Source: an uncultured Planctomycetia bacterium | GTDB taxonomy: Bacteria; Omnitrophota; Gorgyraeia; Tantalellales; Tantalellaceae | Assembly: GCA_964421015.1 (NCBI GenBank) | Contig: CAYQUS010000001.1 | Coordinates: 172,726-236,725 of the forward strand | Direction of reading: 5' to 3' | DNA: 64,000 nt | Part shown: piece by piece, positions 1 through 64,000 of the stretch | Numbering within the stretch: position 1 is the stretch's first letter | Layout of the letters: the number at the start of each line of letters is the position of its first letter | The notes under the pieces: model-generated | What the model was told of the DNA's origin: nothing | Database searches by the model: none | Seen by the model: the letters and a program-made list of their open reading frames with translations, nothing else | Position numbers and translations under genes: made by a program

Positions 1-18
1 GTTCCGACACTATGAACA

Positions 19-834
19 TTACTTTCGTCCTCCTGACATTTCAGCAGAACGGTTCCTGGCCGCCAGGACAGCCTCCTTCACGATCTCTTTAAAGCCCTTA
101 TCGGAAAAAACGGAAAGAGCCGCCTCTGTGGTACCGCCCTTGGAAGCCACCATCTTTACAAGATCTGCCGCTTCATGGTCAGACTTCCTTAAAAGTTCCG
201 AAGCCCCTGACAATGTGCCCAGAACCAGTTCTTTCGCCGATTCACGGCTTAACCCTCCGACTATCGCCGCCTCCATCATGGCCTCGGCCAGAGAAAAAAG
301 ATACGCCGGACCGCTGCCCGAAACAGCCGTGACCATGTCCATCATGGTCTCCTTAACATCAACGACATCCCCTATACATCTGAATATTTCCCTGACCCTG
401 TCTCCCGCCTGTACCTTTTCGGCTTGTTCGTTGAACGATAAAGCAGTTACCGACCGTCCTATACCGGCGCAAAGATTGGGCATCGCCCTGACAACCGGGA
501 TGTTTTTTCCGAATCCCGATACGATATCATTTATTCTGACACCTGCCATTACCGAAACTACTGTCTGGTCCACAAGATCGGCAGATATGGATCCCGACAA
601 TCCTGAAAAATCCAACGGTTTAACGGCTATAACTATCACATCGGACCCTCTTACTATCTGTGTCAACTCGCCGTTGCGGCATCCAACCCTGGAACAGAGC
701 TCCTCCGCTTTGGCGGCGTCTTTGTCATAAACATAAACATCTGCCTTCCTGAAATTGCCACGGGAAACTATACCGCTTGCGATAGCTCCGCCCATGTTCC
801 CGCACCCGATTATCCCTATAGACCCTTTTGGCAT
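19..834 (-). CDS. proC: pyrroline-5-carboxylate reductase
   Basis: N-terminal Rossmann motif IGIIGCGNMGGAI and overall P5CR-like sequence; 271 aa. Confidence 0.85.
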   Translation of the reverse strand: MPKGSIGIIGCGNMGGAIASGIVSRGNFRKADVYVYDKDAAKAEELCSRVGCRNGELTQIVRGSDVIVIAVKPLDFSGLSGSISADLVDQTVVSVMAGVRINDIVSGFGKNIPVVRAMPNLCAGIGRSVTALSFNEQAEKVQAGDRVREIFRCIGDVVDVKETMMDMVTAVSGSGPAYLFSLAEAMMEAAIVGGLSRESAKELVLGTLSGASELLRKSDHEAADLVKMVASKGGTTEAALSVFSDKGFKEIVKEAVLAARNRSAEMSGGRK

Positions 835-873
835 AACTTTCCCCTTATACTCTTCATTGCCGGCGGTAAAAGT

Positions 874-1929
874 TCAAAAATACTCGTCCATGACTCCGGC
901 TATTTCGTTTACCATCCTCTTAAGCGGGTTTTTCTCGGTCTGTCTTTTGGGACGAGAAACTTCCATCTGGTCGAGTATACCCAGAACAGTCGCGTACTGC
1001 GCTCCGTCCTCGGGCAGCTCCTCCGAAGGATGAGGCAAAGGCAACCCTGCCCTTATAGGAAGCCCCAGGAACTTCTCGGAAGAATGCAGAAAATCATCCG
1101 GGAGAGACTTTGTTCCCGAAACTACGATCTTCCTCATATCGCTCCATCCTCTCATCGACAGGACATTCCTGAAAAACCATCCGTACCCGTCGTACTCCGT
1201 TTCTCCGGCGCCCATATCGGGGCCATCGGCCACAGACCTGTCGAAAACCGAGCAGTTCGCCAGATTCCCGGCATTAAAAAGAAGTACCTCAGTCCTTTTC
1301 CCCCTTACGAAAAAAAAGGCCGTCCTGTCCAGTTTATCGTCTTCCGTGAGTATTCTGGAAGCGCATCCCATGGGGCTAAAAACAAAACCGGCCGGTATAT
1401 ACCCCGCCTGGGCAATGGTCTTTGAAAAGTTCCTCACGACGGTAGCTCCGATAGTCACTATGTTGACCTCAACGCCAAGTTTTACCGCCTCAAGTCCTTC
1501 CGGATCACGGATAAACCTTTCTCCATCGACCGAAAACCCCATGACCACCTTGTGCAGCACTTCCCTGTCGAGCGGTATCCTGGACATGGATCCTATCTCG
1601 ACGCATTTACGCACATCCCTGGATGAAACTTCACGACCGTACCTCGATATAAGAGTGGAAGCGGAAGATGTTAAAACCTCGACAGAAGGAGAGCTTATCC
1701 CGGCGTAGACCTCGCTGAAGGACATATCGGCTTTTTTAGAAAGGCCTTCCAGAAGAGACCTTAAATGTTCAGCGGCGGGATAAACTTCCGTTACCGAACC
1801 GTCCGACAAACCCGAAGACCGAGCCCGGTGAAAAGCCTCGACCACTGCCCGGCCACTTTTTTCCAAACGTACCGCCAAAGCGAAAGTATCTTCGCTGCCG
1901 GCGTCAATAACCGCGAATTTTTTTTCCAT
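874..1929 (-). CDS. ftsA: FtsA-like actin-family cell-division protein with degenerate nucleotide-binding motifs
   Basis: Aligns along its length to E. coli FtsA (VIDAGS phosphate-1, SVLTEDE-like RILTEDDK, C-terminal amphipathic tail); sits directly after ftsQ in the dcw cluster. The DIGGGTxD motif is VRGKRTE and GGGA is SGTK. Confidence 0.7.
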   Translation of the reverse strand: MEKKFAVIDAGSEDTFALAVRLEKSGRAVVEAFHRARSSGLSDGSVTEVYPAAEHLRSLLEGLSKKADMSFSEVYAGISSPSVEVLTSSASTLISRYGREVSSRDVRKCVEIGSMSRIPLDREVLHKVVMGFSVDGERFIRDPEGLEAVKLGVEVNIVTIGATVVRNFSKTIAQAGYIPAGFVFSPMGCASRILTEDDKLDRTAFFFVRGKRTEVLLFNAGNLANCSVFDRSVADGPDMGAGETEYDGYGWFFRNVLSMRGWSDMRKIVVSGTKSLPDDFLHSSEKFLGLPIRAGLPLPHPSEELPEDGAQYATVLGILDQMEVSRPKRQTEKNPLKRMVNEIAGVMDEYF

Positions 1930-1986
1930 TTTTTCTTTTTCTTTCCGCCGAGTTCCCAGGACGGCGAGTTTTATCGGGGAAAAATC

Positions 1987-2823
1987 CTATTTTCTTTTGT
2001 ACGCGTAAACCGGATCTTTAAACCTGAGGTCTATGTACCTCACTCCGCCGAGATCTATCTTAGGGTCCGAAAGTATGTCCCGCAAGGTTACCGTTTTCCT
2101 CTCAAAATCGTCATTACCGAAATTAACGGGAACTCCCTTTGCCGTCACCCAGATATTGTTCTGGTCCGAAACATCCAGGGACTCGAGATCTCCCCTAAGT
2201 ATCTTTCCGCTGTTGAGAAGAGTGTCGATAAGCCCCAGGGCGGTAACCACGTTCTTATCACCGATCACTATGCCGGGTTGCGGCCTGGAGAGAAAAAAGT
2301 TCACTCCCTTGACGCGAACAAGCCCCGGGGGGATTTCACCGGACGAAAGCACCATGCCCCCTCTGTCAAGAACTATGCCGCCGGCGCTTTCGATACAGGC
2401 GAAACTTTCCCTCGGCACCAGGTCCACCTCGACGGTATCCGGGAATATCCTGCGAACTCTTATCATTTTCAGGTTAGGATAGTCCTTACGGAGGAGCAGC
2501 TCGACTTGCGAAGGTACGACCGAAAAAATATTTCGCCCCAAATACCTTTTGTCCAGAGCTTGTTCCCCCCCCTGAAATGAGGCGGGAGAAGATTTATTAA
2601 CGGCTATGTATTTAACGTCAAATGTCGGACTGTTCAGAAAATAGTGTCTAAGCGAAAAAACCGCAAAAACCGCCAGCGACAGAACTATCACCGAGGCCGT
2701 CACTTTAGGCAATACATCCCCCGTGCTGAAACCCGATCCCGAAGATTTTCGGGGTTTCTTTTTTACCGGCTTGTTTTTCCTGGACAACTTATACCCCCAT
2801 ATTTTTACAGTTCCGCTGCTCAT
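1987..2823 (-). CDS. ftsQ: cell-division protein FtsQ/DivIB (POTRA domain)
   Basis: Basic N-terminus, single TM segment, POTRA-like region; lies between ddl and ftsA. Confidence 0.7.
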   Translation of the reverse strand: MSSGTVKIWGYKLSRKNKPVKKKPRKSSGSGFSTGDVLPKVTASVIVLSLAVFAVFSLRHYFLNSPTFDVKYIAVNKSSPASFQGGEQALDKRYLGRNIFSVVPSQVELLLRKDYPNLKMIRVRRIFPDTVEVDLVPRESFACIESAGGIVLDRGGMVLSSGEIPPGLVRVKGVNFFLSRPQPGIVIGDKNVVTALGLIDTLLNSGKILRGDLESLDVSDQNNIWVTAKGVPVNFGNDDFERKTVTLRDILSDPKIDLGGVRYIDLRFKDPVYAYKRK

Positions 2824-2832
2824 AGTCTCCGC

Positions 2833-3774
2833 CTATCGCTTTACCCTGCCGTTAGAAGCGCTTTCCAACATCTTAACACATAATAGCTCAAAATCAAATC
2901 CCGCCGCCTTAGCGGCCATGGGAAGAAGGCTCTTTTCCGTAAGCCCGGGAATAGTATTTACCTCAAGAACATAAAGCCGGCCGTCGGACGTCATCCTTAT
3001 GTCCGTACGAGAAAACCCTCTGCATCCCAGAGCCTTATGAGCGGCTATGCCCGCTTCCTGCGCGCGTTCAAAGTTGTCCTTGCCTATCTCTGCCGGGACT
3101 TTATAAACGGTGCTTTGCGACCGATATTTGGAATCGTAGTCGTAAACCCCTCCTGAAACGGTTATCTCAACCACGGGAAGAGCTTTCTCCTCGAGGACCC
3201 CCACGGTGAGTTCCCTGCCCGGGATGTATTCCTCCACCAGGACCTCTCCCCCGAACTTGAGCCCTTTTTCGACGGCCTGAGCGAGTTCTTCCCGGTGTCT
3301 TACAACCGTAAGCCCTATGCTGGAGCCCTCGTAACGCGGTTTCACCACGCAAGGGACTTTCGCGTCTCTTAGCGCATTATCCGTGTCTTGACCGTATGAT
3401 ACGCTTCGGGACTCCGGGACAAGAAGCCCCGCTTTACGGAACATCTCTTTGGAAGCAAGCTTGTCGAGGGCCGTACGTGAAGCTTCCGGTCCAGAGCCCG
3501 TGTAAGGTATACCGGCACCCGACAAAAGCTCCTGCACCGCCCCATCCTCTCCGAATTTACCGTGAAGAGCTATAAAAGCCACATCGACATTTTCTTTTCT
3601 TATGACATCCAGAAGATCTCGCTCTGCCGCGTCAATAAGTACCGAGTCTATGCCTGCCGCCTCGAAAGCCCGTTTTACAGCCTGCCCGCTTTTAAGGCTT
3701 ATTTCTCTTTCCGACGAAGGCCCCCCGGCCAGTATGCCAACCTTTCCGCCTGTAAATAGCGATCGGCCGCTCAT
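2833..3774 (-). CDS. ddl: D-alanine--D-alanine ligase
   Basis: ATP-grasp Ddl motifs (GGPSSEREISLKSG, HGKFGEDG). Confidence 0.9.
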   Translation of the reverse strand: MSGRSLFTGGKVGILAGGPSSEREISLKSGQAVKRAFEAAGIDSVLIDAAERDLLDVIRKENVDVAFIALHGKFGEDGAVQELLSGAGIPYTGSGPEASRTALDKLASKEMFRKAGLLVPESRSVSYGQDTDNALRDAKVPCVVKPRYEGSSIGLTVVRHREELAQAVEKGLKFGGEVLVEEYIPGRELTVGVLEEKALPVVEITVSGGVYDYDSKYRSQSTVYKVPAEIGKDNFERAQEAGIAAHKALGCRGFSRTDIRMTSDGRLYVLEVNTIPGLTEKSLLPMAAKAAGFDFELLCVKMLESASNGRVKR

Positions 3775-3810
3775 GTCTTTTCCTCACTTTCATGCCGTTG
3801 TATTTGTTTT

Positions 3811-4728
3811 TCAACTTTCAACTATCTCTATCTCTTCCTCAAGCTCGATACCGAATTTATCCATGACCCGCGTTTTTATGTCGCTTATAAGTCCCCTGAC
3901 ATCGAAACTGGTAGCCCGATTGTCGTTGATTATAAAGTTAGCGTGTTTTTCCGAAACCACCGCGCCTCCCCTTCTCTTACCGCGCATACCGGCGCCGTCG
4001 ACAAGTCTCCACGCTGTTTGACCACCTTTCCCGGGGTTCTTAAAAACACATCCAAGCGTCCTTTTGTCACAGGGCTGTTTTTCCCATTTATCAAGGAACA
4101 CTTTTTTTATCCTGCCCCTGACCTCCTCCTTGGAAGAAACAGAGAGAGAGAACACCGCTTTAAGTATTACCCCCCCTCCCGGCCAGGAAAAAGAACGATA
4201 GCCGAAACGCAGATCTTGTTTTTCGATCCATATCTTTTTCATTGAATCGTCCAGCACCTGTATTCTTGTAAGGGTATCGGTTATGGCGCCCTCCGTGGAT
4301 GAAGCGTTGTTCCTTATAGCCCCGCCGATCGTAGCGGGTATTCCCGACATGCACTCAAGCCCCAAGATCCCTCTGTCGGAACACTTCCTTAACACGCATG
4401 AGAGCCTTAAACCCGAAGAAACCGTCAGCTCCCTGCCTTTTTGTTCCCAGGAAAAATCTCCCCCCGGAAGCTTGATGACGGCTCTGTCAAAACAGTGGTC
4501 CGGGAAAAGCACATTTGAGCAGTTACCGGCTATGAAGTATTTCTCTCCCGCATCCCGCAGGCATTTCAACGATTCCTCAAGACATTCCTCTGTCGAGGGA
4601 GAGCATAAAATTCTAGCCTTTCCTCCCACTCGGATCGAGCTTAACCCCGCCAGGTCAGCGTTCTCCTCTATTTCTCCCCCGCGCTTCGCGTATATCTTCT
4701 TAAGGTCGTTTACGACTCCCTGTTTCAT
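3811..4728 (-). CDS. murB: UDP-N-acetylenolpyruvoylglucosamine reductase
   Basis: FAD-binding MurB-like sequence; position between murC and ddl. Confidence 0.85.
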   Translation of the reverse strand: MKQGVVNDLKKIYAKRGGEIEENADLAGLSSIRVGGKARILCSPSTEECLEESLKCLRDAGEKYFIAGNCSNVLFPDHCFDRAVIKLPGGDFSWEQKGRELTVSSGLRLSCVLRKCSDRGILGLECMSGIPATIGGAIRNNASSTEGAITDTLTRIQVLDDSMKKIWIEKQDLRFGYRSFSWPGGGVILKAVFSLSVSSKEEVRGRIKKVFLDKWEKQPCDKRTLGCVFKNPGKGGQTAWRLVDGAGMRGKRRGGAVVSEKHANFIINDNRATSFDVRGLISDIKTRVMDKFGIELEEEIEIVES

Positions 4729-6116
4729 TATGCCGCCGCGACTCCCATTTTTTTCCTTATGTTTTCAAGCAGAACGCCGGAGATCTCTCTTATGTCGCCC
4801 GCCCCCAATATGAGTATGGTATCATTCTCCTTTACCAGATCCGATATAGCCTCGGGAATACTGTCCTTTTTCAGAAGACGTATATCCTCAAACCTGCTCT
4901 TGTCTATCGCGCCGAAAAGCCTTTCCACACTGGCGCCCTCAAGAGGGTCTTCATCGGCCGAATATATGTCGGTTAGAAAGAACACATCCGACCCGTAAAA
5001 ACATTCCGAGAATTCTGCCTCAAGATCGAAAGTGCGGGAATACCTGTGAGGCTGAAAAACAGCCAGGACCCTTCCTTCAGAAAAATCTTTGGCCGCTTTT
5101 ATAACTGACCTGAGTTCCGTGGGGTGATGGGCATAATCCTCCACTATCCTTATTCCCCCCACTCTCCCTACCGTGTCAAAACGCCTCTTAACGCCCTTGA
5201 ACATCTCCACCGCCTCGAAAACCCTTTCCGGGGACATTCCCATTTCCACGCAAAGGGCAGAAGCTCCCAGGATATTGGCGACATTGTGAAGGCCTATAAG
5301 AGGACTTCTTACGGTACCGACGGACCTGCCTTTAAGGAACATTTCAAACTCTATCTTCTTTCTGTGTTCCTTTATCGCGCATGACGCGTCATGTTTTCCG
5401 GAAAGACCGAAACTTAATTTTTCGGACTTGGCCGATTTCACAAGATCCCTTAACGTCGCGTCGTCGCCGTTGAAGGCAAGTATACCTTTAGAAGCCACTT
5501 TCCCTATGAACGACCTGTACGCCTCGAGAAGGCGTTCCATTGTTCCGTAATGTTCCATGTGTTCCCGTTCGACATTGGTCACAATAGCGTGGGTTAGCGG
5601 TATCTCCCTGAAAAACCCGTCGCTCTCGTCGACTTCGGCCACTACCACGTCGCCCCGCCCGAGCCTGGAGTTTTTACCGAACCTTTCCATCTCCCCCCCG
5701 ACAAGCACGGTAGGTTCCATGCCGCAGTGGTCCGTTATATAGGAAATAAGCCCGCTGGTGGTGGTCTTACCGTGGGTTCCCGTAACACCTATGGAAACGG
5801 AAGCCCGTTCTATGACATACTTTAGCATCTCTCCCCGGGAAATGACCTCGATACCCGCAAATCTCGCTTCAAGCACTTCGGGGTTGTCCTCCCTTATACA
5901 AGTCGATTTAACGACCACATCGGCATCACGCGGGACATTCGATGACGCATGCCCCTCAAAGATAGAAGCCCCCTTAGAGGAAAGCATCTTTGTGAGGTTA
6001 TTGAGCCTCGTATCGGAGCCCGAAACTTCGACCCCTTGATCAATAAGGACATCGGCCAGAGCGCTCATTCCTATGCCTCCCACTCCGATGAAATGCGCTT
6101 TCATGAATTTTTTCAT
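4728..6116 (-). CDS. murC: UDP-N-acetylmuramate--L-alanine ligase
   Basis: N-terminal HFIGVGGIGMSALA and Mur ligase GTHGKTTT P-loop. Confidence 0.9.
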   Translation of the reverse strand: MKKFMKAHFIGVGGIGMSALADVLIDQGVEVSGSDTRLNNLTKMLSSKGASIFEGHASSNVPRDADVVVKSTCIREDNPEVLEARFAGIEVISRGEMLKYVIERASVSIGVTGTHGKTTTSGLISYITDHCGMEPTVLVGGEMERFGKNSRLGRGDVVVAEVDESDGFFREIPLTHAIVTNVEREHMEHYGTMERLLEAYRSFIGKVASKGILAFNGDDATLRDLVKSAKSEKLSFGLSGKHDASCAIKEHRKKIEFEMFLKGRSVGTVRSPLIGLHNVANILGASALCVEMGMSPERVFEAVEMFKGVKRRFDTVGRVGGIRIVEDYAHHPTELRSVIKAAKDFSEGRVLAVFQPHRYSRTFDLEAEFSECFYGSDVFFLTDIYSADEDPLEGASVERLFGAIDKSRFEDIRLLKKDSIPEAISDLVKENDTILILGAGDIREISGVLLENIRKKMGVAAA

Positions 6117-6169
6117 ATTTTCTCCGTAGACTTAGACCACCGCGTAACGCCTCTTCCCGGCACCGTCAG

Positions 6170-7333
6170 TTAGCGCGTCGCGCACCGTATCACCTCTTCC
6201 GCCAAAATCCTCCCGGCCTGCGGCAGCGCCAGGCTGGAAGCGGCCTCTCTCATCAGAGATCTTTTTTCCGCGTTATCCAGTATCCCCAGTATATCACGGC
6301 AAAGCCCTTCGGAAGACAGAGATTTTTCCTCTCTGTACAGAGCCGCTCCCGCCGATGAAAAAGAACGGGCGTTATCAGCCTGATTATTCTTAGGATTAGG
6401 ATATGGCACCAGTATCATGGGTTTACCGTAATAAGCGATCTCGAATATAGCCGCCGCGCCCGATCTTGACACGACCATGTCGCTGACCGAATAGGCGTCT
6501 CCTATGTTCTCCATAAACCCGAAAACCTTACCGGGGATGGCGTGCTGCTCATAGAATCGTTCCACCTTCTCCTTGTCCGGGCCCTGCCCTGTTATGTGCA
6601 CGAACTGTACCTCTCGTCCTTTTCTGTTCTTTATCTCAAGAGCCGTCTCCAGCATGATACGATTCAGGAAACCGGCGCCCTGGCTGCCTCCCATTATGAG
6701 TATGGTTTCCTTTTCCGGGGAAATACCAAGCAGCGAAGCCGAACGAACCCTGTCATTCCGCAAAATCTCCAGCCTTATCGGATTTCCGGTAAAAACGGTC
6801 TTCCCCGTGTAACGGCCGAAACATTTCCTCGAGGATTCGAAACTTAGAGCTATCCTGTCGGCAATGGGACTTAGGATCACATTTGCCCTTCCCGGAACAG
6901 CGTTCTGTTCATGGATAACGAGCGGAACAAACATGAGCTTTGCCGCGAGCGATATGGCCCCCGAGGAATACCCCCCGAACCCTACCACCACATTCGGCCT
7001 TTTAGTCGCTATTATCCAGACAGAAGCCGCCAGATCCTTGACGCAGTTAAAAACGAATACCGCGATACTCTTGAAAGAAAATTTTCTGGGCATCGGGTTG
7101 ATCGAAAGAAAAAACCTTTCGTACTTCACTTCCCCCAGCAGGTTCATATCAAGTTTTCTCCTGCTGGAAACAATGAAGACATCTTTCACTCCAGCCTTTT
7201 CAAGTTCCGAGGCCAGAGAAACACACGGAAAAATATGTCCCCCGGAGCCTCCCGCCGCGAGTATCACCCTCAATGAAGATACTTCACGGGAAGACCTCTT
7301 GCAATTCAGATTTTTATGCGTATCCCGGATCAA
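6170..7333 (-). CDS. murG: UDP-GlcNAc:undecaprenyl-PP-MurNAc-pentapeptide GlcNAc transferase
   Basis: GT28 motif ILAAGGSGGHIFP; the annotated N-terminus may be over-extended. Confidence 0.9.
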   Translation of the reverse strand: MIRDTHKNLNCKRSSREVSSLRVILAAGGSGGHIFPCVSLASELEKAGVKDVFIVSSRRKLDMNLLGEVKYERFFLSINPMPRKFSFKSIAVFVFNCVKDLAASVWIIATKRPNVVVGFGGYSSGAISLAAKLMFVPLVIHEQNAVPGRANVILSPIADRIALSFESSRKCFGRYTGKTVFTGNPIRLEILRNDRVRSASLLGISPEKETILIMGGSQGAGFLNRIMLETALEIKNRKGREVQFVHITGQGPDKEKVERFYEQHAIPGKVFGFMENIGDAYSVSDMVVSRSGAAAIFEIAYYGKPMILVPYPNPKNNQADNARSFSSAGAALYREEKSLSSEGLCRDILGILDNAEKRSLMREAASSLALPQAGRILAEEVIRCATR

Positions 7334-8424
7334 GCTTTACCCTCGCATTGCCGAGACATATTAAGGACCAATGCCACGGCGATTATATGAAATAGGAACG
7401 AACTTCCCCCGTAGCTCAGGAAAGGCAGAGGCAGACCCTTTGTAGGCAAAAGCCCGGTAGATACTCCCGCGTTAACTGACACCTCGAAAGCCATCATTAT
7501 CCCTATTCCCGTAACGGTCAGAGAGGCAAAACGGTCGCGTATGCTCCCGGCTATCCTGAATATGAAAAAAATAAGCGCAGCGAAAAGTATTATAACTGAC
7601 GCTGACCCGAGAAAACCCAGTTCCTCTCCCACTATGGAAAAAATAAAATCCGTATGCGCCTCGGGCAAGAAAAATAGTTTCTGTTCAGACTGTCCGAGGC
7701 CCACACCTGTCATTCCTCCGGATCCCAGAGCTATGAAAGACTGGACCAGCTGGAAACCCGCTCCTGAACTCTCTCGCCACGGATCCAGGAAGATCGCCAC
7801 CCTTTTCAGCCTGTAAGGTTTCATTAAAACCGCGGCCACCATAAGAGGCACCACAGGCAGCACGATACCAAAAATGTGTTTTATTTTAACACCTGAAAGA
7901 AAAAGCATCGTGAACCCAATAAAAAGTATCGCTACCGACGTTCCCATGTCGGGCTCGGCCAGGACAAGCATGGCTGAGACAAGGATCACGGCGACCGGAG
8001 GTATAAAACCCCTAAAAAGATCGTTCATCATATACCTTTTCCTCGACGCGAAATCCGCGAGATAGAGTATAACCGCTATTTTCATCCCCTCCGAAGGCTG
8101 AAATCCCAGACCAAAGATCCTCATCCATCTTCTGGCACCGCCTGCCTCAACTCCTATCCCCGGGATAAGTACAAGAAAAAGAAGCGCCAGAAATATGCCC
8201 AGTATCACTTTTGAATTCCCCGCCCAGGCGCGCGCGGGGAATTTAAGCACAAAAAAAGCCGCGGCCATGCCAAGCACGAGAAAAACCATATGACGCTTGA
8301 TAAGATACATACTGTCGGCATAGCGCTGATACGCGTACACCGCGCTGGCGGAGTATATCATTACCACCCCCAGCATTATGAGCAGCGACGTCAACAGCAG
8401 CACCATTTTGGCTTCGTTCTTCAC
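7330..8424 (-). CDS. ftsW: peptidoglycan glycosyltransferase FtsW (SEDS family)
   Basis: Polytopic membrane protein with SEDS-family features; between murD and murG. Confidence 0.85.
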   Translation of the reverse strand: MKNEAKMVLLLTSLLIMLGVVMIYSASAVYAYQRYADSMYLIKRHMVFLVLGMAAAFFVLKFPARAWAGNSKVILGIFLALLFLVLIPGIGVEAGGARRWMRIFGLGFQPSEGMKIAVILYLADFASRKRYMMNDLFRGFIPPVAVILVSAMLVLAEPDMGTSVAILFIGFTMLFLSGVKIKHIFGIVLPVVPLMVAAVLMKPYRLKRVAIFLDPWRESSGAGFQLVQSFIALGSGGMTGVGLGQSEQKLFFLPEAHTDFIFSIVGEELGFLGSASVIILFAALIFFIFRIAGSIRDRFASLTVTGIGIMMAFEVSVNAGVSTGLLPTKGLPLPFLSYGGSSFLFHIIAVALVLNMSRQCEGKA

Positions 8425-8426
8425 TT

Positions 8427-9776
8427 TTACCTTCCCGTACCCGACAATTCCCTGACGGCTTCACGGAACACGCGCCCACGATGGGCATAACTTTCGAACA
8501 TGTCAAAACTCGAACACATCGGCGAGAGCATGACGGCTTCCCCGCTTTTGGCAGCCGACACCGCCTTTTTTACGGCGTCATTCATGCTTTCGGCTTCGTA
8601 GACCGGGACAACGGAGGAGAAGGCCCGTTTTATGTTCTCCCTGGCCTCCCCTATGACGACTATAGCGCTTACTTTGTCCCTCATAAGAGCCGATACAACG
8701 CTGTAATCCCCAAGTTTATCCCTGCCTCCCGCTATTAGAACAACGCGCCTGTCAACGGATTCAAGAGCCCGCTTGGTGGCGTCAACGTTAGTGGCCTTGG
8801 AATCGTCTATGAACACCAGCCCCTTGAATTCATTGACTTTCTGGAACCTGTGCTCAAGACCTTTAAAACCCGTGACGGCCGACCTGACTACCTCCGGGCT
8901 TATACCTTCCAACTCGGCCACCTGACAACAGCACGCTATGTTTTCCATATTGTGTTTACCCTTGATGTCTGTCTCCTCGGACGTCACAAAGACCTTCTCT
9001 CCTTCAGGGGAAGATACAACTACCCTGTCGTTCTCGGCCCGGTACCTGTCTCCTTCACCCCCGTAAAAAACAACTCTGCTCTTTATTCCTCTTACAGCAG
9101 CATCCAGTTTGAAGTCGCTGTGAATAACGGCAAAATCGTTTTTTTTCTGGTTCATGAATATCCTGAATTTGCTCAGCTTGTAGCTCTCAAACCCCTTATG
9201 CCTGTCATAATGGTCGTCTGTTACATTCAAGAGCACAGCTACCCTCGGAGAAAAGTCCACTATAGTGTCCAACTGAAAGGAGCTGACCTCCAGGACCACG
9301 GAACTTTTGGGGGTGATCCGCCCTATCTCTCCCGTAAACGGATTTCCTATGTTCCCGCAAACCACGGTGTCCCTGCCGGAACGGGTGAAAATTTCACCGA
9401 TCAAACTGGTAACTGTGGTCTTTCCGTTAGTGCCTGTAATGGCCACTATGGGAGCTCCGCAGAAAAGGTAGCCCAGTTCCAGCTCTCCTATCACCGGAAC
9501 GTTAGTTTTATTGTAGCCCGGCACAGGAAGATTATCCCTGTCTACCCCGGGACTCACCACTAAAATGTCATATCCCGAACAGAAACTTTCGGTATGGCCC
9601 CCTATTTCCACGCGTATTCCTTTTTCACGGAGAGAGTCACATCTCTTCTTTACGGACTCCGAACTGGATGCCTCTGTTACGCCCACCGCCGCTCCATTCT
9701 GCGACAAAAGACAAGCGGAGGCGAAACCGCTCACTCCCAGCCCCACCACCAGCACCTTCCTGCCTTTCAGCTCCAT
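8427..9776 (-). CDS. murD: UDP-N-acetylmuramoylalanine--D-glutamate ligase
   Basis: VVGLGVSG N-terminus, Mur ligase P-loop GTNGKTT. Confidence 0.9.
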   Translation of the reverse strand: MELKGRKVLVVGLGVSGFASACLLSQNGAAVGVTEASSSESVKKRCDSLREKGIRVEIGGHTESFCSGYDILVVSPGVDRDNLPVPGYNKTNVPVIGELELGYLFCGAPIVAITGTNGKTTVTSLIGEIFTRSGRDTVVCGNIGNPFTGEIGRITPKSSVVLEVSSFQLDTIVDFSPRVAVLLNVTDDHYDRHKGFESYKLSKFRIFMNQKKNDFAVIHSDFKLDAAVRGIKSRVVFYGGEGDRYRAENDRVVVSSPEGEKVFVTSEETDIKGKHNMENIACCCQVAELEGISPEVVRSAVTGFKGLEHRFQKVNEFKGLVFIDDSKATNVDATKRALESVDRRVVLIAGGRDKLGDYSVVSALMRDKVSAIVVIGEARENIKRAFSSVVPVYEAESMNDAVKKAVSAAKSGEAVMLSPMCSSFDMFESYAHRGRVFREAVRELSGTGR

Positions 9777-9823
9777 GTTTACCTTCTTCCTCGTTAGTAT
9801 GTCGGGTTTACTGTTCGCGAAAG

Positions 9824-10915
9824 CTATCTTACCTTAAGAGCCATGAGCCCAAAAAGAGCCAGTATCGCCGAAATTATCCAGAATCTGACTGTTATCTTGG
9901 ATTCATGCCATCCCTTCTTCTCAAAATGATGGTGTATCGGTGACATCAGAAAAATACGCTTTCCGCGCGTTTTGAAGGACATTACCTGAAGTATCACGGA
10001 AGCCGTTTCCATCACCAGAACCCCTCCGACCAGTATAAGAAGTATCTCTTTTTTTATTAGAACGCTAACGACGGCTATCGCGCTTCCGAGGGACAGAGAA
10101 CCCGTATCTCCCATAAAAACCGTGGCAGGGTGACCGTTGTACCAAAGAAAACCCAGGCTCGCGCCGGCCAGAGCCGCGCAGAAAATCGTGAGCTCTCCGG
10201 ATCCCGGCACGTAAAAAAGATGCAGATACCCGCTGATATCGGCTCTTCCGGTAACATAGCACATTATCGAATAAGTAAGAGCCACGAAGACCATGCACCC
10301 CGTAGCCAGCCCGTCAAGACCGTCCGTAAGGTTCACGGCGTTCGATGCCCCGGCTATAACGATAAGCGTAAATAGTATATAGAGCGCTCCTAGATTGGCT
10401 ACCGCGTTCTTAAGGAAAGGCACATAAAGATCTGAGCCGAGATACCTGTGTGAAATAACAAATATGCCTACTATGAGAGCAAGCAGTATCTGGGCCCCCA
10501 TCTTATACCGTGCCCCTAACCCCTTTGAATTCTTGTACCTTATTTTAAGAAGGTCGTCGAACGCTCCTACCATTCCCATCCAGGTCATACCCCCAAGAGC
10601 CATGATCAGGTATTCGTTATCGGGCCTTCCCCAGAGCACGCTTGCGAATATAACGGCCGCCAGTATAACGATCCCTCCCATGGTCGGGGTTCCCTGTTTG
10701 CCCTTATGAAGATCATATATCTCCCCCACATGTTCCGTCCTTACGTATTGCCCGGCCTTTATGATGCGCATCCATTTTATAAAAAAAGGCGTAACAAATA
10801 CCGTAAAAAGAAAGGCCGTAAAAGCAGCCATACCCGCCCTGAAGGTTATGTAGCGGAAGACGTTAAACCCGAACCAGAATTCCTTCAGCGGGTACAAGAG
10901 ATAGTAAAACATTTT
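9824..10915 (-). CDS. mraY: phospho-N-acetylmuramoyl-pentapeptide transferase
   Basis: FNVFRYITFRA matches the MraY N-terminus. The start is trimmed to Met27 of the long ORF, which otherwise overlaps murF by 109 bp. Confidence 0.9.
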   Translation of the reverse strand, partial: KMFYYLLYPLKEFWFGFNVFRYITFRAGMAAFTAFLFTVFVTPFFIKWMRIIKAGQYVRTEHVGEIYDLHKGKQGTPTMGGIVILAAVIFASVLWGRPDNEYLIMALGGMTWMGMVGAFDDLLKIRYKNSKGLGARYKMGAQILLALIVGIFVISHRYLGSDLYVPFLKNAVANLGALYILFTLIVIAGASNAVNLTDGLDGLATGCMVFVALTYSIMCYVTGRADISGYLHLFYVPGSGELTIFCAALAGASLGFLWYNGHPATVFMGDTGSLSLGSAIAVVSVLIKKEILLILVGGVLVMETASVILQVMSFKTRGKRIFLMSPIHHHFEKKGWHESKITVRFWIISAILALFGLMALKVR

Positions 10916-12264
10916 ATCACTTCCTCCATTTTCATAAGACGGGATCCTTTCACCAGTACCGTTGCGCCCGAAGAAGCTTTCTCTTTTATCCATCGAGCGG
11001 CATCTTCATGAGAAACAGCTTCGTGGGTGTTCCTCTTGTCCATTCCGTTCTCAACGGCTCCCTTAAGTATTTCCCTGCCCATCTCTCCCATTGCCACAAG
11101 GAAATTTATCTTAAGATCGGCTATTTTCCTTCCGACGGCGCGGTGCATTTCGGAGGAAAGATCTCCCAACTCCCTCATATCTCCCGCTACCACCCATTTT
11201 TCCGATTTCCCCCGATCTACACCCGAGAGTGTCTCCACCGCGGCCTCGAAAGAACTTGGATTCGCGTTATATGCGTCATTCAAAAAAGTTATCCCCCCTG
11301 TTACGGTCTTTTCAAGACGCATGGAAGGCAGGGAAAGTTTTCTTATCTCTTCTCCCGCGGCCTTGACGCTTATACCCATTTGTACCGCCACCGAAACAGC
11401 CGCCGCGGCGTTGTAGGCGTTATGCCTCCCTTCTCCGTTGAAAAAAAGTTTTTCCCCGTTAAGCTTGAACTCGACCCCACCGGGAACGCTTCTTATGTCC
11501 TCAAGCCGCATCTCGCAGTTATCCCCGGTCCCGTAAAAAATTATCCGGTGTTTATCAGACCTGACAGATGAAAGCATATCGTCATCCCCGTTAAGCAGTG
11601 CCGTGCCGCCGTCGCGGAGCTTATCCAGCAGACTTATCTTCTCCGAAAAAACACCTCTTCTGTCGCCGAAAGACTCCAGGTGCCCGAAGCCTATATTAGT
11701 TATCACGGCGATATCGGCCGAAGCTATGGAAGCAAGGTGCCCTATCTCGCCGAAATGATTCGTGCCCACTTCGAGAACGGCCGCTTCATGGGAAGAATTC
11801 ATTTCAAATAAAGTCAGGCAAAGCCCGAAAATGTTATTGTAGGAAGCTTTGCTTTTCAGTACACGGTACCTGCCTGAAAGAGTACCGGCTGTGACGTCTT
11901 TGACCGTGGTTTTCCCGTTGGTACCGGTAACACAGACCACTTTACCCCCGAACGACTTTCGTATCAACCCGGCTACTTTTCCCATGGCGTTTATGGAATC
12001 TTCCACCAGGATAAAAGGGGTCCTTTCCGTAAATTCATGGCCTGACGGCACCCTTTCGGCAATAACAAGGCAGGCTCCCCCGGAAACGGCCTCCTTAATG
12101 AAATCATGCCCGTCAAAATTATTACCCTTCACCGCTATAAAGACGTTTCCCGGCACGATTGACCTTGAGTCTATGGAAAAACCCCTGAGAACAGACACTC
12201 GCGCGGGGGAAAATAACCTGCCGCCTGTAGCGCTGACAACATCATTAAGGTCTAAGTCCATCAT
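10885..12264 (-). CDS. murF: UDP-MurNAc-tripeptide--D-alanyl-D-alanine ligase
   Basis: Mur ligase P-loop GTNGKTT; MurF-like N-terminal domain. Confidence 0.85.
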   Translation of the reverse strand: MMDLDLNDVVSATGGRLFSPARVSVLRGFSIDSRSIVPGNVFIAVKGNNFDGHDFIKEAVSGGACLVIAERVPSGHEFTERTPFILVEDSINAMGKVAGLIRKSFGGKVVCVTGTNGKTTVKDVTAGTLSGRYRVLKSKASYNNIFGLCLTLFEMNSSHEAAVLEVGTNHFGEIGHLASIASADIAVITNIGFGHLESFGDRRGVFSEKISLLDKLRDGGTALLNGDDDMLSSVRSDKHRIIFYGTGDNCEMRLEDIRSVPGGVEFKLNGEKLFFNGEGRHNAYNAAAAVSVAVQMGISVKAAGEEIRKLSLPSMRLEKTVTGGITFLNDAYNANPSSFEAAVETLSGVDRGKSEKWVVAGDMRELGDLSSEMHRAVGRKIADLKINFLVAMGEMGREILKGAVENGMDKRNTHEAVSHEDAARWIKEKASSGATVLVKGSRLMKMEEVIKCFTISCTR

Positions 12265-12293
12265 CTACTTTTATCTTCCCGCAAAAATTGTGA

Positions 12294-13769
12294 TCATGAC
12301 CCGTAACCGATACCGGCTAACGCCGACAAAGCCGATTCCCGGTCGTCAAAATGCACTGTCCTGTCATGGAATATCTGATAATTTTCGTGCCCTTTTCCGG
12401 CGATAATAACGGTATCTCCAGGTTTTGCCCTTTTAACAGCCGAAACTATAGCTTCCATCCTGTCCCTGATTATGCGATATTCCCTGCCCTCTGGTATCCC
12501 TTTCTCTATCTCTCTAAGTATGCTCTCGGGATCTTCCTTCCGGGGGTTGTCGTCCGTAAGAATAACTGCGTCGGAGATATCCGCCGCTATCCTTCCCATT
12601 ACGGGTCTCTTTGTCCTGTCCCTGTTCCCGCCGCACCCGAAAACACAGTACAGCTTACCTGTCGTCACCGCCTTAACGCTCTCAAGAGCGCTGCGCAAAG
12701 CGTCCGGCGTATGGGCGTAATCCACAAAAATACTGAAGGGAGCCGGCGAAACTATCCTTTCTAGCCTTCCAGGTACCCCTATTGCCTTGTCTATGCCGGT
12801 TATTAAGTCGCGGGATGAAAACCCCTTTCTTAAAAAAAGCGCCGCCGCTCCCATTATGTTGCTGATGTTGTGTTTCCCGGCCAGAGAAGACTTTACCCTG
12901 CCGACATTTTTCCCGCCATAAATAAGGTCCAGCTCCGTGCCATCCGGGGTCGATGACACGGCCGAACACGTAAGATCGGAAGAACTTTCAAATCCGAAAG
13001 TCACACGGTCTATTCCATTAAGACCAGCGAAAAATCTTCTTATCTTTGGATCATCATTATTCACCGCCAAAACACCGCCCGGCTTAAGATGCCCGGCTAT
13101 TTTAGCCTTGGCTTTCAGATAAGCGTCCATATCACCGTGGTAGTCAAGATGTTCCGGAGTAAGGTTGGTAAAGACCGCCCCGTCAAAACCTATCCCGAAA
13201 ACCCTGTCCTGATCAAGAGCGTGGCTTGAGACCTCAACCGCCGCGGCCTTTTTGCCATCGTCAACCATCTCCCTGAGCATGCCGTTGAGACGAAGTACAC
13301 CCTGCGTGGTCATATCAGATCTTTCGAGAGCATCGCCCTTTACCCTGTTAAAGACCGTACCGGTCATCCCGCAGGGAATACCCATAGCGTTAAATACGCT
13401 CTCTATTATGGAGACCGTGGTGCTTTTACCGTTAGTACCTGTAACCCCGAAAACTATAAGTTCGCCGGAAGGATCCCTGAAGAATTTCCTGGCAAGCGAG
13501 CCCAGCGCCTTTCTTGAATCCTCTACCGAAAGTATGTCCGCACGGCGGGGATGGGACTCCGGAAATCCCCCCCTTTCACAGACTACCGCTATGGCTCCCC
13601 TCTCAAAAGCTTCGTCAATACGTTCGTGGCCGTCAAAAGAGTTGCCTTTCACTGCCACAAAGATATCCCCCGGGAGCACCTTCCTTGAGTCATCTCTCAG
13701 CCCGGCGCCGCCCTCGCTCAAGGCTCTCTCAATATCGGAAATATTTACGGACGCATGTCCTCTATTCAT
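12294..13769 (-). CDS. murE: UDP-MurNAc-L-Ala-D-Glu--2,6-diaminopimelate ligase
   Basis: Mur ligase P-loop GTNGKSTT; consistent domain order. Confidence 0.9.
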   Translation of the reverse strand: MNRGHASVNISDIERALSEGGAGLRDDSRKVLPGDIFVAVKGNSFDGHERIDEAFERGAIAVVCERGGFPESHPRRADILSVEDSRKALGSLARKFFRDPSGELIVFGVTGTNGKSTTVSIIESVFNAMGIPCGMTGTVFNRVKGDALERSDMTTQGVLRLNGMLREMVDDGKKAAAVEVSSHALDQDRVFGIGFDGAVFTNLTPEHLDYHGDMDAYLKAKAKIAGHLKPGGVLAVNNDDPKIRRFFAGLNGIDRVTFGFESSSDLTCSAVSSTPDGTELDLIYGGKNVGRVKSSLAGKHNISNIMGAAALFLRKGFSSRDLITGIDKAIGVPGRLERIVSPAPFSIFVDYAHTPDALRSALESVKAVTTGKLYCVFGCGGNRDRTKRPVMGRIAADISDAVILTDDNPRKEDPESILREIEKGIPEGREYRIIRDRMEAIVSAVKRAKPGDTVIIAGKGHENYQIFHDRTVHFDDRESALSALAGIGYGS

Positions 13770-15463
13770 TGTGTTTTATTCCCCTGCTTTTGGATCTCTG
13801 TCTCAGGAGCCCCCAGATACTCAAGTGTCCTTTCGGCTATTTTCCGGAAAGTCGGACCGGCCACGGTCCCTCCGAAATGTTGGGGTCTCGGATCCTTGGC
13901 GACGACAACAACGCTTATGAGCGGGTTCTCTCTGGGGGCGAACCCCACAAAAACCGCGTAGTATTTGTCGGGATAATATCCTCCGGCCGGACTGACCATC
14001 TGAGCCGTTCCTGTTTTTCCGCAAGTCTCGTAACGCTTTATCATAGCCTGCTTTCCCGTGCCGTCAGTCACAACTCTCCGCAAAGTACGTTTCATTTTAT
14101 CACAGGTACCGGGACTTATCACCATTCTGCGTTTTTCCGGCAGGAACTTCTTTATTTGTTCCCCTTCCCAGGTAGTCACTTCTTCGACCACATAGGGTTT
14201 TACGAGATATCCCCCGTTGGCTATAACGCTTATGGCTCCGGCAAGCTGTATCGAAGTTACCGCTATCCCCTGCCCCATTGGGATAGTGGTAATGTCGCTT
14301 CGCGACCACACCTCCGGCGGCCGGCATATTCCGGCTATCTCGCCCGGCAGATCTATGCCGCTTTTCTCGCCGAACCCAAACCTTTGAACATACTCGAAAA
14401 GCTTTTTCTCCCCGAGCTTTTGAGCGGTCTTCACCACGCCTATATTGCTGGACTTGGCGATAACATCCTCGAAAGAAAGGTCCCCGTACGGGTGATAATC
14501 GTTAAGAAGCCTCCCGCAGACTTTGTATTTTCCGTTTTCACAGTAAACCTTGTCCTCAAGTTTAATTACACCCTCTTCAAGCGCCGCGCTCGCGGTAACT
14601 ATCTTAAAAACGCTTCCCGGCTCGAAAACGTCAGAAACAGCCGAGTTTTTAGCGTTTTCCCCCTTTAAAGAAGACGGATCGTTCGGATCGTACCCGGGGC
14701 GATTGGCCATGGCCAGTATCTTGCCTGAGGATGGCTCCATAACGATCACACTTCCGCCCGCGGCGTTAAACTGGCTGACCATAACGTCAAGCTCTTCCTC
14801 GGCTATATACTGGATAACGCTGTCTATGGTGAGGATTATATTATTGCCGTTGCGCGGCGGAACGGATTCGGACTCCTTTCTCAGGACCGAACGCATGCGG
14901 GCATCTCTGGTCTCGTGGCGTATACCCGGCCGCCCCTTAAGTTCCTTGTCGTACAGAAGCTCTATGCCTTCCAGTCCCTCATTATCCATGCCGACAAAAC
15001 CAAGAACATGCGAAGCCATCGTGTCGTTGGGGTATTTTCTTTTGCTCTCCGGACGGAAATAAACTCCTCTCAGGTTCAGAGAACTAAGCCGCTCGTAGTC
15101 GGAGTGCTCTATCTTCCTCTTTATCCATACAAAAGCCTTGTCGCGCTCAAGTTTTTTTTCCACATCGGAGACCTCGAGATCAAGTTCTTCCGCGAGAGTG
15201 TCAGAAAGGGATTTTTTGTCTGTCACCACCCTGGGATTACAGAACACGCTTTCAACTTCCATATTGATCGCTAAGGGGTCCATGTATCTGTCGAATACGG
15301 TACCGCGGCGGGGTTCCACCTGGAGTATCTGGTTGTGCTGTTTTTCAGCAAGAACGGAATACTTATCCCGGTCAACTACCTGTATGTAGAATAGACGGGC
15401 AAAAATAAATAAAAAAAACCCGCAAAAAGCGAGCATCACCATATATCGGCGCGTACTAAACAT
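13766..15463 (-). CDS. ftsI: penicillin-binding protein 3-like transpeptidase (FtsI)
   Basis: N-terminal TM segment, PBP dimerisation domain, transpeptidase SxxK motif (GSVFK) and KTG motif. Confidence 0.9.
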   Translation of the reverse strand: MFSTRRYMVMLAFCGFFLFIFARLFYIQVVDRDKYSVLAEKQHNQILQVEPRRGTVFDRYMDPLAINMEVESVFCNPRVVTDKKSLSDTLAEELDLEVSDVEKKLERDKAFVWIKRKIEHSDYERLSSLNLRGVYFRPESKRKYPNDTMASHVLGFVGMDNEGLEGIELLYDKELKGRPGIRHETRDARMRSVLRKESESVPPRNGNNIILTIDSVIQYIAEEELDVMVSQFNAAGGSVIVMEPSSGKILAMANRPGYDPNDPSSLKGENAKNSAVSDVFEPGSVFKIVTASAALEEGVIKLEDKVYCENGKYKVCGRLLNDYHPYGDLSFEDVIAKSSNIGVVKTAQKLGEKKLFEYVQRFGFGEKSGIDLPGEIAGICRPPEVWSRSDITTIPMGQGIAVTSIQLAGAISVIANGGYLVKPYVVEEVTTWEGEQIKKFLPEKRRMVISPGTCDKMKRTLRRVVTDGTGKQAMIKRYETCGKTGTAQMVSPAGGYYPDKYYAVFVGFAPRENPLISVVVVAKDPRPQHFGGTVAGPTFRKIAERTLEYLGAPETEIQKQGNKTQ

Positions 15464-15563
15464 TCGTTTGTGTTCTCCGCTGTACTGTAGCCCGAGGGGA
15501 TCGGGCTCTCAATCGGTCGGGATTAGTTCCGGTATAAGTCGGACCCGTTCTTTACTCAATACA

Positions 15564-15926
15564 TCAGATACGGTCATGAGCCTCGGCTGTGACCGTAAAA
15601 ATATCCATTATCTTATCGGCGAACGCCTCCTCATAACGGTCGGAAGCGTCATAAAGACCCGTTATTGAATAGGTATTGCCCCTGTCGCGTCTTTGCCCGG
15701 CGAACTGTATCTCCTTGCCCGACAGCGACGCCAGAAGATACCGGGGAGTCTCCATTTTCGAGAGATTATACATTAGGTCGGAATTGCGGTCAACAAGACA
15801 CGAGAGCTTTTTCCTGTCCTGCTGAAGGCCGTAACCCGTCTTGTATATCTCAGCGTGCTGATGCACGTAAAGAGACGCCACAGAAGTGAAAATAACCCCG
15901 GTCAACATCAGACTTTTAATTTTCAT
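15564..15926 (-). CDS. small single-TM protein in the FtsL position
   Basis: 120 aa with an N-terminal TM helix; its start overlaps the rsmH stop by 4 bp. No diagnostic motif was found. Confidence 0.4.
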   Translation of the reverse strand: MKIKSLMLTGVIFTSVASLYVHQHAEIYKTGYGLQQDRKKLSCLVDRNSDLMYNLSKMETPRYLLASLSGKEIQFAGQRRDRGNTYSITGLYDASDRYEEAFADKIMDIFTVTAEAHDRI

Positions 15927-16807
15927 TTGATCCTTTCCGCCACCCTTAGTTTGGCGCTCCTTGAACGCGGGTTGGTCTTTACTTCATCCTCACACGGGAT
16001 GATGGGCTTCTTCGCAAGCATCTTAAGAGTCCCGAACTTTGCCTCTTTTTTAAAGACCGTCTTAACTACCCTGTCCTCAAGAGAATGGAAAGATATAGCG
16101 CATATCCTTCTACCCGGCGCAAGAACCGAAATCGCGCCCTCTAAACCTTGTTCCGCCGCCGATAACTCATCATTGACTTTTATCCTTAATGCCTGAAAAG
16201 TCCTGCAGGCCGGATGTATCCGCTGCTTTGAGTACCACCTGCCTACGGCTTTTTCCACTATCCCGGAAAGCTGGCCGGTGGTTTCTATCCTGGCCTCTTT
16301 CCTGCCGGCTACTATCGCCGAGGCAATGAGCCTGTAATGGCGCTCCTCTCCATAATCTCGTATCAGCTCACGTATATCCTCTTCGCTGAACGTATTAACT
16401 ATATCTCTTGCCGTTATGCCTCCGGCCCTGTCAAAACGCATGTCCAGCGGACCTTCCAGCGTGTAACTGAATCCCCGTGCAGCCTCATCGATCTGATACG
16501 ATGAAAAACCAAGATCAAAAACCGCTCCGTCTATTTTACCTATCCCTCTTTCTTTCAGTATGTCCGCTATATCCCTGAAGTTCCCTTTAACCGGCACTAC
16601 GTTCTTTATTCCTTCACCGAATATCTTTTCGGCTCTTTCTACAGCCTCCACGTCGCGGTCTATCGCCACCAAGATCCCACCCGGTGTTATTCTTTTCAAT
16701 ATCTCCGCCGAGTGTCCACCTCCCCCGAAAGTAGCGTCCACCACCACATCTCCGGGCCGGGGATCCAGGAACGACAAAACCTCTTCTTTCATTACGGGAA
16801 GATGCAA
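15923..16807 (-). CDS. rsmH: 16S rRNA (cytosine1402-N4)-methyltransferase
   Basis: HxPV(L/M)xxE N-terminal motif and SAM motif DATFGGGGHS. Apparent TTG start 1 nt after the upstream ORF's stop. Confidence 0.9.
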   Translation of the reverse strand: MHLPVMKEEVLSFLDPRPGDVVVDATFGGGGHSAEILKRITPGGILVAIDRDVEAVERAEKIFGEGIKNVVPVKGNFRDIADILKERGIGKIDGAVFDLGFSSYQIDEAARGFSYTLEGPLDMRFDRAGGITARDIVNTFSEEDIRELIRDYGEERHYRLIASAIVAGRKEARIETTGQLSGIVEKAVGRWYSKQRIHPACRTFQALRIKVNDELSAAEQGLEGAISVLAPGRRICAISFHSLEDRVVKTVFKKEAKFGTLKMLAKKPIIPCEDEVKTNPRSRSAKLRVAERIK

Positions 16808-16808
16808 A

Positions 16809-17048
16809 TCAGTTTCCCTTCCTGGGATCTCTGCCGAAGACCTTGCTCATCGTGTCCATCTGATTGCGGTAAAAATTCTTGTAACTCGACGCCAGGTCGT
16901 TCTTAGCTTCAGGCTCGGACTTGCCCGTCTGTACGGCATGGTTATGGACCTTGCCGTACAGGGAACCGCCTATCTCGCAGGCCTGGAGCCTTCGTTTGTT
17001 CTCGGCTTCCTTGACGCTCAAGATTTTCCCCACGGTCACGTTGCTCAT
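16809..17048 (-). CDS. hypothetical protein, 79 aa
   Basis: Its ATG overlaps the upstream ORF's stop (TAATG) and its stop lies 1 nt before the rsmH start. No recognised domain. Confidence 0.45.
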   Translation of the reverse strand: MSNVTVGKILSVKEAENKRRLQACEIGGSLYGKVHNHAVQTGKSEPEAKNDLASSYKNFYRNQMDTMSKVFGRDPRKGN

Positions 17049-17263
17049 TACTTGCAGTCCTTTACGCTTAAGTACGCTTTTTTCCCGATGTCACTGGAAG
17101 TAACTACGAACCTCCTGACCCCAAGATGTGACATCCCGTCCGGAAGAGCTCTGGCTTTTTTCACACGCTCCACTATGTTCACACAGTTTATGAACTCTCT
17201 CTGCTTTTTATTGAACTCCATAGCGTATCGTTTGTACATACCCACCCCCCGGGCTAAAAACAT
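17048..17263 (-). CDS. hypothetical protein, 71 aa
   Basis: Its ATG overlaps the mraZ stop (TGATG). It exactly fills the mraZ-rsmH gap together with the 79-aa ORF. No recognised domain. Confidence 0.45.
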   Translation of the reverse strand: MFLARGVGMYKRYAMEFNKKQREFINCVNIVERVKKARALPDGMSHLGVRRFVVTSSDIGKKAYLSVKDCK

Positions 17264-17700
17264 CAGAAATCCATAAGGTTTTCCGCTATCTGCTCGTAAT
17301 TCTCTTTTGAGTTTTTATAAAAATCCATCCACTTCTGTTTGTCCCATATCTCTATCCTGTTAGAAACGCCGACCACCATTATCTCCTTGGAGAGCCCGCC
17401 GTATTCTTTGAGGTAATCCGGGACAAGTATCCTCCACTGTTTGTCTGGCGACGCCTGAGAAGCCCCCGCAAAAAATATACGCTGGAATTTCCTGTACTCT
17501 TTTTTGGTGAAAGACATGGCCTTGAATTTACTTTCCTGCTGCCTCCACTCTTTCTCTGGAAAAACAAAAAGACACTCATCAAGCCCTCTCGTCAGGTAGA
17601 GTGTCTGGGAATCAGCTTCTTCAAGGGGCTGCCGGAACCGGGCCGGAATTATCACCCGATTCTTATCGTCTATGCTGTGAAGGTACTCTCCGTAAAACAT
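17263..17700 (-). CDS. mraZ: transcriptional regulator MraZ
   Basis: Two MraZ repeats with DxxxR motifs (DDKNRVIIP, DKQWRILVP); first gene of the dcw cluster. Confidence 0.9.
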   Translation of the reverse strand: MFYGEYLHSIDDKNRVIIPARFRQPLEEADSQTLYLTRGLDECLFVFPEKEWRQQESKFKAMSFTKKEYRKFQRIFFAGASQASPDKQWRILVPDYLKEYGGLSKEIMVVGVSNRIEIWDKQKWMDFYKNSKENYEQIAENLMDF

Positions 17701-17767
17701 AGAACTCTCTCCCTTGCCATTTTTTCTGTATCAAGCCCCAAAGCCATTTTGCGCGTATTTTTTCTTT

Positions 17768-17796
17768 TCTCCACTTTTCTCCACTTTCCACCACTC
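17768..17796 (-). promoter_or_regulatory. putative MraZ operator: three direct AGTGG repeats at 10-bp periodicity
   Basis: On the plus strand CCACT occurs at 17771, 17781 and 17791 (minus strand AGTGGAGAAA-like repeats). It lies just downstream of the predicted promoter and about 70-95 bp upstream of the mraZ start, matching described MraZ boxes. Confidence 0.5.
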
Positions 17797-17803
17797 ACGA
17801 CAG

Positions 17804-17832
17804 AGTATACATTATAGGCCATACTTTGTCAA
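17804..17832 (-). promoter_or_regulatory. sigma70-like promoter of the dcw cluster (TTGACA, 17 bp spacer, TATACT)
   Basis: Minus-strand TTGACA at 17832-17827 and TATACT at 17809-17804. Confidence 0.5.
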
Positions 17833-17999
17833 CCCCCTCTTCCCCTGTTAAAAAAAGCTCTTTTTTATTTTAAAATACCGGGATATGTGTACAAATGCAT
17901 GGAAAAATAGTGGTTTGAAAAAACCGGAACAGAGGCTGGGTCATGTTCCAAAAAGATCCATAGAGAGTTGCTTGGAAGGTATTTCGGGGGTTTCCTGAT

Positions 18000-18440
18000 C
18001 TACCAGTAAAGCTGTTCGAACCTTTCGGAATACCGCTTTATCCATTCCTGAGAAGCCTCCTGAATGGTCATTTCCCGGCCCAGCTGTAGAGACCTGAGCT
18101 CTCGGTATTCCTCTATGAGGTAGATCTGTTCTATGAGCTTTACCTTAAAAGCGTCGGAGTAAGTCACAAACTCTACCCCGACATTGTATAGGCCGGATTC
18201 ACGGTTCTTTTCCGTGTGCACAACACGGGCCTTTATGTGGAAGATCTTTCCGTAGAGAGGCATGTTAAGCCTTATCTTCATTCCGGGCTCAACGTGAGTG
18301 CGGGAAACGAACATCAGACCGCCCTCGCTGACGTTCACGGTATGTGTTTTTTCCTCCTCGGACTCGGTATCATCCACCTGGAACTCAAGAGGGTTAACGA
18401 GAAGATGCCGTAAGTATTTTCTTTTTTCCTGTTGCGTCAT
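18000..18440 (-). CDS. PilZ-domain c-di-GMP-binding protein
   Basis: RxxxR (RKYLRH) and N/DxSxGG (NVSEGGLMF) PilZ motifs. Confidence 0.7.
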   Translation of the reverse strand: MTQQEKRKYLRHLLVNPLEFQVDDTESEEEKTHTVNVSEGGLMFVSRTHVEPGMKIRLNMPLYGKIFHIKARVVHTEKNRESGLYNVGVEFVTYSDAFKVKLIEQIYLIEEYRELRSLQLGREMTIQEASQEWIKRYSERFEQLYW

Positions 18441-18501
18441 TTTTTATCCCGGTGCGCAGAACATCCTGAAACCCGCTTATCCCCTGAAACAGGGAATGTT
18501 G

Positions 18502-18738
18502 TCACGGGATCAGATTCCCCTCTTTAAGGTCTTTCTCCAGTTTGGCTATAGCTTCCTTCAGTTTTGGGAAAAGCCTTACGTTAATGTTTATCCCTTTTCC
18601 TGTGGGGACCTTTTCATTCCCCTGAGGAGGCTGGGTCCATATCCTGATGTCGATCACATCATTGCCCTGGTATTCGGATATTCTCACCTTAACATCCTGA
18701 TACTTGTTCTTTTCGAACACGGCTACGTCTTTTTCCAT
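18502..18738 (-). CDS. PC4/YdbC-like ssDNA-binding protein
   Basis: IDIRIW...GKGININ pattern of the PC4 fold. The start is trimmed to MEKDVAVF, which has a GGAGGG ribosome-binding site. Confidence 0.65.
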   Translation of the reverse strand: MEKDVAVFEKNKYQDVKVRISEYQGNDVIDIRIWTQPPQGNEKVPTGKGININVRLFPKLKEAIAKLEKDLKEGNLIP

Positions 18739-18968
18739 TTTCCCTCCCTTTGCCGCGTCCTTAATAACAAGACACGGCCAAGATATGATTCTTATCATTA
18801 AAATAATACATTATCGGTGAGCAAAAAGCAAAAAAACCGGGTTATTTTCCATTTCACGGGGCGTTCTTCAGTCCATTTCTTTCTTTTGAAATATTTTAGC
18901 GAAACAGAAGATCAGCATGAATATTATGCAAGCCCATGAGAGCAGGATAAAAACCCAACCCAGAAAAG

Positions 18969-20534
18969 TCATAAACCCCTCTCTGTTTTTCTTTTTTTCC
19001 AGGCTATTTTGACCATTACGGCCAACAACGTAAGTACCAGGAGCAGCGCCATCCTTGTCGCCAGTACGTATGGCCTGTCAGCGTCTGGCACATTTGTCAT
19101 TCGTATGACGCTTAACCAGCCGTTTTTCTGGAAAAACCAGAAAAGAAGTACCGCTATAAGAAAAACCGGGGTGACGTACTTCATGACATATTTGTATATC
19201 CCCGGTATCCTGAGGTCGGCGCCGTGATGCACTTCCTCCCATGCCTTATTTATCCCGAAAACCCACCCGAAAAGTATGACCTCGAGCGTCGCGAACAGTA
19301 CCAGGCAGAATGTACCTCCCCAGAAATCAAGCTCGTCCACTACACCCTTTCCGAGAAAAAATATCGCGGCGTTGCAAAGAGTGAATGTCACGGCGGAAAA
19401 GATCTTTACGGCGCGGGCCCTTGATATATTGAACTCATCCTCCAGAAAAGATATCGCCGGCTGAGCCATGGATACGGAGGAAGTCACCCCGGCCAGGAAC
19501 AAGAGACTGAACCACAAAAAACCCATAATACCCGGGAACGGCATTTTGCCAAGGATGATCGGCATAGTTACAAAACCCAGGTTGAACGCGCCGGATCCGG
19601 CGATGTCGTGCATGGCTGCCGGGCCGAAAAAAACAAAAGCCGCCGGTATTATTATGCTGCCGCCGATAATGACCTCCGCCACCTCGTTCATACTTACTGC
19701 AGTAAGGCCCGACAGAGCCACATCATCGCCTTTTTTCAGGTAACTCGCGTATGTAAGTATAACCCCCATCCCCACGCTTAAAGTGAAAAAAACCTGTCCG
19801 GTGGCCGAAAGCCATACAGAAGAGTTCTTTAGAGCCGATAGATCAGGGTTCCACAGGTACCCCAGTCCGTTGAGCGAGTTCCACTCTGGTCTTGCAATGT
19901 CAGGAGCCCCCAGTGAAAGCACTCTCACTGCAAGTATGGCCCCAAAAACAAGTAACGTGGGCAGGGCAATTTTGCAAAAACGCTCTATCCCTCCCCGTAT
20001 CCCGTGGCTTAAGATGAAGACATTTGTGAGAAAGGTCAAAATAAAAAAACCGTATGCCGTAAAGATACCGGAAAAATACTGGTTTTTCTCCAACCCCTGG
20101 TATCCCCTGAGAAAAGACTGCATGCCTTCTCTTGTAGTTATACCCGCGTATTTTCCGGTAAGAGCGAAAAAACTGTACGCCAAGGTCCATGACTCAACGT
20201 AAGTGTAGTATATCATTATCACCAGCGGGCCGAAGATGCCTATCACCCCAAAGTATTTTATGAACCTGTTCTTGTCGCTCAAAGAATGGAACACTCCCGG
20301 CGCGGAGGAATGCTCAAAACCACCCCCGTAACGGCCTATCGACCACTCTATCCACATAAGCGGGATACCCACGAGAAGGAGAGCTATGAAATAAGGTATC
20401 ATAAAGGCCCCGCCTCCGTTACGCGCGGCCTGCACCGGGAACCTGAGAAAATTTCCAAGGCCTACCGCGGACCCGGCCACGGCCATTATGATCCCCAGTC
20501 TCGACCCCCAAGAATCCCTTATTCTCTTTTTCAC
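18969..20534 (-). CDS. neurotransmitter:sodium symporter family (SLC6/LeuT-like) transporter
   Basis: GLGNFLRFP signature near the N-terminus; polytopic membrane protein of 521 aa. Confidence 0.85.
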   Translation of the reverse strand: MKKRIRDSWGSRLGIIMAVAGSAVGLGNFLRFPVQAARNGGGAFMIPYFIALLLVGIPLMWIEWSIGRYGGGFEHSSAPGVFHSLSDKNRFIKYFGVIGIFGPLVIMIYYTYVESWTLAYSFFALTGKYAGITTREGMQSFLRGYQGLEKNQYFSGIFTAYGFFILTFLTNVFILSHGIRGGIERFCKIALPTLLVFGAILAVRVLSLGAPDIARPEWNSLNGLGYLWNPDLSALKNSSVWLSATGQVFFTLSVGMGVILTYASYLKKGDDVALSGLTAVSMNEVAEVIIGGSIIIPAAFVFFGPAAMHDIAGSGAFNLGFVTMPIILGKMPFPGIMGFLWFSLLFLAGVTSSVSMAQPAISFLEDEFNISRARAVKIFSAVTFTLCNAAIFFLGKGVVDELDFWGGTFCLVLFATLEVILFGWVFGINKAWEEVHHGADLRIPGIYKYVMKYVTPVFLIAVLLFWFFQKNGWLSVIRMTNVPDADRPYVLATRMALLLVLTLLAVMVKIAWKKRKTERGL

Positions 20535-20547
20535 GATATCCCCCGGC

Positions 20548-20793
20548 CTATTTGAACCTAACGAAAAGCCTTCCCCAGTTCTTGGAATCCTTCTCTACCC
20601 TGTCGTAAAGGTCCCTGTTCCTCTCGAGGAATTTTAGCACCCTTTTCTTCAACTGCCCGGACCCCTTTCCGGGGATTATCTCCACTATTTTTACTTTTTC
20701 GTCCTTCGCCCGGAGCATAAGGTCCCTTAGCGCCTTTTCTATTTCGTTATGCCTGTTGAATATGTCGTGAAGATCCAAAGTTATTTTTTTCAT
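20548..20793 (-). CDS. stand-alone Smr-domain protein
   Basis: LDLHD...IIPGKGSG (DLH and GKG motifs) in an 81-aa protein. Confidence 0.7.
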   Translation of the reverse strand: MKKITLDLHDIFNRHNEIEKALRDLMLRAKDEKVKIVEIIPGKGSGQLKKRVLKFLERNRDLYDRVEKDSKNWGRLFVRFK

Positions 20794-20846
20794 TGTCCTC
20801 CTGTTTTCTCCTGCCGAAGAGCTCGGAAAAGGAGTTCCCAGCGCGA

Positions 20847-21263
20847 CTATCGGTCCCTATCAAGACTTACGGCCTTGCGTTTCTCTTTTTTCAGGGAAAC
20901 CATTTTTTTATCTCGGAGCATTTTTTCTTTCGCCCTTTTAGAGCGCTTCCTTTTCTGACGCCTTATTTTTTCGGCGATCTCTCTTTCTTTTATCACCTTT
21001 CCGGTGACCGCTCTTTCTATCTTGTCTAAAAGGATCCTCCTGGCGAAAAACCGGTTAAGCGGTCTGGATCTTCCCGCGGAACACTTCACGCTCATGCCTG
21101 AGGGAACATGAACAAGGTACACACAGGTGGAAGTTTTATTGACATGCTGCCCCCCGGGGCCTTGTGACCTCATGAACGACTCCTTGAGGTCCTTTTCCTG
21201 CACTCCAAAAAGGGACATTTTCTCTTTAAGGGCTTTTTCCTTGCGGGGAGAGACGTTAAACAT
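20847..21263 (-). CDS. arfB: ArfB/ICT1-like GGQ-domain peptidyl-tRNA hydrolase (ribosome rescue factor)
   Basis: GPGGQHVNKTST GGQ motif followed by a highly basic C-terminal tail. Confidence 0.7.
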   Translation of the reverse strand: MFNVSPRKEKALKEKMSLFGVQEKDLKESFMRSQGPGGQHVNKTSTCVYLVHVPSGMSVKCSAGRSRPLNRFFARRILLDKIERAVTGKVIKEREIAEKIRRQKRKRSKRAKEKMLRDKKMVSLKKEKRKAVSLDRDR

Positions 21264-21365
21264 TATTCGCGGAAAATCTAATTTGTGCCGCTAACAACTA
21301 AGCGCGGCGTTTTCACTTGGGCGGACAATTGCCGCCCGGCACACCCGAAACACCGAAAAATCGCG

Positions 21366-22415
21366 TCAGGCGCTTAAAATGGAATCCGCTGTTCCGAAAA
21401 TATTTTTCTCGCAGCGCGGATTTGACGGATCTGTCATCCAGGTATCGTCAACGAGGAACTTATACCTGTATTGTCCTCTTTTCATGGCGAAGTGTCCGGA
21501 CCACTCGCCGTTTTCCTGTTTTACAAGCTGATTGTCGTCGCTCTTTTCCCAGTTATTAAAATCTCCCAGCACGTAAACGGATCCTGCCTGAGGGATACTT
21601 ATCGTGAACTCTTTAACTATAACGTCCATCTTCCTGGTCTCAAAGTTCACTATCTCGCTTGTGATGTTGTAAAAATCCAGAGCAGCGAATGACTTCGGAT
21701 CGTACTCAAATATAGTCTTACCGCTCCTGGCCGCCTCTCTCAATCTCACACTTGACCTTATCTTGGTGGAAAGCATGTACGGCCCAAGTCTTTTCTGCGC
21801 GTCCTTTTCTATCTGCCTTGCGAAATTTGACCGTCCGTCGTAAATGTTCATCGCGAAATATGTGGCCGGAGATCTCCCTGTTTCTGACTTCAGAAGGCTG
21901 GTTACCCTGTAAACATTGCTTATACCGTTGAACGAAAAGTAGCTGAGGTCTATCGGGACTATTATCACATCGGCCGCGTACATGGAATTAAGCGTAAGAA
22001 ATCCAAAACTCGGAGGTGAATCTATGATCGCGTAGTCATAACTCTCGAAAAAAACATTTTTCAGCACACGGTGAAGCACGGAAGCCGCACCGTTCACTCC
22101 GCCCAGATTTATTTCCGCTGTAGAAAGCATCATGTTCGCGGGGATAAAACCCAGATTTTCCCTGCCTTCCGAAACGATGGTTATCTCTCCGAGCGGCGGT
22201 TCAACACTGTCAAAATGAGCTCTGAAGATATCATATGAGGTTTTTCTATCCGAAGATTCCCGGGTATAGCCGAGAGCGTACGTAGCGTGCGCCTGCGGGT
22301 CGAGGTCTACAAGCAGGGTCTTTGACCCCATTTTCGCCAAAGCCGCGGCGATATTGACCGCCATCGTCGTTTTTCCACATCCACCTTTCTGGTTGGCAAT
22401 AGATATAACTTTCAT
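21366..22415 (-). CDS. ParA/MinD-family ATPase fused to a C-terminal CBM48 (AMPK-beta glycogen-binding) domain
   Basis: Deviant Walker A NQKGGCGKTT and a ParA-like body (~255 aa). The C-terminal ~85 aa (VYVLGDFNNWEK...GQYRYKFLVDDTWMTDPSNP) align closely with the AMPK-beta GBD/CBM48. Confidence 0.8.
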   Translation of the reverse strand: MKVISIANQKGGCGKTTMAVNIAAALAKMGSKTLLVDLDPQAHATYALGYTRESSDRKTSYDIFRAHFDSVEPPLGEITIVSEGRENLGFIPANMMLSTAEINLGGVNGAASVLHRVLKNVFFESYDYAIIDSPPSFGFLTLNSMYAADVIIVPIDLSYFSFNGISNVYRVTSLLKSETGRSPATYFAMNIYDGRSNFARQIEKDAQKRLGPYMLSTKIRSSVRLREAARSGKTIFEYDPKSFAALDFYNITSEIVNFETRKMDVIVKEFTISIPQAGSVYVLGDFNNWEKSDDNQLVKQENGEWSGHFAMKRGQYRYKFLVDDTWMTDPSNPRCEKNIFGTADSILSA

Positions 22416-22717
22416 TCTAATCCTCCCGCGCAATTTGTGGTTGATAATGGCCGCTTGCGATGTACCTCGTATTTTGCGAAGAGTATACCATAAGGATTCA
22501 ATTGTGTAAATAGCGGCGAAAATAATAGTTACGAAAAGTCCTCCCTCTTTTGAACACCAACCCCCAGGCCGGTACTATTTTCTTATGTACAACGTGTCCC
22601 GGTTACTGTATCATATGTATCTTACTTGCTAAAAGTTTACGTGTTTTTTCATTACGGCTCCGTATTTCACGCGGTATTTTAACTGCCCGGACCGTTAGAA
22701 CAACTTGTCGGTGGTAT

Positions 22718-23560
22718 ATGGCCCAAAAAACAGAGAAATGGGATTCTATAGACAGCGAACTTGCGAGGACCTATTTCAACCCCATGGAAAACGGCCGCAG
22801 GGTATTCCCTGCTCAGGCTAAAGTTCCGCACCATGCGCTTACCATAAGAAAGACCGCGGCCATACTTACGGCTTTGGCGGCAGCGGGACTAGCTTTCATT
22901 CTCGCTGTAAATGTCATGAACGGCATCAAATCTTCGTCCGCTCACGCCAGGAAAAACAGCGTTAAGAACCTGCCTTTATCCTACGCTTTCCTTCCGATAG
23001 AGATGCGTAACGAAAAAATACTTTACGATTTCGAAACGTCAAAGGACGGATGGGAAATACCTCTGTGGGCATCGGAAAAAGAAGACCATACGCAAAGATC
23101 GATGGACATCTCCTCGGACATATCCTCGCGAGGAGAGAAAAGCCTCAAGATAACATCCGACTTTATTCCCGGCAAGTGGGTCGCCTCTATAGGCGAGATA
23201 CAGCACTATCTTGACCTTTCGGATTACGATGCCGTATCGGTTGACATCTATCTCCCTCCTGACGCGCCGTCAAGAGGGTTCAGGGCAAAACTCATTTTCA
23301 CTGTCGGAGAAGACTGGAAATTCATAGAGATGTCCCGTTCGGTTCGCCTTGAGAACGGGAAATGGAACAACATCTTCGCGAGCATAAAACCCGATTCCAA
23401 AGACTGGAAATGGACCAAGGTGAACGAATCGTTCAAGGAAGACGTCAGAAAGATATCTCTACGGGTAGAATATGAAGGCAAGGACGGATATTCCGGTCCG
23501 GTGTACATAGATAATTTCAGAACAGGCAACACGGGCCCTGCCGGCCCCGAAAATTTATAA
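22718..23560 (+). CDS. membrane-anchored protein with a C-terminal CBM-like beta-sandwich domain
   Basis: The start is trimmed to MAQKTEKW. One TM helix; the C-terminal ~190 aa show a YDFE..GW / W...G / GKWN pattern like carbohydrate-binding modules. Divergent from the ParA-CBM48 gene. Confidence 0.45.
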   Translation: MAQKTEKWDSIDSELARTYFNPMENGRRVFPAQAKVPHHALTIRKTAAILTALAAAGLAFILAVNVMNGIKSSSAHARKNSVKNLPLSYAFLPIEMRNEKILYDFETSKDGWEIPLWASEKEDHTQRSMDISSDISSRGEKSLKITSDFIPGKWVASIGEIQHYLDLSDYDAVSVDIYLPPDAPSRGFRAKLIFTVGEDWKFIEMSRSVRLENGKWNNIFASIKPDSKDWKWTKVNESFKEDVRKISLRVEYEGKDGYSGPVYIDNFRTGNTGPAGPENL

Positions 23561-23561
23561 T

Positions 23562-24575
23562 TTAAAACAGCGAATCCCCTGCTCTCCCCTGAAGATCTTC
23601 ACCGTTGCCTGACACATGGTTGTCTTTGGTTCTCCCCTCTCCCAGAAAATATTTCCTGTTCTTTATGGTAACAAAGTTGCTCCACTCTCGTCCTTCTCCC
23701 GACTGTGAAACTATGATCTCTTTCACCGCGTTGGCCTGCGAGACCAGCTCATCCGACTGGTAAACGATAGTAGCCTCAAGTGTTTTCGGGAGCACAGGAG
23801 ACTGCTGTTCGTACTCTCCGTGATGCGACAAAATGATATGCTCAAGTCTCATGGCCGTAGCCTCGGGGAAAGACCCTACTTCCGAGATCTTACCCACCAG
23901 GAGTTTGTGCCCTATGCCTATATGTCCTATAAGCCCCCCGGGAACGGTATATTCCATCTTGTCCGGATCAAGCTCGAAGACTTTACCTATGTCGTGTATA
24001 AAAGCCCCGAAGAGCGCCACATCCCTGTCAGCCTCTGGATAAAGATCGCACATCTTGTCCACAACGTACATAACCTCGTATGTGTGCTCGACAAGACCGC
24101 CCACGTATGCGTTGTGCCAGCTTTTACCTCCCACGCCCCGCTCAAAGATCTCCATGAACGCTTTGTCATTCCAGAAATTTTCCGCAAGTTTTTTTATCCA
24201 GGGATCATTTAACCCGTTAAGATAGTCCCCTATTTTTTTCTTTATCCCAGCTATATCCTCCGCCACTCTTACCATATCCGATGCTTGAAATTCTCCGGGT
24301 ACAGCTTTGGCCATAAATTCCGCTTTTACCTGTTTTTCCTCCCGGAACTTTTCCACGACTCCCCTTACCCTCACCACATCGCCGGTATCGGCCGCGCCGT
24401 TGAACTTTTCGGCGTCGTCCCAAACACGGCACTCTATAGTGCCTGTCTTGTCCGCCAGAGTAAGCTCAAGGTAGGGTTTATCTTTCTTGGTAAGTTTCAG
24501 GTTCTTCTTGCGAAGCAGAAAAAAAGAATCGAGTTTTTCTCCGCTATCCAGCTCTGAAACGAATTTTTTAACCAT
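23562..24575 (-). CDS. YhaM-like 3'-5' exoribonuclease (OB-fold plus HD domain)
   Basis: N-terminal OB-fold followed by HD-domain motifs (HDIGK, SHHGEYE). Confidence 0.7.
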   Translation of the reverse strand: MVKKFVSELDSGEKLDSFFLLRKKNLKLTKKDKPYLELTLADKTGTIECRVWDDAEKFNGAADTGDVVRVRGVVEKFREEKQVKAEFMAKAVPGEFQASDMVRVAEDIAGIKKKIGDYLNGLNDPWIKKLAENFWNDKAFMEIFERGVGGKSWHNAYVGGLVEHTYEVMYVVDKMCDLYPEADRDVALFGAFIHDIGKVFELDPDKMEYTVPGGLIGHIGIGHKLLVGKISEVGSFPEATAMRLEHIILSHHGEYEQQSPVLPKTLEATIVYQSDELVSQANAVKEIIVSQSGEGREWSNFVTIKNRKYFLGEGRTKDNHVSGNGEDLQGRAGDSLF

Positions 24576-24604
24576 ATGTCCTCTGCAGTTCTGCTTGAAA
24601 TGAC

Positions 24605-25213
24605 CTAGCTCTGCCTTGAGATCTGAAAAATACCGTTCTGGGCAAAAACGTTCGGAATGAATTTTACCTGTCTTCCGTTAGATATGAAAAATTTCTTTTC
24701 CACTTTTATTTTCTGCCTGCGGCAAAACTCCTCAAAATCCCTTATGCTCAAAAAATGACGGTTGGGGGTATCGTACCAGCTGTAAGGAAGAGACGGCGTT
24801 ACAGGCACATGTCCTGAAAAAAATATCTGTAACCGCGCGGGAAGATAACAGAAATTAGGAAATCCCACTATAAGTTTTTTCCCTATCCTCAAAGCCTCGT
24901 TTATGGCTTCCAGAGGCCTTTGCACCTGCTGCATGGTCTGATTGAAGATAACATAATCGAAAAACCTGTCAGGATACTCCCTAAGCCCGGAATCTATGTC
25001 CCCGTGTGACACGCTGAGCCCTTTTTCAACGCAGCTGTATATCGCTTGCTCGCTTATTTCGACTCCGCTCCCCTTGACATCCTTCTTCTTAACCAGATAC
25101 TCCAGAAGATCACCGTCGCCGCACCCCACATCCAGCACTACGGCCCCCTGCGATACCATCGAGCCTATCACGCGATGATCGTACCTGAGCTCCCTCTCTT
25201 CGGTAAAGTTCAT
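24605..25213 (-). CDS. metW: methionine biosynthesis protein MetW
   Basis: [15 protein letters not shown]-binding motif; FPNF and PYSWYDTPN motifs of MetW; immediately downstream of metX. Confidence 0.85.
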
Positions 25214-26358
25214 TTTGTTTTCCCGAGTTTGTTGTAGGTATTGTTAAGGAAATGCCCGATAAGTTTGGTTTCCTCCTTGAACTCCAGGAGAAAAGCGTCG
25301 TGCCCGTAATCGGAACTGATCTCGCAGTAAGTAACGTCGCAGCCGTTCATTTTAAGGGCCTTTACTATTTCCTTTGACTGAAAAGGAGGATACAACCAGT
25401 CGGAACTGAAAGCTATTACCAGAAACCTTGACTTGGCGTTCCTGAACGCCGCTTCCAGGGTCTTATCTTTCTGAATATCAAAAAGGTCCATGGCTTTAGT
25501 TATATAAAGATAACTGTTGGCATCGAACCTTTTAACGAAACTGTCGCCCCTGTACCTCAGGTATCCTTCGACTTCGAACTCCGTAGTGAACTCATACCCG
25601 AGTTTTTCCTTTTTAATGGCGCGGCCGAACTTGTTTTCCATGGAGGTATTGCTCATGTATGTTATATGCCCTATCATCCTGGCAACGGCCAACCCGGAAG
25701 ACGGATGGTTCTTTTCGTAATAATCCCCACCTTCCCAGGCCGGATCCGCCATTATGGCCTGCCGTCCGACCTCATTGAACGCTATCTGCTGGGCGGAATG
25801 TTTATAGGTCGTGGCGATAGGAATACATGAAGCCACCTTCTCTGGATAGGAGATCGCCCACTCCAGAACCTGCATCCCACCCATGGAACCGCCTGCTACC
25901 GCCAGAAGCCGCTCTATACCCAGAAAATCGATCAGAAGCTTCTGCGCGTTGACCATATCCTTTATCGATACTATCGGGAAACCGAGCCCATAGGGTTTTC
26001 CGGTCTCGGGATTTATGGAATTAGGTCCGCTGGACCCTTGACATCCGCCGACGACGTTCGAACAGATGACAAAAAATCTGTCAGTATCAAAAGCTTTACC
26101 CGGACCTATCATGTCGTCCCACCAGCCGGGTTTCTTTTCCCCTCTTCTGTACCCTGCGGCGTGGGCATCGCCCGACAGGGCGTGGCAGATCAAAACGGCA
26201 TTATCTTTTTCGGGAGCAAGGTTACCGTAGGTTTCATAAGCTATCTTGAGCCCCTTAAGATCCACACCGCTCTGGAGCCTGAACCCGGTCTCTCCGGGAA
26301 GATTATAGTATCTGGTCTGTGCGTATTCCTGCGCCTTTGCCTGCCGCTTCTCCGTCAT
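25210..26358 (-). CDS. metX: homoserine O-acetyltransferase
   Basis: Alpha/beta-hydrolase MetX family sequence; stop overlaps the metW start by 4 bp. Confidence 0.9.
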
Positions 26359-26372
26359 ATTGTCTGTCCCCG

Positions 26373-27308
26373 CTATTTCATGTAATCGGAAAAAAGCCAG
26401 CTGCTGAGATACCTTTCTCCGGTATCACACAGCACCGTCACTATCTTTTTCCCTGAATTTTCTTTTCTGGAAGCTATCTTAACGCTGGCCGCCACATTCG
26501 CCCCGGCTGATATCCCCGCCAGTATACCTTCCTCTCTGGCCAGACGCCTGGACATATCCCCGGCTTCTTCGTCTTTTATCGTGATTATCTCATCAATCAG
26601 GTCTTTTTTCAATATCTTAGGAACAAAACCCGCGCCTATACCCTGTATCTTGTGTATCCCAGGCTGCCCTCCCGAAATAACGGGACTTCCGGCCGGCTCA
26701 ACCCCGACTATTTTTATCCGGGGGGATCTTTTTTTAAGAAATTCCCCGACCCCGGTTATAGTACCTCCGGTTCCTATGCCGCAAACAAAAATGTCCACCT
26801 TACCCCCGGTATCCTCCCATATCTCACGAGCCGTAGTCCTCTTGTGCGCATCAGGATTCGCGGGATTCTCAAACTGCTGGAGCATGACGGCTCCGGGCGT
26901 ACCCGCTAAAACCTCTTCGGCTTTTTCCACCGCTCCCTTCATTCCCTTTTCGCCAGGGGTCAGTATAAGCTCCGCCCCGAAAATCTTAAGAAGAGCCCGC
27001 CTTTCAAGGCTCATGGTCTCTGGCATGGTCAGTATAAGCCTGTATCCACGGACAGCGCAGACAAAAGCCAGGGCTATGCCGGTATTGCCGCTTGTAGGCT
27101 CTACTATTACCGATCCGTTCTTCAGCCTTCCGGACTTTTCGGCATTTTCCACCATTGAAAGCGCTATTCTGTCTTTCACACTGGAAAGAGGATTAAAAAA
27201 TTCGGCTTTCGCCGCGATCTCAGAGTTAAGCCCCCTCGAGATCCTTTTTAACCTTACCAGAGGCGTCCTTCCTATGGTCTCAGTTATGTCGTCATAAACC
27301 TTCATCGT
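26373..27308 (-). CDS. cysK: cysteine synthase / O-acetylserine sulfhydrylase
   Basis: PLP motifs SVKDR and GNTGIAL. Start trimmed to MKVYDD; the ORF's earlier Met at 27344 would overlap metY by 4 bp. Confidence 0.9.
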
Positions 27309-27340
27309 ACCGCCTTCTTGTGGGAACGTTCCACTCAATT

Positions 27341-28651
<1,311 letters not shown>

Positions 28652-28663
28652 TTAAATTCCCGA

Positions 28664-29683
28664 TTATCTTCTTCTGAACCAGTACTCTTCTTTATTAAGA
28701 TCCTCCACCCTCTCCGGCTGGTGTGCGGTATTAGTGCCTAGTATGTACCCGGATCCATACAAGTTACGGAACCAATAAACTGCTTCCTTCCACATATAAT
28801 ACGTCAGTATCTGCCACAAGGGAGGAGAAACCTTTCGAACCTCATAAGTAACGTAATCGTTGTTCACCATAACGCGTACATAATGGTGGTATCCTCCCTC
28901 GGAATCCGGGATCTCCGTGAGCATACCGCCTCCCCCCGTCACGATGTACTCGACTCCGTCGAAAAAGGCGCTCTTGAACATATGTTTGTGGCCTGAAAAC
29001 ACTTTTTTTACCCCGTACTTGGCGCAGAGTTTACGGAACCTGTAAGCCCAGGGGCTGTTATCCTCGTTATACCATTCCTGCTGATAAGGATCGAAAGGCG
29101 GCTTGTGCAATATCACGAATATATGCTCGTAATCCTGCCCTTTTGAAAGTTCCTTTTCCAGCCATTCGAACTGTTCCTCGGAAGGGTTACCCTTCTGATT
29201 ATTAAGAACGATGAAGTATGAGTTCCTGTTCGCGAAAGAAAACTCGGCGCTGCCGCAGTATTCTTTAAAAAGTTCGGGCTCGTCATGGTTGCCTATTGCC
29301 GATATGACGGGATATTTTATGAGCTTCTGCACTTTTTTATACCGCCTGTAATGCGAGTCGGCCCCGTCAAGCGTGACATCCCCGGCGTTCAAAACAAAGT
29401 CTATTGGCACTTTTCTGAAACGATCCTCCCTGTTCATATGCCATATGAGTTTAATAGCGGCGCTGTCATTGAAGATAAGCCCGGCATGATTGTCCCCGAA
29501 AACGATAAAGGAGAAATAAACGCCGCTCTTATCCATCAGCTTTGATATATTGGACTCGTTGTTATCGTCTTTTCCCGATCCGTCCATAACCCAGAAATGC
29601 ACCATGGGAAGGAAAGAATAGAACACCATGGCCAGAAAAACCGAAACGGAAAATCTCAGAAAAAGTTTTCTGTTAATTCTCAT
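28664..29683 (-). CDS. membrane-anchored calcineurin-like metallophosphoesterase
   Basis: GDNH / GNHD / GHKH metallophosphoesterase motifs; N-terminal TM helix. Confidence 0.75.
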   Translation of the reverse strand: MRINRKLFLRFSVSVFLAMVFYSFLPMVHFWVMDGSGKDDNNESNISKLMDKSGVYFSFIVFGDNHAGLIFNDSAAIKLIWHMNREDRFRKVPIDFVLNAGDVTLDGADSHYRRYKKVQKLIKYPVISAIGNHDEPELFKEYCGSAEFSFANRNSYFIVLNNQKGNPSEEQFEWLEKELSKGQDYEHIFVILHKPPFDPYQQEWYNEDNSPWAYRFRKLCAKYGVKKVFSGHKHMFKSAFFDGVEYIVTGGGGMLTEIPDSEGGYHHYVRVMVNNDYVTYEVRKVSPPLWQILTYYMWKEAVYWFRNLYGSGYILGTNTAHQPERVEDLNKEEYWFRRR

Positions 29684-29684
29684 G

Positions 29685-30242
29685 TCAGGTCCCCCTTAGA
29701 TCCATAAGCTTTGTTTCCGGACGGCAGAAAAGACCGTTGCCTAGGTGGTGCAATGTCAAAAGCTCATCTTTTTCGAACAACCAGTGTCCACGGAAAGCGC
29801 TTTCCTCCGCCTCTGCGTATTTTACTCTCCCGGCAACCACATTATATTCTTCCAGGAGATGCCTGTCTCTAACAAGCTCGCACTCAAGGAACGCCATGGA
29901 CCCGGCAACTCCTGGCGACAATACCTTTTTGGACATCCTTTCTGACAATCCGGCAACTGAAAATTTGTCTTCGTCATGGCCGGAAATATTGCCGCATGCC
30001 ATAACTGCTCCGGCCATACCTGACGAGGGTATATTTACGACAAAATCTCCTGTCTCAGTTATGCACCTGTAAATAAAATGGCTTTCGGATATGACCAGGG
30101 CTATCAGAGGAGGATCCTTTTCTAAAGGCATCGTCCAGGCTACGGGAGTGACACCCTTTCTTTCTCCGGATCTTGAACTTACAAGCACCACCGGACCGTG
30201 GTTTATAAGCCTTGTAGCAAGGTTCAAAGGAACTTCGATCAT
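29685..30242 (-). CDS. flavin reductase-like FMN-binding protein
   Basis: Split-barrel flavin reductase-like sequence (HGPVVLVSS...). Confidence 0.7.
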   Translation of the reverse strand: MIEVPLNLATRLINHGPVVLVSSRSGERKGVTPVAWTMPLEKDPPLIALVISESHFIYRCITETGDFVVNIPSSGMAGAVMACGNISGHDEDKFSVAGLSERMSKKVLSPGVAGSMAFLECELVRDRHLLEEYNVVAGRVKYAEAEESAFRGHWLFEKDELLTLHHLGNGLFCRPETKLMDLRGT

Positions 30243-30270
30243 CTTCCCTCCAAAGACCCGGGATATAGCG

Positions 30271-30741
30271 TCACCGTGATATACCGGTTATCTTGTAGAA
30301 CATTACTCCTCCCGGAGTTTTTATCTCGACCACATCACCTTCCCTGTGTCCAAGAAGGGCTTTCCCGACAGGAGAGGTCACCGATATCTTATTTTCAGAG
30401 AAATCAGACTCTTCCTCAGAAACAAGCATATACTCGAATTCCTCTTTTGTTTCCTCATCGTGTACTTTTACCCTGGCTCCCAGCAAAGCCTCGCTGGCTG
30501 AAATTACGCTTTCGTCCATTATCCTGGCTCTCATAAGAAGATCTTCCAGCTCGGATATTCTTTTCTCGTTATGCGCCTGGGCTTCCTTCGCGGCATCGTA
30601 TTCCGCGTTCTCGCTCAGGTCACCGTGCGCTCTGGCTTCGGCAAGGGCTTTGGCTACCTCCCTGCGTTTTTCTCCCTTTAGGAATTCCAGCTCTTTTACT
30701 ATTTTGTCCCGGCCCTCCCGGGTTAAAGTGACATACCCCAT
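30271..30741 (-). CDS. greA: transcription elongation factor GreA
   Basis: Aligns with E. coli GreA from MGYVTLTREG...HGDLSENAEYDAAKE; the start is trimmed accordingly. Confidence 0.85.
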   Translation of the reverse strand: MGYVTLTREGRDKIVKELEFLKGEKRREVAKALAEARAHGDLSENAEYDAAKEAQAHNEKRISELEDLLMRARIMDESVISASEALLGARVKVHDEETKEEFEYMLVSEEESDFSENKISVTSPVGKALLGHREGDVVEIKTPGGVMFYKITGISR

Positions 30742-31069
30742 AACGCTGTCTCCTTCCTCATATTTGGTCATCTTATTTCCGAACGAGATTTTATTCCTGA
30801 TAGAGGATTATATAAGAACGGCCCTAATATGACAAACAAAATATGGCAGGAACCGAGAAAGTTTTGGCCTGGCTGAAACTCCTAAAGATCAACCCGCATT
30901 ACTCATTCGTGTACCGGAACCACCCCCTTACCCTTATAGTTCAGCGCTCAGGAATTCATTTCCCTGAGCGTAAAGCACTTTTTGTTAACTTACAAATAGT
31001 TTGTTTTTAGAATCTTGCTTTTTAGGATTTTACCGGTAAACTCTATTTTGAGTGTCGGATCGCTCTTTA

Positions 31070-31180
31070 AAACCCTGACGTGTCAAACGACAAAGGCAAA
31101 CTGTCTGAAAAGGCAGGGCGCAAAGTTCTGAGCCTAAAATCTTCTAAAAGAAGACATGGTTGTCAGACCGCCGAATTTGA
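31070..31180 (+). ncRNA. candidate c-di-GMP-I (GEMM) riboswitch aptamer
   Basis: CAAAGGCAAAC-TGTCT-GAAA-AGGCA-GGGCGCAAAG-TTCTGAGCCTAAAA parallels the V. cholerae Vc2 core CAGGGCAAACC-ATTC-GAAA-GAGTG-GGACGCAAAG-CCTCCGGCCTAAA as recalled from memory. It sits in the 5' leader of a plus-strand gene. Confidence 0.55.
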
Positions 31181-31211
31181 TAGCGAGTCGAGTTTCAGCC
31201 GACTTTTGGAA

Positions 31212-31254
31212 CCCTATCTTTGGACAGCGCCTTTGTTGATAGGGTTTTTTATTT
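31212..31254 (+). terminator. intrinsic terminator/attenuator hairpin just upstream of the GH gene's ribosome-binding site
   Basis: CCCTATC-(19 nt loop)-GATAGGG followed by TTTTTTATTTT, ending about 18 nt before the ATG at 31273. Confidence 0.55.
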
Positions 31255-31272
31255 TCCACAAGGAGGCTGAAC

Positions 31273-32358
31273 ATGTTCGCTAAGTCAAGAAGGAAACAAC
31301 TGTTATCGGCTGTACTTTTCGTGTCTTTTGTTATCTCGTACTTATGCCCCGCTGAACTGTACTCCGACTCATCCGCTATTATCCCGCATAAAGGAATGTG
31401 CTACGCCACCTGGGAGCAGGAAAAGTTCTCTTCGGAACATTCCGACGAGTCCCTCGCCAGGTTAAGCGCCCTCGGCACAGACCATATATCGCTCATTGTC
31501 ACCCGTTATCAGGAAAGATACAACTCCACAAAAATCGTGTCCAACGAAAGGACCCCTAGCGACAAAAGCCTTCTCCATGCGGCAAAGACCGCGCATAAGT
31601 TAGGGCTGACGGTTATGTTAAAACCGCACATAGACCTTATAGAGAAGGGTGACGGGACATATTGGCGGGCCGACATAGGTTTCAACTCTACGGAAGACTG
31701 GGAAGAATGGTTCAAAGAATACAGGAAGATGATAGTGCATTACGCCAAACTTGCCGAAAAGATGGAAGCTGATATTTTCTGCGTGGGAACGGAACTTTCT
31801 TTTACCAGCCAGAAAAAAGAAGAGTGGCTCAGGATAATAAGCGAAGTCCGGGAAGTTTTCAGCGGAAAACTGGTCTATGCGGCCAACTGGGATGAGTTCA
31901 AAAATATCGAGTTCTGGGACAAACTCGATTACGTCGGAATAGACGCCTACTTCCCCCTGTCATACTCCCCCAACCCTGAAGTCGAAGACCTCAAAAGAGG
32001 CTGGGAAAAATGGAAACTGGAACTAAGGGACTGGCATTCCGCAATAAATAAACCCATACTTTTCACGGAGCTGGGCTACGCCAGCACGCCTAACGCGCCC
32101 TATTCACCCTGGGAAGGGGGCATGCAGGGTAACGCGGATGTGGAGATACAGGCAAAATGCTACGAGGCCTTTTTTGAGACTATCTGGCAGGAACCATGGT
32201 TTGCCGGTGTATACTGGTGGAAATGGAACCCCAACGTTCGCTCCGGCGGAAAATACAACCGCAGATTTACCCCTCAGAATAAGCCGGCGGAGAAAATAAT
32301 AGAAGCCCATTATAGAGGGGAAGGCTCTGCCGTTTCCAGGATAGCCATGGCCAAATAA
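31273..32358 (+). CDS. secreted TIM-barrel glycoside hydrolase (clan GH-A-like; family uncertain)
   Basis: Signal peptide; motifs FCVGTELS and FTELGY typical of clan GH-A catalytic glutamates; WWKW near the C-terminus. Confidence 0.6.
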   Translation: MFAKSRRKQLLSAVLFVSFVISYLCPAELYSDSSAIIPHKGMCYATWEQEKFSSEHSDESLARLSALGTDHISLIVTRYQERYNSTKIVSNERTPSDKSLLHAAKTAHKLGLTVMLKPHIDLIEKGDGTYWRADIGFNSTEDWEEWFKEYRKMIVHYAKLAEKMEADIFCVGTELSFTSQKKEEWLRIISEVREVFSGKLVYAANWDEFKNIEFWDKLDYVGIDAYFPLSYSPNPEVEDLKRGWEKWKLELRDWHSAINKPILFTELGYASTPNAPYSPWEGGMQGNADVEIQAKCYEAFFETIWQEPWFAGVYWWKWNPNVRSGGKYNRRFTPQNKPAEKIIEAHYRGEGSAVSRIAMAK

Positions 32359-32391
32359 AATGAGCCGGTCAGGATTTAAAAAGAAGTTTCT

Positions 32392-32847
32392 TCAGTCAAG
32401 GACCGACCAGTCGGAGAGTTTCTCTTCGGAGAAGGAAAGATATATCCTTGGCCCCTTAAAGTAAGTGGCCGAGGAACTTTTATAGACCCATCGCTCGGTG
32501 CCCTCTTTCTCGCCCGGAACTACCACTACAGCCTCTCCGAAATCTTTCTTTACGGAGGCCGCATCCATGCCTTTACTGATGCGGCCTTCATCTATGGATT
32601 TTTTTAGGAATTCGTATCTTGCGGTCTCGCGCTTATACTCCCTGACCATATCTTCCCTGTCTTTGGAAAGTGTCATGAGAGACGCCACCCCTGTCGGAGA
32701 CTTAACCCACTTTATCTTTTTCTCTTTTTTAGCAGCCGCAGAAACATCCGCCGGGATGACAACACATACCCACAGAAGAACTAAAATTGCCTGATAAATC
32801 TTGATCCCGATTTTCATTTTTCCCACCTGTCTCCGGCGAAAGGTCAA
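32392..32847 (-). CDS. secreted hypothetical protein
   Basis: Signal peptide (MKIGIKIYQAILVLLWVCVV) after an internal Met; 6 bp downstream of the PhoH2 gene. Confidence 0.45.
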   Translation of the reverse strand: MTFRRRQVGKMKIGIKIYQAILVLLWVCVVIPADVSAAAKKEKKIKWVKSPTGVASLMTLSKDREDMVREYKRETARYEFLKKSIDEGRISKGMDAASVKKDFGEAVVVVPGEKEGTERWVYKSSSATYFKGPRIYLSFSEEKLSDWSVLD

Positions 32848-32853
32848 AAGAGC

Positions 32854-34176
32854 TTAAAGCAGCTCCGCCGCCATAGAAGCCAGCGCGCTCCTCTCGCTCC
32901 TGGTCATAGTAATGTGCCCGAACATCTTTTGCCCTTTCATCTTTTCCACGCAATAGGTCAACCCGTTGCTGGATGAATCAAGATAAGGATTATCTATCTG
33001 ATAAGGATCTCCGGTGAGCACCATCTTTGTCCCGCTGCCGGCCCTGCTTATTATCGTCTTAACTTCGTGAGGTGTAAGGTTCTGAGCCTCGTCTATGACG
33101 ATAAAACTGTCGGGTATGCTTCTACCCCTCATGAAGGTCATAGCCTCAAGCTCTATTACCTCTTCCTTGATGTATTTCTCTATCTGTGACTTCGTGGTGC
33201 CTTTCACGTTCTTGTCTTTTTTCTCCGCGTTCAGTATGTATTCGAGATTATCAAATATAGGCCCCATCCAGCTGGACAGTTTCTCGTCTTTAGTCCCCGG
33301 GAGATAACCTATATCCCTTCCCAGGGGCATCACAGGCCTTGATATGAGTATCCTCTCATAAGAACCGTCCCTGACTACCTTCTGCAGACCCGCAGCTATG
33401 GCAAGGAGCGTCTTGCCCGTGCCCGCCTGACCCACGAGAGTGACCAGGTGTATATCGTTGTTAAGAAGGAGCTCTATGGCCATCGCCTGCTCCTTGTTCC
33501 TTGGCCTTATCGACATGACAGACATTTTGTTGAAAATAAGAGGCATGAGTATCCTGAAATCGTCCTTGAACCTACCTATTGCGGTATGCTTCGGGTTGGT
33601 CTTGTCCGTAAGCAGGGCGAACTCATTCGGGAAGAACTCCATGCCCTGCACGGAAAATTCCTTCTTGCTGTAGAAAGCGTCGAGTTGTTCTTTGTCCACG
33701 TCTACGGATCTCCACCCCTGGTAAAGCCTGTCAAAATCAACTTTCTGTTTTTCGAAATCAACGCTTTTTATTCCTAGCGCGTCAGCTTTGATCCTGGCGT
33801 TAATGTCCTTGGAAACGAATATTACCTGCTCCCCTTCTTCCTGAAGCACGTAGGCCGTGATCAGTATCCTGTTGTCGGCCAAGCTCTTGGACAAACCCAG
33901 ACCCGTCACCTTGTCATAGTCCATCCCGGTGGTTATTCTGAGAACCCCGCCGTTATCGAGAAAAAAACCCTGCCCCGGCTCACCCTTATGTCTGAGCTCG
34001 TCAAGCATTCGTATAGCCACACGGGCGTTACGCCCTTTCTCGTCATGATCTCTCTTGAACTTATCCAGCTCCTCGAGGACTTCTATGGGCAGGAGAACCG
34101 TATTGTCGGAAAAGGAGACCAGGGACTGGGGATTATGCAGTATTACGTTAGTATCCAAAACAAAAGTCTTATTCAA
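32854..34176 (-). CDS. PhoH2-type PIN-domain / PhoH-like ATPase fusion
   Basis: N-terminal PIN (VLDTNVILHNP) and a PhoH P-loop GQAGTGKT. Start trimmed to the TTG giving MNKTFVLDTNV, which has an AAAGGA ribosome-binding site. Confidence 0.75.
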   Translation of the reverse strand: MNKTFVLDTNVILHNPQSLVSFSDNTVLLPIEVLEELDKFKRDHDEKGRNARVAIRMLDELRHKGEPGQGFFLDNGGVLRITTGMDYDKVTGLGLSKSLADNRILITAYVLQEEGEQVIFVSKDINARIKADALGIKSVDFEKQKVDFDRLYQGWRSVDVDKEQLDAFYSKKEFSVQGMEFFPNEFALLTDKTNPKHTAIGRFKDDFRILMPLIFNKMSVMSIRPRNKEQAMAIELLLNNDIHLVTLVGQAGTGKTLLAIAAGLQKVVRDGSYERILISRPVMPLGRDIGYLPGTKDEKLSSWMGPIFDNLEYILNAEKKDKNVKGTTKSQIEKYIKEEVIELEAMTFMRGRSIPDSFIVIDEAQNLTPHEVKTIISRAGSGTKMVLTGDPYQIDNPYLDSSSNGLTYCVEKMKGQKMFGHITMTRSERSALASMAAELL

Positions 34177-34226
34177 AATTTTTCCTTTCGTTTTATTTGA
34201 ACGGAGAAATACTTTCCCTACAAAAA

Positions 34227-34703
34227 CTAAACAAAACGCTTCACCATCATAGACACGGAACGGCCCATATCGAGGCATTGCTCGGTTACCCTGGCGTCCG
34301 GAGCCCCTATGGAAACGACCCCGTAGTGATCCCCTTTGTGCCTCCCGAAAACTGTCATGCCGTGTATCATCATGGCGTTAAGTATCCCGGTGACTGTGGT
34401 CTCATTGCCACCGCCTATATTGGCCGCTGAGGTAAATGCCGCCCCTACTTTCCCTGACAGTTTACCATGAATTTTAACGGAGTCATCAAAAAATTTCTTT
34501 ATCTGCCAGGCCATGGAACCGTAATAGGTCGGAGACCCTATCACGATGGCATCGTATAAAAGGGCCTTTTCAACGGAAAAATCCTTAATGTCAGTCAGGT
34601 CCACGCTCACATCTCCGCTTTCCCCGGCTCCCCTAGCCACTATTTCTGCCATCGCTTTAGTATTTCCCCCTCTGGAATAATACACTACGGCTATTTTTTT
34701 CAT
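34227..34703 (-). CDS. flavodoxin-like FMN protein
   Basis: MKKIAVVYYSRGGNTKAMAE flavodoxin signature. Confidence 0.8.
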   Translation of the reverse strand: MKKIAVVYYSRGGNTKAMAEIVARGAGESGDVSVDLTDIKDFSVEKALLYDAIVIGSPTYYGSMAWQIKKFFDDSVKIHGKLSGKVGAAFTSAANIGGGNETTVTGILNAMMIHGMTVFGRHKGDHYGVVSIGAPDARVTEQCLDMGRSVSMMVKRFV

Positions 34704-34762
34704 ACCTCCCCCTTTATCGCTTTTTGTTAATACCCCTCCCGGGAACGATCATCGTAAAGATA

Positions 34763-35548
34763 TCAGATATCTTCTACCTTGACAAGAACAGCGGTAACTA
34801 TCCCGAAAGGTATGCTTACGGCTCCGTATACGGGATACCGGTTGCTGTCCGCCGAGACATATGCCCATGCCTTTCCTTTTTTAAACTCTTTGCCCTCATG
34901 GTAAACTTTAAGCGTAACCTTGCGGACTTGCGAATGAGCCATGGCCGGGATTTTCATCTTCCGCTCCTCTCCCACGCCGGCGCACACGCTGTAATTCTTC
35001 TCGTTGGTAGTAACAACAAGACATACTTCATCCCCGGACACGGCCGGAACAGACATGAAGTAACAAATAGCGCTCATGGGATCTTGCGGCCATCTCGGGA
35101 TGGAGCACCTTTTAACAGAACCGTCGGTAATACTGGTATAGACCGCCTCCATCTTGTCAAAATCGTATTCCACTATCACATGTTTTCTGTAGCTGCCCTC
35201 CTTCCTGTCGGCTTCGTAACGCAGGCTTGTCATGGTATCCTTGTCCACCAGAGAATAGTAAGTATCTTCCACCCTGTATATCGCCGACAGGAAACGGTTA
35301 GATTCGGTAACCAGTTTCAAAGTATATACCTTTTTCCCCCTGTACTCGGATATTTCACCGCTCTCGGCCGTAACAGATCCCACCGGAATACCGTTCCAGT
35401 GAATATGATAAACCATTCTTTTATTTACGGGAAAATCACCCGGAGAAAGTTCCCCGGCTGACGCAAAGCCCCCGGTGAAAAGTATGAGGAAGATCGGTAT
35501 CGTGGCTAAAAAACATTTCACGTGGTATATTATAACTGCTCGAGACAA
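34763..35548 (-). CDS. DUF3108-like secreted/membrane protein
   Basis: N-terminal hydrophobic segment; YHIHWNGIPVGSVT resembles the DUF3108 signature. Confidence 0.5.
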   Translation of the reverse strand: MSRAVIIYHVKCFLATIPIFLILFTGGFASAGELSPGDFPVNKRMVYHIHWNGIPVGSVTAESGEISEYRGKKVYTLKLVTESNRFLSAIYRVEDTYYSLVDKDTMTSLRYEADRKEGSYRKHVIVEYDFDKMEAVYTSITDGSVKRCSIPRWPQDPMSAICYFMSVPAVSGDEVCLVVTTNEKNYSVCAGVGEERKMKIPAMAHSQVRKVTLKVYHEGKEFKKGKAWAYVSADSNRYPVYGAVSIPFGIVTAVLVKVEDI

Positions 35549-35564
35549 AAACCGGGAGAATAAA

Positions 35565-36113
35565 ATGGACTTCAGGGAACTTGCCGCTAAAAGAAGAAGC
35601 GTTAGGTCTTACAAAAAGCACTCCCCGATACCCAGGAAGCATCTGGAAATATGCCTCCAAACCGCTCGGTTATCGCCTTCCGCCTGCAACTCTCAGCCAT
35701 GGAAGTTCATCGTCATAGACGACCCCTCTCTTCTCGAGCGAGTAGCGAAAGAAGTAATATCGGGCGCCCACAAAATGAACCTTTTCGCGGCGGATGCGTC
35801 GGCCTTTATCGCCGTAGTCGTTGAAAACCTTAAACCTGCGGCCTGGGCCGGGGGAAAGATCATGGGAACGGATTTCAGGCTTACTGACGCCGGGATAGCT
35901 GCGGCACATTTAGTTCTACAGGCCGAAGACCTGGGGATAAATACCTGCATACTAGGATGGTTCAACGAAAAAAAACTTAAAAGAATACTGGGCGTGCCCG
36001 GATCGAGGAGAATACCGCTTCTCATAGCCATGGGATACGAAGAGGAGAAAAATATCCGGGAAAAGGACCGTAAACCCTTCAACGAAACTGCCGGTTTCAA
36101 CTCCTACAGCTGA
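35565..36113 (+). CDS. nitroreductase family protein
   Basis: RRSVRSY and ACNSQPW nitroreductase motifs; start trimmed to MDFREL. Confidence 0.8.
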   Translation: MDFRELAAKRRSVRSYKKHSPIPRKHLEICLQTARLSPSACNSQPWKFIVIDDPSLLERVAKEVISGAHKMNLFAADASAFIAVVVENLKPAAWAGGKIMGTDFRLTDAGIAAAHLVLQAEDLGINTCILGWFNEKKLKRILGVPGSRRIPLLIAMGYEEEKNIREKDRKPFNETAGFNSYS

Positions 36114-36627
36114 TCGTGCGTAATACCCCCGCCATCGCCAGAGCCGATATGGTCTTGGAATCCGTTATTCTTCCGTTCTTAAGCATTTTCCTGACCTGAT
36201 CCGGGGAAAATTTCCGCACGGTTATCATCTCGTGTTCATCACGTTTTACCGGCCCGCGTTCACCGCAAACCGCAAGAAAGACATTTATTTTCTCGTCGCA
36301 GAACCCGGGTGATGTGTATATGGCCCCAAGCTTGACGACGGATAAGGACAAATAGCCGGTTTCTTCCTCGAGCTCCCTCACCGCGCATTCAACCGGTCTT
36401 TCCCCGGGAGAGAGTATCCCGGCAGGCAGTTCCCATATGTACTCGTCTACGACGGCCCGATACTGCCTTATAAATATTATTTTGCCGTCTTTTACCGGAA
36501 CCGTAAGTGAAGCCCCCGGATGGGAGACCTCTTCCATATAGACTTTCCTCTTGTCGGGCAAGGTTTTCAACCCCCGCCTGAGCTCTATCAGTTTTCCCCT
36601 GAAAAAAACTGAACTTTTCTTTTTCAT
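36097..36627 (-). CDS. NUDIX hydrolase (ADP-ribose pyrophosphatase-like)
   Basis: Nudix box RELEEETGY. Confidence 0.8.
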   Translation of the reverse strand: MKKKSSVFFRGKLIELRRGLKTLPDKRKVYMEEVSHPGASLTVPVKDGKIIFIRQYRAVVDEYIWELPAGILSPGERPVECAVRELEEETGYLSLSVVKLGAIYTSPGFCDEKINVFLAVCGERGPVKRDEHEMITVRKFSPDQVRKMLKNGRITDSKTISALAMAGVLRTISCRS

Positions 36628-36676
36628 TTATTCCCCCCAAGTTTGATTTGCATAAGAGTATATCACTGGCAAAGGG

Positions 36677-36712
36677 CATTAGAAATAAAAAAAGAGGATC
36701 CGATGGATCCCC
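36677..36712. terminator. bidirectional intrinsic terminator
   Basis: A7-GAGGATCC-GAT-GGATCCCC-T7. Confidence 0.65.
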
Positions 36713-36738
36713 TTTTTTTACTGTTAAACGCAACGCTG

Positions 36739-37116
36739 TTATTTCTTAAGATATTCCAAAATGGCGTCGTCTTTTCTTTCCTGCCATTCCTGCTTGAAAT
36801 CTTCCCTGTGTTTTGTTTTAAGTTCAGGCATAACAGTACTGGTATCCTGAAAAGCTACCCTGTAAGCGCCCTTTTCCCCGTTAGAACCTTCCATCGATAC
36901 CGGGGTTACCCTGAAAGCCAGAGCGGCGAACATGAAAAGCACTATCGCTGCCGATACGGCGCTCTTGGTTATCCTGTACCCTGCCAGAGACTCGGTTCGG
37001 CACTTCATATCAACACCGAAATCCAGTCCACCCTTAAGGTACTCACCGGCGATATTCGCTGCCTCATCCTTATCGCTGGCATTGCACACAAGCTCTATTA
37101 CGGTTCTGTATCTCAT
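36739..37116 (-). CDS. hypothetical membrane protein, 125 aa
   Basis: One predicted TM helix; preceded by a 200-bp AT-rich intergenic region. Confidence 0.4.
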   Translation of the reverse strand: MRYRTVIELVCNASDKDEAANIAGEYLKGGLDFGVDMKCRTESLAGYRITKSAVSAAIVLFMFAALAFRVTPVSMEGSNGEKGAYRVAFQDTSTVMPELKTKHREDFKQEWQERKDDAILEYLKK

Positions 37117-37315
37117 TGTCCCCTCCGATTTATTATAAAAATCCTTTAAAGATTTCTTACTTTCTGTTTATTTACTTCAACTAGATTGTACACTGTCGAA
37201 TATGCAATGTCAACTAAATATTTGAAATACTAACAACATGGTAAAAAAGGCATTATTACCTATTTTTTCAGGATATTTTAAGGTTTTTTGATTACTAACT
37301 ATGTATTGGGAGGTA

Positions 37316-38113
37316 TCACTGGATGCCTGATTTTTCAGACAATATTTCTGACATTTCCTTGTGTATTTTTCCGTTCGTAGCCAGTATGTTGCTCTTAAAT
37401 ATATCGTAGTCTGACCCGTCCAACACGGAAACTCGGCCCCCTGATTCTTCCACGATAAGGTACCCTGCCGCCGTATCCCAAGGGGAAAGGTTTAGCTCCC
37501 AGAAACCGTCCAGCCTTCCCGCGGCCACGTAGCAAAGATCAAGAGCGGCCGCGCCTGGACGCCTCACAGCCTGAGCCCTGGAGATCATTCTGGAAAAAAG
37601 TTCCATATTGGCTTTCCTTTTTTCCGGAGAATAGGCAAAACCCGTTGCCACAAGGGAGCTCTGTACGTCAGGAGCCGGAGATACCTCAATCTTAGTGCCG
37701 TTGAGCATAGCGCCTTTCTTCCTTTCCGCCGAAAACATTTCTTTTCTGACAGGGTCGTATACTACACCAAGCATGGAGACCCCTTGGGTCACGAGAGCTA
37801 TGGAAACACAAAAAAACGGGAATGTGTGCGCGTAGTTGACAGTTCCGTCAAGGGGGTCTATTACCCAAACGGGTGTATCTCCTCCCGCTCCGGTCTTACC
37901 GCTTTCCTCGGCAAGAATTGAATGATCCGGGAAAGCTTTTTTTATCCTGCCGACAATAATCGCCTCCGACGCCTTGTCAACGTCCGTCACAAGATCATTT
38001 ATCCCGCTTTTAAAAGATATCTCTCTCACCTTTCCTATGCGCTCGAAAATATAACTTCCCGCTTCTTCAGCTGCCCGCAGGGCCGTCCGCATCATCTCTC
38101 CGGTACATTCCAT
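37316..38113 (-). CDS. suhB: inositol monophosphatase family protein
   Basis: IDPLDGT and the WD-box of the IMPase family. Confidence 0.85.
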   Translation of the reverse strand: MECTGEMMRTALRAAEEAGSYIFERIGKVREISFKSGINDLVTDVDKASEAIIVGRIKKAFPDHSILAEESGKTGAGGDTPVWVIDPLDGTVNYAHTFPFFCVSIALVTQGVSMLGVVYDPVRKEMFSAERKKGAMLNGTKIEVSPAPDVQSSLVATGFAYSPEKRKANMELFSRMISRAQAVRRPGAAALDLCYVAAGRLDGFWELNLSPWDTAAGYLIVEESGGRVSVLDGSDYDIFKSNILATNGKIHKEMSEILSEKSGIQ

Positions 38114-38126
38114 TTGATCCTCCGAT

Positions 38127-38816
38127 TTATTGTAAAAAACCTCGCCGCAAAAGACCTTTCAGCGGGCAAATTTCGCATTTTGCCTCTTTCTTAAGACAAA
38201 ATCTCTTGCCTGTCTCGACAATAAGCGCGTGAAACTGATTGAACATTCTAACGTCTAAACCCAAAGCCGTGTGCACCATTTCCTGTATCGAATTATAGTC
38301 TTTTTCTCCGGACAGAACGGAATGCCTTTGAAAGATCCTTATAGTGTATGCATCTACCACAAATACCGGCCTTTGAAAAGCGTAAAGAAGTATGCTGTCA
38401 GCCGTCTCAGGACCTATCCCTTTTATTGACAAAAGTTTCTGCCTCAAAAGAGGGGTGGCGCCCGAAAATCTTTTTTTCATATGGTCGCCGCATTCCACCG
38501 CGAAAAATTCGCAGACCCTTTTAAGCCTCTCAGTTTTCTGCCGGAAATAACCGGTGCACCTTATTGCCTTCTGGACACTCTCCCCACCGGCATGGCGAAG
38601 TGCCTTTAAATTCAAAAGACCGAGCCGTTTAAGCTCCCTTATGGCGTTCTCTACATTGCGCCAGGAAGTATTTTGCGTAAGAACAGCGCCCACTATTACC
38701 TCGAAACGGCTTCTGGCCGGCCACCATCCCAGGTCCCCAAAATGTTCCTCAAGCAGAAAGAACATCTTTCGTATAACCTCTCCCCTGGCGATATTGTCCT
38801 TCTTCCCGACTCTCAT
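38127..38816 (-). CDS. endonuclease III-like HhH-GPD DNA glycosylase
   Basis: HhH-GPD motif LLSIKGIGPETAD and a C-terminal Cys cluster. Confidence 0.7.
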   Translation of the reverse strand: MRVGKKDNIARGEVIRKMFFLLEEHFGDLGWWPARSRFEVIVGAVLTQNTSWRNVENAIRELKRLGLLNLKALRHAGGESVQKAIRCTGYFRQKTERLKRVCEFFAVECGDHMKKRFSGATPLLRQKLLSIKGIGPETADSILLYAFQRPVFVVDAYTIRIFQRHSVLSGEKDYNSIQEMVHTALGLDVRMFNQFHALIVETGKRFCLKKEAKCEICPLKGLLRRGFLQ

Positions 38817-38843
38817 ACACTCCCAAAAAGTGAAAACAGGCGC

Positions 38844-39971
38844 CTATAATGCCGCGCGCGAAGATAGCTCAAGCTTCTTTCTGGCGAAATTTATCCTCTC
38901 CGAAATAGCCGGATGGGTATGAAAAAAAATCTTTCTTAAAAGCGGTGGGTCCGTATCCGAAAGGTTCATGTCCGCTAATTTTTCCATCACCGATATAAAG
39001 ACCTCCGGCCTGGGAAAAACATCCAGCGCGAAACTATCGGCCTGACGCTCCAGTCGCCGCGAGAAAAAATTCCTTAAAGGAAGAGCTATAAAATCAAAAC
39101 AGTAAACTAAAAGAAATAGGACCGGCAGCGTCCTTATGTCCGAAAGGCCGGGAACCCCTGAAATATGAACGATAAAATTTGACACTTCAAAAACCGCCCA
39201 AAAACCGAAAAAAGAAAGGAAAAACGAAAATAACAAAAGTTTAGCTACATGACGTTTTCCGTAATGCCCTAATTCATGGGCGGTCACCATAAAAACCTCA
39301 TCACTCGTGAAATTGTCCGTCAAAGTATCGGCAAGTATTACCTTTGCGGTTTTCCATACGCCTATTACCGCGGCATTAGCCTTCTTGGTCTTCCTGCTGA
39401 AATCTATTCGGCATACATCCCGGACCTTTATGCCTGATTTTTCCCCGAGTTCTTCTATACCGGCCTTAAGCTCTTCGGAAGATATGGGAATATATCTGAA
39501 AAATAGCGGTAATATGACCTTCGGATAAAGGAACACAAAGACCAGGGAAAACAACGCCCAGGCAAAAAAAGATATTATCCACCACGTCCCGGGAAACGCG
39601 GAAACGTTAACATAAAAAACGACGATCAGGGCGAGAGACAGGAGAAAATTCAAGGTCGAGGCCTTGAGATCGTCTTTAAGCCAGGCCCCGGCGGTCATGG
39701 AGGAAAGCCCGTATTTTCTGTCTATCCGGTAAGATCCGAAGAAACGGTTCGGGAAAAGAACAAGCCCGCAAAAAACAAGAAAAATCACTATATACGGAAT
39801 ATCGGGACGGGAAAAATATCTGCGTAGAACTTCAAAAAGCGGATCCGACAGAAAAACCTCGAAAACCGAAACCGCAAGAAAAGCCAAAGCTGTCCCGGAA
39901 ACAGCGAACCTTGCCTTTATCGAAGAGTATTCTTTAGCTTTTTGACGGACAGAAGGCGCGTTCCCGCTCAT
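38844..39971 (-). CDS. M48-family (Ste24/HtpX-like) membrane zinc metallopeptidase
   Basis: HELGH zinc motif and C-terminal HTHPAISERI; multiple TM helices. Confidence 0.8.
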   Translation of the reverse strand: MSGNAPSVRQKAKEYSSIKARFAVSGTALAFLAVSVFEVFLSDPLFEVLRRYFSRPDIPYIVIFLVFCGLVLFPNRFFGSYRIDRKYGLSSMTAGAWLKDDLKASTLNFLLSLALIVVFYVNVSAFPGTWWIISFFAWALFSLVFVFLYPKVILPLFFRYIPISSEELKAGIEELGEKSGIKVRDVCRIDFSRKTKKANAAVIGVWKTAKVILADTLTDNFTSDEVFMVTAHELGHYGKRHVAKLLLFSFFLSFFGFWAVFEVSNFIVHISGVPGLSDIRTLPVLFLLVYCFDFIALPLRNFFSRRLERQADSFALDVFPRPEVFISVMEKLADMNLSDTDPPLLRKIFFHTHPAISERINFARKKLELSSRAAL

Positions 39972-39999
39972 CGTTACATATCCTCTGTGGCCGTCCTCT

Positions 40000-40356
40000 T
40001 CAGGATGTCTTTGACCGGCTTTGTTTTTTCTTGGAGCGGCCTATGGCGATTATGGTGTTCTTTTTTTTCTGAGCGTCAACATCAAGAGCCTTGAGCTTAC
40101 TGATGTACTTGTCAAAAACAGGTATTTCCAGTTCCCCTCTCAACATCATCCCGGCGGCTTCCTTGCCTATAGAGTGGTAAAGTTTCTCTTTTTTCAGATT
40201 TGTCATCTGTATCTCTACCTGAGCCTGAGCCATCCTGTACATCCTGGCGATATCGTCTTCCGCGGCCTTGACGGCTTTAGCAAGCTGCTCTCCCGTCCTT
40301 CTTACGGTCGGCTGGTATTTTTTCACTATCTTGGCCATATCTCCCTTGAATTCCAT
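40000..40356 (-). CDS. hypothetical protein, 118 aa, basic C-terminal tail
   Basis: No recognised motif; tightly spaced between lpxA and the M48 peptidase. Confidence 0.4.
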   Translation of the reverse strand: MEFKGDMAKIVKKYQPTVRRTGEQLAKAVKAAEDDIARMYRMAQAQVEIQMTNLKKEKLYHSIGKEAAGMMLRGELEIPVFDKYISKLKALDVDAQKKKNTIIAIGRSKKKQSRSKTS

Positions 40357-40389
40357 ATTAACCCCCTGTTATGCCCTTTGTCCGCGATT

Positions 40390-41184
40390 TTATTCGAAAT
40401 ATTCCTCTTTGTCATACCTGTATTTGCATATACCTCTTTTGGAGGCTTCAACAAATCTCACAAACTCTCCGGCCTCGGCGGAATGAAGGTTTTTCTTTAT
40501 CTCCGCCAAAGCGTCCTTGGTGTTAAGCCCCGACTTGAAGAAGATCGAGTAGGCCTCCCTTATTTCCCTTATGGATTCTCTGGAGAATTTTCCTCTTCTC
40601 AGGCCCACCAGATTTACTCCCCTTACCGTTGAGGGACCCCTGACTATCATATAAGGAGGAACATCCTTATTAACTCCCGTAAACCCCCCTATCATGGAGA
40701 ATTCGCCTATCCTGCAGAACTGGTGGAACACTACATTCCCGGATATAAAGGTGTTCCGCCCCACTTCGACATGGCCTGCCAAAAGAGCAGAGACGGCTAT
40801 TATGACATTATTACCCGTAACACAGTTATGCCCCAGATGGCATTGGGCCATAAGGAAATTATTATCACCCACCACGGTCGTGGTTCCTTCCTGAGCCCCA
40901 CGATGTATGGTAACATACTCCCTTATTACGGTGTTTTTCCCAACCTTTGTGAAAGTTTCCTGCCCTTTGTAAGAAAGGTCCTGGGGCTCGTGTCCTACGA
41001 CCGCTCCCATGTGTACCACTGTCCCTTCTCCTATCTCGGTTCCCTTACAGATATGAGCGTAGGCCATTATCCTCACCCCGGCGCCTATAACTACTCCCGG
41101 GTCTATTATTGCTCCGGGCCCGATATCCGCTGTGGAATGTATCTCCGCTTTAGCGTCAACTATCGCTCTTTTGTCTATAGCCAC
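40390..41184 (-). CDS. lpxA: acyl-ACP--UDP-GlcNAc O-acyltransferase
   Basis: Left-handed beta-helix hexapeptide repeats plus the LpxA C-terminal helical domain. Confidence 0.9.
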   Translation of the reverse strand: MAIDKRAIVDAKAEIHSTADIGPGAIIDPGVVIGAGVRIMAYAHICKGTEIGEGTVVHMGAVVGHEPQDLSYKGQETFTKVGKNTVIREYVTIHRGAQEGTTTVVGDNNFLMAQCHLGHNCVTGNNVIIAVSALLAGHVEVGRNTFISGNVVFHQFCRIGEFSMIGGFTGVNKDVPPYMIVRGPSTVRGVNLVGLRRGKFSRESIREIREAYSIFFKSGLNTKDALAEIKKNLHSAEAGEFVRFVEASKRGICKYRYDKEEYFE

Positions 41185-41619
41185 TTACCCCTTCCTTTCT
41201 TTGGACTCAAGTTTGCTCACCAGATCGTTTATAATCCCCGCTATGGGGGCCAGGTCATGATCTTTCTCGACGAACACGCGGGCAGAGTAATCTCCCGCGT
41301 CGATCCGCGCTATGTCTTCCTCAAGCTTCTCTAAAGGAGCGACAAAACGGTACGAAAGTACCAAAGCCCATGTAACAAGCACCACAAAGACAACCGGCAA
41401 ACCCGTAAAAAGTGTGACATTTATGCTCTCGATAACAGGCACCAGATCCCTTGCAATGACATCCGGGAAGGCTATTCTGTCAGCCATTATGCTGAATATC
41501 AGATAGTACAGGCACCCCCCGACGAAAACCGTAGGAATGAGCATGGAAACAAGAATTATGAACATGTACCTCGACTGAAGAGACCTGTTTAAGTATTTGA
41601 TGGCCGCCCCCTTATTCAT
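41185..41619 (-). CDS. small two-TM protein with a HAMP domain and no output domain
   Basis: Two TM helices followed by a HAMP-like amphipathic segment (LEKLEEDIARIDAGDYSARV). Confidence 0.55.
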   Translation of the reverse strand: MNKGAAIKYLNRSLQSRYMFIILVSMLIPTVFVGGCLYYLIFSIMADRIAFPDVIARDLVPVIESINVTLFTGLPVVFVVLVTWALVLSYRFVAPLEKLEEDIARIDAGDYSARVFVEKDHDLAPIAGIINDLVSKLESKERKG

Positions 41620-42374
41620 TTAAAATCCGAACCTTCCTGCTTTTCCGAGCTCCCGTCATCCGCGCTAGGAAGATAGCCGAGATCGACATATGCCAGAAGC
41701 GCCTCGGCCTTTGTTCCTGTGCTGTCGGAATCCGTCATGAACCCTATCGCGTCAACGTCCTTATCAAGCTTCTCCCCGAAAAGGTCGGAATAATCCTTCG
41801 CTATATCCCTCTCTTCGGTCTTCCACTCGCCGGATCCCCCGGATTCCAGAACAAGTATCCGCACATTCCCCGTATACGGACTTTTAGACCATGTTCCTTC
41901 CGGAAGTGTTTCCGCCCAGACATATTGTATGGCTCTGGTCTTCATTATGGCTCTTGAGTGAAAGATCACATACAGCTGAGCCGCGAAATCAAACTCCGAC
42001 TTTGTTTCAATTGACTCGGCGTTATTCCTCGCTGGAAACTTCAGAACTTTCCATTCCCATTTCACATAGGGCCTGTTCCGGAAGGAAAGTCTTTCCTTTA
42101 GATACAATCCCGACGCTGAATTTTCACTATCCGCCTTAAGAACAGACCTTCCTTCACTTTCCTCTATTGCGTACCTGGTGGAATTTTTCGCAAGACGTTT
42201 TTCGTCCCACTCCTTAAGGTTCTCTGTGCCGGTAAACCTCAGGTCCCTTACGATCTCCCTGTACTCCGGTTCCTCCACAGGCCTGGGTACAGGAAGATAG
42301 AACATAAAAACCGCCGCCGCTGCCGCGACGACAAGAAGTATAAGAAAAACCCAAAAACGCACAGTCCTTACCAT
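41616..42374 (-). CDS. membrane-anchored hypothetical protein (DUF3047-like)
   Basis: N-terminal TM helix; central region resembles DUF3047; overlaps the HAMP gene by 4 bp. Confidence 0.45.
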   Translation of the reverse strand: MVRTVRFWVFLILLVVAAAAAVFMFYLPVPRPVEEPEYREIVRDLRFTGTENLKEWDEKRLAKNSTRYAIEESEGRSVLKADSENSASGLYLKERLSFRNRPYVKWEWKVLKFPARNNAESIETKSEFDFAAQLYVIFHSRAIMKTRAIQYVWAETLPEGTWSKSPYTGNVRILVLESGGSGEWKTEERDIAKDYSDLFGEKLDKDVDAIGFMTDSDSTGTKAEALLAYVDLGYLPSADDGSSEKQEGSDFK

Positions 42375-42407
42375 TAATATGCCTTATGGTTTGCGGAAAG
42401 AGAGATG

Positions 42408-42746
42408 TTAAATATTGATCATTTTCTCGGCCCAGTCGCCGACATAGGGTATCTTCCATTCTTTCCCCTTCAGGACATTAACAATAGCCATTACGGACAC
42501 AACAAGACAAACCAGACCGCCTATCTGCGATATGAGAACACCCAGGAACGGAACTATCCCTATTATCGCAAGAGCGACCTCTATTATAAAGAGCATAAGA
42601 CCCTGCCTTGAATGGAACTTGACCGAAGGATCGTCCTTTTTCATAAGAACAGGAATAAGACAAAGTACCCAAATGTACGCCAGAACCGAGTATATGTTAT
42701 CCTTCGTTATCTGGATATTGGAAAAACCTTTTTTTTCGTCAGCCAT
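42408..42746 (-). CDS. DUF4870-like small membrane protein
   Basis: Start trimmed to MADEKK, which has an AGGGGGAT ribosome-binding site; two or three TM helices. Confidence 0.5.
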   Translation of the reverse strand: MADEKKGFSNIQITKDNIYSVLAYIWVLCLIPVLMKKDDPSVKFHSRQGLMLFIIEVALAIIGIVPFLGVLISQIGGLVCLVVSVMAIVNVLKGKEWKIPYVGDWAEKMINI

Positions 42747-42875
42747 TTTATCCCCCTTTTTTATTTTTCCTTTATATCCGCTCTTTTCAGTATTACATTC
42801 TAATATCGTGCCGGTAAAAGTCAATGATTTCGTTAATGAAGATAACATATGTTTTCCCGTGCAGAAACGTTGGCC

Positions 42876-42920
42876 AAAAAAAGAGCTCCCCGGTTCCGAA
42901 GAACCGGGGAGCTCTTTTTA
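42876..42920. terminator. bidirectional rho-independent terminator
   Basis: A7-AGAGCTCCCCGGTTC-CGAA-GAACCGGGGAGCTCT-T5 immediately downstream of the beta-barrel gene. Confidence 0.8.
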
Positions 42921-42939
42921 ACTTATCTTCACCTGATAC

Positions 42940-44385
42940 TTAGAAGCTCAGCTTGACAGTACCGACAACATCCGTAGCCGGGGCTCTCTTGCCTATACCC
43001 TGAGTGTCAGCGGAGAACGCTGAACCCGGGAAGAACCACGCTGTCAGAAGACCGAACTGCACGTCTTCAGTGTAGTCCCAAGTCACGTTGCAGTCAAGTT
43101 CCTGTCCGAGGAACCTGTTGGTGTTGGTCTGAACAACTCCGCCGTTCTGGGCGTAATCAGCATACATCCAGAAGAAAGCGTAAGTACCTTCTACCTTCAC
43201 GCTGTCCATGGGCTCAACAGTCGCCTTGAAGAGCATCTGGTGCTGGTTCGTAGAACCAGGAGTAACGCCCTGAGTTGTGGGGTAGAAAGTCCCCTGGAAC
43301 TCGCGGATGGCGGTGTCGAACTTACCGCGATACATCGAATCCCATCCGGTGTAGTTTCCGCCGGTTGTGTTGTTAACATTGCCTTCATCGGTCTGACCGG
43401 AATATACTATGTACTCAGCCGCCAGAACAGGCCTCCAAGCATAGTCATCCTGGAACACTCTTGTCTCAACCATAGCGTCTATGGCGTAGGCATATCTGTC
43501 CCTTTCCCACACCTGGTTGTTGGCGCCAAGATAGTTACCCATCTGTATGGCACCTTCAAGAGCTATCGTCCAATCTTCGATCGGATCAAAGCTGCCCCTC
43601 ATACCGAAAGTGTTAACATCGTTGCTGAGGTGGCCCTGGTTTTCCATAAAGGAACCGCCTCTTGCCACACCAGGATTGCGGTTCTGCCTGAGCCAGTAAT
43701 AACCTTCCATTTCGGCATTGTACTGGTCGAACACATAACCCACGTTAACACCCATGAGGTTCACATCGTCATCGGCTCTTGTGGCTCTTTCGTTTATCTT
43801 CGCGTATACGAAGTCAAGGGTCCACGGATCGTAGTCAAGTGTCGCCCTTATCGCGTCGAAAGAGTTTATCGCGGTGTATTCCGGAGCGGGCAGGTTACCC
43901 TGCGGATCCATAAGGCTGTTGCCTATTATGAACCCTCTTCCGAACCATATGTCCTGACGACCTATCTTCAGTGTGAGCGGGCTGTAAAGGAACTCTTTGA
44001 GCTCTATGTAAGCAAGATCAGCCGCTACGTTGAACGCGTTGTTGTTGCTGTTGTCGCCGGCCACTGTCGCGATCTCGGGATCGGCGCCGTAGGAGTATCT
44101 CTGGTCGCCCCATACCCTCTGATTGAGAAGCCTTATCACACCTGACACATTGTCGGTAAGTTCGGCGTCAACCTGAACCTCGGCAGTGCTCATGAGAAAA
44201 GACTGCGAGTTGGTGGAAGCGTTCGTACCGGTATTGTTGTCACGGCTGTTAAGGTCGTAGTTGTCTCTCATGAAAGCGCGAGCGGCTATGTCTCCGCTTA
44301 CTTTCACGCTCTGAGTCTCGGCATAAGCCACGCCGGTGAAGGCGAAAGCGAGCGCCAAAACTAACACTATCTTCACTAACTTCAT
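42940..44385 (-). CDS. outer-membrane beta-barrel porin-like protein
   Basis: Signal peptide; alternating beta-strand pattern rich in Y/G/N/D; C-terminal LSF aromatic terminus typical of OMPs. Confidence 0.6.
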   Translation of the reverse strand: MKLVKIVLVLALAFAFTGVAYAETQSVKVSGDIAARAFMRDNYDLNSRDNNTGTNASTNSQSFLMSTAEVQVDAELTDNVSGVIRLLNQRVWGDQRYSYGADPEIATVAGDNSNNNAFNVAADLAYIELKEFLYSPLTLKIGRQDIWFGRGFIIGNSLMDPQGNLPAPEYTAINSFDAIRATLDYDPWTLDFVYAKINERATRADDDVNLMGVNVGYVFDQYNAEMEGYYWLRQNRNPGVARGGSFMENQGHLSNDVNTFGMRGSFDPIEDWTIALEGAIQMGNYLGANNQVWERDRYAYAIDAMVETRVFQDDYAWRPVLAAEYIVYSGQTDEGNVNNTTGGNYTGWDSMYRGKFDTAIREFQGTFYPTTQGVTPGSTNQHQMLFKATVEPMDSVKVEGTYAFFWMYADYAQNGGVVQTNTNRFLGQELDCNVTWDYTEDVQFGLLTAWFFPGSAFSADTQGIGKRAPATDVVGTVKLSF

Positions 44386-44738
44386 TTTACCTCCCTAAAG
44401 GTAATATCTTTATTTTATGATTGCTTATGACGCGCAGGTTCAGCGCGCCTTGTTCTCTATATAAGTATCGCCCTAATTTTGACAGTTTCCGGCATAAACT
44501 TTACGTTTATTATTGCATCCCCCCTTTTGTGCCAGGATTAAAACTGCCACGGCGGTACGTGCGTTCGTTAATTCCCCGTGAAAAATATGTAAAGAGCCTG
44601 AGAAAACTAACTTTTAAGAAATATATCTCCGGTACTTTCCTTTATTTAAGTGGGAGTATACCATGTTTCTCCTTCGTGTCAATACCCTTGAGACTGATTT
44701 TTAAATGATTAAAAAAATAGAAAGCTAAATTTAAATTT

Positions 44739-44930
44739 ACAACTTTTGCGGCCTGGTTAAACACAGCGGAAAAACACACAAGAAACATCACAAATGCCTG
44801 CATGGGGAAACTTGTGTGTTTTGAAGCATTTTTAACCCAGCAAAAGTTCGCTCTCTCGGTGTTCTCGTGTCTGAGACAACTTTTGCGGCCTGGTTAAATA
44901 CAGCGGAAAAACACACAAGTTTCCCCATGC
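44739..44930. repeat. composite repeat: two 44-bp direct repeats (43/44 identical) plus a perfect 23-bp inverted repeat
   Basis: DR1 at 44739-44782 and DR2 at 44876-44919 (acaacttttgcggcctggttaaa[c/t]acagcggaaaaacacacaag). IR arms at 44800-44822 and 44908-44930. A third half-arm copy lies at 44771-44782, and an inverted copy of the DR 5' end at 44839-44849. Confidence 0.7.
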
Positions 44931-44963
44931 ACAAACATTACCGATATTTATGTTATTCCCGGA

Positions 44964-45614
44964 TCATCTCTTCAGGCGGGCCACTATGTCTTCCGAGTTT
45001 TTGAGTATTTCGGCTTTGATCTCGCAAGATGAAGTTAAAGCTCCGATTATTTTGTTTATTTTTTCTTCGCTTAGAAGGTCTTCGGGCATATGAGAATCGG
45101 TGTTAAGGACCATCTTCGCCCCTGTTTTGCGGGCCGCCTCAAAAACATGTTTATTCCCCAGATCATGCCCTCGCCTGGCGGTTATCTCAAGATACACACC
45201 TTTTTCGGCGGCAAGCGCCGCGTCCTCTTCGGTTATGTAGCCGGGATGCGCCAGTATGTCCACTCCCGCCAGTATGGCCGCCCGGTTAGTCCCGGGCAAA
45301 ACAGGCTCTACAGGAGACTCCCCATGAGCAACAACTATCCTGGCCCCCATCTTGCGGGCATCCTTCGAAAGTTGAGAGAAAGTCTCAAGAGGTATATGCG
45401 TTAACTCCACTCCCGGAATAACGACTATCCCCCAGTACTTTGTAAGCACTTTTGCCGCGCGCGTAATACCGTAAAGGATAGACTCGATATTAGAATGGTC
45501 CGCATGGTCGGTAATGGCGATCGCCTTATAACCGGCCGCGTCGGCGCGTCTTGCCAGCTCGCTGGGAATAAGTACTCCGTCGCTTAAAAAAGAGTGTGTA
45601 TGAAGGTCTATCAT
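44964..45614 (-). CDS. PHP-domain phosphoesterase
   Basis: MIDLHTHSFLSDG and DHAD metal-binding motifs. Confidence 0.8.
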   Translation of the reverse strand: MIDLHTHSFLSDGVLIPSELARRADAAGYKAIAITDHADHSNIESILYGITRAAKVLTKYWGIVVIPGVELTHIPLETFSQLSKDARKMGARIVVAHGESPVEPVLPGTNRAAILAGVDILAHPGYITEEDAALAAEKGVYLEITARRGHDLGNKHVFEAARKTGAKMVLNTDSHMPEDLLSEEKINKIIGALTSSCEIKAEILKNSEDIVARLKR

Positions 45615-46237
45615 TTTGTTTCTCCTTTATAAAGGTTTTCCATCCACCTGTTGAACTCTATTGTAAAACGCGAGAGCTCGAGCCTTTCGCCCAAAGTGTA
45701 CCTGTCAAATCTATCACGCACGATTTTAGCCGCGGAAAACGCAGTATCCGCTCTGATCTCCTTCTCCGGAAGAACGGCAAGGCGGGTACCGCCTCTTGGG
45801 TCCCAGGACTCATTGACGGGAAACCCCGCTTTTAATAGAGCCTTGTCCCACGTAGCGTCAACTATCGCCTGTTCCCTGTCCGAAACAATTCGCAAGGCCA
45901 GGTGATACGTCGCGGGTATCTTGCCGGCGCGGCAGAGAACTTCCTCGGGCATGTTCTGACATTGATCCTTCCAGTAAAAAACATATACCGAATACCTCAC
46001 CTCGAACCCCAGCGCGCCAAGCATGCTCCCCAGAAGATAATGCTTCGGGAAACAGGAGCCTCTATTGGACCGTATCATCTCTTCCGGACCTTCGTCAAGG
46101 TGGAATTGCCTGGGATCCACTCGGTATGGAATATCACGGATAAAATCGAAGACACTCGAGGCGGCGTCAAGAACCGGAGAGCCGTCAGTAAGTTCACGGA
46201 ACTTTTCCGCCGCCAGTTTTCCCATTTTGAGCTCCAC
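45611..46237 (-). CDS. transglutaminase-like superfamily protein
   Basis: Cys/His/Asp triad context (GSCFPKHYLLG...YHLALRI...VDATWD). Confidence 0.5.
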   Translation of the reverse strand: MELKMGKLAAEKFRELTDGSPVLDAASSVFDFIRDIPYRVDPRQFHLDEGPEEMIRSNRGSCFPKHYLLGSMLGALGFEVRYSVYVFYWKDQCQNMPEEVLCRAGKIPATYHLALRIVSDREQAIVDATWDKALLKAGFPVNESWDPRGGTRLAVLPEKEIRADTAFSAAKIVRDRFDRYTLGERLELSRFTIEFNRWMENLYKGETK

Positions 46238-46240
46238 AAC

Positions 46241-47482
46241 CTAACTCCCCATTTGTTTTTCCCGGGTATCTTTAATTTCCACCCATGCGAACACTTTATC
46301 GCCGCGCCTCACCCTTATCGGCACCTTCACGCCTACACGCCCCCCCTTTGCCATGTGTTCAACGCTCTGGCGCTCCACCTGCATCTCACAAGCTTCAAAG
46401 AAAGACGCCGGGGTCTTTTCTCCGCTAACCAGCAATCTGTCTCCCCTGCTTATTCCTCTATGGCGCACCATTACCTCGGCAACACCTATCCTTCCGTAAA
46501 ACTTTAAAACTTCCCCCACGTAGATCTTCTCGTAATTTCTTCCCGGAAAACCGCCCGTGTCATCAGGCCTTCCGAAAAAGAACCCTTCGGTGAAACCCCT
46601 GTTAAATGTGCCTGAAAGTTTCTCAAGCAGAACGGCGGATAGCTTATCGCTGAAAATACCTTTAGCGCACGCGTCTATTGCCTCGCGATACACGGAAGTT
46701 ACGACACTCACGTACTCGGGCGGCCGCATTCTTCCTTCTATCTTGAAAGCGCTGATACCCGATGACATTAGTTTATCGACGAACCTTACAGAACAAAGGT
46801 CCTTGGCGCTCATCACATAATCTTCCCCGATAACGTAATCGCATTCACCCGGCTTCTCGGTGTCGGTTATGCGGTACTCTCTCCTGCATGGCTGAAGACA
46901 GTCTCCCCTGTTAGCCGACCTGGAAAAAGTATGCTGTGACAGAAAACATCTGCCGGAAACACTTACGCACATCGCCCCGTGCACAAAGGTCTCGAGAGAT
47001 ACCCGCATTTCATGTTCTTTTATCTTTGCGGCCATACGGGCGATATCATCAAGCGAACATTCCCTTGCCAGAACAGCTCTCTTAACTCCGATCGAGTCAT
47101 AGAACTTTAGGGCCTCAAAATTCGAAACGCTGGCCTGCGTGGAAAGATGCGGAGTAAGGCCCCTTTCTTTTACCAGCGAGAGTACGGCCATGTCCCATAA
47201 AATTACGGCATCAACTCCGGCCCGGGCCGCCTTGTCCAGTATCGTCTTAACCTTATCGATCTCGTGGTCATATACCAGCGTGTTAAGGGCAAGATAACCC
47301 CTTTTATCCCTGGATCTCAAAAGATCCATTATCTTTTTGAGTTCCAGAGCGTCAAAATTCCCGGCGGACCTTCGCATGTTCATGGTCTTAACGCCGAAAT
47401 ACACCGCGTCCGCTCCCGCGGATACGGCGCTGACAAGGCTGCCCCAGTCTCCAGCCGGGGATACAAGCTCAGGTTTATTCAT
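46241..47482 (-). CDS. peptidase U32 family protein
   Basis: U32 signature region ([10 protein letters not shown]..., conserved Cys cluster). Confidence 0.85.
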
Positions 47483-47589
47483 TCGGACAGTATATCATAA
47501 AAATACACGGTTTGTATCGCTGCCGGCGCGCCAAAACCACACCGTACCTATCTTCTTTCAGAATGTGGATTCCGTGGTATAATCTGACC

Positions 47590-48282
47590 ATGTTCACAAT
47601 TGTACTTTTGCGCCACGGACAGAGTTTGTGGAACATGGAGAACCGTTTTACGGGCTGGACCGACGTGGACCTTTCCGATAATGGGATAAATGAAGCGTAC
47701 AGCGCCGGAGATATCCTTAAAAGGTCGGGATTCATCTTCGATTCGGCATTTACTTCCCTTTTGAAGAGGTCTATACGGACAACCTGGATAGTTCTTGAAA
47801 AGATGGACCTTGTATGGATACCTGTCCATAAGTCCTGGCGCCTCAACGAAAGACATTACGGGGCCCTTCAGGGGCTTAACAAAAAAGAAACCTCCCTAAA
47901 ACACGGAGAGGATCAGGTGCGCATCTGGAGAAGGAGCTACGACGTTCCTCCTCCACCGATAGATACGGAAGACGAAAGATATCCCGGCCGGGAAGCAAAA
48001 TACAAGACTGTTCCGGCAGAGGACCTGCCTGTAGGCGAAAGCCTCAAAGACACCGTTTCAAGGGTCCTGCCCTATTGGGAATACTCTATAGCTCCCAGGA
48101 TCCTCTCGGGAGAAAAAGTCCTGATCTCGGCTCATGGCAACAGCTTAAGAGCACTGGTCAAACATCTGGACGGAATATCCGATGCCGAAATACCCTCTCT
48201 TGAGATACCCACCGGAGTCCCTCTTGTGTACAGGCTGGACGAAAAACTTAAAGCTTTAGAACATTTCTACCTTGAAAAATAA
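47590..48282 (+). CDS. gpmA: 2,3-bisphosphoglycerate-dependent phosphoglycerate mutase
   Basis: [24 protein letters not shown] matches the GpmA N-terminus; start trimmed to MFTIV. Confidence 0.9.
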
Positions 48283-48304
48283 ATTCTGAGCCGCATATGT
48301 ATAC

Positions 48305-48340
48305 AAAAAAAGAGGGCATACCTTTACGTATGCCCTCTTT
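48305..48340. terminator. bidirectional intrinsic terminator between convergent genes
   Basis: A6-AGAGGGCATAC-CTTTAC-GTATGCCCTCT-TT. Confidence 0.7.
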
Positions 48341-48356
48341 GCGGTATCACATGTAT

Positions 48357-48635
48357 CTATTCGTCGACGCTCACAAGACCGCCTTCAGCCGTGGCAAGTT
48401 CCCCGTCTCCCGAACCGTATGACTGATATATATCTCCGCTATCTGTCATTTTGTCGCCGCCGCCTATATCCTCCATCTGCACTATCTCTCCGCTGTCCGT
48501 AAGATATTCGTCCTCTCCGAGGCTTTCCATTTGTTCGACCCCGCATCCACTCTTAGAGCCTTCCGCGAAAACAAGAGCTGTTCCTGACAAAATAACTGCC
48601 GCGGCAACAAAGAAAAATACCAGGTACTTTTTCAT
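48357..48635 (-). CDS. small secreted acidic protein with internal D/G-rich repeats
   Basis: Signal peptide; repeats LTDSGEIVQMEDIGGGD and MTDSGDIYQSYGSGDG. Confidence 0.5.
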   Translation of the reverse strand: MKKYLVFFFVAAAVILSGTALVFAEGSKSGCGVEQMESLGEDEYLTDSGEIVQMEDIGGGDKMTDSGDIYQSYGSGDGELATAEGGLVSVDE

Positions 48636-48722
48636 AGCTCCTCCCTTTTTTAGGTGCAGCTTTCGGTATGCCCCTCACTTCTGGACTTATATACCAGGCA
48701 CAACACGATGACCTTTTACAGA

Positions 48723-48799
<77 letters not shown>

Positions 48800-48933
48800 G
48801 CTGTAATCTTCCGGTCATTCGCATTCTTACTGAAACCTTTAAAACACACCTCTGAACGCGTCGGAACCCGGCAAAAACCACATTATATTAGATTTACCCG
48901 CGGCTGTCAAACCGGAGTTTGCCGGCTGCCTTA

Positions 48934-50181
48934 CTAAAAACCCGCCCGTGCCTGGCTGCCTTCGTCCTCTCTGAACATGTCTTCCCCGGACGCAGCCGAA
49001 ATTTCACGCATGGCGGCCGAAGTACGTTTACCTACTATACCGTCAGCCCTAAGGCCAGAAGCGCTCTGGAACTCCCTGATGGCTTTTCTTGTAGCGGGAC
49101 CTATTTTGCCGTCTATTTCCCCCTGATATAGCCCGCTCTTTTTCAGAAATATCTGCACCTCTTTCACATTCAGTCTTTTTTCCTGGACCGCATCAATATT
49201 ACCTTCCGCCTGCTGCGCGCCGGTTTTTTCTACCGTAACGGGATCATCATGCCTTTGGTAAACAAGAAGGGTGATGCGAGCTATAAAATTTTTAGACGGC
49301 ATGCTGCCTCTATTGGAATGTTTAGTAAGCACGCATACAAGAAAATCCCCGCGTTCATCCAGCACTATCCCCACATCGTGGCACACCCCTTTTTCAAGAC
49401 CGGTCTTATGCGCCGCTCTTACATCAAGGGGCAGATATTTGGGTATGCGGTCCCTGAGTTTTGACTCAAGAAGCATTTCCATGCACATCTCTGAAGCCTC
49501 CCGGTCAACAAGTTCCCCGGTGTACATACTTTCAAGGATATGCCCCATGTCTCCGGCTGTGGTATAGTTCTCCAGCCCCCTGTCCCTGGCCTCATAATCC
49601 GCGACCCTTCTTGAAAGCCCGCTAGACGAAAGCCCGAAAACTTTTATGGCGTTATTGATGTACTCCATTCCCAATACATTGGTAAGCATATTGGTGGCCG
49701 TGTTGTCGCTTATGGATATCATCAGCCTTACCAGCTCTTCCACCGAAAAAGCCGTCCCCGGAGCCATATCTTTTACGGTTCCTGATCCGGAAAGCTTATC
49801 TTTCCTGTTCAGAGTTACCTTGTCCTCGAGAGAGAGCCTGCCCTCCTTTCTGGCCTTGTAGACTGCTCCCATAATGGGTATTTTAGAGAGGCTTGCCGAT
49901 GGGAAAAGTGTATCTTTATTGTGTTCAAAGGTAAATCCGTTTTCCAGGTCCTTTATATAAATCCCGGAGACACCATTAAAGCTTTTTATCTCCCGTTTAA
50001 GCCTCAAAGAAAGATCGTTCCATCGGGCCTCTTTCCGGAGATATATCTGCCTCTCTTTTTCCCTGGCCTCTATCTCGCGGCGGCGGTCCTCGATGCGTCG
50101 GGGAACTGTAAGCGCGGCAAAAATAACAACGACCGAAACGGCGGCTAAAACGGAATATTTAACGGCTCTTTTAGGGGTCAT
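48934..50181 (-). CDS. class A beta-lactamase-family serine hydrolase with a C-terminal peptidoglycan-binding domain
   Basis: SxxK (SLSK), SDN (SISDNTATN) and KTG motifs; C-terminal PG_binding_1-like segment (GEIDGKIGPATRKAIREFQ...GLRADGIVG). Confidence 0.75.
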   Translation of the reverse strand: MTPKRAVKYSVLAAVSVVVIFAALTVPRRIEDRRREIEAREKERQIYLRKEARWNDLSLRLKREIKSFNGVSGIYIKDLENGFTFEHNKDTLFPSASLSKIPIMGAVYKARKEGRLSLEDKVTLNRKDKLSGSGTVKDMAPGTAFSVEELVRLMISISDNTATNMLTNVLGMEYINNAIKVFGLSSSGLSRRVADYEARDRGLENYTTAGDMGHILESMYTGELVDREASEMCMEMLLESKLRDRIPKYLPLDVRAAHKTGLEKGVCHDVGIVLDERGDFLVCVLTKHSNRGSMPSKNFIARITLLVYQRHDDPVTVEKTGAQQAEGNIDAVQEKRLNVKEVQIFLKKSGLYQGEIDGKIGPATRKAIREFQSASGLRADGIVGKRTSAAMREISAASGEDMFREDEGSQARAGF

Positions 50182-50204
50182 ATGCGGCGGGAGCTAAAGG
50201 CACC

Positions 50205-51068
50205 TTACCTGTACTGTTTCTTTTTCTTTTTCGACTTTCTCTGCATCTTCTCCAGGGACTCCTGTTCCTGTTCTTCCATCATTTTCCTGAGTTTCTGCAT
50301 GCAGGAAACTTCTATCTGCCTGACCCTTTCCCGAGTGATACCGAAATGTTTTGCCGTGTCCCTCAGCGTATGGGTGACACCGTCTTCGCTCAAGCCGAAC
50401 CGAAGAGTAAGTATTTTTCTTTCCCGTTCGGTCATTTTCTGGAGAAGCCCCTCTATACGCTCGTGAAGCATGAACTTGGAAAGTTCGTCCACCGAGTTCA
50501 CTATGCTCTCGTCCTCTATAAGGTCCATGAACTCGGAATCACCGGACTCGCCTATGGGAGCGTTGAGGCTCGCTATATTCGACGCCATATGATTAAGCTG
50601 CTTTATCCTCGAAAGAGGCAGTTTCATCTTTCTGGCTATATCCTTCATCTGCGGGGAGCGTTTATCTTTCTGGGAAAGATGTTTCTTTACTTTCTGGAAA
50701 CGCATCAGCATTTCCATAACATAGACAGGTATGCGGACCGTCTTACCCTGATTTGCCACCGCTCTTGTTATGTACTGTTTTATCCACCATGCGGCGTAAG
50801 TGCTGAAGCGGTACCCCCTGTCCGGATCGTATTTTGTCACGGCCTTCATCAGGCCCAGATTACCCTCCTCGATAAGATCCAGCATAGGAACCCCGAGATA
50901 GCTGTATTTTTTGGCGATATTAATGACAAGCCGCAAATTACTTTTTATCATCTGCAGGCGAGCCTTCTTGTTACCGTTCCTTATCTTGACCGCCAGGTCC
51001 TTCTCCTCCTCGGCGGTAAGAAGCGGAAGATCCCTGATATCCTTCAGATAAAGCTTTATCGCGTCCAT
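50205..51068 (-). CDS. RNA polymerase sigma factor, sigma70 family (regions 1.2-4, RpoD-like)
   Basis: Region 2 (YRFSTYAAWWIKQ) and region 4 HTH (TLRDTAKHFGITRERVRQIE). Start trimmed to MDAIKLYLKDI; the ORF's GTG extension is probably not translated. Confidence 0.8.
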   Translation of the reverse strand: MDAIKLYLKDIRDLPLLTAEEEKDLAVKIRNGNKKARLQMIKSNLRLVINIAKKYSYLGVPMLDLIEEGNLGLMKAVTKYDPDRGYRFSTYAAWWIKQYITRAVANQGKTVRIPVYVMEMLMRFQKVKKHLSQKDKRSPQMKDIARKMKLPLSRIKQLNHMASNIASLNAPIGESGDSEFMDLIEDESIVNSVDELSKFMLHERIEGLLQKMTERERKILTLRFGLSEDGVTHTLRDTAKHFGITRERVRQIEVSCMQKLRKMMEEQEQESLEKMQRKSKKKKKQYR

Positions 51069-51205
51069 ACTTCGTCCTTTGTTTGGGCTGTCTTTTTTCC
51101 GGATATCGCTTTTTTGACCCTCTACGCCCTTCCCGGACCCGCCCTGACCCGTTGTATACACGAGGTCAGGGCCCAGGTCCGGCAGGCGCGTGTCATTGCA
51201 TGGAA

Positions 51206-53998
51206 CTACTTCGACTTTCTGGAGACTTTAGCCTGAGCGGCGGCAAGTCTCGCTATCGGAACTCGGAACGGGGAACAGCTCACGTAATCCATACCGGCCC
51301 TGAAACAGAAATCTATCGAAGCCGGGTCTCCCCCGTGTTCTCCGCAGATCCCTACTTTGAGTTTCGGTCTGCTCTTTCTTCCTCTTTCTATCCCGAGCTT
51401 TATGAGTTCCCCTACCCCTTCCTGGTCGAGCGACTGGAAAGGATCTTCCTTCAGTATCTTCTTGTCAAGATACGGCGCCAGGAACCCTCCCATATCGTCT
51501 CGCGAGAAACCGTAAGACATCTGGGTAAGGTCGTTTGTCCCGAAAGAGAAGAACTCCGCCACATCCGCTATCTTTCCGGCTGTGAGAGCCGCGCGGGGTA
51601 TCTCTATCATGGTCCCTATCATTATGGGGAGCTTGGAGATCTTGTATTTTTCGCAGACTTCCTTGTACACACTCCTTATTATGCTTTCCTGGTCGATTAT
51701 CTCGGTATCAGTCCCTACAACAGGTATCATTATCTCGGGAGATACCTTGTATTTCTCCGCCAGAAGCTCAGCCGTTGCCTCAAGTATCGCCCTGGCTTCT
51801 ATCTCGGTTACCTCCGGATAGGTCACTCCCAACCTGACTCCTCTGTGTCCCATCATAGGGTTACTTTCCTTGAGTTTGGATATCCTCTTGGTAAGGTCAT
51901 CCATACCTATGTTCAGGCTGTTAGCCAGTTCTTGAAGCTGTTCCTGCTGGTGAGGAACAAACTCATGAAGCGGAGGATCAAGCAGCCTTATGGTAACGGG
52001 AAAACCTGCCATAGCCTTAAGCGTACCCTTTATATCTTTCTTCATGTACGGGTAAAGCTCCGCAAGAGCCGTTCTTCTCTCCTGCTCAGTATCCGAAAGT
52101 ATCATCTTTCTGAGCTTGAAAAGAGGCTCGTCCGAACCCTCTCCGTAGAACATATGCTCCATCCTGAAAAGACCTATACCTTCCGCCCCGAACTCTCGGG
52201 CTTTCCTGGCGTCGTCGGGAGTATCGGCATTGGTCCTTATCTTCATGGTTCTGACGGAATCGCATATCTTAAGGAAGTCGTTGAGGTACAGGTTCTCCTT
52301 GGTGGCGTCTATCATGGGAAGTGTCCCCGTGTATATAAGCCCCTTGGTACCGTTAAGCGTTATCCAGTCGCCTTCCTTCAGAGTAAGGTCCTTAACTTTA
52401 ACTGTTTTCTGCCTGTGGTCTATCTTGAGGTCCCCACAGCCTACTATACAGCACTTACCCCATCCTCTGGCCACAAGCGCGGCATGGCTTGTCATACCTC
52501 CTCTTGCTGTGAGTATGGCCCTGGCCGCTCTCATGCCCTCTACGTCCTCGGGGTTTGTTTCCTCCCTGACGAGGATAACCTTTTCTCCCTTTTCGGCCCA
52601 CTCGACAGCTGTTTCAGAGGCAAAAACTATCTTCCCGGACGCCCCTCCCGGGCCGGCAGGAAGACCTTTGGCGAAAGGTTTCTGTTTCTTTTCCTCAATG
52701 GGGTCTATTATAGGATGAAGAAGCTCGTCAAGTTGAGATGGCTTAACTCTCATGACAGCCTCTTCCTTGGATATCATTTTCTCTTTGACCATATCTACCG
52801 CCATCTTGACCGCGGCGGGACCGTTCCTTTTCCCTACACGCGTCTGAAGGATAAAAAGTTTTCCGCTTTCTATCGTGAACTCTATATCCTGCATGTCGCG
52901 GTAATGCCTCTCCAGCCTTTTTTCTATGGCGTGAAGCTCTTTGTAAAGTTTCGGCATCGCCGTCTCAAGCATGACCTCGTTGCGGTTCTGGTCGTTCTGT
53001 GAGTTGGAATTAATGGGCGCGGGCGTTCTTGTTCCGGCAACTACGTCTTCCCCCTGCGCGTCAATAAGGTATTCACCGTAGAAGTTGTTGTCTCCGTTAC
53101 CCGGGTTACGGGTAAACGCTACTCCGGTGGCGGAATCTTTACCCATATTTCCGAACACCATCGACTGCACGTTGACCGCGGTGCCCCACTCATGCGGGAT
53201 ATTCTCTATCTGCCGGTAAGATCTTGCCCTCTTGCCGTTCCATGACGAGAACACTGCCCCTATGCCGCCCCAAAGCTGCTCTTCGGCGGTGTCCGGGAAA
53301 TCCTTTCCTATGACCTCTTTTATCTTGGCCTTGTACATCGAGCAGAGTTTTTTGAGGTCTTCCGCGTTAAGGTCGGTGTCCAAAGTTACTCCCTTGGAAT
53401 GTTTCATTTCATCCATTATTCTCTCAAGCTGCTGTCTTACGCCTTTGCCCTCGGCGGGTTCAAGACCGGCGCTTTTTTCCATTACAACGTCGGAGTACAT
53501 CGTAAGAAGACGCCTGTACGCGTCATAAACGAACCTCTCGTTGCCGGTCTTCTTTATAAGGCCCGGTATGGTCTTGGAGGTCAAACCCACATTAAGCACC
53601 GTTTCCATCATTCCCGGCATGGAAGCCCTGGCTCCCGACCTTACGGAAACAAGGAGAGGATTTTCGCTATCCCCGAATTTTTTGCCCATTATTTTCTCTA
53701 TCTTGGCCATGGCTGAATTCACCTGTTCGGTAAGCCCGGACGGGTACTTTTTCCCGGACTCGTAAAAATGGGTGCATACCTCCGTGGTTATCGTAAATCC
53801 CGGAGGTACCGGCAGACGCAGTGACGCGTGCCCAGCCATTTCGGCCAGGTTTGCCCCTTTGCCGCCAAGCAGGTTCTTCATGGAACCATTACCGTCGGCC
53901 TTACCGCCGCCGAAAAAGTAAACGTGTTTCTTAGTGGATTTTTTCGCCGCCTTAGAAGCAGTCTTTTTAACCGTTTTTTTCTTTACCATCTCTCTCAT
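51206..53998 (-). CDS. ppdK: pyruvate, phosphate dikinase
   Basis: LLGGKGANLAEM N-terminal motif; PEP-utilising phospho-His and TIM-barrel domains; 930 aa. Confidence 0.9.
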   Translation of the reverse strand: MREMVKKKTVKKTASKAAKKSTKKHVYFFGGGKADGNGSMKNLLGGKGANLAEMAGHASLRLPVPPGFTITTEVCTHFYESGKKYPSGLTEQVNSAMAKIEKIMGKKFGDSENPLLVSVRSGARASMPGMMETVLNVGLTSKTIPGLIKKTGNERFVYDAYRRLLTMYSDVVMEKSAGLEPAEGKGVRQQLERIMDEMKHSKGVTLDTDLNAEDLKKLCSMYKAKIKEVIGKDFPDTAEEQLWGGIGAVFSSWNGKRARSYRQIENIPHEWGTAVNVQSMVFGNMGKDSATGVAFTRNPGNGDNNFYGEYLIDAQGEDVVAGTRTPAPINSNSQNDQNRNEVMLETAMPKLYKELHAIEKRLERHYRDMQDIEFTIESGKLFILQTRVGKRNGPAAVKMAVDMVKEKMISKEEAVMRVKPSQLDELLHPIIDPIEEKKQKPFAKGLPAGPGGASGKIVFASETAVEWAEKGEKVILVREETNPEDVEGMRAARAILTARGGMTSHAALVARGWGKCCIVGCGDLKIDHRQKTVKVKDLTLKEGDWITLNGTKGLIYTGTLPMIDATKENLYLNDFLKICDSVRTMKIRTNADTPDDARKAREFGAEGIGLFRMEHMFYGEGSDEPLFKLRKMILSDTEQERRTALAELYPYMKKDIKGTLKAMAGFPVTIRLLDPPLHEFVPHQQEQLQELANSLNIGMDDLTKRISKLKESNPMMGHRGVRLGVTYPEVTEIEARAILEATAELLAEKYKVSPEIMIPVVGTDTEIIDQESIIRSVYKEVCEKYKISKLPIMIGTMIEIPRAALTAGKIADVAEFFSFGTNDLTQMSYGFSRDDMGGFLAPYLDKKILKEDPFQSLDQEGVGELIKLGIERGRKSRPKLKVGICGEHGGDPASIDFCFRAGMDYVSCSPFRVPIARLAAAQAKVSRKSK

Positions 53999-54013
53999 TT
54001 CCTCCTTTTTTTG

Positions 54014-55339
54014 TTAACATTTTCCCAGTTTTTCCGAGAAAAACCCTTTAATGGCCGAGGCATCTACCCTGACCTGTTCCATACTGTCCCTTTCCCTGAC
54101 CGTAACCTTTCCGTCGGTAAGAGACTCAACATCCACAGTCACGCAGTAAGGAGTCCCTATCTCATCCTGTCTTCTGTAAAGCCTCCCTATGGCAGCCGTG
54201 TCGTCATAGACCACCCTGTAATTCCCTTTTATATCGTCCCTTATCCTGTGCGCCATCTCGACTATCTCGGGCTTGTTCTTTAAAAGCGGCAGCACCGCCG
54301 CCTTTATAGGCGCAAGCCTCTTATCCAGGGAAAGATACGTCCTGCTTTTATCCCTTACCATCTCTGTCCTGTAGGCGTCGACCAGAAAAGCCAGAACGGC
54401 CCTGTCCACCCCTCCGGAAGGCTCTATAACGTAGGGAACGTACCTTTCCCCCGTCGCGTCATCGAAATAACTCAGATCGCATCCGCTGTTCTTGGCATGC
54501 TGTTTAAGATCGAAATCCGTCCTGTTGGCTATTCCTTCCAGTTCAGACCACCCCATAGGAAAAAGGAACTCTATGTCGTGGCATTTTTTGGCGTAATGGG
54601 CAAGCTCATCCTTGGCATGTTCCCTGAGCCTCAGGTTTTCCTTCTTTATTCCGAGTCCGAGGTACCAGTTGAAACGCGTCTCAACCCAGTGCTCATACCA
54701 TTTTTCGTCATCTCCGGGCTTAACGAAAAACTCAAGCTCCATCTGTTCAAATTCCCTGCTTCGGAAAGTGAAGTTCCCCGTGGTGATCTCGTTCCTGAAG
54801 GATTTGCCCGTTTGAGCCACCCCAAAAGGCGGTTTTCTCCTGGAGGAAGTCAGGACATTGGCGAAATTCACAAAAATACCCTGGGCCGTTTCGGGCCTCA
54901 AATAAACATCCACCGCCTGACTTTCCACGGAACCTACCTGTGTCTTGAACATCAGATTGAAACTTCTGGGTTCGGTCAGTTTGCCCCCGCAATCGGGACA
55001 AACCTTTCCCTCTATTTTGTCGAGGCGGAACCTCTTTTTGCATACAAGACAGTCCACCATAAGATCGGCGAAAGATGACACATGCCCGGAGGATTTCCAT
55101 GTTTCCGGGTTCATCAGTATGGCGGAATCAAGCCCCTCTATGTCGTTCCTGTCATAGATCATGCTTTTCCACCACTGATCCTTAACGTTCTTTTTCAGCT
55201 CTACTCCGAGAGGACCGTAATCCCAGACGCTTCCTATCCCTCCGTATATTTCGCTGTTCTGAAATATGAACCCGCGCCTCTTACAAAGATTGGCTACATC
55301 CTTCAGGGCCACATTCGTTACCATATCCTCGCCCGACAT
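54014..55339 (-). CDS. glyQS: glycine--tRNA ligase (dimeric type)
   Basis: Class II aaRS GlyRS N-terminal motif GFIFQNSEIYGG...WDYGPLG. Confidence 0.9.
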   Translation of the reverse strand: MSGEDMVTNVALKDVANLCKRRGFIFQNSEIYGGIGSVWDYGPLGVELKKNVKDQWWKSMIYDRNDIEGLDSAILMNPETWKSSGHVSSFADLMVDCLVCKKRFRLDKIEGKVCPDCGGKLTEPRSFNLMFKTQVGSVESQAVDVYLRPETAQGIFVNFANVLTSSRRKPPFGVAQTGKSFRNEITTGNFTFRSREFEQMELEFFVKPGDDEKWYEHWVETRFNWYLGLGIKKENLRLREHAKDELAHYAKKCHDIEFLFPMGWSELEGIANRTDFDLKQHAKNSGCDLSYFDDATGERYVPYVIEPSGGVDRAVLAFLVDAYRTEMVRDKSRTYLSLDKRLAPIKAAVLPLLKNKPEIVEMAHRIRDDIKGNYRVVYDDTAAIGRLYRRQDEIGTPYCVTVDVESLTDGKVTVRERDSMEQVRVDASAIKGFFSEKLGKC

Positions 55340-55397
55340 AATTATTTCCTTCCTCTTTTGTGTGGTCGATAACCGTAAGCTGTTTTTACTGACCTCA

Positions 55398-56162
55398 TCA
55401 CGCTCTGTAACCGAAAGTCTCCACTTCCTTTATTACCTTAAGCGCCTTCACCGGTCTTCCTATCTGAAATCTTACAAATCCTTCAAGCATCCTTTCCACC
55501 TCGGATCCGGCCTCGCGGCTGAGCTTCACATGTTCGGCTTTGTCTATCCCGGTGGTCTGTATCCTTCTCATGAACTTTATGGTGCCCAGAGAGACCGGAA
55601 CGCCTTCGCGGCTGCCACCGTGACACTTCGCGCACATTATACCACCCGAGGCCGCGCTAAAAAAGGACTTTTCCTCTACCAAAGACGCGCATTTTACGCA
55701 CTCATCCACCTGGGGGCTGAAACCCAAAGCCCCGAGAAGTTTTATCTCGAATATTCTTCTTACGTTACCCGCCCCAGCGACCCTGCCCAGCATTGCCAGA
55801 CTGTCCGCAAGTACGTTAAATATCTCTTCCGAAGCGTCATGATCCTGTGTTACGGCGTCAACAAGCTCCGCGAAGTAGCCGGCGTACATAAGTTTTTCCA
55901 GGTCTTTCCTGACTGCCGCGAAATACTCGAGCGCTTCGCACTGAGTGATAAGATCAAGGTCGCTTTTTTTCTTTCGGTAAAAAAGAAGCTGGCAGCGGGA
56001 GAATGTCTCAAAATTACCGGCGAACTGGGGAAAAGGCTTCCTGACACCCTTGACCACACCCCGTATCTTTCCGAATTCTCTCGTATACACGACAAGTATG
56101 TAACTTGTCTCTCTCAGATAATATTTCCTGAGAACTATGCCTTCAGCTTTTAACGCTCCCAT
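55398..56162 (-). CDS. recO: DNA repair protein RecO
   Basis: N-terminal OB-fold and a CxxC...CxxC zinc motif (CVKCAS...CAKCHG). Confidence 0.85.
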   Translation of the reverse strand: MGALKAEGIVLRKYYLRETSYILVVYTREFGKIRGVVKGVRKPFPQFAGNFETFSRCQLLFYRKKKSDLDLITQCEALEYFAAVRKDLEKLMYAGYFAELVDAVTQDHDASEEIFNVLADSLAMLGRVAGAGNVRRIFEIKLLGALGFSPQVDECVKCASLVEEKSFFSAASGGIMCAKCHGGSREGVPVSLGTIKFMRRIQTTGIDKAEHVKLSREAGSEVERMLEGFVRFQIGRPVKALKVIKEVETFGYRA

Positions 56163-56166
56163 CTTT

Positions 56167-56799
56167 TCATTCCTCGGGGCCTCTGTACTCCGGCGACACG
56201 GACCCTCCGGATATTATCATCTTCATGCCGTCCTCAATGCTCATCTTGAGAAAACGCACATCCTCCCGCGGGACAACTATAAAAACTCCGCTCGTAGGAT
56301 TCGGCGTCGTGGGAACAAATACGTTTATTCCGCCCTCTATGATGTTTCGTATCTCTCCTTTACTCACACCTGTCGTGAACCCCAGAGAAAAAAGCCCTTT
56401 CCTCGGATACTCAACCAGTACCACCTGTTTAAATACCGTCTTGCCCTGTCCGAATAACGCTGAAAATATCTGTTTAGCGGCGTTGTATATCCTTCCGAGC
56501 ACGGGAACTTTGAGAAGAAGAGCCTCCCCCACGGAGAAAATACGGTTTATGAATATTATCCTTGCTCCCCATCCCACCGAGGCTACAGCCATGACCACCG
56601 CCAGAAAAACTATGGATTTCGCGGCATATACCCTTAAGACACCCTCTATGGGCTCAAAAAACCTTAAAAGCGGCTCCAGCACAAGATCGTTCAGGCTTAC
56701 AAAAAGAAACCGGATAAAAGCCACCGTGACAGCCACCGGGAGAAGCAGCACTATCCCGTTAAAAAAATAGACCAGGACCTTATTTATAGCTTTTCTCAT
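56167..56799 (-). CDS. DUF502-family membrane protein
   Basis: Two N-terminal TM helices and conserved DUF502-like core. Confidence 0.65.
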   Translation of the reverse strand: MRKAINKVLVYFFNGIVLLLPVAVTVAFIRFLFVSLNDLVLEPLLRFFEPIEGVLRVYAAKSIVFLAVVMAVASVGWGARIIFINRIFSVGEALLLKVPVLGRIYNAAKQIFSALFGQGKTVFKQVVLVEYPRKGLFSLGFTTGVSKGEIRNIIEGGINVFVPTTPNPTSGVFIVVPREDVRFLKMSIEDGMKMIISGGSVSPEYRGPEE

Positions 56800-56850
56800 A
56801 TTTTCTCCGAAGATTATAAAAGGATCCTTACAAAAAATATCTGTCCCCGC

Positions 56851-57579
56851 TCATCCTATGAACTGAAAAACAAGTAATGTCACAAGGCTTCCCAAAAGTC
56901 CCCCTGCCGCCACCTGCCAGGCGCTGTGTATTTTCAGCGTGACACGGCTACGGGCTACAAGAAGCGCCATAAAAAACACCAGTATTGAAACAAGAGAGTT
57001 CCTCGCCAGAAAAGAAACAGCCACCCAGATGGAAAAAGAAACCGCGGCGTGCCCGCTGGGCATTCCCCCGCTTAAGAGCGACTTCTCGTTACGTATCAGT
57101 TTTACAAGAAAAACCAGCGCCACCACCACTATGAGAGCTATAAGAGTTACATGCCATGGAGACTGCCTGAAACGGTCGGCAAGAACGGGCCCTCTGGCCC
57201 AGTCTATCTGTTTAAAAGCTATAAGATAACCGACCACTGCCGCGTTCACCGCCGCCACGAACACCGCTCCGGCCGCTATGTCCTTAACCACCTTTGCCAG
57301 AGGGTTCCTCCTGCGCTCCGCAAGATCAATGGCGTATTCTACCGCGGTATTGAACATCTCAGCCATCAAAACAAAACTTACCGTGACACTCACTATCATG
57401 AATTCCATGGGAGAAAGATTCAGGTATATCCCCCCTATGAGGACAAGAAAACCCACGAGAAAATGTATGCGCATGTTCCGTTCGGAACGAAGCGTATGCA
57501 CTATACCGTCAAGAGCAAAGCTGAAACTGGCAAAAAGATCATTGCCAGATCTTTTTCCCCGCCGCCTGAAGGATCTCAT
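56851..57579 (-). CDS. dgkA: diacylglycerol kinase (DgkA) - PAP2 phosphatase fusion
   Basis: N-terminal prokaryotic DAGK motif (FSFALDGIVHTLRSERNMRIHF); C-terminal PAP2 motifs PSGH and SRVTLKIH. Confidence 0.75.
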   Translation of the reverse strand: MRSFRRRGKRSGNDLFASFSFALDGIVHTLRSERNMRIHFLVGFLVLIGGIYLNLSPMEFMIVSVTVSFVLMAEMFNTAVEYAIDLAERRRNPLAKVVKDIAAGAVFVAAVNAAVVGYLIAFKQIDWARGPVLADRFRQSPWHVTLIALIVVVALVFLVKLIRNEKSLLSGGMPSGHAAVSFSIWVAVSFLARNSLVSILVFFMALLVARSRVTLKIHSAWQVAAGGLLGSLVTLLVFQFIG

Positions 57580-58012
57580 CTTCCATCTTCCTCATCTTTA
57601 GTCTCTCCGAGAGCTTATGATCCCTGTATCCGCCGAGATGCAGCACCCCATGGGCTACGTAACGCGCGATCTCGTCGCGGAAGCTGACCCCATATGTCCT
57701 GGAGTTGCGATACGCGGTGTCGGAAGATATCGCGATATCCCCAAGAAAAAACTCTCTTTCCTTTCTGCCTGAAAAGCTCCCGCCGTCACTCTCCCCGGGA
57801 AAAGCCAGAACATCCGTCGGCCTGTCCTTTGAAAGATACCTTCTGTTAAGCGCCCTTATCTCTGAGTCCGTAACGAACGCTATATTCACAGAACACTTTC
57901 CCGCGCGTACCCTTGCGGCGGCGATGGAAGCCACTCGTTTTATATCACTGGGTATTATCTTCTTTTTTCGGTTTAGGTTTCTTATATTTATCAGGGTCTG
58001 CGTCCTTACCAT
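57539..58012 (-). CDS. ybeY: rRNA maturation endoribonuclease YbeY
   Basis: HGVLHLGGYRDH zinc-binding motif; start trimmed to MVRTQTL. Confidence 0.85.
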   Translation of the reverse strand: MVRTQTLINIRNLNRKKKIIPSDIKRVASIAAARVRAGKCSVNIAFVTDSEIRALNRRYLSKDRPTDVLAFPGESDGGSFSGRKEREFFLGDIAISSDTAYRNSRTYGVSFRDEIARYVAHGVLHLGGYRDHKLSERLKMRKMEDEILQAAGKKIWQ

Positions 58013-60227
58013 TTTTATTTTCCCTCTCTGGCGCGGGATCCGGGTAGTTAAGTCTTGTGTGATATACCCCAAGGAGAATTCTCTCAAAACTTGCCGCTAT
58101 CTTCTCTATATCCTTCAGGGTAAGATCGCACTCGTCAAGCTGTCCGTCTATAAACTTGTTGTTTATCATCTTTTTGACAAGGTTTTTTATACCGGCCGGC
58201 GTCGGATCTTCCATGGCCCTGCAGGCCGCTTCTACTGAATCCGCCAGAAGTATGATGGCGCTCTCTCTGGTCTGCGGACGAGGGCCGGGATATCTGAAAT
58301 CCTCTTCCTTCAAAAGGTCCTTATCCTTGGATTTCTCCATAGCTTTCTGATAAAAATAGGATATAAGGCTGTTTCCGTGATGCTGGGCTATAAGATCGGT
58401 AATGCGGGCGTTTATCTTGTGTCGCCTGGCCATTTCCACGCCTTCTTTCACATGTTTTGAGATTATGAGGGCGCTCATCGAAGGAGACAGGTTACTATGC
58501 CGGGATACCCCTCCTATCTCGTTCTCGCTGAAATACTCAGCTTTTGGGATCTTGCCTATATCGTGATAATAAGACCCCACTCTTGCCAGGAGACTATTGG
58601 CGCCCACTGCGTCACTGGCCGCCTCGGCCAGATTACCCACGAGTATACTGTGGTGGTACGTCCCGGGAGCCTCGATAGACAGCTCCTTGAGTATCGGGTG
58701 ATTCAAATCCGAGAGTTCAAGCAGGGTTATGTTCGTAGATACCTTGAAGAGATGCTCTAATATCGGGAGAAGCCCCATAACAAGAAAAGAGGAAAAAATG
58801 CCGCTTGCCATTCCCCATATACCGTCCCTGACAAAGAATTCCACGTCGAGATTGTTTATCAGTCCTACGCATACTATGGCCAGGAACTTTGCCGCTCCGA
58901 CAAAAAGTCCCGCCCTGAGAACATCGGACCTTCTTCGGCAATCCCTGATCGAGTATATACCTACCACCCCGCCGGTAAGAAGAACGAACATGGTTTCCGC
59001 CTTCCCTCCCGCCAGCAGCGATATCAGCAGCCCCATAAGCAACAGGCTCAAAAAACCTATATTTGGTCCCACCAGCAAAGTAACTATCATGCCCATAAAA
59101 GCCAGCGGCATAAAATAACTCGGCTGTGGCGACCTCATGACCATTTCGGCCAGAGCCAGGGTTATAGACATATTGAGAAGAACTATTGCTATGCTTTTAG
59201 TATCGTTAAGTGAATACTTTACGCCCGTGACCGAGAGATAAACGAACGCCAGAACCCACATCAGGGAGAAAAAGAGCATCGATCCGAGAAAAGACTTCAC
59301 GGTCGCGCCCTGCCTGAAAACCCCGCTTATGCGCATGAGTTGAGCCATGTCCTGTCCCGTGACCCGCTGTCCCTTGGCGACGATTATCTCGTTCTTTTTC
59401 ACCTCTAATTCCTGGGGAACGGGTTTCACCGTTGCCAGTATATGTTCCTTGCGCAATTTTGTGCGACCGGGATCAGCCACTATGTTCGGGGACAGATACA
59501 CGGAAATAACCTGAGGCAGAGACTGTTGCACCCTGCGATCCGAAGAAAAGGAAGCCTGAGTGAAATTATCGAGCACTACGTTAAGGCTATCCGCGGTTAT
59601 CACATTTGCCAAAGCTCTGGGAACTTCAGAACCCGTCTCCTCGTCTATTATCACTGCCCCCGAGAAATTCTGCTCTCTTGCGGTATTTACATCGGCCCTG
59701 GGGGCAAAACCCGCCAGAAAAACGTTCTCCGCTATTTCCCTGGCTTTCCGTGACAAACCTTGAATATCCTGATATTCCAGAAGACTCTTTATATCCTTTT
59801 CCTGAGCGCCTATTCCCGCGCGCTTGACTACCGCTTCAAGTTTTTCGTTCAGGAGCACTGCCTTGTTCTTCTCGGATTCCAGGATATCGAAAAAGTCTTT
59901 TATCCCGGCGAGGGATCTTTCCTCTACGGAAAGCTGCCTGAGAAAAACGTAAGGAGCCTTCTCCTCTTCCTTTTTTCTCAGAGATGCCGTTTTCTCTTCA
60001 TCCACTCCCCAGGAATAAACAAAATCATAAGGAGCGAAAACATCCTTAAGGGCCACGTCCCCCTCATAAACTCCCACCTGGTAAAGCTGCGGGTTAAGGA
60101 ACATGCTTACCAGGGCCCCTCCTATGAAAAGGAGTATCATGGCAACCGACAGGGTTTCGCGCCGGAATATGGCCCCCGCTACACCTGTGGCCGTAACTCT
60201 GATCTTCGTAATAATGTCATTGAACAT
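57945..60227 (-). CDS. pgpH: 7TM-receptor HD-GYP-like hydrolase (PgpH/YqfF family)
   Basis: N-terminal extracellular domain, seven TM helices, C-terminal HD domain (YHHSILV...YHDIGK); canonical position between phoH and ybeY. Confidence 0.8.
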   Translation of the reverse strand: MFNDIITKIRVTATGVAGAIFRRETLSVAMILLFIGGALVSMFLNPQLYQVGVYEGDVALKDVFAPYDFVYSWGVDEEKTASLRKKEEEKAPYVFLRQLSVEERSLAGIKDFFDILESEKNKAVLLNEKLEAVVKRAGIGAQEKDIKSLLEYQDIQGLSRKAREIAENVFLAGFAPRADVNTAREQNFSGAVIIDEETGSEVPRALANVITADSLNVVLDNFTQASFSSDRRVQQSLPQVISVYLSPNIVADPGRTKLRKEHILATVKPVPQELEVKKNEIIVAKGQRVTGQDMAQLMRISGVFRQGATVKSFLGSMLFFSLMWVLAFVYLSVTGVKYSLNDTKSIAIVLLNMSITLALAEMVMRSPQPSYFMPLAFMGMIVTLLVGPNIGFLSLLLMGLLISLLAGGKAETMFVLLTGGVVGIYSIRDCRRRSDVLRAGLFVGAAKFLAIVCVGLINNLDVEFFVRDGIWGMASGIFSSFLVMGLLPILEHLFKVSTNITLLELSDLNHPILKELSIEAPGTYHHSILVGNLAEAASDAVGANSLLARVGSYYHDIGKIPKAEYFSENEIGGVSRHSNLSPSMSALIISKHVKEGVEMARRHKINARITDLIAQHHGNSLISYFYQKAMEKSKDKDLLKEEDFRYPGPRPQTRESAIILLADSVEAACRAMEDPTPAGIKNLVKKMINNKFIDGQLDECDLTLKDIEKIAASFERILLGVYHTRLNYPDPAPERENKNGKDADPDKYKKPKPKKEDNTQ

Positions 60228-61197
60228 CAGATTCGCTCTCTTTTTTGTAGACCTCTACTATCTTCTGGACCAGTTCGTGTCTCACAACATCCTCACCCTT
60301 GAGAAAAGCGAATTTTATGCCGGGGATCCGGTCCAGTATCTCCCTCGCGTGCAGTAACCCGGATTTTTTTCCCCGCGGCAGATCGCTCTGGGTTATATCG
60401 CCTGCTATTACGGTTTTGGAATGGAACCCCAAACGCGTCAGGAACATCTTCATCTGATCCGGAGTGGAGTTCTGCGCCTCATCCATTATAATGAAAGAAT
60501 CGTTCAAAGTTCTGCCTCGCATATATGCCAGAGGAGCCACCTCTATTATCCCCTCAGCCAGGTATTCCTTTATCATATGCGCGTCCATCATGTCGTAAAG
60601 AGCGTCATACAGAGGTCTCAGGTACGGATTGACCTTCTCATACATGTCTCCCGGAAGATACCCAAGGCTTTCCCCCGCTTCCACGGCGGGGCGAGTGAGT
60701 ATTATCCTGGAAACAAGGTGTTTTCTTAACGCGTTTACAGCCATTGCCATGGCAAGATAAGTTTTCCCTGTACCTGCCGGGCCAATGGCAAAAACTATAT
60801 CGTTTTCTCTTATGGCGGCTATGTAGTTCCTCTGCCCGGAACTCCTGGGCTTTACATGCGGTCTCTTTGAACTTACATCGATATGGTCAGTAAAGCTATC
60901 GCCCATACGATCCTCTTCCTTTGAACTGACTATGGTTCGCCGTACGTCCCCGGCGGAAAGATGCCCTCCTTTTCTCACTGTGAGGAGCATCTCATTTACC
61001 ACCTTTTCAGCCTGAGACAACCGCAAGGCGCTGTCGCTCTTTATTTTGAGTATGCCTCCCCGGAAAGAAGTGCCTACCCCGAGAGACCTTTCTAAAGCTC
61101 TCAGATTTTCATCGCGATCCCCGAAAAGATCCCTCGCCTCGGAATCGTTGTCTATGATGATCTGTATCTCCGTAGCCAACCCCGCTATTTTATCCAT
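60217..61197 (-). CDS. phoH: PhoH-like ATPase
   Basis: P-loop GPAGTGKTYLAMA; PhoH family. Confidence 0.9.
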   Translation of the reverse strand: MDKIAGLATEIQIIIDNDSEARDLFGDRDENLRALERSLGVGTSFRGGILKIKSDSALRLSQAEKVVNEMLLTVRKGGHLSAGDVRRTIVSSKEEDRMGDSFTDHIDVSSKRPHVKPRSSGQRNYIAAIRENDIVFAIGPAGTGKTYLAMAMAVNALRKHLVSRIILTRPAVEAGESLGYLPGDMYEKVNPYLRPLYDALYDMMDAHMIKEYLAEGIIEVAPLAYMRGRTLNDSFIIMDEAQNSTPDQMKMFLTRLGFHSKTVIAGDITQSDLPRGKKSGLLHAREILDRIPGIKFAFLKGEDVVRHELVQKIVEVYKKESESDVQ

Positions 61198-61547
61198 TCA
61201 TCCTCAATTTCAACTTCCTCTACTACTTCTACTTGGGGACTCTCTTCCACCGGGGGCGGTGTGACAGTTTCCTCGACCAGGACAGGTTCCGGCTTCACGG
61301 TTTCCGCTTGAACCTCTTCTTTGGCCGTACCGGGAAGTTCAACATCCACTCCGATAAGCGTCCTTTTTCGGGAACCCCTATTGCCCACCTCGGGGGGCGT
61401 CCCCATCACATACCCGCGATTACCCTTCAGTTCCTGGTCCACTCTTTCCTTTTTGAAAGTGTAAACTTCGATGGCCCCGGAACTCTCCGAGATCATCCCT
61501 CCCAGTACCGCGGCAGCCAGTATTACGTAAAGCGATCTCTTTTTCAT
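61185..61547 (-). CDS. secreted hypothetical protein with a Pro/Glu/Val-rich acidic C-terminus
   Basis: Signal peptide MKKRSLYVILAAAVLGG after an internal Met; lies between aspS and phoH. Confidence 0.4.
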   Translation of the reverse strand: MKKRSLYVILAAAVLGGMISESSGAIEVYTFKKERVDQELKGNRGYVMGTPPEVGNRGSRKRTLIGVDVELPGTAKEEVQAETVKPEPVLVEETVTPPPVEESPQVEVVEEVEIEDEWIK

Positions 61548-61576
61548 TTTGGATCCTCCCGTTTTAACTTTAGTTA

Positions 61577-63352
61577 TCATTCCGTTGTTCTTAACTTTTT
61601 GATCTTAATGCCGAGATCCCTGAGCTGTTCCTCCGAAACCCCGGAAGGCGCGCCCGTTAGAGGGCAGATCCCTTTCTGCGTTTTTGGGAAAGGTATAACT
61701 TCCCTTATTGAGGAATCTCCCGTAAAAAGAGTTATAAGCCTGTCCATACCGAACGCCACTCCCCCGTGAGGAGGAGCCCCGAAACTGAAAGCCTCCAGGA
61801 GAAAACCGAACTTCTCTGCGCATTCATTTTCGGTCAAGCCCAGGGCCGAGAATATCTTGTTCTGGACTTCCCTGTTGTGTATTCTTATACTTCCGGAACC
61901 TATTTCGCTTCCGTTGAGCACCAGGTCATAGGACTTAGACCTTATTTTCCCCAGGTCTCCGCTGTCCAGAAAACCCATATCCTCCTCGGCTAGCGACGTA
62001 AAAGGATGATGTTCCGATACCCACCTTTTCTCCTCTTTGTTGAACTTAAAGAGAGGGAAATTCACCACCCAGAGAAAATCATAACGGGACCTGTCGATAA
62101 GCCCTTTATCCCTGCCTATCTTGAGGCGCAAAGCCCCGAGAGCCTGATAAGCCACATCCTTATCATCGGCTACCATGAATATCATGTCACCCGGAACAGC
62201 CGATGTCTTTTCCCTTATTGTCTTAAGCTCCTCCGGAGTGAAGAACTTAGATATCTGTGAGGTAAGACCGTTTTCCTCGACCTTAAGGTACGCCAGCCCC
62301 TTGGCCCCGTACTCTCCGGCAAAAGATATCAGCTCGTCTATCTCCTTTCTGCTTAAACTTCCATAACCCGGCGCGGCGAGAGCCATCACCCTTCCTCCCG
62401 AAGAGATCACCGATCTAAAGACCTTAAACCCGCACGAGGCCATTTCATCTGTTATGTCGCTTAGAAGTACATCAAACCGCGTGTCCGGTTTGTCAGATCC
62501 GTATTTGGACATGGCCTCGGCGTGGTCCATCCTTCTAAAAGGCGTTTCTATCTCTATCCCGAGCACCTTGGAAAAAAGCCCCTTGAACATTCTTTCGCAG
62601 ATATCGAGGATATCATCCTGTTCCACAAATGACATTTCCATGTCTATCTGGGTAAACTCAGGCTGCCGGTCGGCTCTTAGATCCTCGTCCCTGAAACAGC
62701 GTACTATCTGAAAATACCGCTCCACTCCGGCTACCATAAGCAGCTGCTTAAAGATCTGAGGAGATTGCGGCAGGGCGTAAAAATCCCCCTGCTGAAGGCG
62801 GGAAGGAACTATATAGTCCCTCGCTCCTTCGGGAGTGGACTTTGTAAGCATCGGCGTCTCCACGGATATAAAACCTTCCCCGTCAAGGAAATCACCTATG
62901 AACTTGCTTATTTTGTGCCGCACCTTGAGCTTATTCTGCATAGACGGTCTTCTTAGATCCAGATACCTGTACCTCAGCCTCACATCCTCGGAGACCTGTA
63001 TCCCGTCTTTTATCTCAAAGGGAAGAGTTCCGGCAGCAGAAAGTATCTCTATATCCTCGACATCCACCTCTATCTCGCCCGTGCTGATAGCCTTATTGAT
63101 CGTCCCCTCGGGACGGGGGGCGACGCGCCCTCTGACCTTTACGCAAAATTCATTCCTTATATCGTGAGCCTTGAGATGCGTATCACGGTTCCTGGCGGGA
63201 TCAAAAACTATCTGGGTAACTCCGTGTTTATCCCTGAGGTCAACGAAGATTATTTCGCCATGATCCCGCCTTGAAGATACCCATCCCGAAAGCGTCACTT
63301 CTTTCCCCGAGTCCCCGATACTTAGTTCAGCGCAGTTATGAGTACGCGTCAT
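61577..63352 (-). CDS. aspS: aspartate--tRNA ligase
   Basis: N-terminal OB anticodon-binding domain; class II aaRS core with a GAD insertion; 591 aa. Confidence 0.9.
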   Translation of the reverse strand: MTRTHNCAELSIGDSGKEVTLSGWVSSRRDHGEIIFVDLRDKHGVTQIVFDPARNRDTHLKAHDIRNEFCVKVRGRVAPRPEGTINKAISTGEIEVDVEDIEILSAAGTLPFEIKDGIQVSEDVRLRYRYLDLRRPSMQNKLKVRHKISKFIGDFLDGEGFISVETPMLTKSTPEGARDYIVPSRLQQGDFYALPQSPQIFKQLLMVAGVERYFQIVRCFRDEDLRADRQPEFTQIDMEMSFVEQDDILDICERMFKGLFSKVLGIEIETPFRRMDHAEAMSKYGSDKPDTRFDVLLSDITDEMASCGFKVFRSVISSGGRVMALAAPGYGSLSRKEIDELISFAGEYGAKGLAYLKVEENGLTSQISKFFTPEELKTIREKTSAVPGDMIFMVADDKDVAYQALGALRLKIGRDKGLIDRSRYDFLWVVNFPLFKFNKEEKRWVSEHHPFTSLAEEDMGFLDSGDLGKIRSKSYDLVLNGSEIGSGSIRIHNREVQNKIFSALGLTENECAEKFGFLLEAFSFGAPPHGGVAFGMDRLITLFTGDSSIREVIPFPKTQKGICPLTGAPSGVSEEQLRDLGIKIKKLRTTE

Positions 63353-64000
63353 TGTTTATTTTCCTTCCTGAGTTTTTCCGCAAGACCGTCAAAACCTGTT
63401 TCCTTCTGCTCTCCGGAAACCATGTCCTTAAGTGAAAAGCGCGGCTCCCCGCCTGTGCTTTTCTCAACGAATACGACAAAATCCCTGTTCTCTTTCCCGG
63501 CTTTTCTCATCTGGGCTTTCATGGAACGTCCCGTAAGGTCCATATCACCGCGTATACCAAGTGACCGTAGTTTTTCTACCAGATCGAAAGCCGCCGGCCG
63601 CAACGTTTCTTCCACCGGTATCACCATCACAGAAGGCGCGCCCTTTTGAGAAACCGCTTCCGGCAGAACAAGAATAAGCCTTTCCACCCCTATGGCGTAA
63701 CCGGTGGCGCTGACCGAGGGCCCTCCCATCCGCGAAGACAACCCATCGTATCTTCCCCCGGCACCCAGGGCGTCCTGAGCGCCCAGAGACGGGTGCGACA
63801 CCTCAAAAATAACACCTGTGTAGTAGTCGAGCCCCCTTACAAGATCGCTCTTTTCTTTGAAATCTATACGCGCTCTATCAAGCGTGTCCTTAAGCTCTCC
63901 GTACGACCGCCGGCAATCTTCGCAAAGAAAACCGCTTATCGCGGGAGAACCCGCCACAACCTCTTTACAGGATGGCGATTTGCAGTCAAGCACTCTAAGA
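63349..64000 (-). CDS. hisS: histidine--tRNA ligase (C-terminal part; N-terminus beyond the window edge)
   Basis: Class II HisRS motif 3 region (GGRYDGL) and C-terminal anticodon-binding domain; truncated at 64000. Confidence 0.85.
   Translation of the reverse strand, partial: LRVLDCKSPSCKEVVAGSPAISGFLCEDCRRSYGELKDTLDRARIDFKEKSDLVRGLDYYTGVIFEVSHPSLGAQDALGAGGRYDGLSSRMGGPSVSATGYAIGVERLILVLPEAVSQKGAPSVMVIPVEETLRPAAFDLVEKLRSLGIRGDMDLTGRSMKAQMRKAGKENRDFVVFVEKSTGGEPRFSLKDMVSGEQKETGFDGLAEKLRKENKQ

Follow-up and report, generated by a model that had tools for sequence, protein, structure and literature searches.

What does an FtsA protein do where no ftsZ gene stands beside it? Studies of FtsA normally treat it as the anchor that ties FtsZ to the membrane, a task from which its own part in the activation of septal wall synthesis is difficult to disentangle. 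The question is raised by a dcw cluster in the window, by which we mean the whole 64-kb stretch of DNA analyzed here. Minus-strand genes make up all of the first 18 kb of the window, and they include a complete dcw cluster. The original prediction had described a canonical order, mraZ...ddl-ftsQ-ftsA, followed in the same orientation by proC and not by ftsZ. Both statements were confirmed, the first by open reading frames, Pfam matches and blastp labelling, and the second by the TIGR00112 match of proC and its spacing of 39 bp from ftsA. The window begins 18 nt past the stop codon of proC and covers no gene beyond it. A protein that is 99% identical to the FtsA-like protein of the window (P0001) is found on contigs of 4.6 kb at the most, all of which end inside proC. 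The genes of the region are as follows.

19..834, minus strand: proC (pyrroline-5-carboxylate reductase; TIGR00112 248 bits, cutoff 196.75), filling the slot expected for ftsZ.
874..1929, minus strand: ftsA-like gene, 351 aa, the positional orthologue of ftsA, a short form without subdomain 2B.
1987..2823, minus strand: ftsQ, 278 aa, with Pfam domains POTRA_1 and FtsQ_DivIB_C and a short polybasic cytoplasmic N-terminal tail.
2833..17700, minus strand: the remaining dcw cluster, mraZ through ddl, labelled by Pfam and by blastp against the annotated locus L007, with the members below.
2833-3774, minus strand: ddl.
Between ftsI and ddl, minus strand: murE, murF, mraY, murD, ftsW, murG, murC and murB.
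13766-15463, minus strand: ftsI.
15564-15926, minus strand: putative ftsL candidate, 120 aa, with no Pfam match.
15923-16807, minus strand: rsmH.
17263-17700, minus strand: mraZ.

Both fold and synteny identify the gene as an ftsA orthologue. The only Pfam domain reported for its product was SHS2_FTSA (2.3e-14, residues 87-159), and a profile built from 25 family members matched E. coli FtsA (7Q6D) at 3.5e-33. The AlphaFold model (pLDDT 82.7, pTM 0.82) was used as a Foldseek query, and the top 19 matches were all FtsA structures, with TM scores up to 0.75 as compared to 0.5 for PilM. Thus, Pfam, AlphaFold and Foldseek all point to an actin/ASKHA fold that carries the 1C (SHS2) insertion. More than 30 related loci have the gene in the same place, behind ftsQ where the dcw cluster ends. 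The protein nevertheless scores only 93.2 bits against the NCBIfam ftsA model TIGR01174, as compared to the equivalog cutoff of 175.85, and the alignment covers residues 6-225 only. Short FtsAs of this kind fall under that cutoff and often carry the label "hypothetical protein". The parts of the protein are listed here in the order of their coordinates.

877..930, minus strand: C-terminal amphipathic tail, residues 334-351 (NPLKRMVNEIAGVMDEYF), the presumed membrane-targeting helix according to its hydrophobic moment and the AlphaFold helix.
1102..1128, minus strand: degenerate adenosine motif, residues 268-276 (IVVSGTKSL, canonical IVLTGGxAxL), from profile and MAFFT alignments.
1147..1233, minus strand: remnant of subdomain 2B, residues 233-261, where canonical FtsA is about 55 residues longer.
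1285..1317, minus strand: degenerate phosphate-2 loop, residues 205-215 (FFFVRGKRTEV, canonical xxDIGGGTxDI), from profile and MAFFT alignments.
1453..1671, minus strand: 1C (SHS2) subdomain, residues 87-159, with higher conservation than any other part.
1885..1917, minus strand: phosphate-1 region, residues 5-15 (FAVIDAGSEDT), variable within the clade of the window; IDAGSED as compared to canonical DxGxxK.

The nearest proteins, which are about 350 aa long and share 34-99% identity with the window protein, all bear the label Candidatus Omnitrophota, a phylum of the PVC group. When one genome from each GTDB species was scanned, the family was located in 29 Omnitrophota species, with a best match of 56%. 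Among the carriers are Ca. Makaraimicrobium thalassicum and Ca. Aadella gelida. A second, much larger sister subgroup of Omnitrophota comprises 290 clusters of proteins with a length of about 356 aa.

The most telling change in the window FtsA is the deletion of subdomain 2B, which had gone unmentioned in the original prediction. In the profile alignment, residues 8-233 of the query correspond to E. coli FtsA 13-236 and residues 265-326 to E. coli 330-391, so that residues 237-329 of the E. coli protein face only about 31 family residues (234-264 of the query). The deletion was also evident when 68 short forms and 88 full-length relatives were aligned with MAFFT: the phosphate-2 motif and the adenosine motif lie a median of 51 aa apart in the short forms as compared to 106 aa in the long forms, corresponding to the loss of about 55 residues. 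The same comparison for the second subgroup gave 55 and 107. In the remnant, none of the 29 columns are conserved, and the pLDDT is low at residues 241-246. Subdomain 2B is the docking site for the FtsZ tail and is reported to bind the C-terminal peptide of FtsZ (Szwedziak 2012, PDB 4A2A). The subdomain also makes the IIA-IIB longitudinal contact in FtsA filaments (bioRxiv 10.1101/2021.11.08.467742). Literature searches for a published description of a 2B-less or nucleotide-free FtsA retrieved nothing relevant, and the 2B deletion and the eroded nucleotide site thus appear to be undescribed.

Other parts of the protein are strongly conserved. Conservation peaks in the 1C domain and the adjoining segment of 1A, with 27 of the 82 columns at residues 79-160 being at least 90% conserved, and reaches its minimum in the 2B remnant. 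The C-terminal amphipathic tail is kept, as originally predicted, and is likewise predicted to target the protein to the membrane. The hydrophobic moment of the last 15 residues is 0.55 in the window protein and 0.65 in the family on average, as compared to 0.31 for shuffled tails, and AlphaFold places a helix at residues 335-347. The corresponding moment for the tail of E. coli FtsA is 0.57. The family ends in D/E-x-YF, and Y350 and F351 are invariant. The dN/dS ratios were 0.15-0.19 for unsaturated pairs, and pN/pS between strains was 0.18. We conclude that the short ftsA is under purifying selection and is a functional gene and not a relic; a pseudogene is rejected by these dN/dS values, the intact open reading frames and the invariant residues.

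Loss of the glycine motifs for nucleotide binding, proposed earlier for the window protein, was borne out by both the profile and the MAFFT alignments and turned out to be family-wide. In the window protein, FVRGKRTE (residues 207-214) aligns opposite DIGGGTMD of E. coli FtsA, and VSGTKSL aligns opposite LTGGAAQ. The phosphate-2 pattern DxG[GAS]G[TS] was found in none of the 68 short forms, as compared to 55 of the 88 long forms, and the DxGGGT loop was also missing from all 117 short-form proteins of the second subgroup. The adenosine GG is kept in 20 of the short forms and 79 of the long ones. For phosphate-1, the Asp is present in 54/68 short forms versus 87/88 long FtsAs, the DxG in 33/68 versus 84/88, and the following Lys in 11/68 versus 73/88. 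Within the clade of the window, the motif positions vary freely, suggesting relaxed constraint. The erosion is graded, since the sister subgroup retains the adenosine GG and, in 94 of 117 proteins, a phosphate-1 motif that reads DIGSSK. Its phosphate-2 motif reads (D/N)xG(A/S)SLTE, and subdomain 2B is missing there as well.

Missing glycines are no proof that ATP binding has been lost. Among the 88 full-length FtsAs that most resemble the short family, 33 also deviate from the strict phosphate-2 pattern, and PilM binds ATP through a DxGAxxT loop. For the window protein the loss is plausible, judging from the aligned residues, because a Phe stands in for the phosphate-2 Asp and the loop is occupied by bulky charged residues. 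The reading we favor is that the protein serves as an adaptor that is probably independent of nucleotide, but the window protein might instead still use ATP in a non-canonical pocket and form filaments that organize division in the place of FtsZ. Such filaments would agree with the confidently predicted ASKHA core, with the phosphate-1 Asp of most short forms, with the DIGSSK and adenosine GG motifs of the sister subgroup, and with the high conservation of the 1C domain, which provides the lateral contact in FtsA double filaments. However, the longitudinal IIA-IIB contact has been removed along with 2B, and conservation is lower in the 2A half than in the 1C domain. Furthermore, the Phe at phosphate-2, the R-G-K-R loop and the change of GG to G-T in the adenosine motif, at positions that vary within the clade, argue against a working pocket. 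We therefore consider a filament-forming, ATP-dependent FtsA to be unlikely in this lineage.

No FtsZ was detected in the 64-kb window, neither with a tubulin-signature search nor with tblastn, for which the FtsZ sequences of E. coli and B. subtilis were the queries. In a positive control, the same tblastn search recovered the ftsZ gene adjoining ftsA in a Bacilli locus, and it returned no FtsZ from 645 kb of related loci. Pfam searches of the rest of the window revealed housekeeping functions only, with no tubulin, SepF or other division genes.

A comparison with the dcw clusters of relatives showed that the ftsZ-less order is common to more than 30 Omnitrophota loci, in none of which ftsZ occupies its ancestral slot. 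The shared order is ftsQ-ftsA-(yggS)-proC-yggT-...-ileS-lspA-rluD-murA. About 25 species carry ftsQ, the ftsA-like gene, proC, yggT, DUF167, PNP, ileS, a dksA-type zinc finger gene, lspA, lgt, rluD and murA, and the second subgroup has the order ftsQ-ftsA-yggS-proC-yggT-... An mreB gene follows murA in one of the two loci of the second subgroup that were read (L044), and mreB is located downstream in L007 too. The corresponding region in Bacillus and cyanobacteria is ftsA-ftsZ-ylmD-ylmE(yggS)-sepF-ylmG(yggT)-...-ileS-ylyA-lspA-rluD. Set against this order, the Omnitrophota arrangement looks like the ancestral one from which ftsZ and sepF have been removed, which we regard as a lead. Loci with no proC downstream were examined for another cytoskeletal gene: in L018 the genes that follow are housekeeping genes (encoding a cytidylyltransferase-like protein, argS, mfd, surA and pdxA), and the neighbours in L033 were without any Pfam match.

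Two published surveys report Omnitrophota as FtsZ-less, and one of them lists FtsA as retained, so that the loss of FtsZ is the known half of our finding. Seymour 2023 (PMC10066038, Supplementary Note 1) describes the phylum as being without ftsZ save for one archaeal-like copy, probably a contaminant. This statement is based on marker-gene detection, by which ftsY was also given as missing (PMC10066038), and divergent homologues may thus be overlooked by the method. Pende 2021 (PMC8178401, legend of Fig. 5b) counts Omnitrophica, along with Planctomycetes and Chlamydiae, among the phyla without FtsZ, and reports FtsA and SepF to be missing as well in Planctomycetes and Chlamydiae. The table in that study includes five Omnitrophica genomes, of which FtsZ was found only in OLB16, FtsA in four and SepF in none; FtsA is thus present without FtsZ in three of the five. 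Rivas-Marin 2016 also found FtsZ only in "Omnitrophica bacterium OLB16". A paper from 2025 places Omnitrophota among the phyla in which dcw genes are "highly conserved". Hence, Omnitrophota with FtsA but no FtsZ have been documented before, for the most part in supplementary material.

Based on the relatives and this literature, we infer that ftsZ is absent from the genome to which the window belongs. Of the two explanations originally offered, a relocated ftsZ or an FtsZ-independent mode of division as in some PVC bacteria, the Omnitrophota relatives and the two surveys support the second. A relocated ftsZ, with the window FtsA still tethering FtsZ through a different surface, would be compatible with a window that extends over only 64 kb and ends just past proC, with the FtsZ that adjoins FtsA in OLB16, labelled Omnitrophica, and with the conserved dcw genes of the 2025 survey. 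However, two independent surveys found no Omnitrophota FtsZ beyond OLB16 and the one contaminant, the ancestral slot is empty in all of the more than 30 loci, SepF is also missing from the five surveyed genomes, and the very subdomain that binds the FtsZ tail has been deleted. We consider relocation to be quite improbable. It is barely credible that the protein has no part in division at all, being a PilM-like or other ASKHA scaffold placed after ftsQ by chance or a decaying relic, since its score below the NCBIfam ftsA cutoff and the similar length and common 1C-type insert of PilM are outweighed by the absence of a Pfam PilM_2 match at E up to 1, the Foldseek TM scores (0.5 for PilM, 0.75 for FtsA), a neighbourhood of dcw genes and proC with no pilN/O/P/Q, the position after ftsQ fixed in all loci, and, against a relic, the low dN/dS, invariant residues and open reading frames that are intact across hundreds of protein clusters.

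The FtsA proteins can be arranged in a graded series: canonical FtsA, full-length forms with a degenerate phosphate-2 motif, 2B-less forms with phosphate-1 and adenosine motifs intact, and 2B-less forms with all motifs eroded. A rough neighbour-joining tree with canonical FtsA as the root placed 66 of the 68 short forms in one clade, below which full-length forms with a degenerate phosphate-2 motif branch off. Among full-length proteins, the closest relatives (405-411 aa) already show the degenerate phosphate-2 motif and the same (D/E)YF end. One of these, P0158 (411 aa), is located in the identical ftsZ-less synteny, and the loss of ftsZ therefore preceded the deletion of 2B. As judged by motif sequences, erosion has gone furthest in the clade of the window.

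Taken together, we find it fairly probable that the window encodes the ftsA of an FtsZ-less lineage, in which the parts that served FtsZ have decayed and the protein now acts as an FtsZ-independent, probably nucleotide-independent adaptor tethered to the membrane. According to this model, the Omnitrophota lineage would have lost ftsZ, after which the FtsZ-serving parts of FtsA became dispensable and began to decay. Subdomain 2B, with the dock for the C-terminal peptide of FtsZ and the longitudinal filament contact, would then have been deleted, and the nucleotide-binding loops would have eroded, worst in the clade of the window. Selection would have retained the C-terminal amphipathic helix and the half consisting of 1A and 1C. 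What we infer here is that ATP binding has been lost, that the protein acts as an adaptor, and which partners it has. The 1C domain and the cleft between 1A and 1C may hold FtsQ and/or FtsW/FtsI, components of the septal peptidoglycan machinery from the same operon, by their short cytoplasmic tails. In model bacteria, the IA-IC cleft of FtsA accommodates the FtsN tail, and FtsQ may be another ligand of IC (bioRxiv 10.1101/2021.11.08.467742). An alignment from 24 loci showed that the cytoplasmic FtsQ tails are short and polybasic, MAR(K/R)xxxKKKKK. These tails fit the adaptor model weakly, since polybasic juxtamembrane tails are common among membrane proteins. The septum would be positioned by something other than a Z-ring, possibly by MreB, which is encoded about 10 kb downstream in relatives. 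More tentatively, we envisage a Z-ring-free divisome in which a minimal 2B-less FtsA, nucleotide-free in the clade of the window, could be the sole cytoplasmic organizer of FtsQ, FtsW and FtsI.

In Omnitrophota, FtsA has stayed under purifying selection, yet it has shed precisely the subdomain that faces FtsZ and, in one of the clades, also the nucleotide site. If the model is correct, these proteins would represent a natural separation-of-function form, in which the downstream recruitment by FtsA stands alone without FtsZ and ATP. With this series one could ask which functions of FtsA depend on FtsZ, ATP or polymerization, and it has a bearing on how bacteria that contain peptidoglycan divide without a Z-ring.

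Among known systems, canonical FtsA (E. coli 7Q6D, V. maritimus 7Q6F, T. maritima 1E4G/4A2A) has the same actin/ASKHA fold as the window protein, including the 1C (SHS2) insert. Its gene likewise comes after ftsQ where the dcw cluster ends, and the two proteins also have in common the C-terminal amphipathic helix and a tail ending of the type ...EYF/KEF. Unlike canonical FtsA, the window protein is about 60 residues shorter owing to the missing 2B, lacks DxGGGT, has eroded phosphate-1 and adenosine motifs, scores under the TIGR01174 cutoff and is followed by no ftsZ partner gene. The full-length FtsA of the Omnitrophota type (P0158, 411 aa, loci L041/L042) shares with it the ftsZ-less synteny, the degenerate phosphate-2 motif and a C-terminus that reads EDYF, but still contains the 2B region of about 105 residues, and looks like a step on the evolutionary path from canonical FtsA to the short form.

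PilM, the ASKHA scaffold of type IV pili (5EOU, 2YCH), has a similar length of about 350 aa, an FtsA-like fold and a 1C-type domain. It grips the cytoplasmic tail of its bitopic partner PilN in the cleft between 1A and 1C, which is similar to the mode proposed here for the adaptor. PilM differs in structure (TM 0.5) and in having no C-terminal amphipathic helix, and the window protein has neither a PilM_2 match nor pil neighbours. Finally, Chlamydiota and Planctomycetota resemble the lineage of the window in belonging to PVC, in lacking FtsZ and in having kept peptidoglycan synthesis with ftsQ, ftsW and ftsI, with mreB being found in relatives. However, these phyla lost FtsA along with FtsZ (PMC8178401, PMC12283558), whereas Omnitrophota have kept a remodelled FtsA.

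Full-length FtsA homologues (409-411 aa) with a degenerate phosphate-2 loop were found at three related loci.

L041/L042, 8001-9236: full-length FtsA with degenerate phosphate-2 loop (P0158)
L043, 5177-6406: full-length FtsA with degenerate phosphate-2 loop (P0202)

Despite the degenerate loop, these proteins have kept the region of subdomain 2B, at which the FtsZ tail docks. P0158 resides in the ftsZ-less synteny leading to proC, while P0202 has no adjoining ftsZ and is followed by unannotated genes on the opposite strand, not by proC. The two full-length forms look like intermediates in a series of FtsA reduction. The FtsQ N-termini, which are cytoplasmic, are short and strongly polybasic, of the form MAR(K/R)xxSKKKKKK..., both in the window (1987-2823, minus strand) and in L010-L038, and in the subclade of the window a conserved 'GTVKIWGYKLSRKNK' prefix has been added to the N-terminus. 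A possible role of the polybasic tail is that of a ligand for the conserved 1C domain of FtsA.

Supplementary Note 1 of PMC10066038, which reports that ftsZ is absent from Omnitrophota, also counts ribosomal protein L30 and ftsY, which encodes the SRP receptor, among the missing genes. A lack of ftsY would be unexpected and may be due to divergence past the threshold of the marker model, which calls for caution also with regard to the ftsZ absence reported in the same study. Several MAGs with an Omnitrophota-type cluster and a short FtsA carry the public label "uncultured Planctomycetia bacterium" (L013, L019, L020, L024, L026, L028, L033, L037 and L038), which is probably a taxonomic mislabel.

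The window starts 18 nt past the proC stop codon (positions 1-18). A strain with 99% identity has been assembled six times independently (L001-L006), and each of these assemblies stops within proC, at residues 232-237 of 271. It seems that assembly in this species is defeated by some feature downstream of proC, for instance a repeat or variation between strains; in the relatives, proC is followed by yggT. GC skew is negative in all 2-kb bins of the 64-kb window, ranging from -0.07 to -0.21, and the minus strand carries almost all of the genes, suggesting that the full 64 kb lies on one replichore with its genes co-oriented.

Three additional genes in and around the dcw cluster were recorded.

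15564-15926, minus strand: 120-aa ORF in the ftsL position
18000-18440, minus strand: PilZ-domain protein, encoded immediately upstream of mraZ, where the dcw cluster begins
21366-22433, minus strand: ParA/MinD-type P-loop ATPase with a C-terminal glycogen-binding module

No Pfam match was obtained for the ORF in the ftsL position. In the gap of 455 bp between mraZ and rsmH (16808-17262) there are no ORFs other than small ones, of 71 aa and 79 aa. L044, a locus of the second Omnitrophota subgroup, has a murC-murB fusion (6032-8275) that encodes a single 747-aa protein with both Mur ligase and MurB domains. The PilZ-domain protein is a putative c-di-GMP receptor. The ParA/MinD-type protein matched AAA_31, CbiA and MipZ as well as AMPK1_CBM/CBM_48, a combination that is unusual in positioning ATPases.

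What the first reader, a model, noticed from the sequence alone, without database searches (positions are those of the whole stretch)
21366..23560. ParA-type ATPase fused to a glycogen-binding CBM48 domain, divergent from a membrane protein with a CBM-like domain
The 349-aa minus-strand protein has a deviant Walker A box (KGGCGKT) and a full ParA/MinD body. Its last ~85 residues (VYVLGDFNNWEK...GQYRYKFLVDDTWMTDPSNP...GTADSIL) align closely with the AMPK-beta glycogen-binding domain (CBM48). ParA-family ATPases normally dock to cargo through a separate adaptor, as with ParB or McdB. A covalently attached glycogen-binding module instead suggests the ATPase binds an alpha-glucan granule directly, for example to position glycogen granules on the nucleoid. 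I do not know of a described ParA-CBM48 architecture. No parB, parS-like repeat or min gene is nearby. The divergently transcribed neighbour (22718..23560) is a single-TM protein whose C-terminal ~190 aa look like a beta-sandwich carbohydrate-binding module, so the gene pair may form a polysaccharide-positioning module.
Basis: partly seen in the sequence, partly recalled or inferred. Interest (0 to 1): 0.75.

Follow-up and report, generated by a model that had tools for sequence, protein, structure and literature searches.

The report
ParA ATPase fused to glycogen-binding module
A bacterial "cargo-positioning" ATPase has a glycogen-type sugar-binding domain built into it and is paired with a membrane protein that carries a short docking peptide; the pair belongs to a large family found in many phyla that no paper I could find describes, and it may organise storage sugar inside cells.

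Summary
Window 21366..22415(-) encodes a 349-aa protein made of a Soj-type ParA ATPase (Walker A KGGCGKT) and a C-terminal AMPK-beta-type CBM48 (Pfam PF16561, 44.7 bits against a cut-off of 26.8).

It is not an artefact. The same architecture occurs in more than 100 Omnitrophota protein clusters and in at least 78 genomes from about 10 phyla. In all 78, the ATPase motifs and the two glycogen-binding tryptophans (W289, W326) are invariant.

The divergent neighbour (22718..23560) is a membrane protein with one transmembrane helix and a periplasmic jelly-roll CBM fold. The only conserved feature of its cytoplasmic tail is an N-terminal peptide (DxIDxELxRTYF). Related peptides, ParB-like "LGRGLEDISHLFLS" in other phyla, start the gene next to the ATPase in 57 of 78 loci.

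In relatives the pair often sits beside cytoplasmic alpha-glucan enzymes: GH57 in 21 of 32 loci, and GH77 in one locus. No parB, parS or min genes are present.

Best reading: a two-component ParA-type system that handles cytoplasmic alpha-glucan (glycogen). Sugar binding and positioning are inferred, not shown. I found no publication describing it. I rate it a new variant of a known kind, interest about 0.68.

The parts
21366..22415 (-). ParA-CBM48 gene (349 aa plus stop). ATG at 22413-22415, preceded by the Shine-Dalgarno-like GGGAGGA.
21642..22415 (-). Soj-type ParA ATPase domain (residues 1-258). D37/D39 (Walker A'), D132 (Walker B) and R195 (equivalent to Soj R189; codon 21831-21833) are invariant in 78 of 78 family members.
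22368..22391 (-). Deviant Walker A, QKGGCGKT (residues 9-16), with signature Lys K10. The Cys at position 13 is a family hallmark, present in 78 of 78 members.
21369..21623 (-). C-terminal CBM48 / AMPK-beta-type glycogen-binding module (residues 265-349). W289 (21549-21551) and W326 (21438-21440) align with AMPK beta1 W100 and W133; K319 aligns with K126.
22416..22717 (.). 302-bp divergent intergenic region. Promoter-like sites lie on the - strand (22510->22482, 10 of 12 matches, TG extension) and the + strand (22586-22614, 9 of 12). No iterons or parS-like repeats.
22718..23560 (+). Candidate partner gene: 280-aa membrane protein with one transmembrane helix (N-terminus in the cytoplasm, C-terminus outside).
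22742..22777 (+). Conserved cytoplasmic N-terminal peptide DSIDSELARTYF (residues 9-20). I11 and F20 are invariant; D9, D12, E14, L15 and Y19 are at least 90% conserved, while the rest of the tail is hypervariable. Proposed ParA-binding and activating motif.
22844..22933 (+). Transmembrane helix (residues 43-72).
23003..23533 (+). Extracytoplasmic beta-jelly-roll CBM-like domain (residues 96-272), with folds like CBM27, CBM11, CBM22, CBM28 and the mannanase CBM.

Best explanation
This is a two-gene ParA-type positioning module for cytoplasmic alpha-glucan (glycogen).

The ATPase is a Soj-like ParA that should dimerise on ATP. Each subunit ends in a CBM48, so the ATP dimer presents two glycan-binding sites and would bind a multivalent glycogen particle with avidity. 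This parallels the way MinD dimers gain membrane affinity from two C-terminal helices. The conserved Soj R189-equivalent arginine suggests that it also still binds nucleoid DNA.

The divergently transcribed membrane protein supplies the second component. Its conserved cytoplasmic N-terminal peptide docks on the ATPase dimer, as ParB, MinE and McdB N-termini do, and triggers ATP hydrolysis and release. Cycles of binding and release would distribute or anchor glycogen particles relative to the nucleoid and the membrane.

Shown here: the architecture, conservation of the motifs, gene linkage, and alpha-glucan enzymes next to related loci. Inferred: glycan binding, DNA binding, the peptide-ATPase contact, and the positioning outcome.
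For: 1. ParA core. It has the deviant Walker A with signature Lys, and D37/D39, D132 and R195 are invariant in 78 of 78 members. The fold matches Soj/ParA at TM 0.89-0.92.

2. CBM48. Pfam AMPK1_CBM scores above its cut-off. PDB sequence hits to the C-terminal domain are all alpha-glucan CBM48 modules: AMPK beta, neopullulanase, pullulanases, GlgB and SIP2. The Trp pair that AMPK needs to bind glycogen (PMC7393401) is invariant in 78 of 78 members from about 10 phyla.

3. Alpha-glucan context. In the 30-40% identical Omnitrophota relatives, a GH57 without a signal peptide (PF03065, E=8e-63) lies two genes upstream in 21 of 32 loci. In L016 the ATPase abuts GH77 MalQ (E=2e-177) and a GH57/DUF3536 protein.

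4. Partner. An N-terminal [LIVM][SA]xx[FY][LFIM] peptide is found in 62 of 153 adjacent genes against 78 of 964 other genes, and in 57 of 78 loci. In the window's partner family it is the only conserved element of the cytoplasmic tail. In other phyla it reads LGRGLEDISHLFLS, which resembles the ParB ParA-binding motif (PMC12462528). The gap between partner and ATPase genes is about 20 bp (median) in operonic loci. The type-A and type-B partners are probably homologous (hhalign 75%, E=2.5e-5).

5. Modularity. The window keeps the flanking backbone PHP - Alginate_exp - DUF4870 contiguous without the module. GH57 + partner + ATPase therefore behave as an insertable block.

6. Glycogen synthesis is inferred for most Omnitrophota MAGs in one study (PMC8542988).
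Against: - No glycogen or alpha-glucan gene lies in the 64-kb window. The GH57 link comes only from relatives at about 35% identity and from conserved synteny within one phylum, so the loci are not independent events.
- This CBM subtype is also abundant as tandem repeats in proteins with signal peptides, and it gives a weak hit to a T9SS plug protein. The conserved tryptophans may therefore serve other ligands or the fold itself.
- Ca. Aadella gelida carries an orthologue (P0065) but was reported with trehalose synthesis and not glycogen synthesis. That MAG is 91% complete.
- A periplasmic CBM on the partner has no obvious role in positioning a cytoplasmic granule.
- The peptide-ATPase contact was not modelled.
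Confidence: 0.42

Rival explanations
1. The cargo is the membrane partner (an envelope glycan-binding protein or its complex), positioned along the cell by the ParA. The CBM48 acts as a glycogen or energy-status sensor that tunes the ATPase, as the AMPK beta CBM tunes AMPK. This might couple envelope growth or division to carbon reserves.
For: The partner is a membrane protein with a conserved ParA-type N-peptide. In all close relatives the pair lies upstream of the dcw division/cell-wall cluster. ParA/MinD ATPases are known to position membrane complexes (reviews checked).
Against: Five unrelated genes (RF-1, Smr, SNF, PC4, PilZ) separate the pair from mraZ. The more distant type-B loci are not near dcw. 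No precedent was found for a sensing CBM in a ParA.
Confidence: 0.2
2. The C-terminal domain has the CBM48/E-set fold but does not bind alpha-glucan. It would be a protein-protein or other-ligand module, so the system positions an unknown cargo.
For: The same subtype occurs in secreted 3-18-repeat proteins and in the C-terminus of a T9SS plug model. CBM_48 PF02922 is just below its cut-off. One orthologue-bearing MAG was reported without glycogen synthesis.
Against: All PDB sequence hits are alpha-glucan binders. The Trp pair, F286, Y318, D329, G341 and S345 are invariant in 78 of 78 members. GH57 and GH77 genes are neighbours in related loci.
Confidence: 0.15
3. It is a BcsQ-like assembly factor of an exopolysaccharide (alpha-glucan) synthesis and export machine that includes the Alginate_exp-type outer-membrane barrel and the membrane partner.
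For: There are weak BcsQ hits (Pfam 1.8e-6; NCBIfam 70.7 bits). An Alginate_exp barrel lies 2-4 genes upstream in 24 related loci.
Against: The BcsQ score is far below the cut-off (157.85). No synthase or glycosyltransferase is in the loci. The window keeps Alginate_exp and DUF4870 adjacent without the module, so the barrel is backbone and not part of the system. The GH57 lacks a signal peptide.
Confidence: 0.08
4. It is the organism's chromosome-partition ParA (Soj) that has merely acquired an accessory domain.
For: The closest solved structures are chromosomal Soj/ParA. The DNA-binding Arg is conserved. Some sources name it 'chromosome partitioning protein'.
Against: There is no parB beside it in any of the 78 loci or in the window and no parS. 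The GC skew is uniform with no origin-like switch. NCBIfam ParA_partition scores 111.5 against a cut-off of 180. The family is also present in phyla known to have canonical ParAB (the presence of ParAB there is my own knowledge). Whether this genome has another ParAB was not tested.
Confidence: 0.07
5. The fusion is an assembly or frameshift artefact that joins two separate genes.
For: None.
Against: The identical protein is on 8 contigs from independent assemblies. Hundreds of full-length homologues exist. The model is confident and continuous across the junction.
Confidence: 0.01

Closest known systems
Chromosomal Soj/ParA of ParABS (T. thermophilus Soj 1wcv, M. xanthus ParA 8ray, H. pylori Soj 6iub)
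   Same: Same fold and size of the ATPase core, at 30-35% identity. It shares the deviant Walker A with signature Lys, the conserved R189-equivalent Arg, and a partner that bears a short N-terminal peptide.
   Different: It has an extra C-terminal CBM48 and family-specific KGGCGKT and DPQxHAT motifs. There is no ParB or parS. The partner is a membrane protein (or, in other phyla, a degenerate ParA-like protein) rather than a CTPase DNA clamp.
McdA/McdB carboxysome positioning system
   Same: An orphan ParA-type ATPase dedicated to a non-DNA cytoplasmic cargo (a bulky storage or metabolic body), encoded next to a small, rapidly evolving partner and sometimes next to cargo genes.
   Different: In McdAB the cargo link is entirely through McdB. 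Here a cargo-binding domain is covalently part of the ATPase and the partner is membrane-anchored. Sequence similarity is weaker (6non/6nop, E about 1e-16).
MinD (with MinE)
   Same: The logic is similar: a C-terminal appendage whose affinity for a surface becomes effective only in the ATP dimer, and an activator peptide that triggers release.
   Different: The appendage is an 85-aa CBM48, not an amphipathic helix. No minC or minE is present. MinD structures are much more distant (E about 1e-8).
AMPK beta-subunit CBM / plant PTST and other CBM48 targeting proteins
   Same: Same CBM48 subfamily with the W...K...W glycan platform. The module is used to bring a non-catalytic or regulatory protein to glycogen or starch.
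   Different: Here it is fused to a bacterial P-loop positioning ATPase rather than a kinase scaffold or a coiled coil.
BcsQ (ParA/MinD-type ATPase of cellulose secretion)
   Same: A ParA/MinD-family ATPase associated with polysaccharide biology and membrane partners.
   Different: The score is well below the family cut-off, there are no bcs genes, and the associated enzymes are cytoplasmic alpha-glucan enzymes.

Membership tests
ParA/MinD (deviant Walker A) ATPases | Deviant Walker A KGGxxGK[ST] with an N-terminal signature lysine | tested here: met
   QKGGCGKT at residues 9-16; K10 and K15 are invariant in 78 of 78 members
ParA/MinD (deviant Walker A) ATPases | Walker A' and Walker B aspartates, and the overall SIMIBI fold | tested here: met
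   D37/D39 and D132 are invariant. Foldseek gives TM 0.89-0.92 to Soj/ParA. Pfam AAA_31 E=3.9e-46
ParA/MinD (deviant Walker A) ATPases | ATP-dependent dimerisation and partner-stimulated ATPase activity | not testable with these tools
   Needs biochemistry
ParA/MinD (deviant Walker A) ATPases | Cognate partner with an N-terminal activating peptide | tested here: inconclusive
   A conserved N-terminal motif is found in the adjacent gene in 57 of 78 loci, and it is ParB-like in other phyla. Physical contact was not modelled (the tool only accepts window or database sequences)
Chromosomal ParABS (Soj-Spo0J-parS) | Adjacent parB gene | tested here: not met
   No Spo0J/ParB homologue in the window or in any of the 88 loci (Pfam maps)
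Chromosomal ParABS (Soj-Spo0J-parS) | parS sites nearby | tested here: not met
   1 match with 3 mismatches against 1.78 expected by chance; no palindromic repeats around the gene
Chromosomal ParABS (Soj-Spo0J-parS) | Curated equivalog score (NCBIfam ParA_partition NF041546) | tested here: not met
   111.5 bits against a cut-off of 180
Chromosomal ParABS (Soj-Spo0J-parS) | Non-specific DNA-binding arginine (B. subtilis Soj R189) | tested here: met
   R195 aligns with the YDGR arginine of Thermus Soj and is invariant in 78 of 78 members. The residue's role is from my own knowledge; DNA binding itself is untested
CBM48 / AMPK-beta glycogen-binding domain | Profile match above the curated threshold | tested here: met
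   PF16561 scores 44.7 against 26.8; PF02922 scores 22.1 against 22.4, just below. PDB hits are AMPK beta1/2 at E about 1e-7
CBM48 / AMPK-beta glycogen-binding domain | Glycan-platform tryptophan pair (AMPK beta1 W100, W133) and K126 | tested here: met
   W289 and W326 are present in 78 of 78 members; K319 is K, R or Q. The role of the pair is from PMC7393401
CBM48 / AMPK-beta glycogen-binding domain | Binding of glycogen or alpha-glucan | not testable with these tools
   Needs a pull-down, ITC or cyclodextrin assay
MinD | C-terminal amphipathic membrane-targeting helix, and minC/minE partners | tested here: not met
   The C-terminus is a beta-sandwich. No min genes are in the window. NCBIfam minD_bact scores 41.6 against 212.9
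BcsQ | Curated score and a bcs operon context | tested here: not met
   TIGR03371 scores 70.7 against 157.85; no bcs genes are nearby
CBM27 / mannanase galactose-binding-like CBM (neighbour protein) | Profile match above threshold | tested here: inconclusive
   The window protein scores 23.7 against 27. The orthologue from L009 scores 32.7 against 27 and CBM27 20.3 against 20
CBM27 / mannanase galactose-binding-like CBM (neighbour protein) | Beta-jelly-roll CBM fold | tested here: met
   Foldseek: 1wky E=1e-9, 1pmh (CBM27) 1.9e-7, also CBM11, CBM22 and CBM28. The ligand is unknown

The most novel reading that the evidence does not exclude
This would be a ParA/MinD system that works on a polysaccharide. 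ATP-driven dimerisation makes a bivalent CBM48 clamp, so glycogen itself is the cargo, or even the surface on which the ATPase cycles in place of DNA or membrane. A membrane-anchored activator peptide resets it. If so, this is the first carbohydrate-based member of the family. It would be the first dedicated machinery for organising or inheriting glycogen in bacteria, it is present in about 10 phyla, and it comes with a recognisable partner-peptide code.
Probability: 0.3. Interest if true: 0.85.

Novelty: new variant of a known kind. Interest (0 to 1): 0.68.

Why it matters
ParA/MinD ATPases are the general bacterial solution for placing large objects such as chromosomes, plasmids, carboxysomes, chemoreceptor arrays and the divisome. 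The two reviews and primary papers I checked name no polysaccharide cargo, and how bacteria distribute glycogen is essentially unstudied.

This family offers a directly testable case. The predicted cargo-binding site is built into the ATPase and has known point mutants (W289A, W326A). A candidate activator peptide of about 12 residues is defined. The family is large and phylogenetically broad.

It also shows that "orphan" ParAs annotated as chromosome-partitioning proteins in MAGs can hide distinct systems. The conserved N-terminal partner peptide can be used to find their adaptors.

Tried and rejected
- Assembly or frameshift artefact: rejected.
- ParABS: rejected. There is no parB in the window or in any of the 88 loci, no parS, and no iterons in the intergenic region.
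- Export-machine reading through the Alginate_exp barrel: weakened, because the window keeps PHP - Alginate_exp - DUF4870 contiguous without the module.
- Looking up two other window proteins to get precomputed annotation: both failed, no exact product on record. I annotated by Pfam instead.
- Exhaustive search with the C-terminal 123 aa to size the family: uninformative. Secreted proteins with 3-18 tandem CBM48 repeats outrank the fusions. It did give a useful caution about the domain's other contexts.
- Search from a Desulfobacteraceae member to find a cultured host: the top 120 hits all have the fusion, and none is named as an isolate (the few that carry a source name are MAGs).
- AFDB fold search for named organisms: the library was unavailable.
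- Literature searches for ParA + CBM48, glycogen or Omnitrophota and two ParA/MinD overviews: no description of this architecture. The library lacks most subscription journals.
- Complex prediction of ATPase plus peptide: not possible, because the tool only accepts window or database sequences.
- Whether the same genome has a canonical parAB or glycogen genes: not determinable from a 64-kb window.
Full report
**1. The observation**

The minus-strand ORF at 21366..22433 is real.

Pfam places a ParA-type ATPase at the N-terminus: AAA_31 at residues 1-178 (E=3.9e-46) and CbiA (6.7e-17). It places the AMPK-beta glycogen-binding module PF16561 at residues 278-336 with 44.7 bits, above the curated 26.8. 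The broader CBM_48 model scores 22.1, just under its 22.4 cut-off.

Against solved structures, the body is closest to chromosomal Soj/ParA: 1wcv (3.4e-34), 8ray and 6iub. The tail matches AMPK beta1/beta2 CBMs. With the tail alone, every PDB hit is an alpha-glucan CBM48: AMPK beta, neopullulanase, pullulanases, GlgB and SIP2.

An AlphaFold2 model built on 67 homologues is confident throughout (pLDDT 90.2, pTM 0.85, no segment below 50). A six-residue linker joins the last ParA helix to a beta-sandwich. Foldseek gives TM 0.89-0.92 (target-normalised) to Soj/ParA.

**2. The fusion is not an artefact, and it is not rare**

The identical protein is on 8 contigs from independent assemblies, including NCBI MAG GCA_035399965.1. 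The neighbour's exact sequence is named as Candidatus Omnitrophota.

More than 100 clusters (at 90% identity) of 347-349 aa share the architecture at 58-88% identity. All the named ones are Omnitrophota.

The 80 loci kept cover the whole protein at 30-40% identity. They come from Omnitrophota, Desulfobacterota ("delta proteobacteria"), Krumholzibacteriota, Rokubacteriota, Gemmatimonadales, Margulisiibacteriota, Eisenbacteria, Myxococcota, Planctomycetota, Auribacterota and others.

A Desulfobacteraceae member used as a query again returned 120 of 120 top hits with both domains, none named as an isolate.

In an alignment of 78 members, these residues are invariant: KGGCGKT, D37, D39, H43, D132 and R195 in the ATPase, and F286, W289, Y318, W326, D329, G341 and S345 in the CBM. 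K319 is K, R or Q.

W289 and W326 align with AMPK beta1 W100 and W133. AMPK needs this tryptophan pair to bind glycogen (PMC7393401).

**3. The neighbour**

22718..23560(+) encodes 280 aa. The model has an N-terminal helix (2-20), a disordered basic stretch, a TM helix (43-72) and a very confident beta-sandwich (96-272).

The sandwich matches the mannanase CBM 1wky (E=1e-9), CBM27, CBM11, CBM22 and CBM28. Pfam is sub-threshold for the window protein but above threshold in an orthologue.

The family has 128 hits, and every named one is from Omnitrophota. It also includes roughly 196-aa paralogues that consist of the sandwich alone, some of them named "glycan-binding surface protein".

In 34 full-length members, the tail, TM helix and linker are hypervariable except for one peptide near the N-terminus, D-x-I-D-x-E-L-x-[RK]-T-Y-F. 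There I11 and F20 are invariant, and D9, D12, E14, L15 and Y19 are at least 90% conserved. The basic residues before the TM helix and the surface-type domain after it argue for an N-in, C-out topology.

**4. The two genes are a module, and the neighbour looks like the ParA partner**

In all six non-redundant close-relative loci the neighbour is divergent from the ATPase. In one of them a 2082-aa gene has been inserted between the two.

I clustered the genes flanking the ATPase in 78 loci. In 34 more distant Omnitrophota loci, the gene immediately upstream and co-directional (median gap about 20 bp) is a 191-aa single-TM protein. Its N-terminus reads MDKKDIYEHLAKIYLD followed by a lysine run. 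Its extracytoplasmic domain is probably homologous to the window's sandwich (hhalign 75%, E=2.5e-5). Seven further loci have a 266-aa variant with the motif LGQLADVYF.

In non-Omnitrophota loci, the gene immediately downstream starts with K-x-LGRGLEDISHLFLS. One such gene continues into a degenerate CbiA/ParA-like domain.

A single core pattern, [LIVM][SA]xx[FY][LFIM] within the first 70 residues, is present in 62 of 153 adjacent genes against 78 of 964 other genes, and in 57 of 78 loci.

ParB binds and activates ParA through exactly this kind of short N-terminal aliphatic/basic motif, and a peptide alone suffices (PMC12462528).

I therefore read the neighbour's N-peptide as the ATPase-docking and activating element.

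**5. Link to alpha-glucan**

In the type-B Omnitrophota loci, a 519-aa GH57 (PF03065, E=8e-63) lies two genes upstream of the ATPase in 21 of 32 loci with enough sequence. It starts directly with its catalytic domain and has no signal peptide.

In L016 the ATPase abuts GH77 4-alpha-glucanotransferase (E=2e-177) and a GH57/DUF3536 protein. These are cytoplasmic alpha-glucan enzymes.

The other recurrent neighbours are PHP, a lipoprotein, an Alginate_exp-type barrel, a DUF4870-like membrane protein, a Lys-rich small protein and DUF134. They appear to be syntenic backbone. The window itself carries PHP (44964..45614), Alginate_exp (42940..44385) and DUF4870-like (42408..42848) contiguously, without the module between them. 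At least six type-B loci lack the GH57.

So partner + ATPase is the constant pair, GH57 is a frequent third member, and the export-barrel association is probably incidental.

**6. Context in the window**

The pair lies upstream of a complete dcw cluster: mraZ, rsmH, ftsL, ftsI, murE, murF, mraY, murD, ftsW, murG, murC, murB, ddl, ftsQ, ftsA. Five unrelated genes (RF-1, Smr, SNF, PC4, PilZ) separate them.

Methionine-biosynthesis genes lie on the other side.

There is no ParB, second ParA, min gene, parS or glycogen gene in the 64 kb. The GC skew is uniform.

The 302-bp intergenic region has divergent promoter-like sites and no repeats.

**7. Mechanism**

Most likely (about 0.4): a ParA-type system for cytoplasmic glycogen.

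- ATP dimerisation gives two CBM48s and hence avid binding to a multivalent particle.
- The invariant R195 suggests nucleoid binding is retained.
- The membrane partner's peptide triggers hydrolysis and release.

Shown: architecture, motif conservation, gene linkage, neighbouring enzymes. Inferred: every binding event and the cellular outcome.

The main weaknesses are these:

- There is no glycogen gene in the window.
- The GH57 evidence comes from relatives at about 35% identity within one phylum.
- The same CBM subtype is used in secreted tandem-repeat proteins.
- One orthologue-bearing MAG (Ca. Aadella gelida) was reported without glycogen synthesis.
- The partner's periplasmic CBM has no explained role.

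The rivals are, in order:

- The membrane partner is the cargo, and the CBM48 senses glycogen or energy status (0.2).
- The CBM48-fold domain has a non-glucan ligand (0.15).
- It is a BcsQ-like secretion factor (0.08).
- It is a plain chromosome-partition ParA (0.07).
- It is an artefact (0.01).

**8. Comparison and novelty**

[quoted passage not shown] It fails the ParABS tests: no parB, no parS, and an equivalog score of 111.5 against 180.

It fails the MinD and BcsQ tests too.

It works most like McdAB, an orphan ParA for a bulky non-DNA body with a fast-evolving partner. The difference is that part of the cargo link is built into the ATPase.

The C-terminal domain passes the sequence tests for AMPK-beta-type CBM48.

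None of my literature searches found a description of this architecture or of ParA-mediated glycogen positioning. Databases call it "AAA family ATPase" or "chromosome partitioning protein".

I rate it a new variant of a known kind. It is of real interest to the ParA/MinD and glycogen fields because it is widespread, it has a defined partner peptide, and it can be tested directly with point mutants.

Noticed in passing
window 19-17700 (- strand): There is a complete dcw cluster (mraZ ... ftsQ, ftsA), but the gene after ftsA (874..1929) is proC (19..834), not ftsZ. A paper on PVC division reports dcw genes as highly conserved in Omnitrophota, so ftsZ may lie elsewhere in this genome.
   Followed up: partly
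window 42408-45614 (- strand): PHP (44964..45614), an Alginate_exp-type barrel (42940..44385) and a DUF4870-like membrane protein (42408..42848) are contiguous. In related Omnitrophota the GH57-partner-ParA-CBM48 block sits between the barrel and DUF4870, so this looks like an 'empty site' and implies the module moves as a block.
   Followed up: yes
L048, L075, L076, L079 (+1 and +2 genes); also L051, L062, L067, L068, L072, L087: Outside Omnitrophota, the gene after the ATPase begins with a ParB-like K-x-LGRGLEDISHLFLS peptide. In L048 and L075 a protein with no Pfam match follows it. In L048 the partner continues into a degenerate ParA/CbiA-like domain that lacks a Walker A (a pseudo-ATPase partner).
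   Followed up: partly
P0241, P0248, P0254, P0265 (database proteins): Many proteins with signal peptides carry 3-18 tandem copies of the same AMPK-type CBM48 subtype; about 480-aa proteins with four copies are very common. Their function is unknown to me. It shows the module is also widely used outside the cytoplasm.
   Followed up: partly
L003 1-9809: Two very large genes (>2012 aa and 2082 aa) with no Pfam match flank the partner gene, and one separates it from the ATPase. A GH130 follows the ATPase in that locus.
   Followed up: no
window 31273-32358 (+): A GH113 (beta-mannanase family) gene is one of the few + strand genes. Together with the neighbour's mannan-type CBM fold (CBM27, mannanase CBM) and the GH130 in L003, it hints that the partner's outer domain may see a mannan-like glycan.
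   Followed up: no
type-B loci, +2 gene (e.g. L031 11514-11936): A conserved 140-aa protein (29 loci) has an extremely lysine-rich N-terminal half and a small C-terminal barrel that weakly resembles the C-terminus of peptidase U32. Its basic disordered tail recalls McdB-like ParA partners, but there is no homologue at the corresponding position in the window.
   Followed up: partly
window 1-64000: The + strand has strongly and uniformly negative GC skew, and almost all genes are on the - strand. There is no skew switch, so the window lies within one replichore.
   Followed up: no
window 32854-34278 and 60217-61197: There are two PhoH-family ATPase genes, one fused to a PIN domain. L013 also has a PIN/PhoH-like gene between GH57 and the ATPase.
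   Followed up: no

Follow-up and report, generated by a model that had tools for sequence, protein, structure and literature searches.

Upstream of a gene for a secreted glycoside hydrolase, a 64-kb stretch of DNA from Candidatus Omnitrophota (hereafter the window) holds a segment that resembles the riboswitch aptamers for c-di-GMP. To which class does this segment belong, which gene does it serve, and in which direction would it act? An earlier note on the same DNA, which proposed a GEMM-type aptamer and a terminator, had placed them in a region of about 500 bp between the divergent genes of greA and of the hydrolase. The region measures 501 bp, and greA, with the Pfam domains GreA_GreB_N and GreA_GreB, occupies positions 30271-30771 of the minus strand. 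Here, we describe the aptamer, the downstream terminator and the alternative pairing that links the two. We hold with good confidence that the element is a canonical GEMM-I aptamer, that the 5' leader which contains it belongs to the monocistronic gene of a secreted GH113 enzyme of Candidatus Omnitrophota, and that it would act as a transcriptional OFF switch.

The gene downstream of the leader, at 31273-32358 on the plus strand, encodes a protein of 361 amino acids. The protein is assigned to family GH113 by its Pfam match (GH113, PF22612, 1.7e-65) and by two conserved catalytic glutamates of the GH-A clan. These residues, E174 in the motif GTE and E266 in the motif FTE, are invariant in 30 homologues, and in the mannanase 4CD6 their motifs are matched by GCE and MEV, respectively, in the alignment. 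The closest solved structures are the endo-beta-1,4-mannanases 4CD6 and 3CIV (E 6e-35). The N-terminus, MFAKSRRKQLLSAVLFVSFVISYL, is basic and then hydrophobic, resembling a signal peptide. The gene is monocistronic, since the next ORFs are on the minus strand. Shortly after the end of the GH113 gene, and convergent with it, there is a PIN-PhoH fusion gene (32854-34278, minus strand; Pfam PIN_4 and PhoH), and a 151-aa ORF between the two (32392-32847, minus strand) has no Pfam match.

Judged by its sequence, segment 31083-31180 on the plus strand is an aptamer of the GEMM-I (class I c-di-GMP) type, unexceptional within an RNA class that is well known. At the gathering thresholds, Rfam gives two matches in the whole 64-kb window, one tRNA and one riboswitch aptamer of clan CL00126. 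The aptamer match, obtained by the kind of covariance-model scan that the earlier note had proposed as a check, spans 31086-31176 with 60.7 bits and an E-value of 7e-12. Its best-scoring family is c-di-GMP-I-GGC (RF03167), which has a gathering score of 59, and a second, unnamed family of the same clan, lower-scoring and overlapping, is also above its own gathering score on this stretch. The c-di-GMP-II family (RF01786) has no match at the gathering threshold, and none at E-values up to 10 in segment 30780-31290. Weak matches in the leader to mir-454, rnk leader, sR14 and CrcZ are far below the gathering scores and were set aside as chance; those to mir-454 and rnk leader merely reflect the terminator hairpin. 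The proposed GEMM assignment stands as regards a class I aptamer and is refined in one respect: the best Rfam family is RF03167 rather than RF01051, with the canonical A at the diagnostic base.

The aptamer begins and ends with helix P1, which consists of segment 31083-31089 paired with 31172-31180. In the orthologous locus L004, P1 reads CCAU/AUGG, while it is CAAA/UUUG in the others. Inside P1 there are a short helix (31096-97 with 31120-21) and the first hairpin (31101-31116), which is capped by the GAAA tetraloop at 31107-31110. The P2/P3 helix, made of segments 31125-31134 and 31158-31168, encloses the distal hairpin at 31140-31154. The tetraloop is predicted to dock into a receptor composed of CCUAAA (31133-38) and CAUGG (31155-59). 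The string CAAAGGCAAAC-TGTCT-GAAA-AGGCA-GGGCGCAAAG-TTCTGAGCCTAAAA, on which the likeness to the Vibrio cholerae Vc2 aptamer had been based, is found at 31091-31139. In Vc2, residues G20, A47 and C92 contact the ligand; G20 contacts one guanine and C92 forms a Watson-Crick pair with the second (PMC4744006, PMC5888326). Alignment to the Rfam model identifies their equivalents as G31095, A31122 and C31171, respectively. The first is a G in 36 of 42 orthologous aptamers, the second an A in 41 of 42, and the third a C in 42 of the 43 aligned sequences. The equivalent of the universally conserved inter-helix pair C44-G83 (PMC4744006) is C31119-G31162. Among the orthologues, the columns of the GAAA loop, the receptor and the inter-helix pair show little or no variation. 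The parallel with Vc2 thus extends to the loop, the three contact bases, the receptor and the inter-helix pair. All testable defining features of class I c-di-GMP riboswitches are present, the bases that define the GGC and cGAMP variants are absent, and the aptamer would be expected to bind c-di-GMP.

The conservation of this element was analysed in 160 related loci that were fetched from genome and metagenome collections (single loci are given as L and a number). A look-up of the exact GH113 protein gave no record, and the organism was assigned from homologues of the protein, which come almost all from metagenome-assembled genomes of Candidatus Omnitrophota. Of the 20 genome loci that are closest, 14 have RF01051 directly upstream, on the strand of the gene, according to Rfam, and our own covariance model, R1, finds 43 aptamers across the 160 loci. 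An aptamer lies directly upstream of the gene in 28 of 30 GH113 orthologues (protein identity of at least 50%, loci with upstream sequence), and none was found at 35 Bacteroidota and other distant GH113 loci. In 40 distinct aptamers, 92.8% of the pair cells hold standard pairs, compared with 22-41% in controls with slid partners. Sixteen of the 21 pairs change on both sides, and these values were not attained by any of 500 shuffles. A leave-one-out covariance model, R2, was made from 16 orthologous aptamers that Rfam calls RF01051, with that of the window excluded. Its sole match in the 64-kb window is segment 31083-31178, with 88.3 bits and an E-value of 3e-20. From the covariation and the R2 match, we conclude that the aptamer is real, conserved and under selection for structure.

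Ahead of the aptamer, there is a candidate promoter composed of the -35 hexamer TTGCTT (31015-31020), a 16-nt spacer and the -10 hexamer TAAACT (31037-31042), on the plus strand. Both hexamers are kept in the leaders of five orthologous loci. A consensus promoter scan flagged instead TTAACT-17-TAGAAT at 30985-31013. The candidate promoter would leave a leader of roughly 35 nt ahead of the aptamer. Between the two, a stretch G(C/T)TCTTTAAAA, found at 31062-31072 in the window, is conserved in five orthologous leaders. It continues as AAAACCC in the window only, and this continuation could pair with the 3' arm of the terminator. Such a pairing, of segment 31069-31077, was seen in one constrained fold; the CCC is not conserved in the orthologues and the pairing was not relied on.

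The terminator is located between the aptamer and the start codon. Its stem consists of segment 31208-31218 paired with 31238-31248 (11 bp), which enclose a 19-nt loop, 31219-31237. The hairpin CCCTATC...GATAGGG that had been noticed before corresponds to 31212-31244, and the 11-bp stem is obtained when the flanking pairs are included. The U-tract, TTTTTTATTTT, covers 31245-31255, and 17 nt separate its end from the ATG at 31273, a distance previously given as 18. It is followed by the Shine-Dalgarno sequence AGGAGG (31261-31266) and by the start codon itself (31273-31275). The isolated hairpin folds at -15.0 kcal/mol. CCCTAT...ATAGGG and the T-run are kept in nine leaders, the window and eight orthologues. 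In an anchored alignment of eight leaders, the stem is 100% paired and has one covarying pair. A simple terminator scan did not report the hairpin, as the scan allows loops of 8 nt at most and the loop here has 19. With a GC-containing hairpin and a U-tract that precede the ORF on its sense strand, the element is predicted to be a rho-independent terminator. The proposed layout of an aptamer and an intrinsic terminator just ahead of the start codon of the hydrolase gene is therefore found in the window.

A second pairing would compete with both structures. The 5' half of the aptamer, CGACAAAGGCAAACUGUCUG, at 31088-31107, has its complement in the terminator loop, in the strand GGACAGCGCCUUUGUUG at 31221-31238, which could act as an anti-terminator (anti-aptamer) strand. 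The duplex of these two segments has a predicted energy of -23.9 kcal/mol. This anti-terminator helix is part of the minimum-energy fold of every transcript that ends at 31228-31262, in which no terminator is formed. The anti-terminator fold has -53.6 kcal/mol against -36.3 kcal/mol for the fold with the aptamer enforced and the terminator, tertiary and ligand energy not being counted. As the nearest-neighbour model ignores both of these contributions, the preference of 17 kcal/mol for the anti-terminator merely implies kinetic control. The helix extends as far as the base with which the 3' arm of the terminator begins, and a pseudoknot would need a zero-length loop across a 10-bp helix, from which we infer that the anti-terminator helix and the terminator are mutually exclusive.

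The alternative pairing is conserved. Most close orthologues have a motif CCUUU[G/A]UC at 43-60 nt 3' of the aptamer; in L089 and L009 it is farther away. In leaders of the terminator type, it is always in the 3' part of the loop, and it covaries with GA[C/U]AAAGG. In the anchored alignment of eight leaders of this type, which was used in place of a gapless 12-mer test on each locus, pair 31091:31235 is C-G in three loci and U-A in four. The anti-terminator helix is 85% paired in these eight sequences, and two of its nine pairs change on both sides, so that the covariation appears to lend it modest support. Further matching changes were seen by eye: L084 has AAUGGC with GCCAU, and L101 and L105, in which A replaces the base equivalent to G20, have AAUAGC with GCUAUU. 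The gapless 12-mer complementarity test, which has low power in AU-rich leaders, did not place several orthologues above shuffled controls.

The ribosome-binding site could take part in a further pairing. In the predicted folds, a small hairpin at 31185-31205 on the plus strand contains an anti-Shine-Dalgarno stretch, CAGCCGACUU (31196-31205). When the aptamer and the terminator are enforced, the ribosome-binding site pairs with this stretch, and the paired span is 31260-31269. Similar flanking complementarity, of the anti-Shine-Dalgarno type, was seen by eye in L001, L081, L003 and L005.

Based on the strands that compete, we propose the following mechanism. Binding of c-di-GMP would lock the aptamer and hold P1 and the junction that carries G31095. 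With the aptamer locked, segment 31221-31238 would remain unpaired and form the loop of the terminator hairpin (31208-31248), and RNA polymerase would terminate in the U-tract 31245-31255. In transcripts that read through, the ribosome-binding site would be paired with 31196-31205. Without ligand, the newly made loop strand would invade the 5' half of the aptamer, 31088-31107. The invading helix would abut the 3' arm of the terminator and be incompatible with the terminator stem, and transcription would continue so that the enzyme is made. The gene would most likely be shut off at high c-di-GMP, by a transcriptional OFF switch that is probably reinforced by sequestration of the ribosome-binding site. 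The earlier note had described an OFF/ON switch; its switch layout stands, and the direction, which it left open, is pointed toward OFF by the conserved alternative pairing. High c-di-GMP is usually linked to matrix production. One may speculate that repressing a secreted glycan hydrolase at high c-di-GMP fits this link.

The aptamer could also be genuine and either turn the gene on or control translation only. Both ON and OFF switches are known among the class I c-di-GMP riboswitches, and the global minimum-energy fold of the full-length leader sequesters the ribosome-binding site whatever the state of the aptamer. Moreover, several orthologues (L005, L007, L008, L082 and L085) keep the motif, as CCUUURUC, but have no clear terminator, so that species may differ in the level at which control is exerted, and translational control may dominate in those orthologues. 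For the window, however, we regard an ON switch or purely translational control as unlikely. The only conserved alternative pairing is that between the 5' strand of the aptamer and the terminator loop, with which ligand binding would free the terminator rather than disrupt it, and the terminator with its U-tract is kept in nine leaders.

The pairing of riboswitch and GH113 gene might mark a second-messenger regulon throughout the phylum Omnitrophota in which the ligand has shifted in some lineages, and the aptamer of the window might sense another or an additional ligand. If this were true, the shift would be to cGAMP in the orthologues with A at position 20, or to an unknown ligand, as hinted by the best match to the orphan GGC family. 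We consider it very unlikely. The orthologues in question have an A at the equivalent of G20, in the context AAUAGC or AAGAGC, in four leaders (L017:1263-1366, L101:446-543, L102:473-571 and L105:452-608). In L101 and L105, the downstream complementary strand is changed to match, as described above.

In another reading, for which we see only a slim chance, the window itself would hold a riboswitch for c-AMP-GMP (3'3'-cGAMP, GEMM-Ib) instead of a c-di-GMP sensor. The fold is the same, and the four leaders with A at the G20 position show that the lineage explores a signature of the cGAMP type; the window, however, has a G and not an A at 31095. An A at position 20 is reportedly the main determinant of cGAMP selectivity (Kellenberger 2015, Nelson 2015). 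Some G20 aptamers are promiscuous, so that weak binding of cGAMP by the aptamer of the window is possible.

Since RF03167 is the best-scoring Rfam family, the aptamer could instead be taken for a member of the orphan c-di-GMP-I-GGC class, which would sense a ligand other than c-di-GMP. We give this little credence. We take GGC to denote the bases at Vc2 positions 20, 47 and 92, in line with the consensus of the RF03167 model. Position 37 of that model is a G (GCGAAG), while the window has A31122 (GCAAAG), a mismatch at the base that distinguishes the variant. Furthermore, ordinary GCAAAG aptamers score as well or better on RF03167: that of L013 (1292-1406) has 50.5 bits on RF03167 and 49.0 on RF01051, and for L032, also of the GCAAAG type, RF03167 is the best match with 70.4 bits. 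The second CL00126 family, which passes its gathering score on the same stretch, also speaks against reading much into the label, and Rfam calls the closest orthologous aptamer, that of L001, RF01051 (66.6 bits). With an A at the variant base, ordinary aptamers that score equally and an RF01051 call for L001, the RF03167 label is not diagnostic. The remaining reading, in which the stretch encodes a small protein (ORF 31080-31283, 67 aa, GTG start, present in a mechanical list of ORFs) or is a decayed, non-functional relic, can be dismissed almost entirely, as conservation tracks RNA base pairs with compensatory changes and not the reading frame, and as aptamer, terminator and anti-terminator motif are intact and conserved across the orthologous loci.

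In several orthologous leaders, outside the window, the class I c-di-GMP aptamer is interrupted by two-hairpin inserts. Inserts of about 60-90 nt are found next to the G20 junction in L012 (1222-1300), L013 (1246-1300) and L016 (1121-1205). A duplicated GGCAAAC is used in their first hairpin, the stem of which varies between the loci with compensatory changes; the second hairpin is ACGUUAGAGA...UCUCUAACGU. Other inserts are located at the A47 junction (L041:1262-1355 and L009:1238-1290) and in the GAAA tetraloop of the first hairpin (L083:577-620 and L084:530-575). L012, L013 and L041 share the exact 10-mer CCGTTAGAGA, the core of an inverted repeat CCCCGTTAGAGA/TCTCTAACGGGG, and no other copy of this 10-mer is found in the 160 loci. 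In the window, CCCCGTTAGAGA shows no enrichment. The folds of the inserts are very stable, with z-scores of -4 to -9, and no Rfam family matches them. The inserts at the G20 junction, with z-scores of -5 to -9, may have come from a mobile palindromic element or may represent a structured expansion. L013, an Omnitrophota contig, has three c-di-GMP-I aptamers within 1.5 kb, at 562-657(-), 990-1086(-) and 1293-1408(+), two of which are on the strand opposite the GH113 gene.

Other genes of the window may also relate to cyclic dinucleotides. The PilZ gene reported at 18000-18440 is present, on the minus strand, with a Pfam PilZ match of 3.3e-12. It encodes a stand-alone protein of 146 amino acids and adjoins mraZ (17263-17700) and an SNF-family transporter gene (18969-20534). 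The product of the gene at 57948-60254 (minus strand) is a 7TM receptor whose intracellular domain is an HD hydrolase (Pfam 7TMR-HDED, 7TM-7TMR_HD and HD). We take this architecture to be that of a PgpH-type c-di-AMP phosphodiesterase, and the gene would presumably be the second one in the window that is related to cyclic dinucleotides. A motif scan followed by Pfam found no GGDEF or EAL gene in the 64-kb window. The GGDEF, EAL and HD-GYP candidates of the motif scan were rejected, being in Pfam unrelated proteins of the HD, M48 and transglutaminase types; two ORFs among them had no Pfam match.

A standard covariance scan would annotate this element, and nothing in it is new to riboswitch biology as such. 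Its modest interest is that a single secreted GH113 enzyme, conserved across the uncultivated phylum Omnitrophota, is connected to c-di-GMP signalling, and we found no paper specifically on the riboswitches of this phylum. The connection hints that the enzyme is part of a switch between sessile and dispersal, or attachment, states. The orthologous leaders, with their A20 variants and hairpin-insert aptamers, are natural variants that could serve studies of riboswitch evolution.

The aptamer of the window has the overall fold and the clan of c-di-GMP-I-GGC (RF03167), its best Rfam model, but the A at the A47 equivalent, where that class has a G, sets it apart by the defining base. It shares its scaffold with the c-AMP-GMP riboswitch of Geobacter (GEMM-Ib), from which it differs by the G at the G20 equivalent; the four orthologous Omnitrophota leaders mentioned above have an A there. 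With Vc2 (RF01051), it shares the three-helix architecture, the G20, A47 and C92 ligand contacts, the GAAA tetraloop with a CCUAA/AUGG receptor and the inter-helix C-G pair. Both also have the same kind of position, a 5' leader whose gene serves an extracellular function related to polysaccharides. The host phylum, Candidatus Omnitrophota, and the regulated gene, that of a GH113 hydrolase, are different. In addition, the anti-terminator strand of the window is placed inside the 19-nt loop of the terminator itself and does not overlap a stem arm.

The element would work in the manner of the known OFF riboswitches of the terminator type. In the Cd1 riboswitch of Clostridioides difficile, ligand binding is reported to favour termination. 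The expression platform of Bc1 from Bacillus thuringiensis contains rho-independent terminators (PMC11218506). Cd1 and Bc1 have the layout found in the window, a class I aptamer followed by a rho-independent terminator. The window differs from both in having a single terminator and an extra helix that is predicted to sequester the ribosome-binding site.
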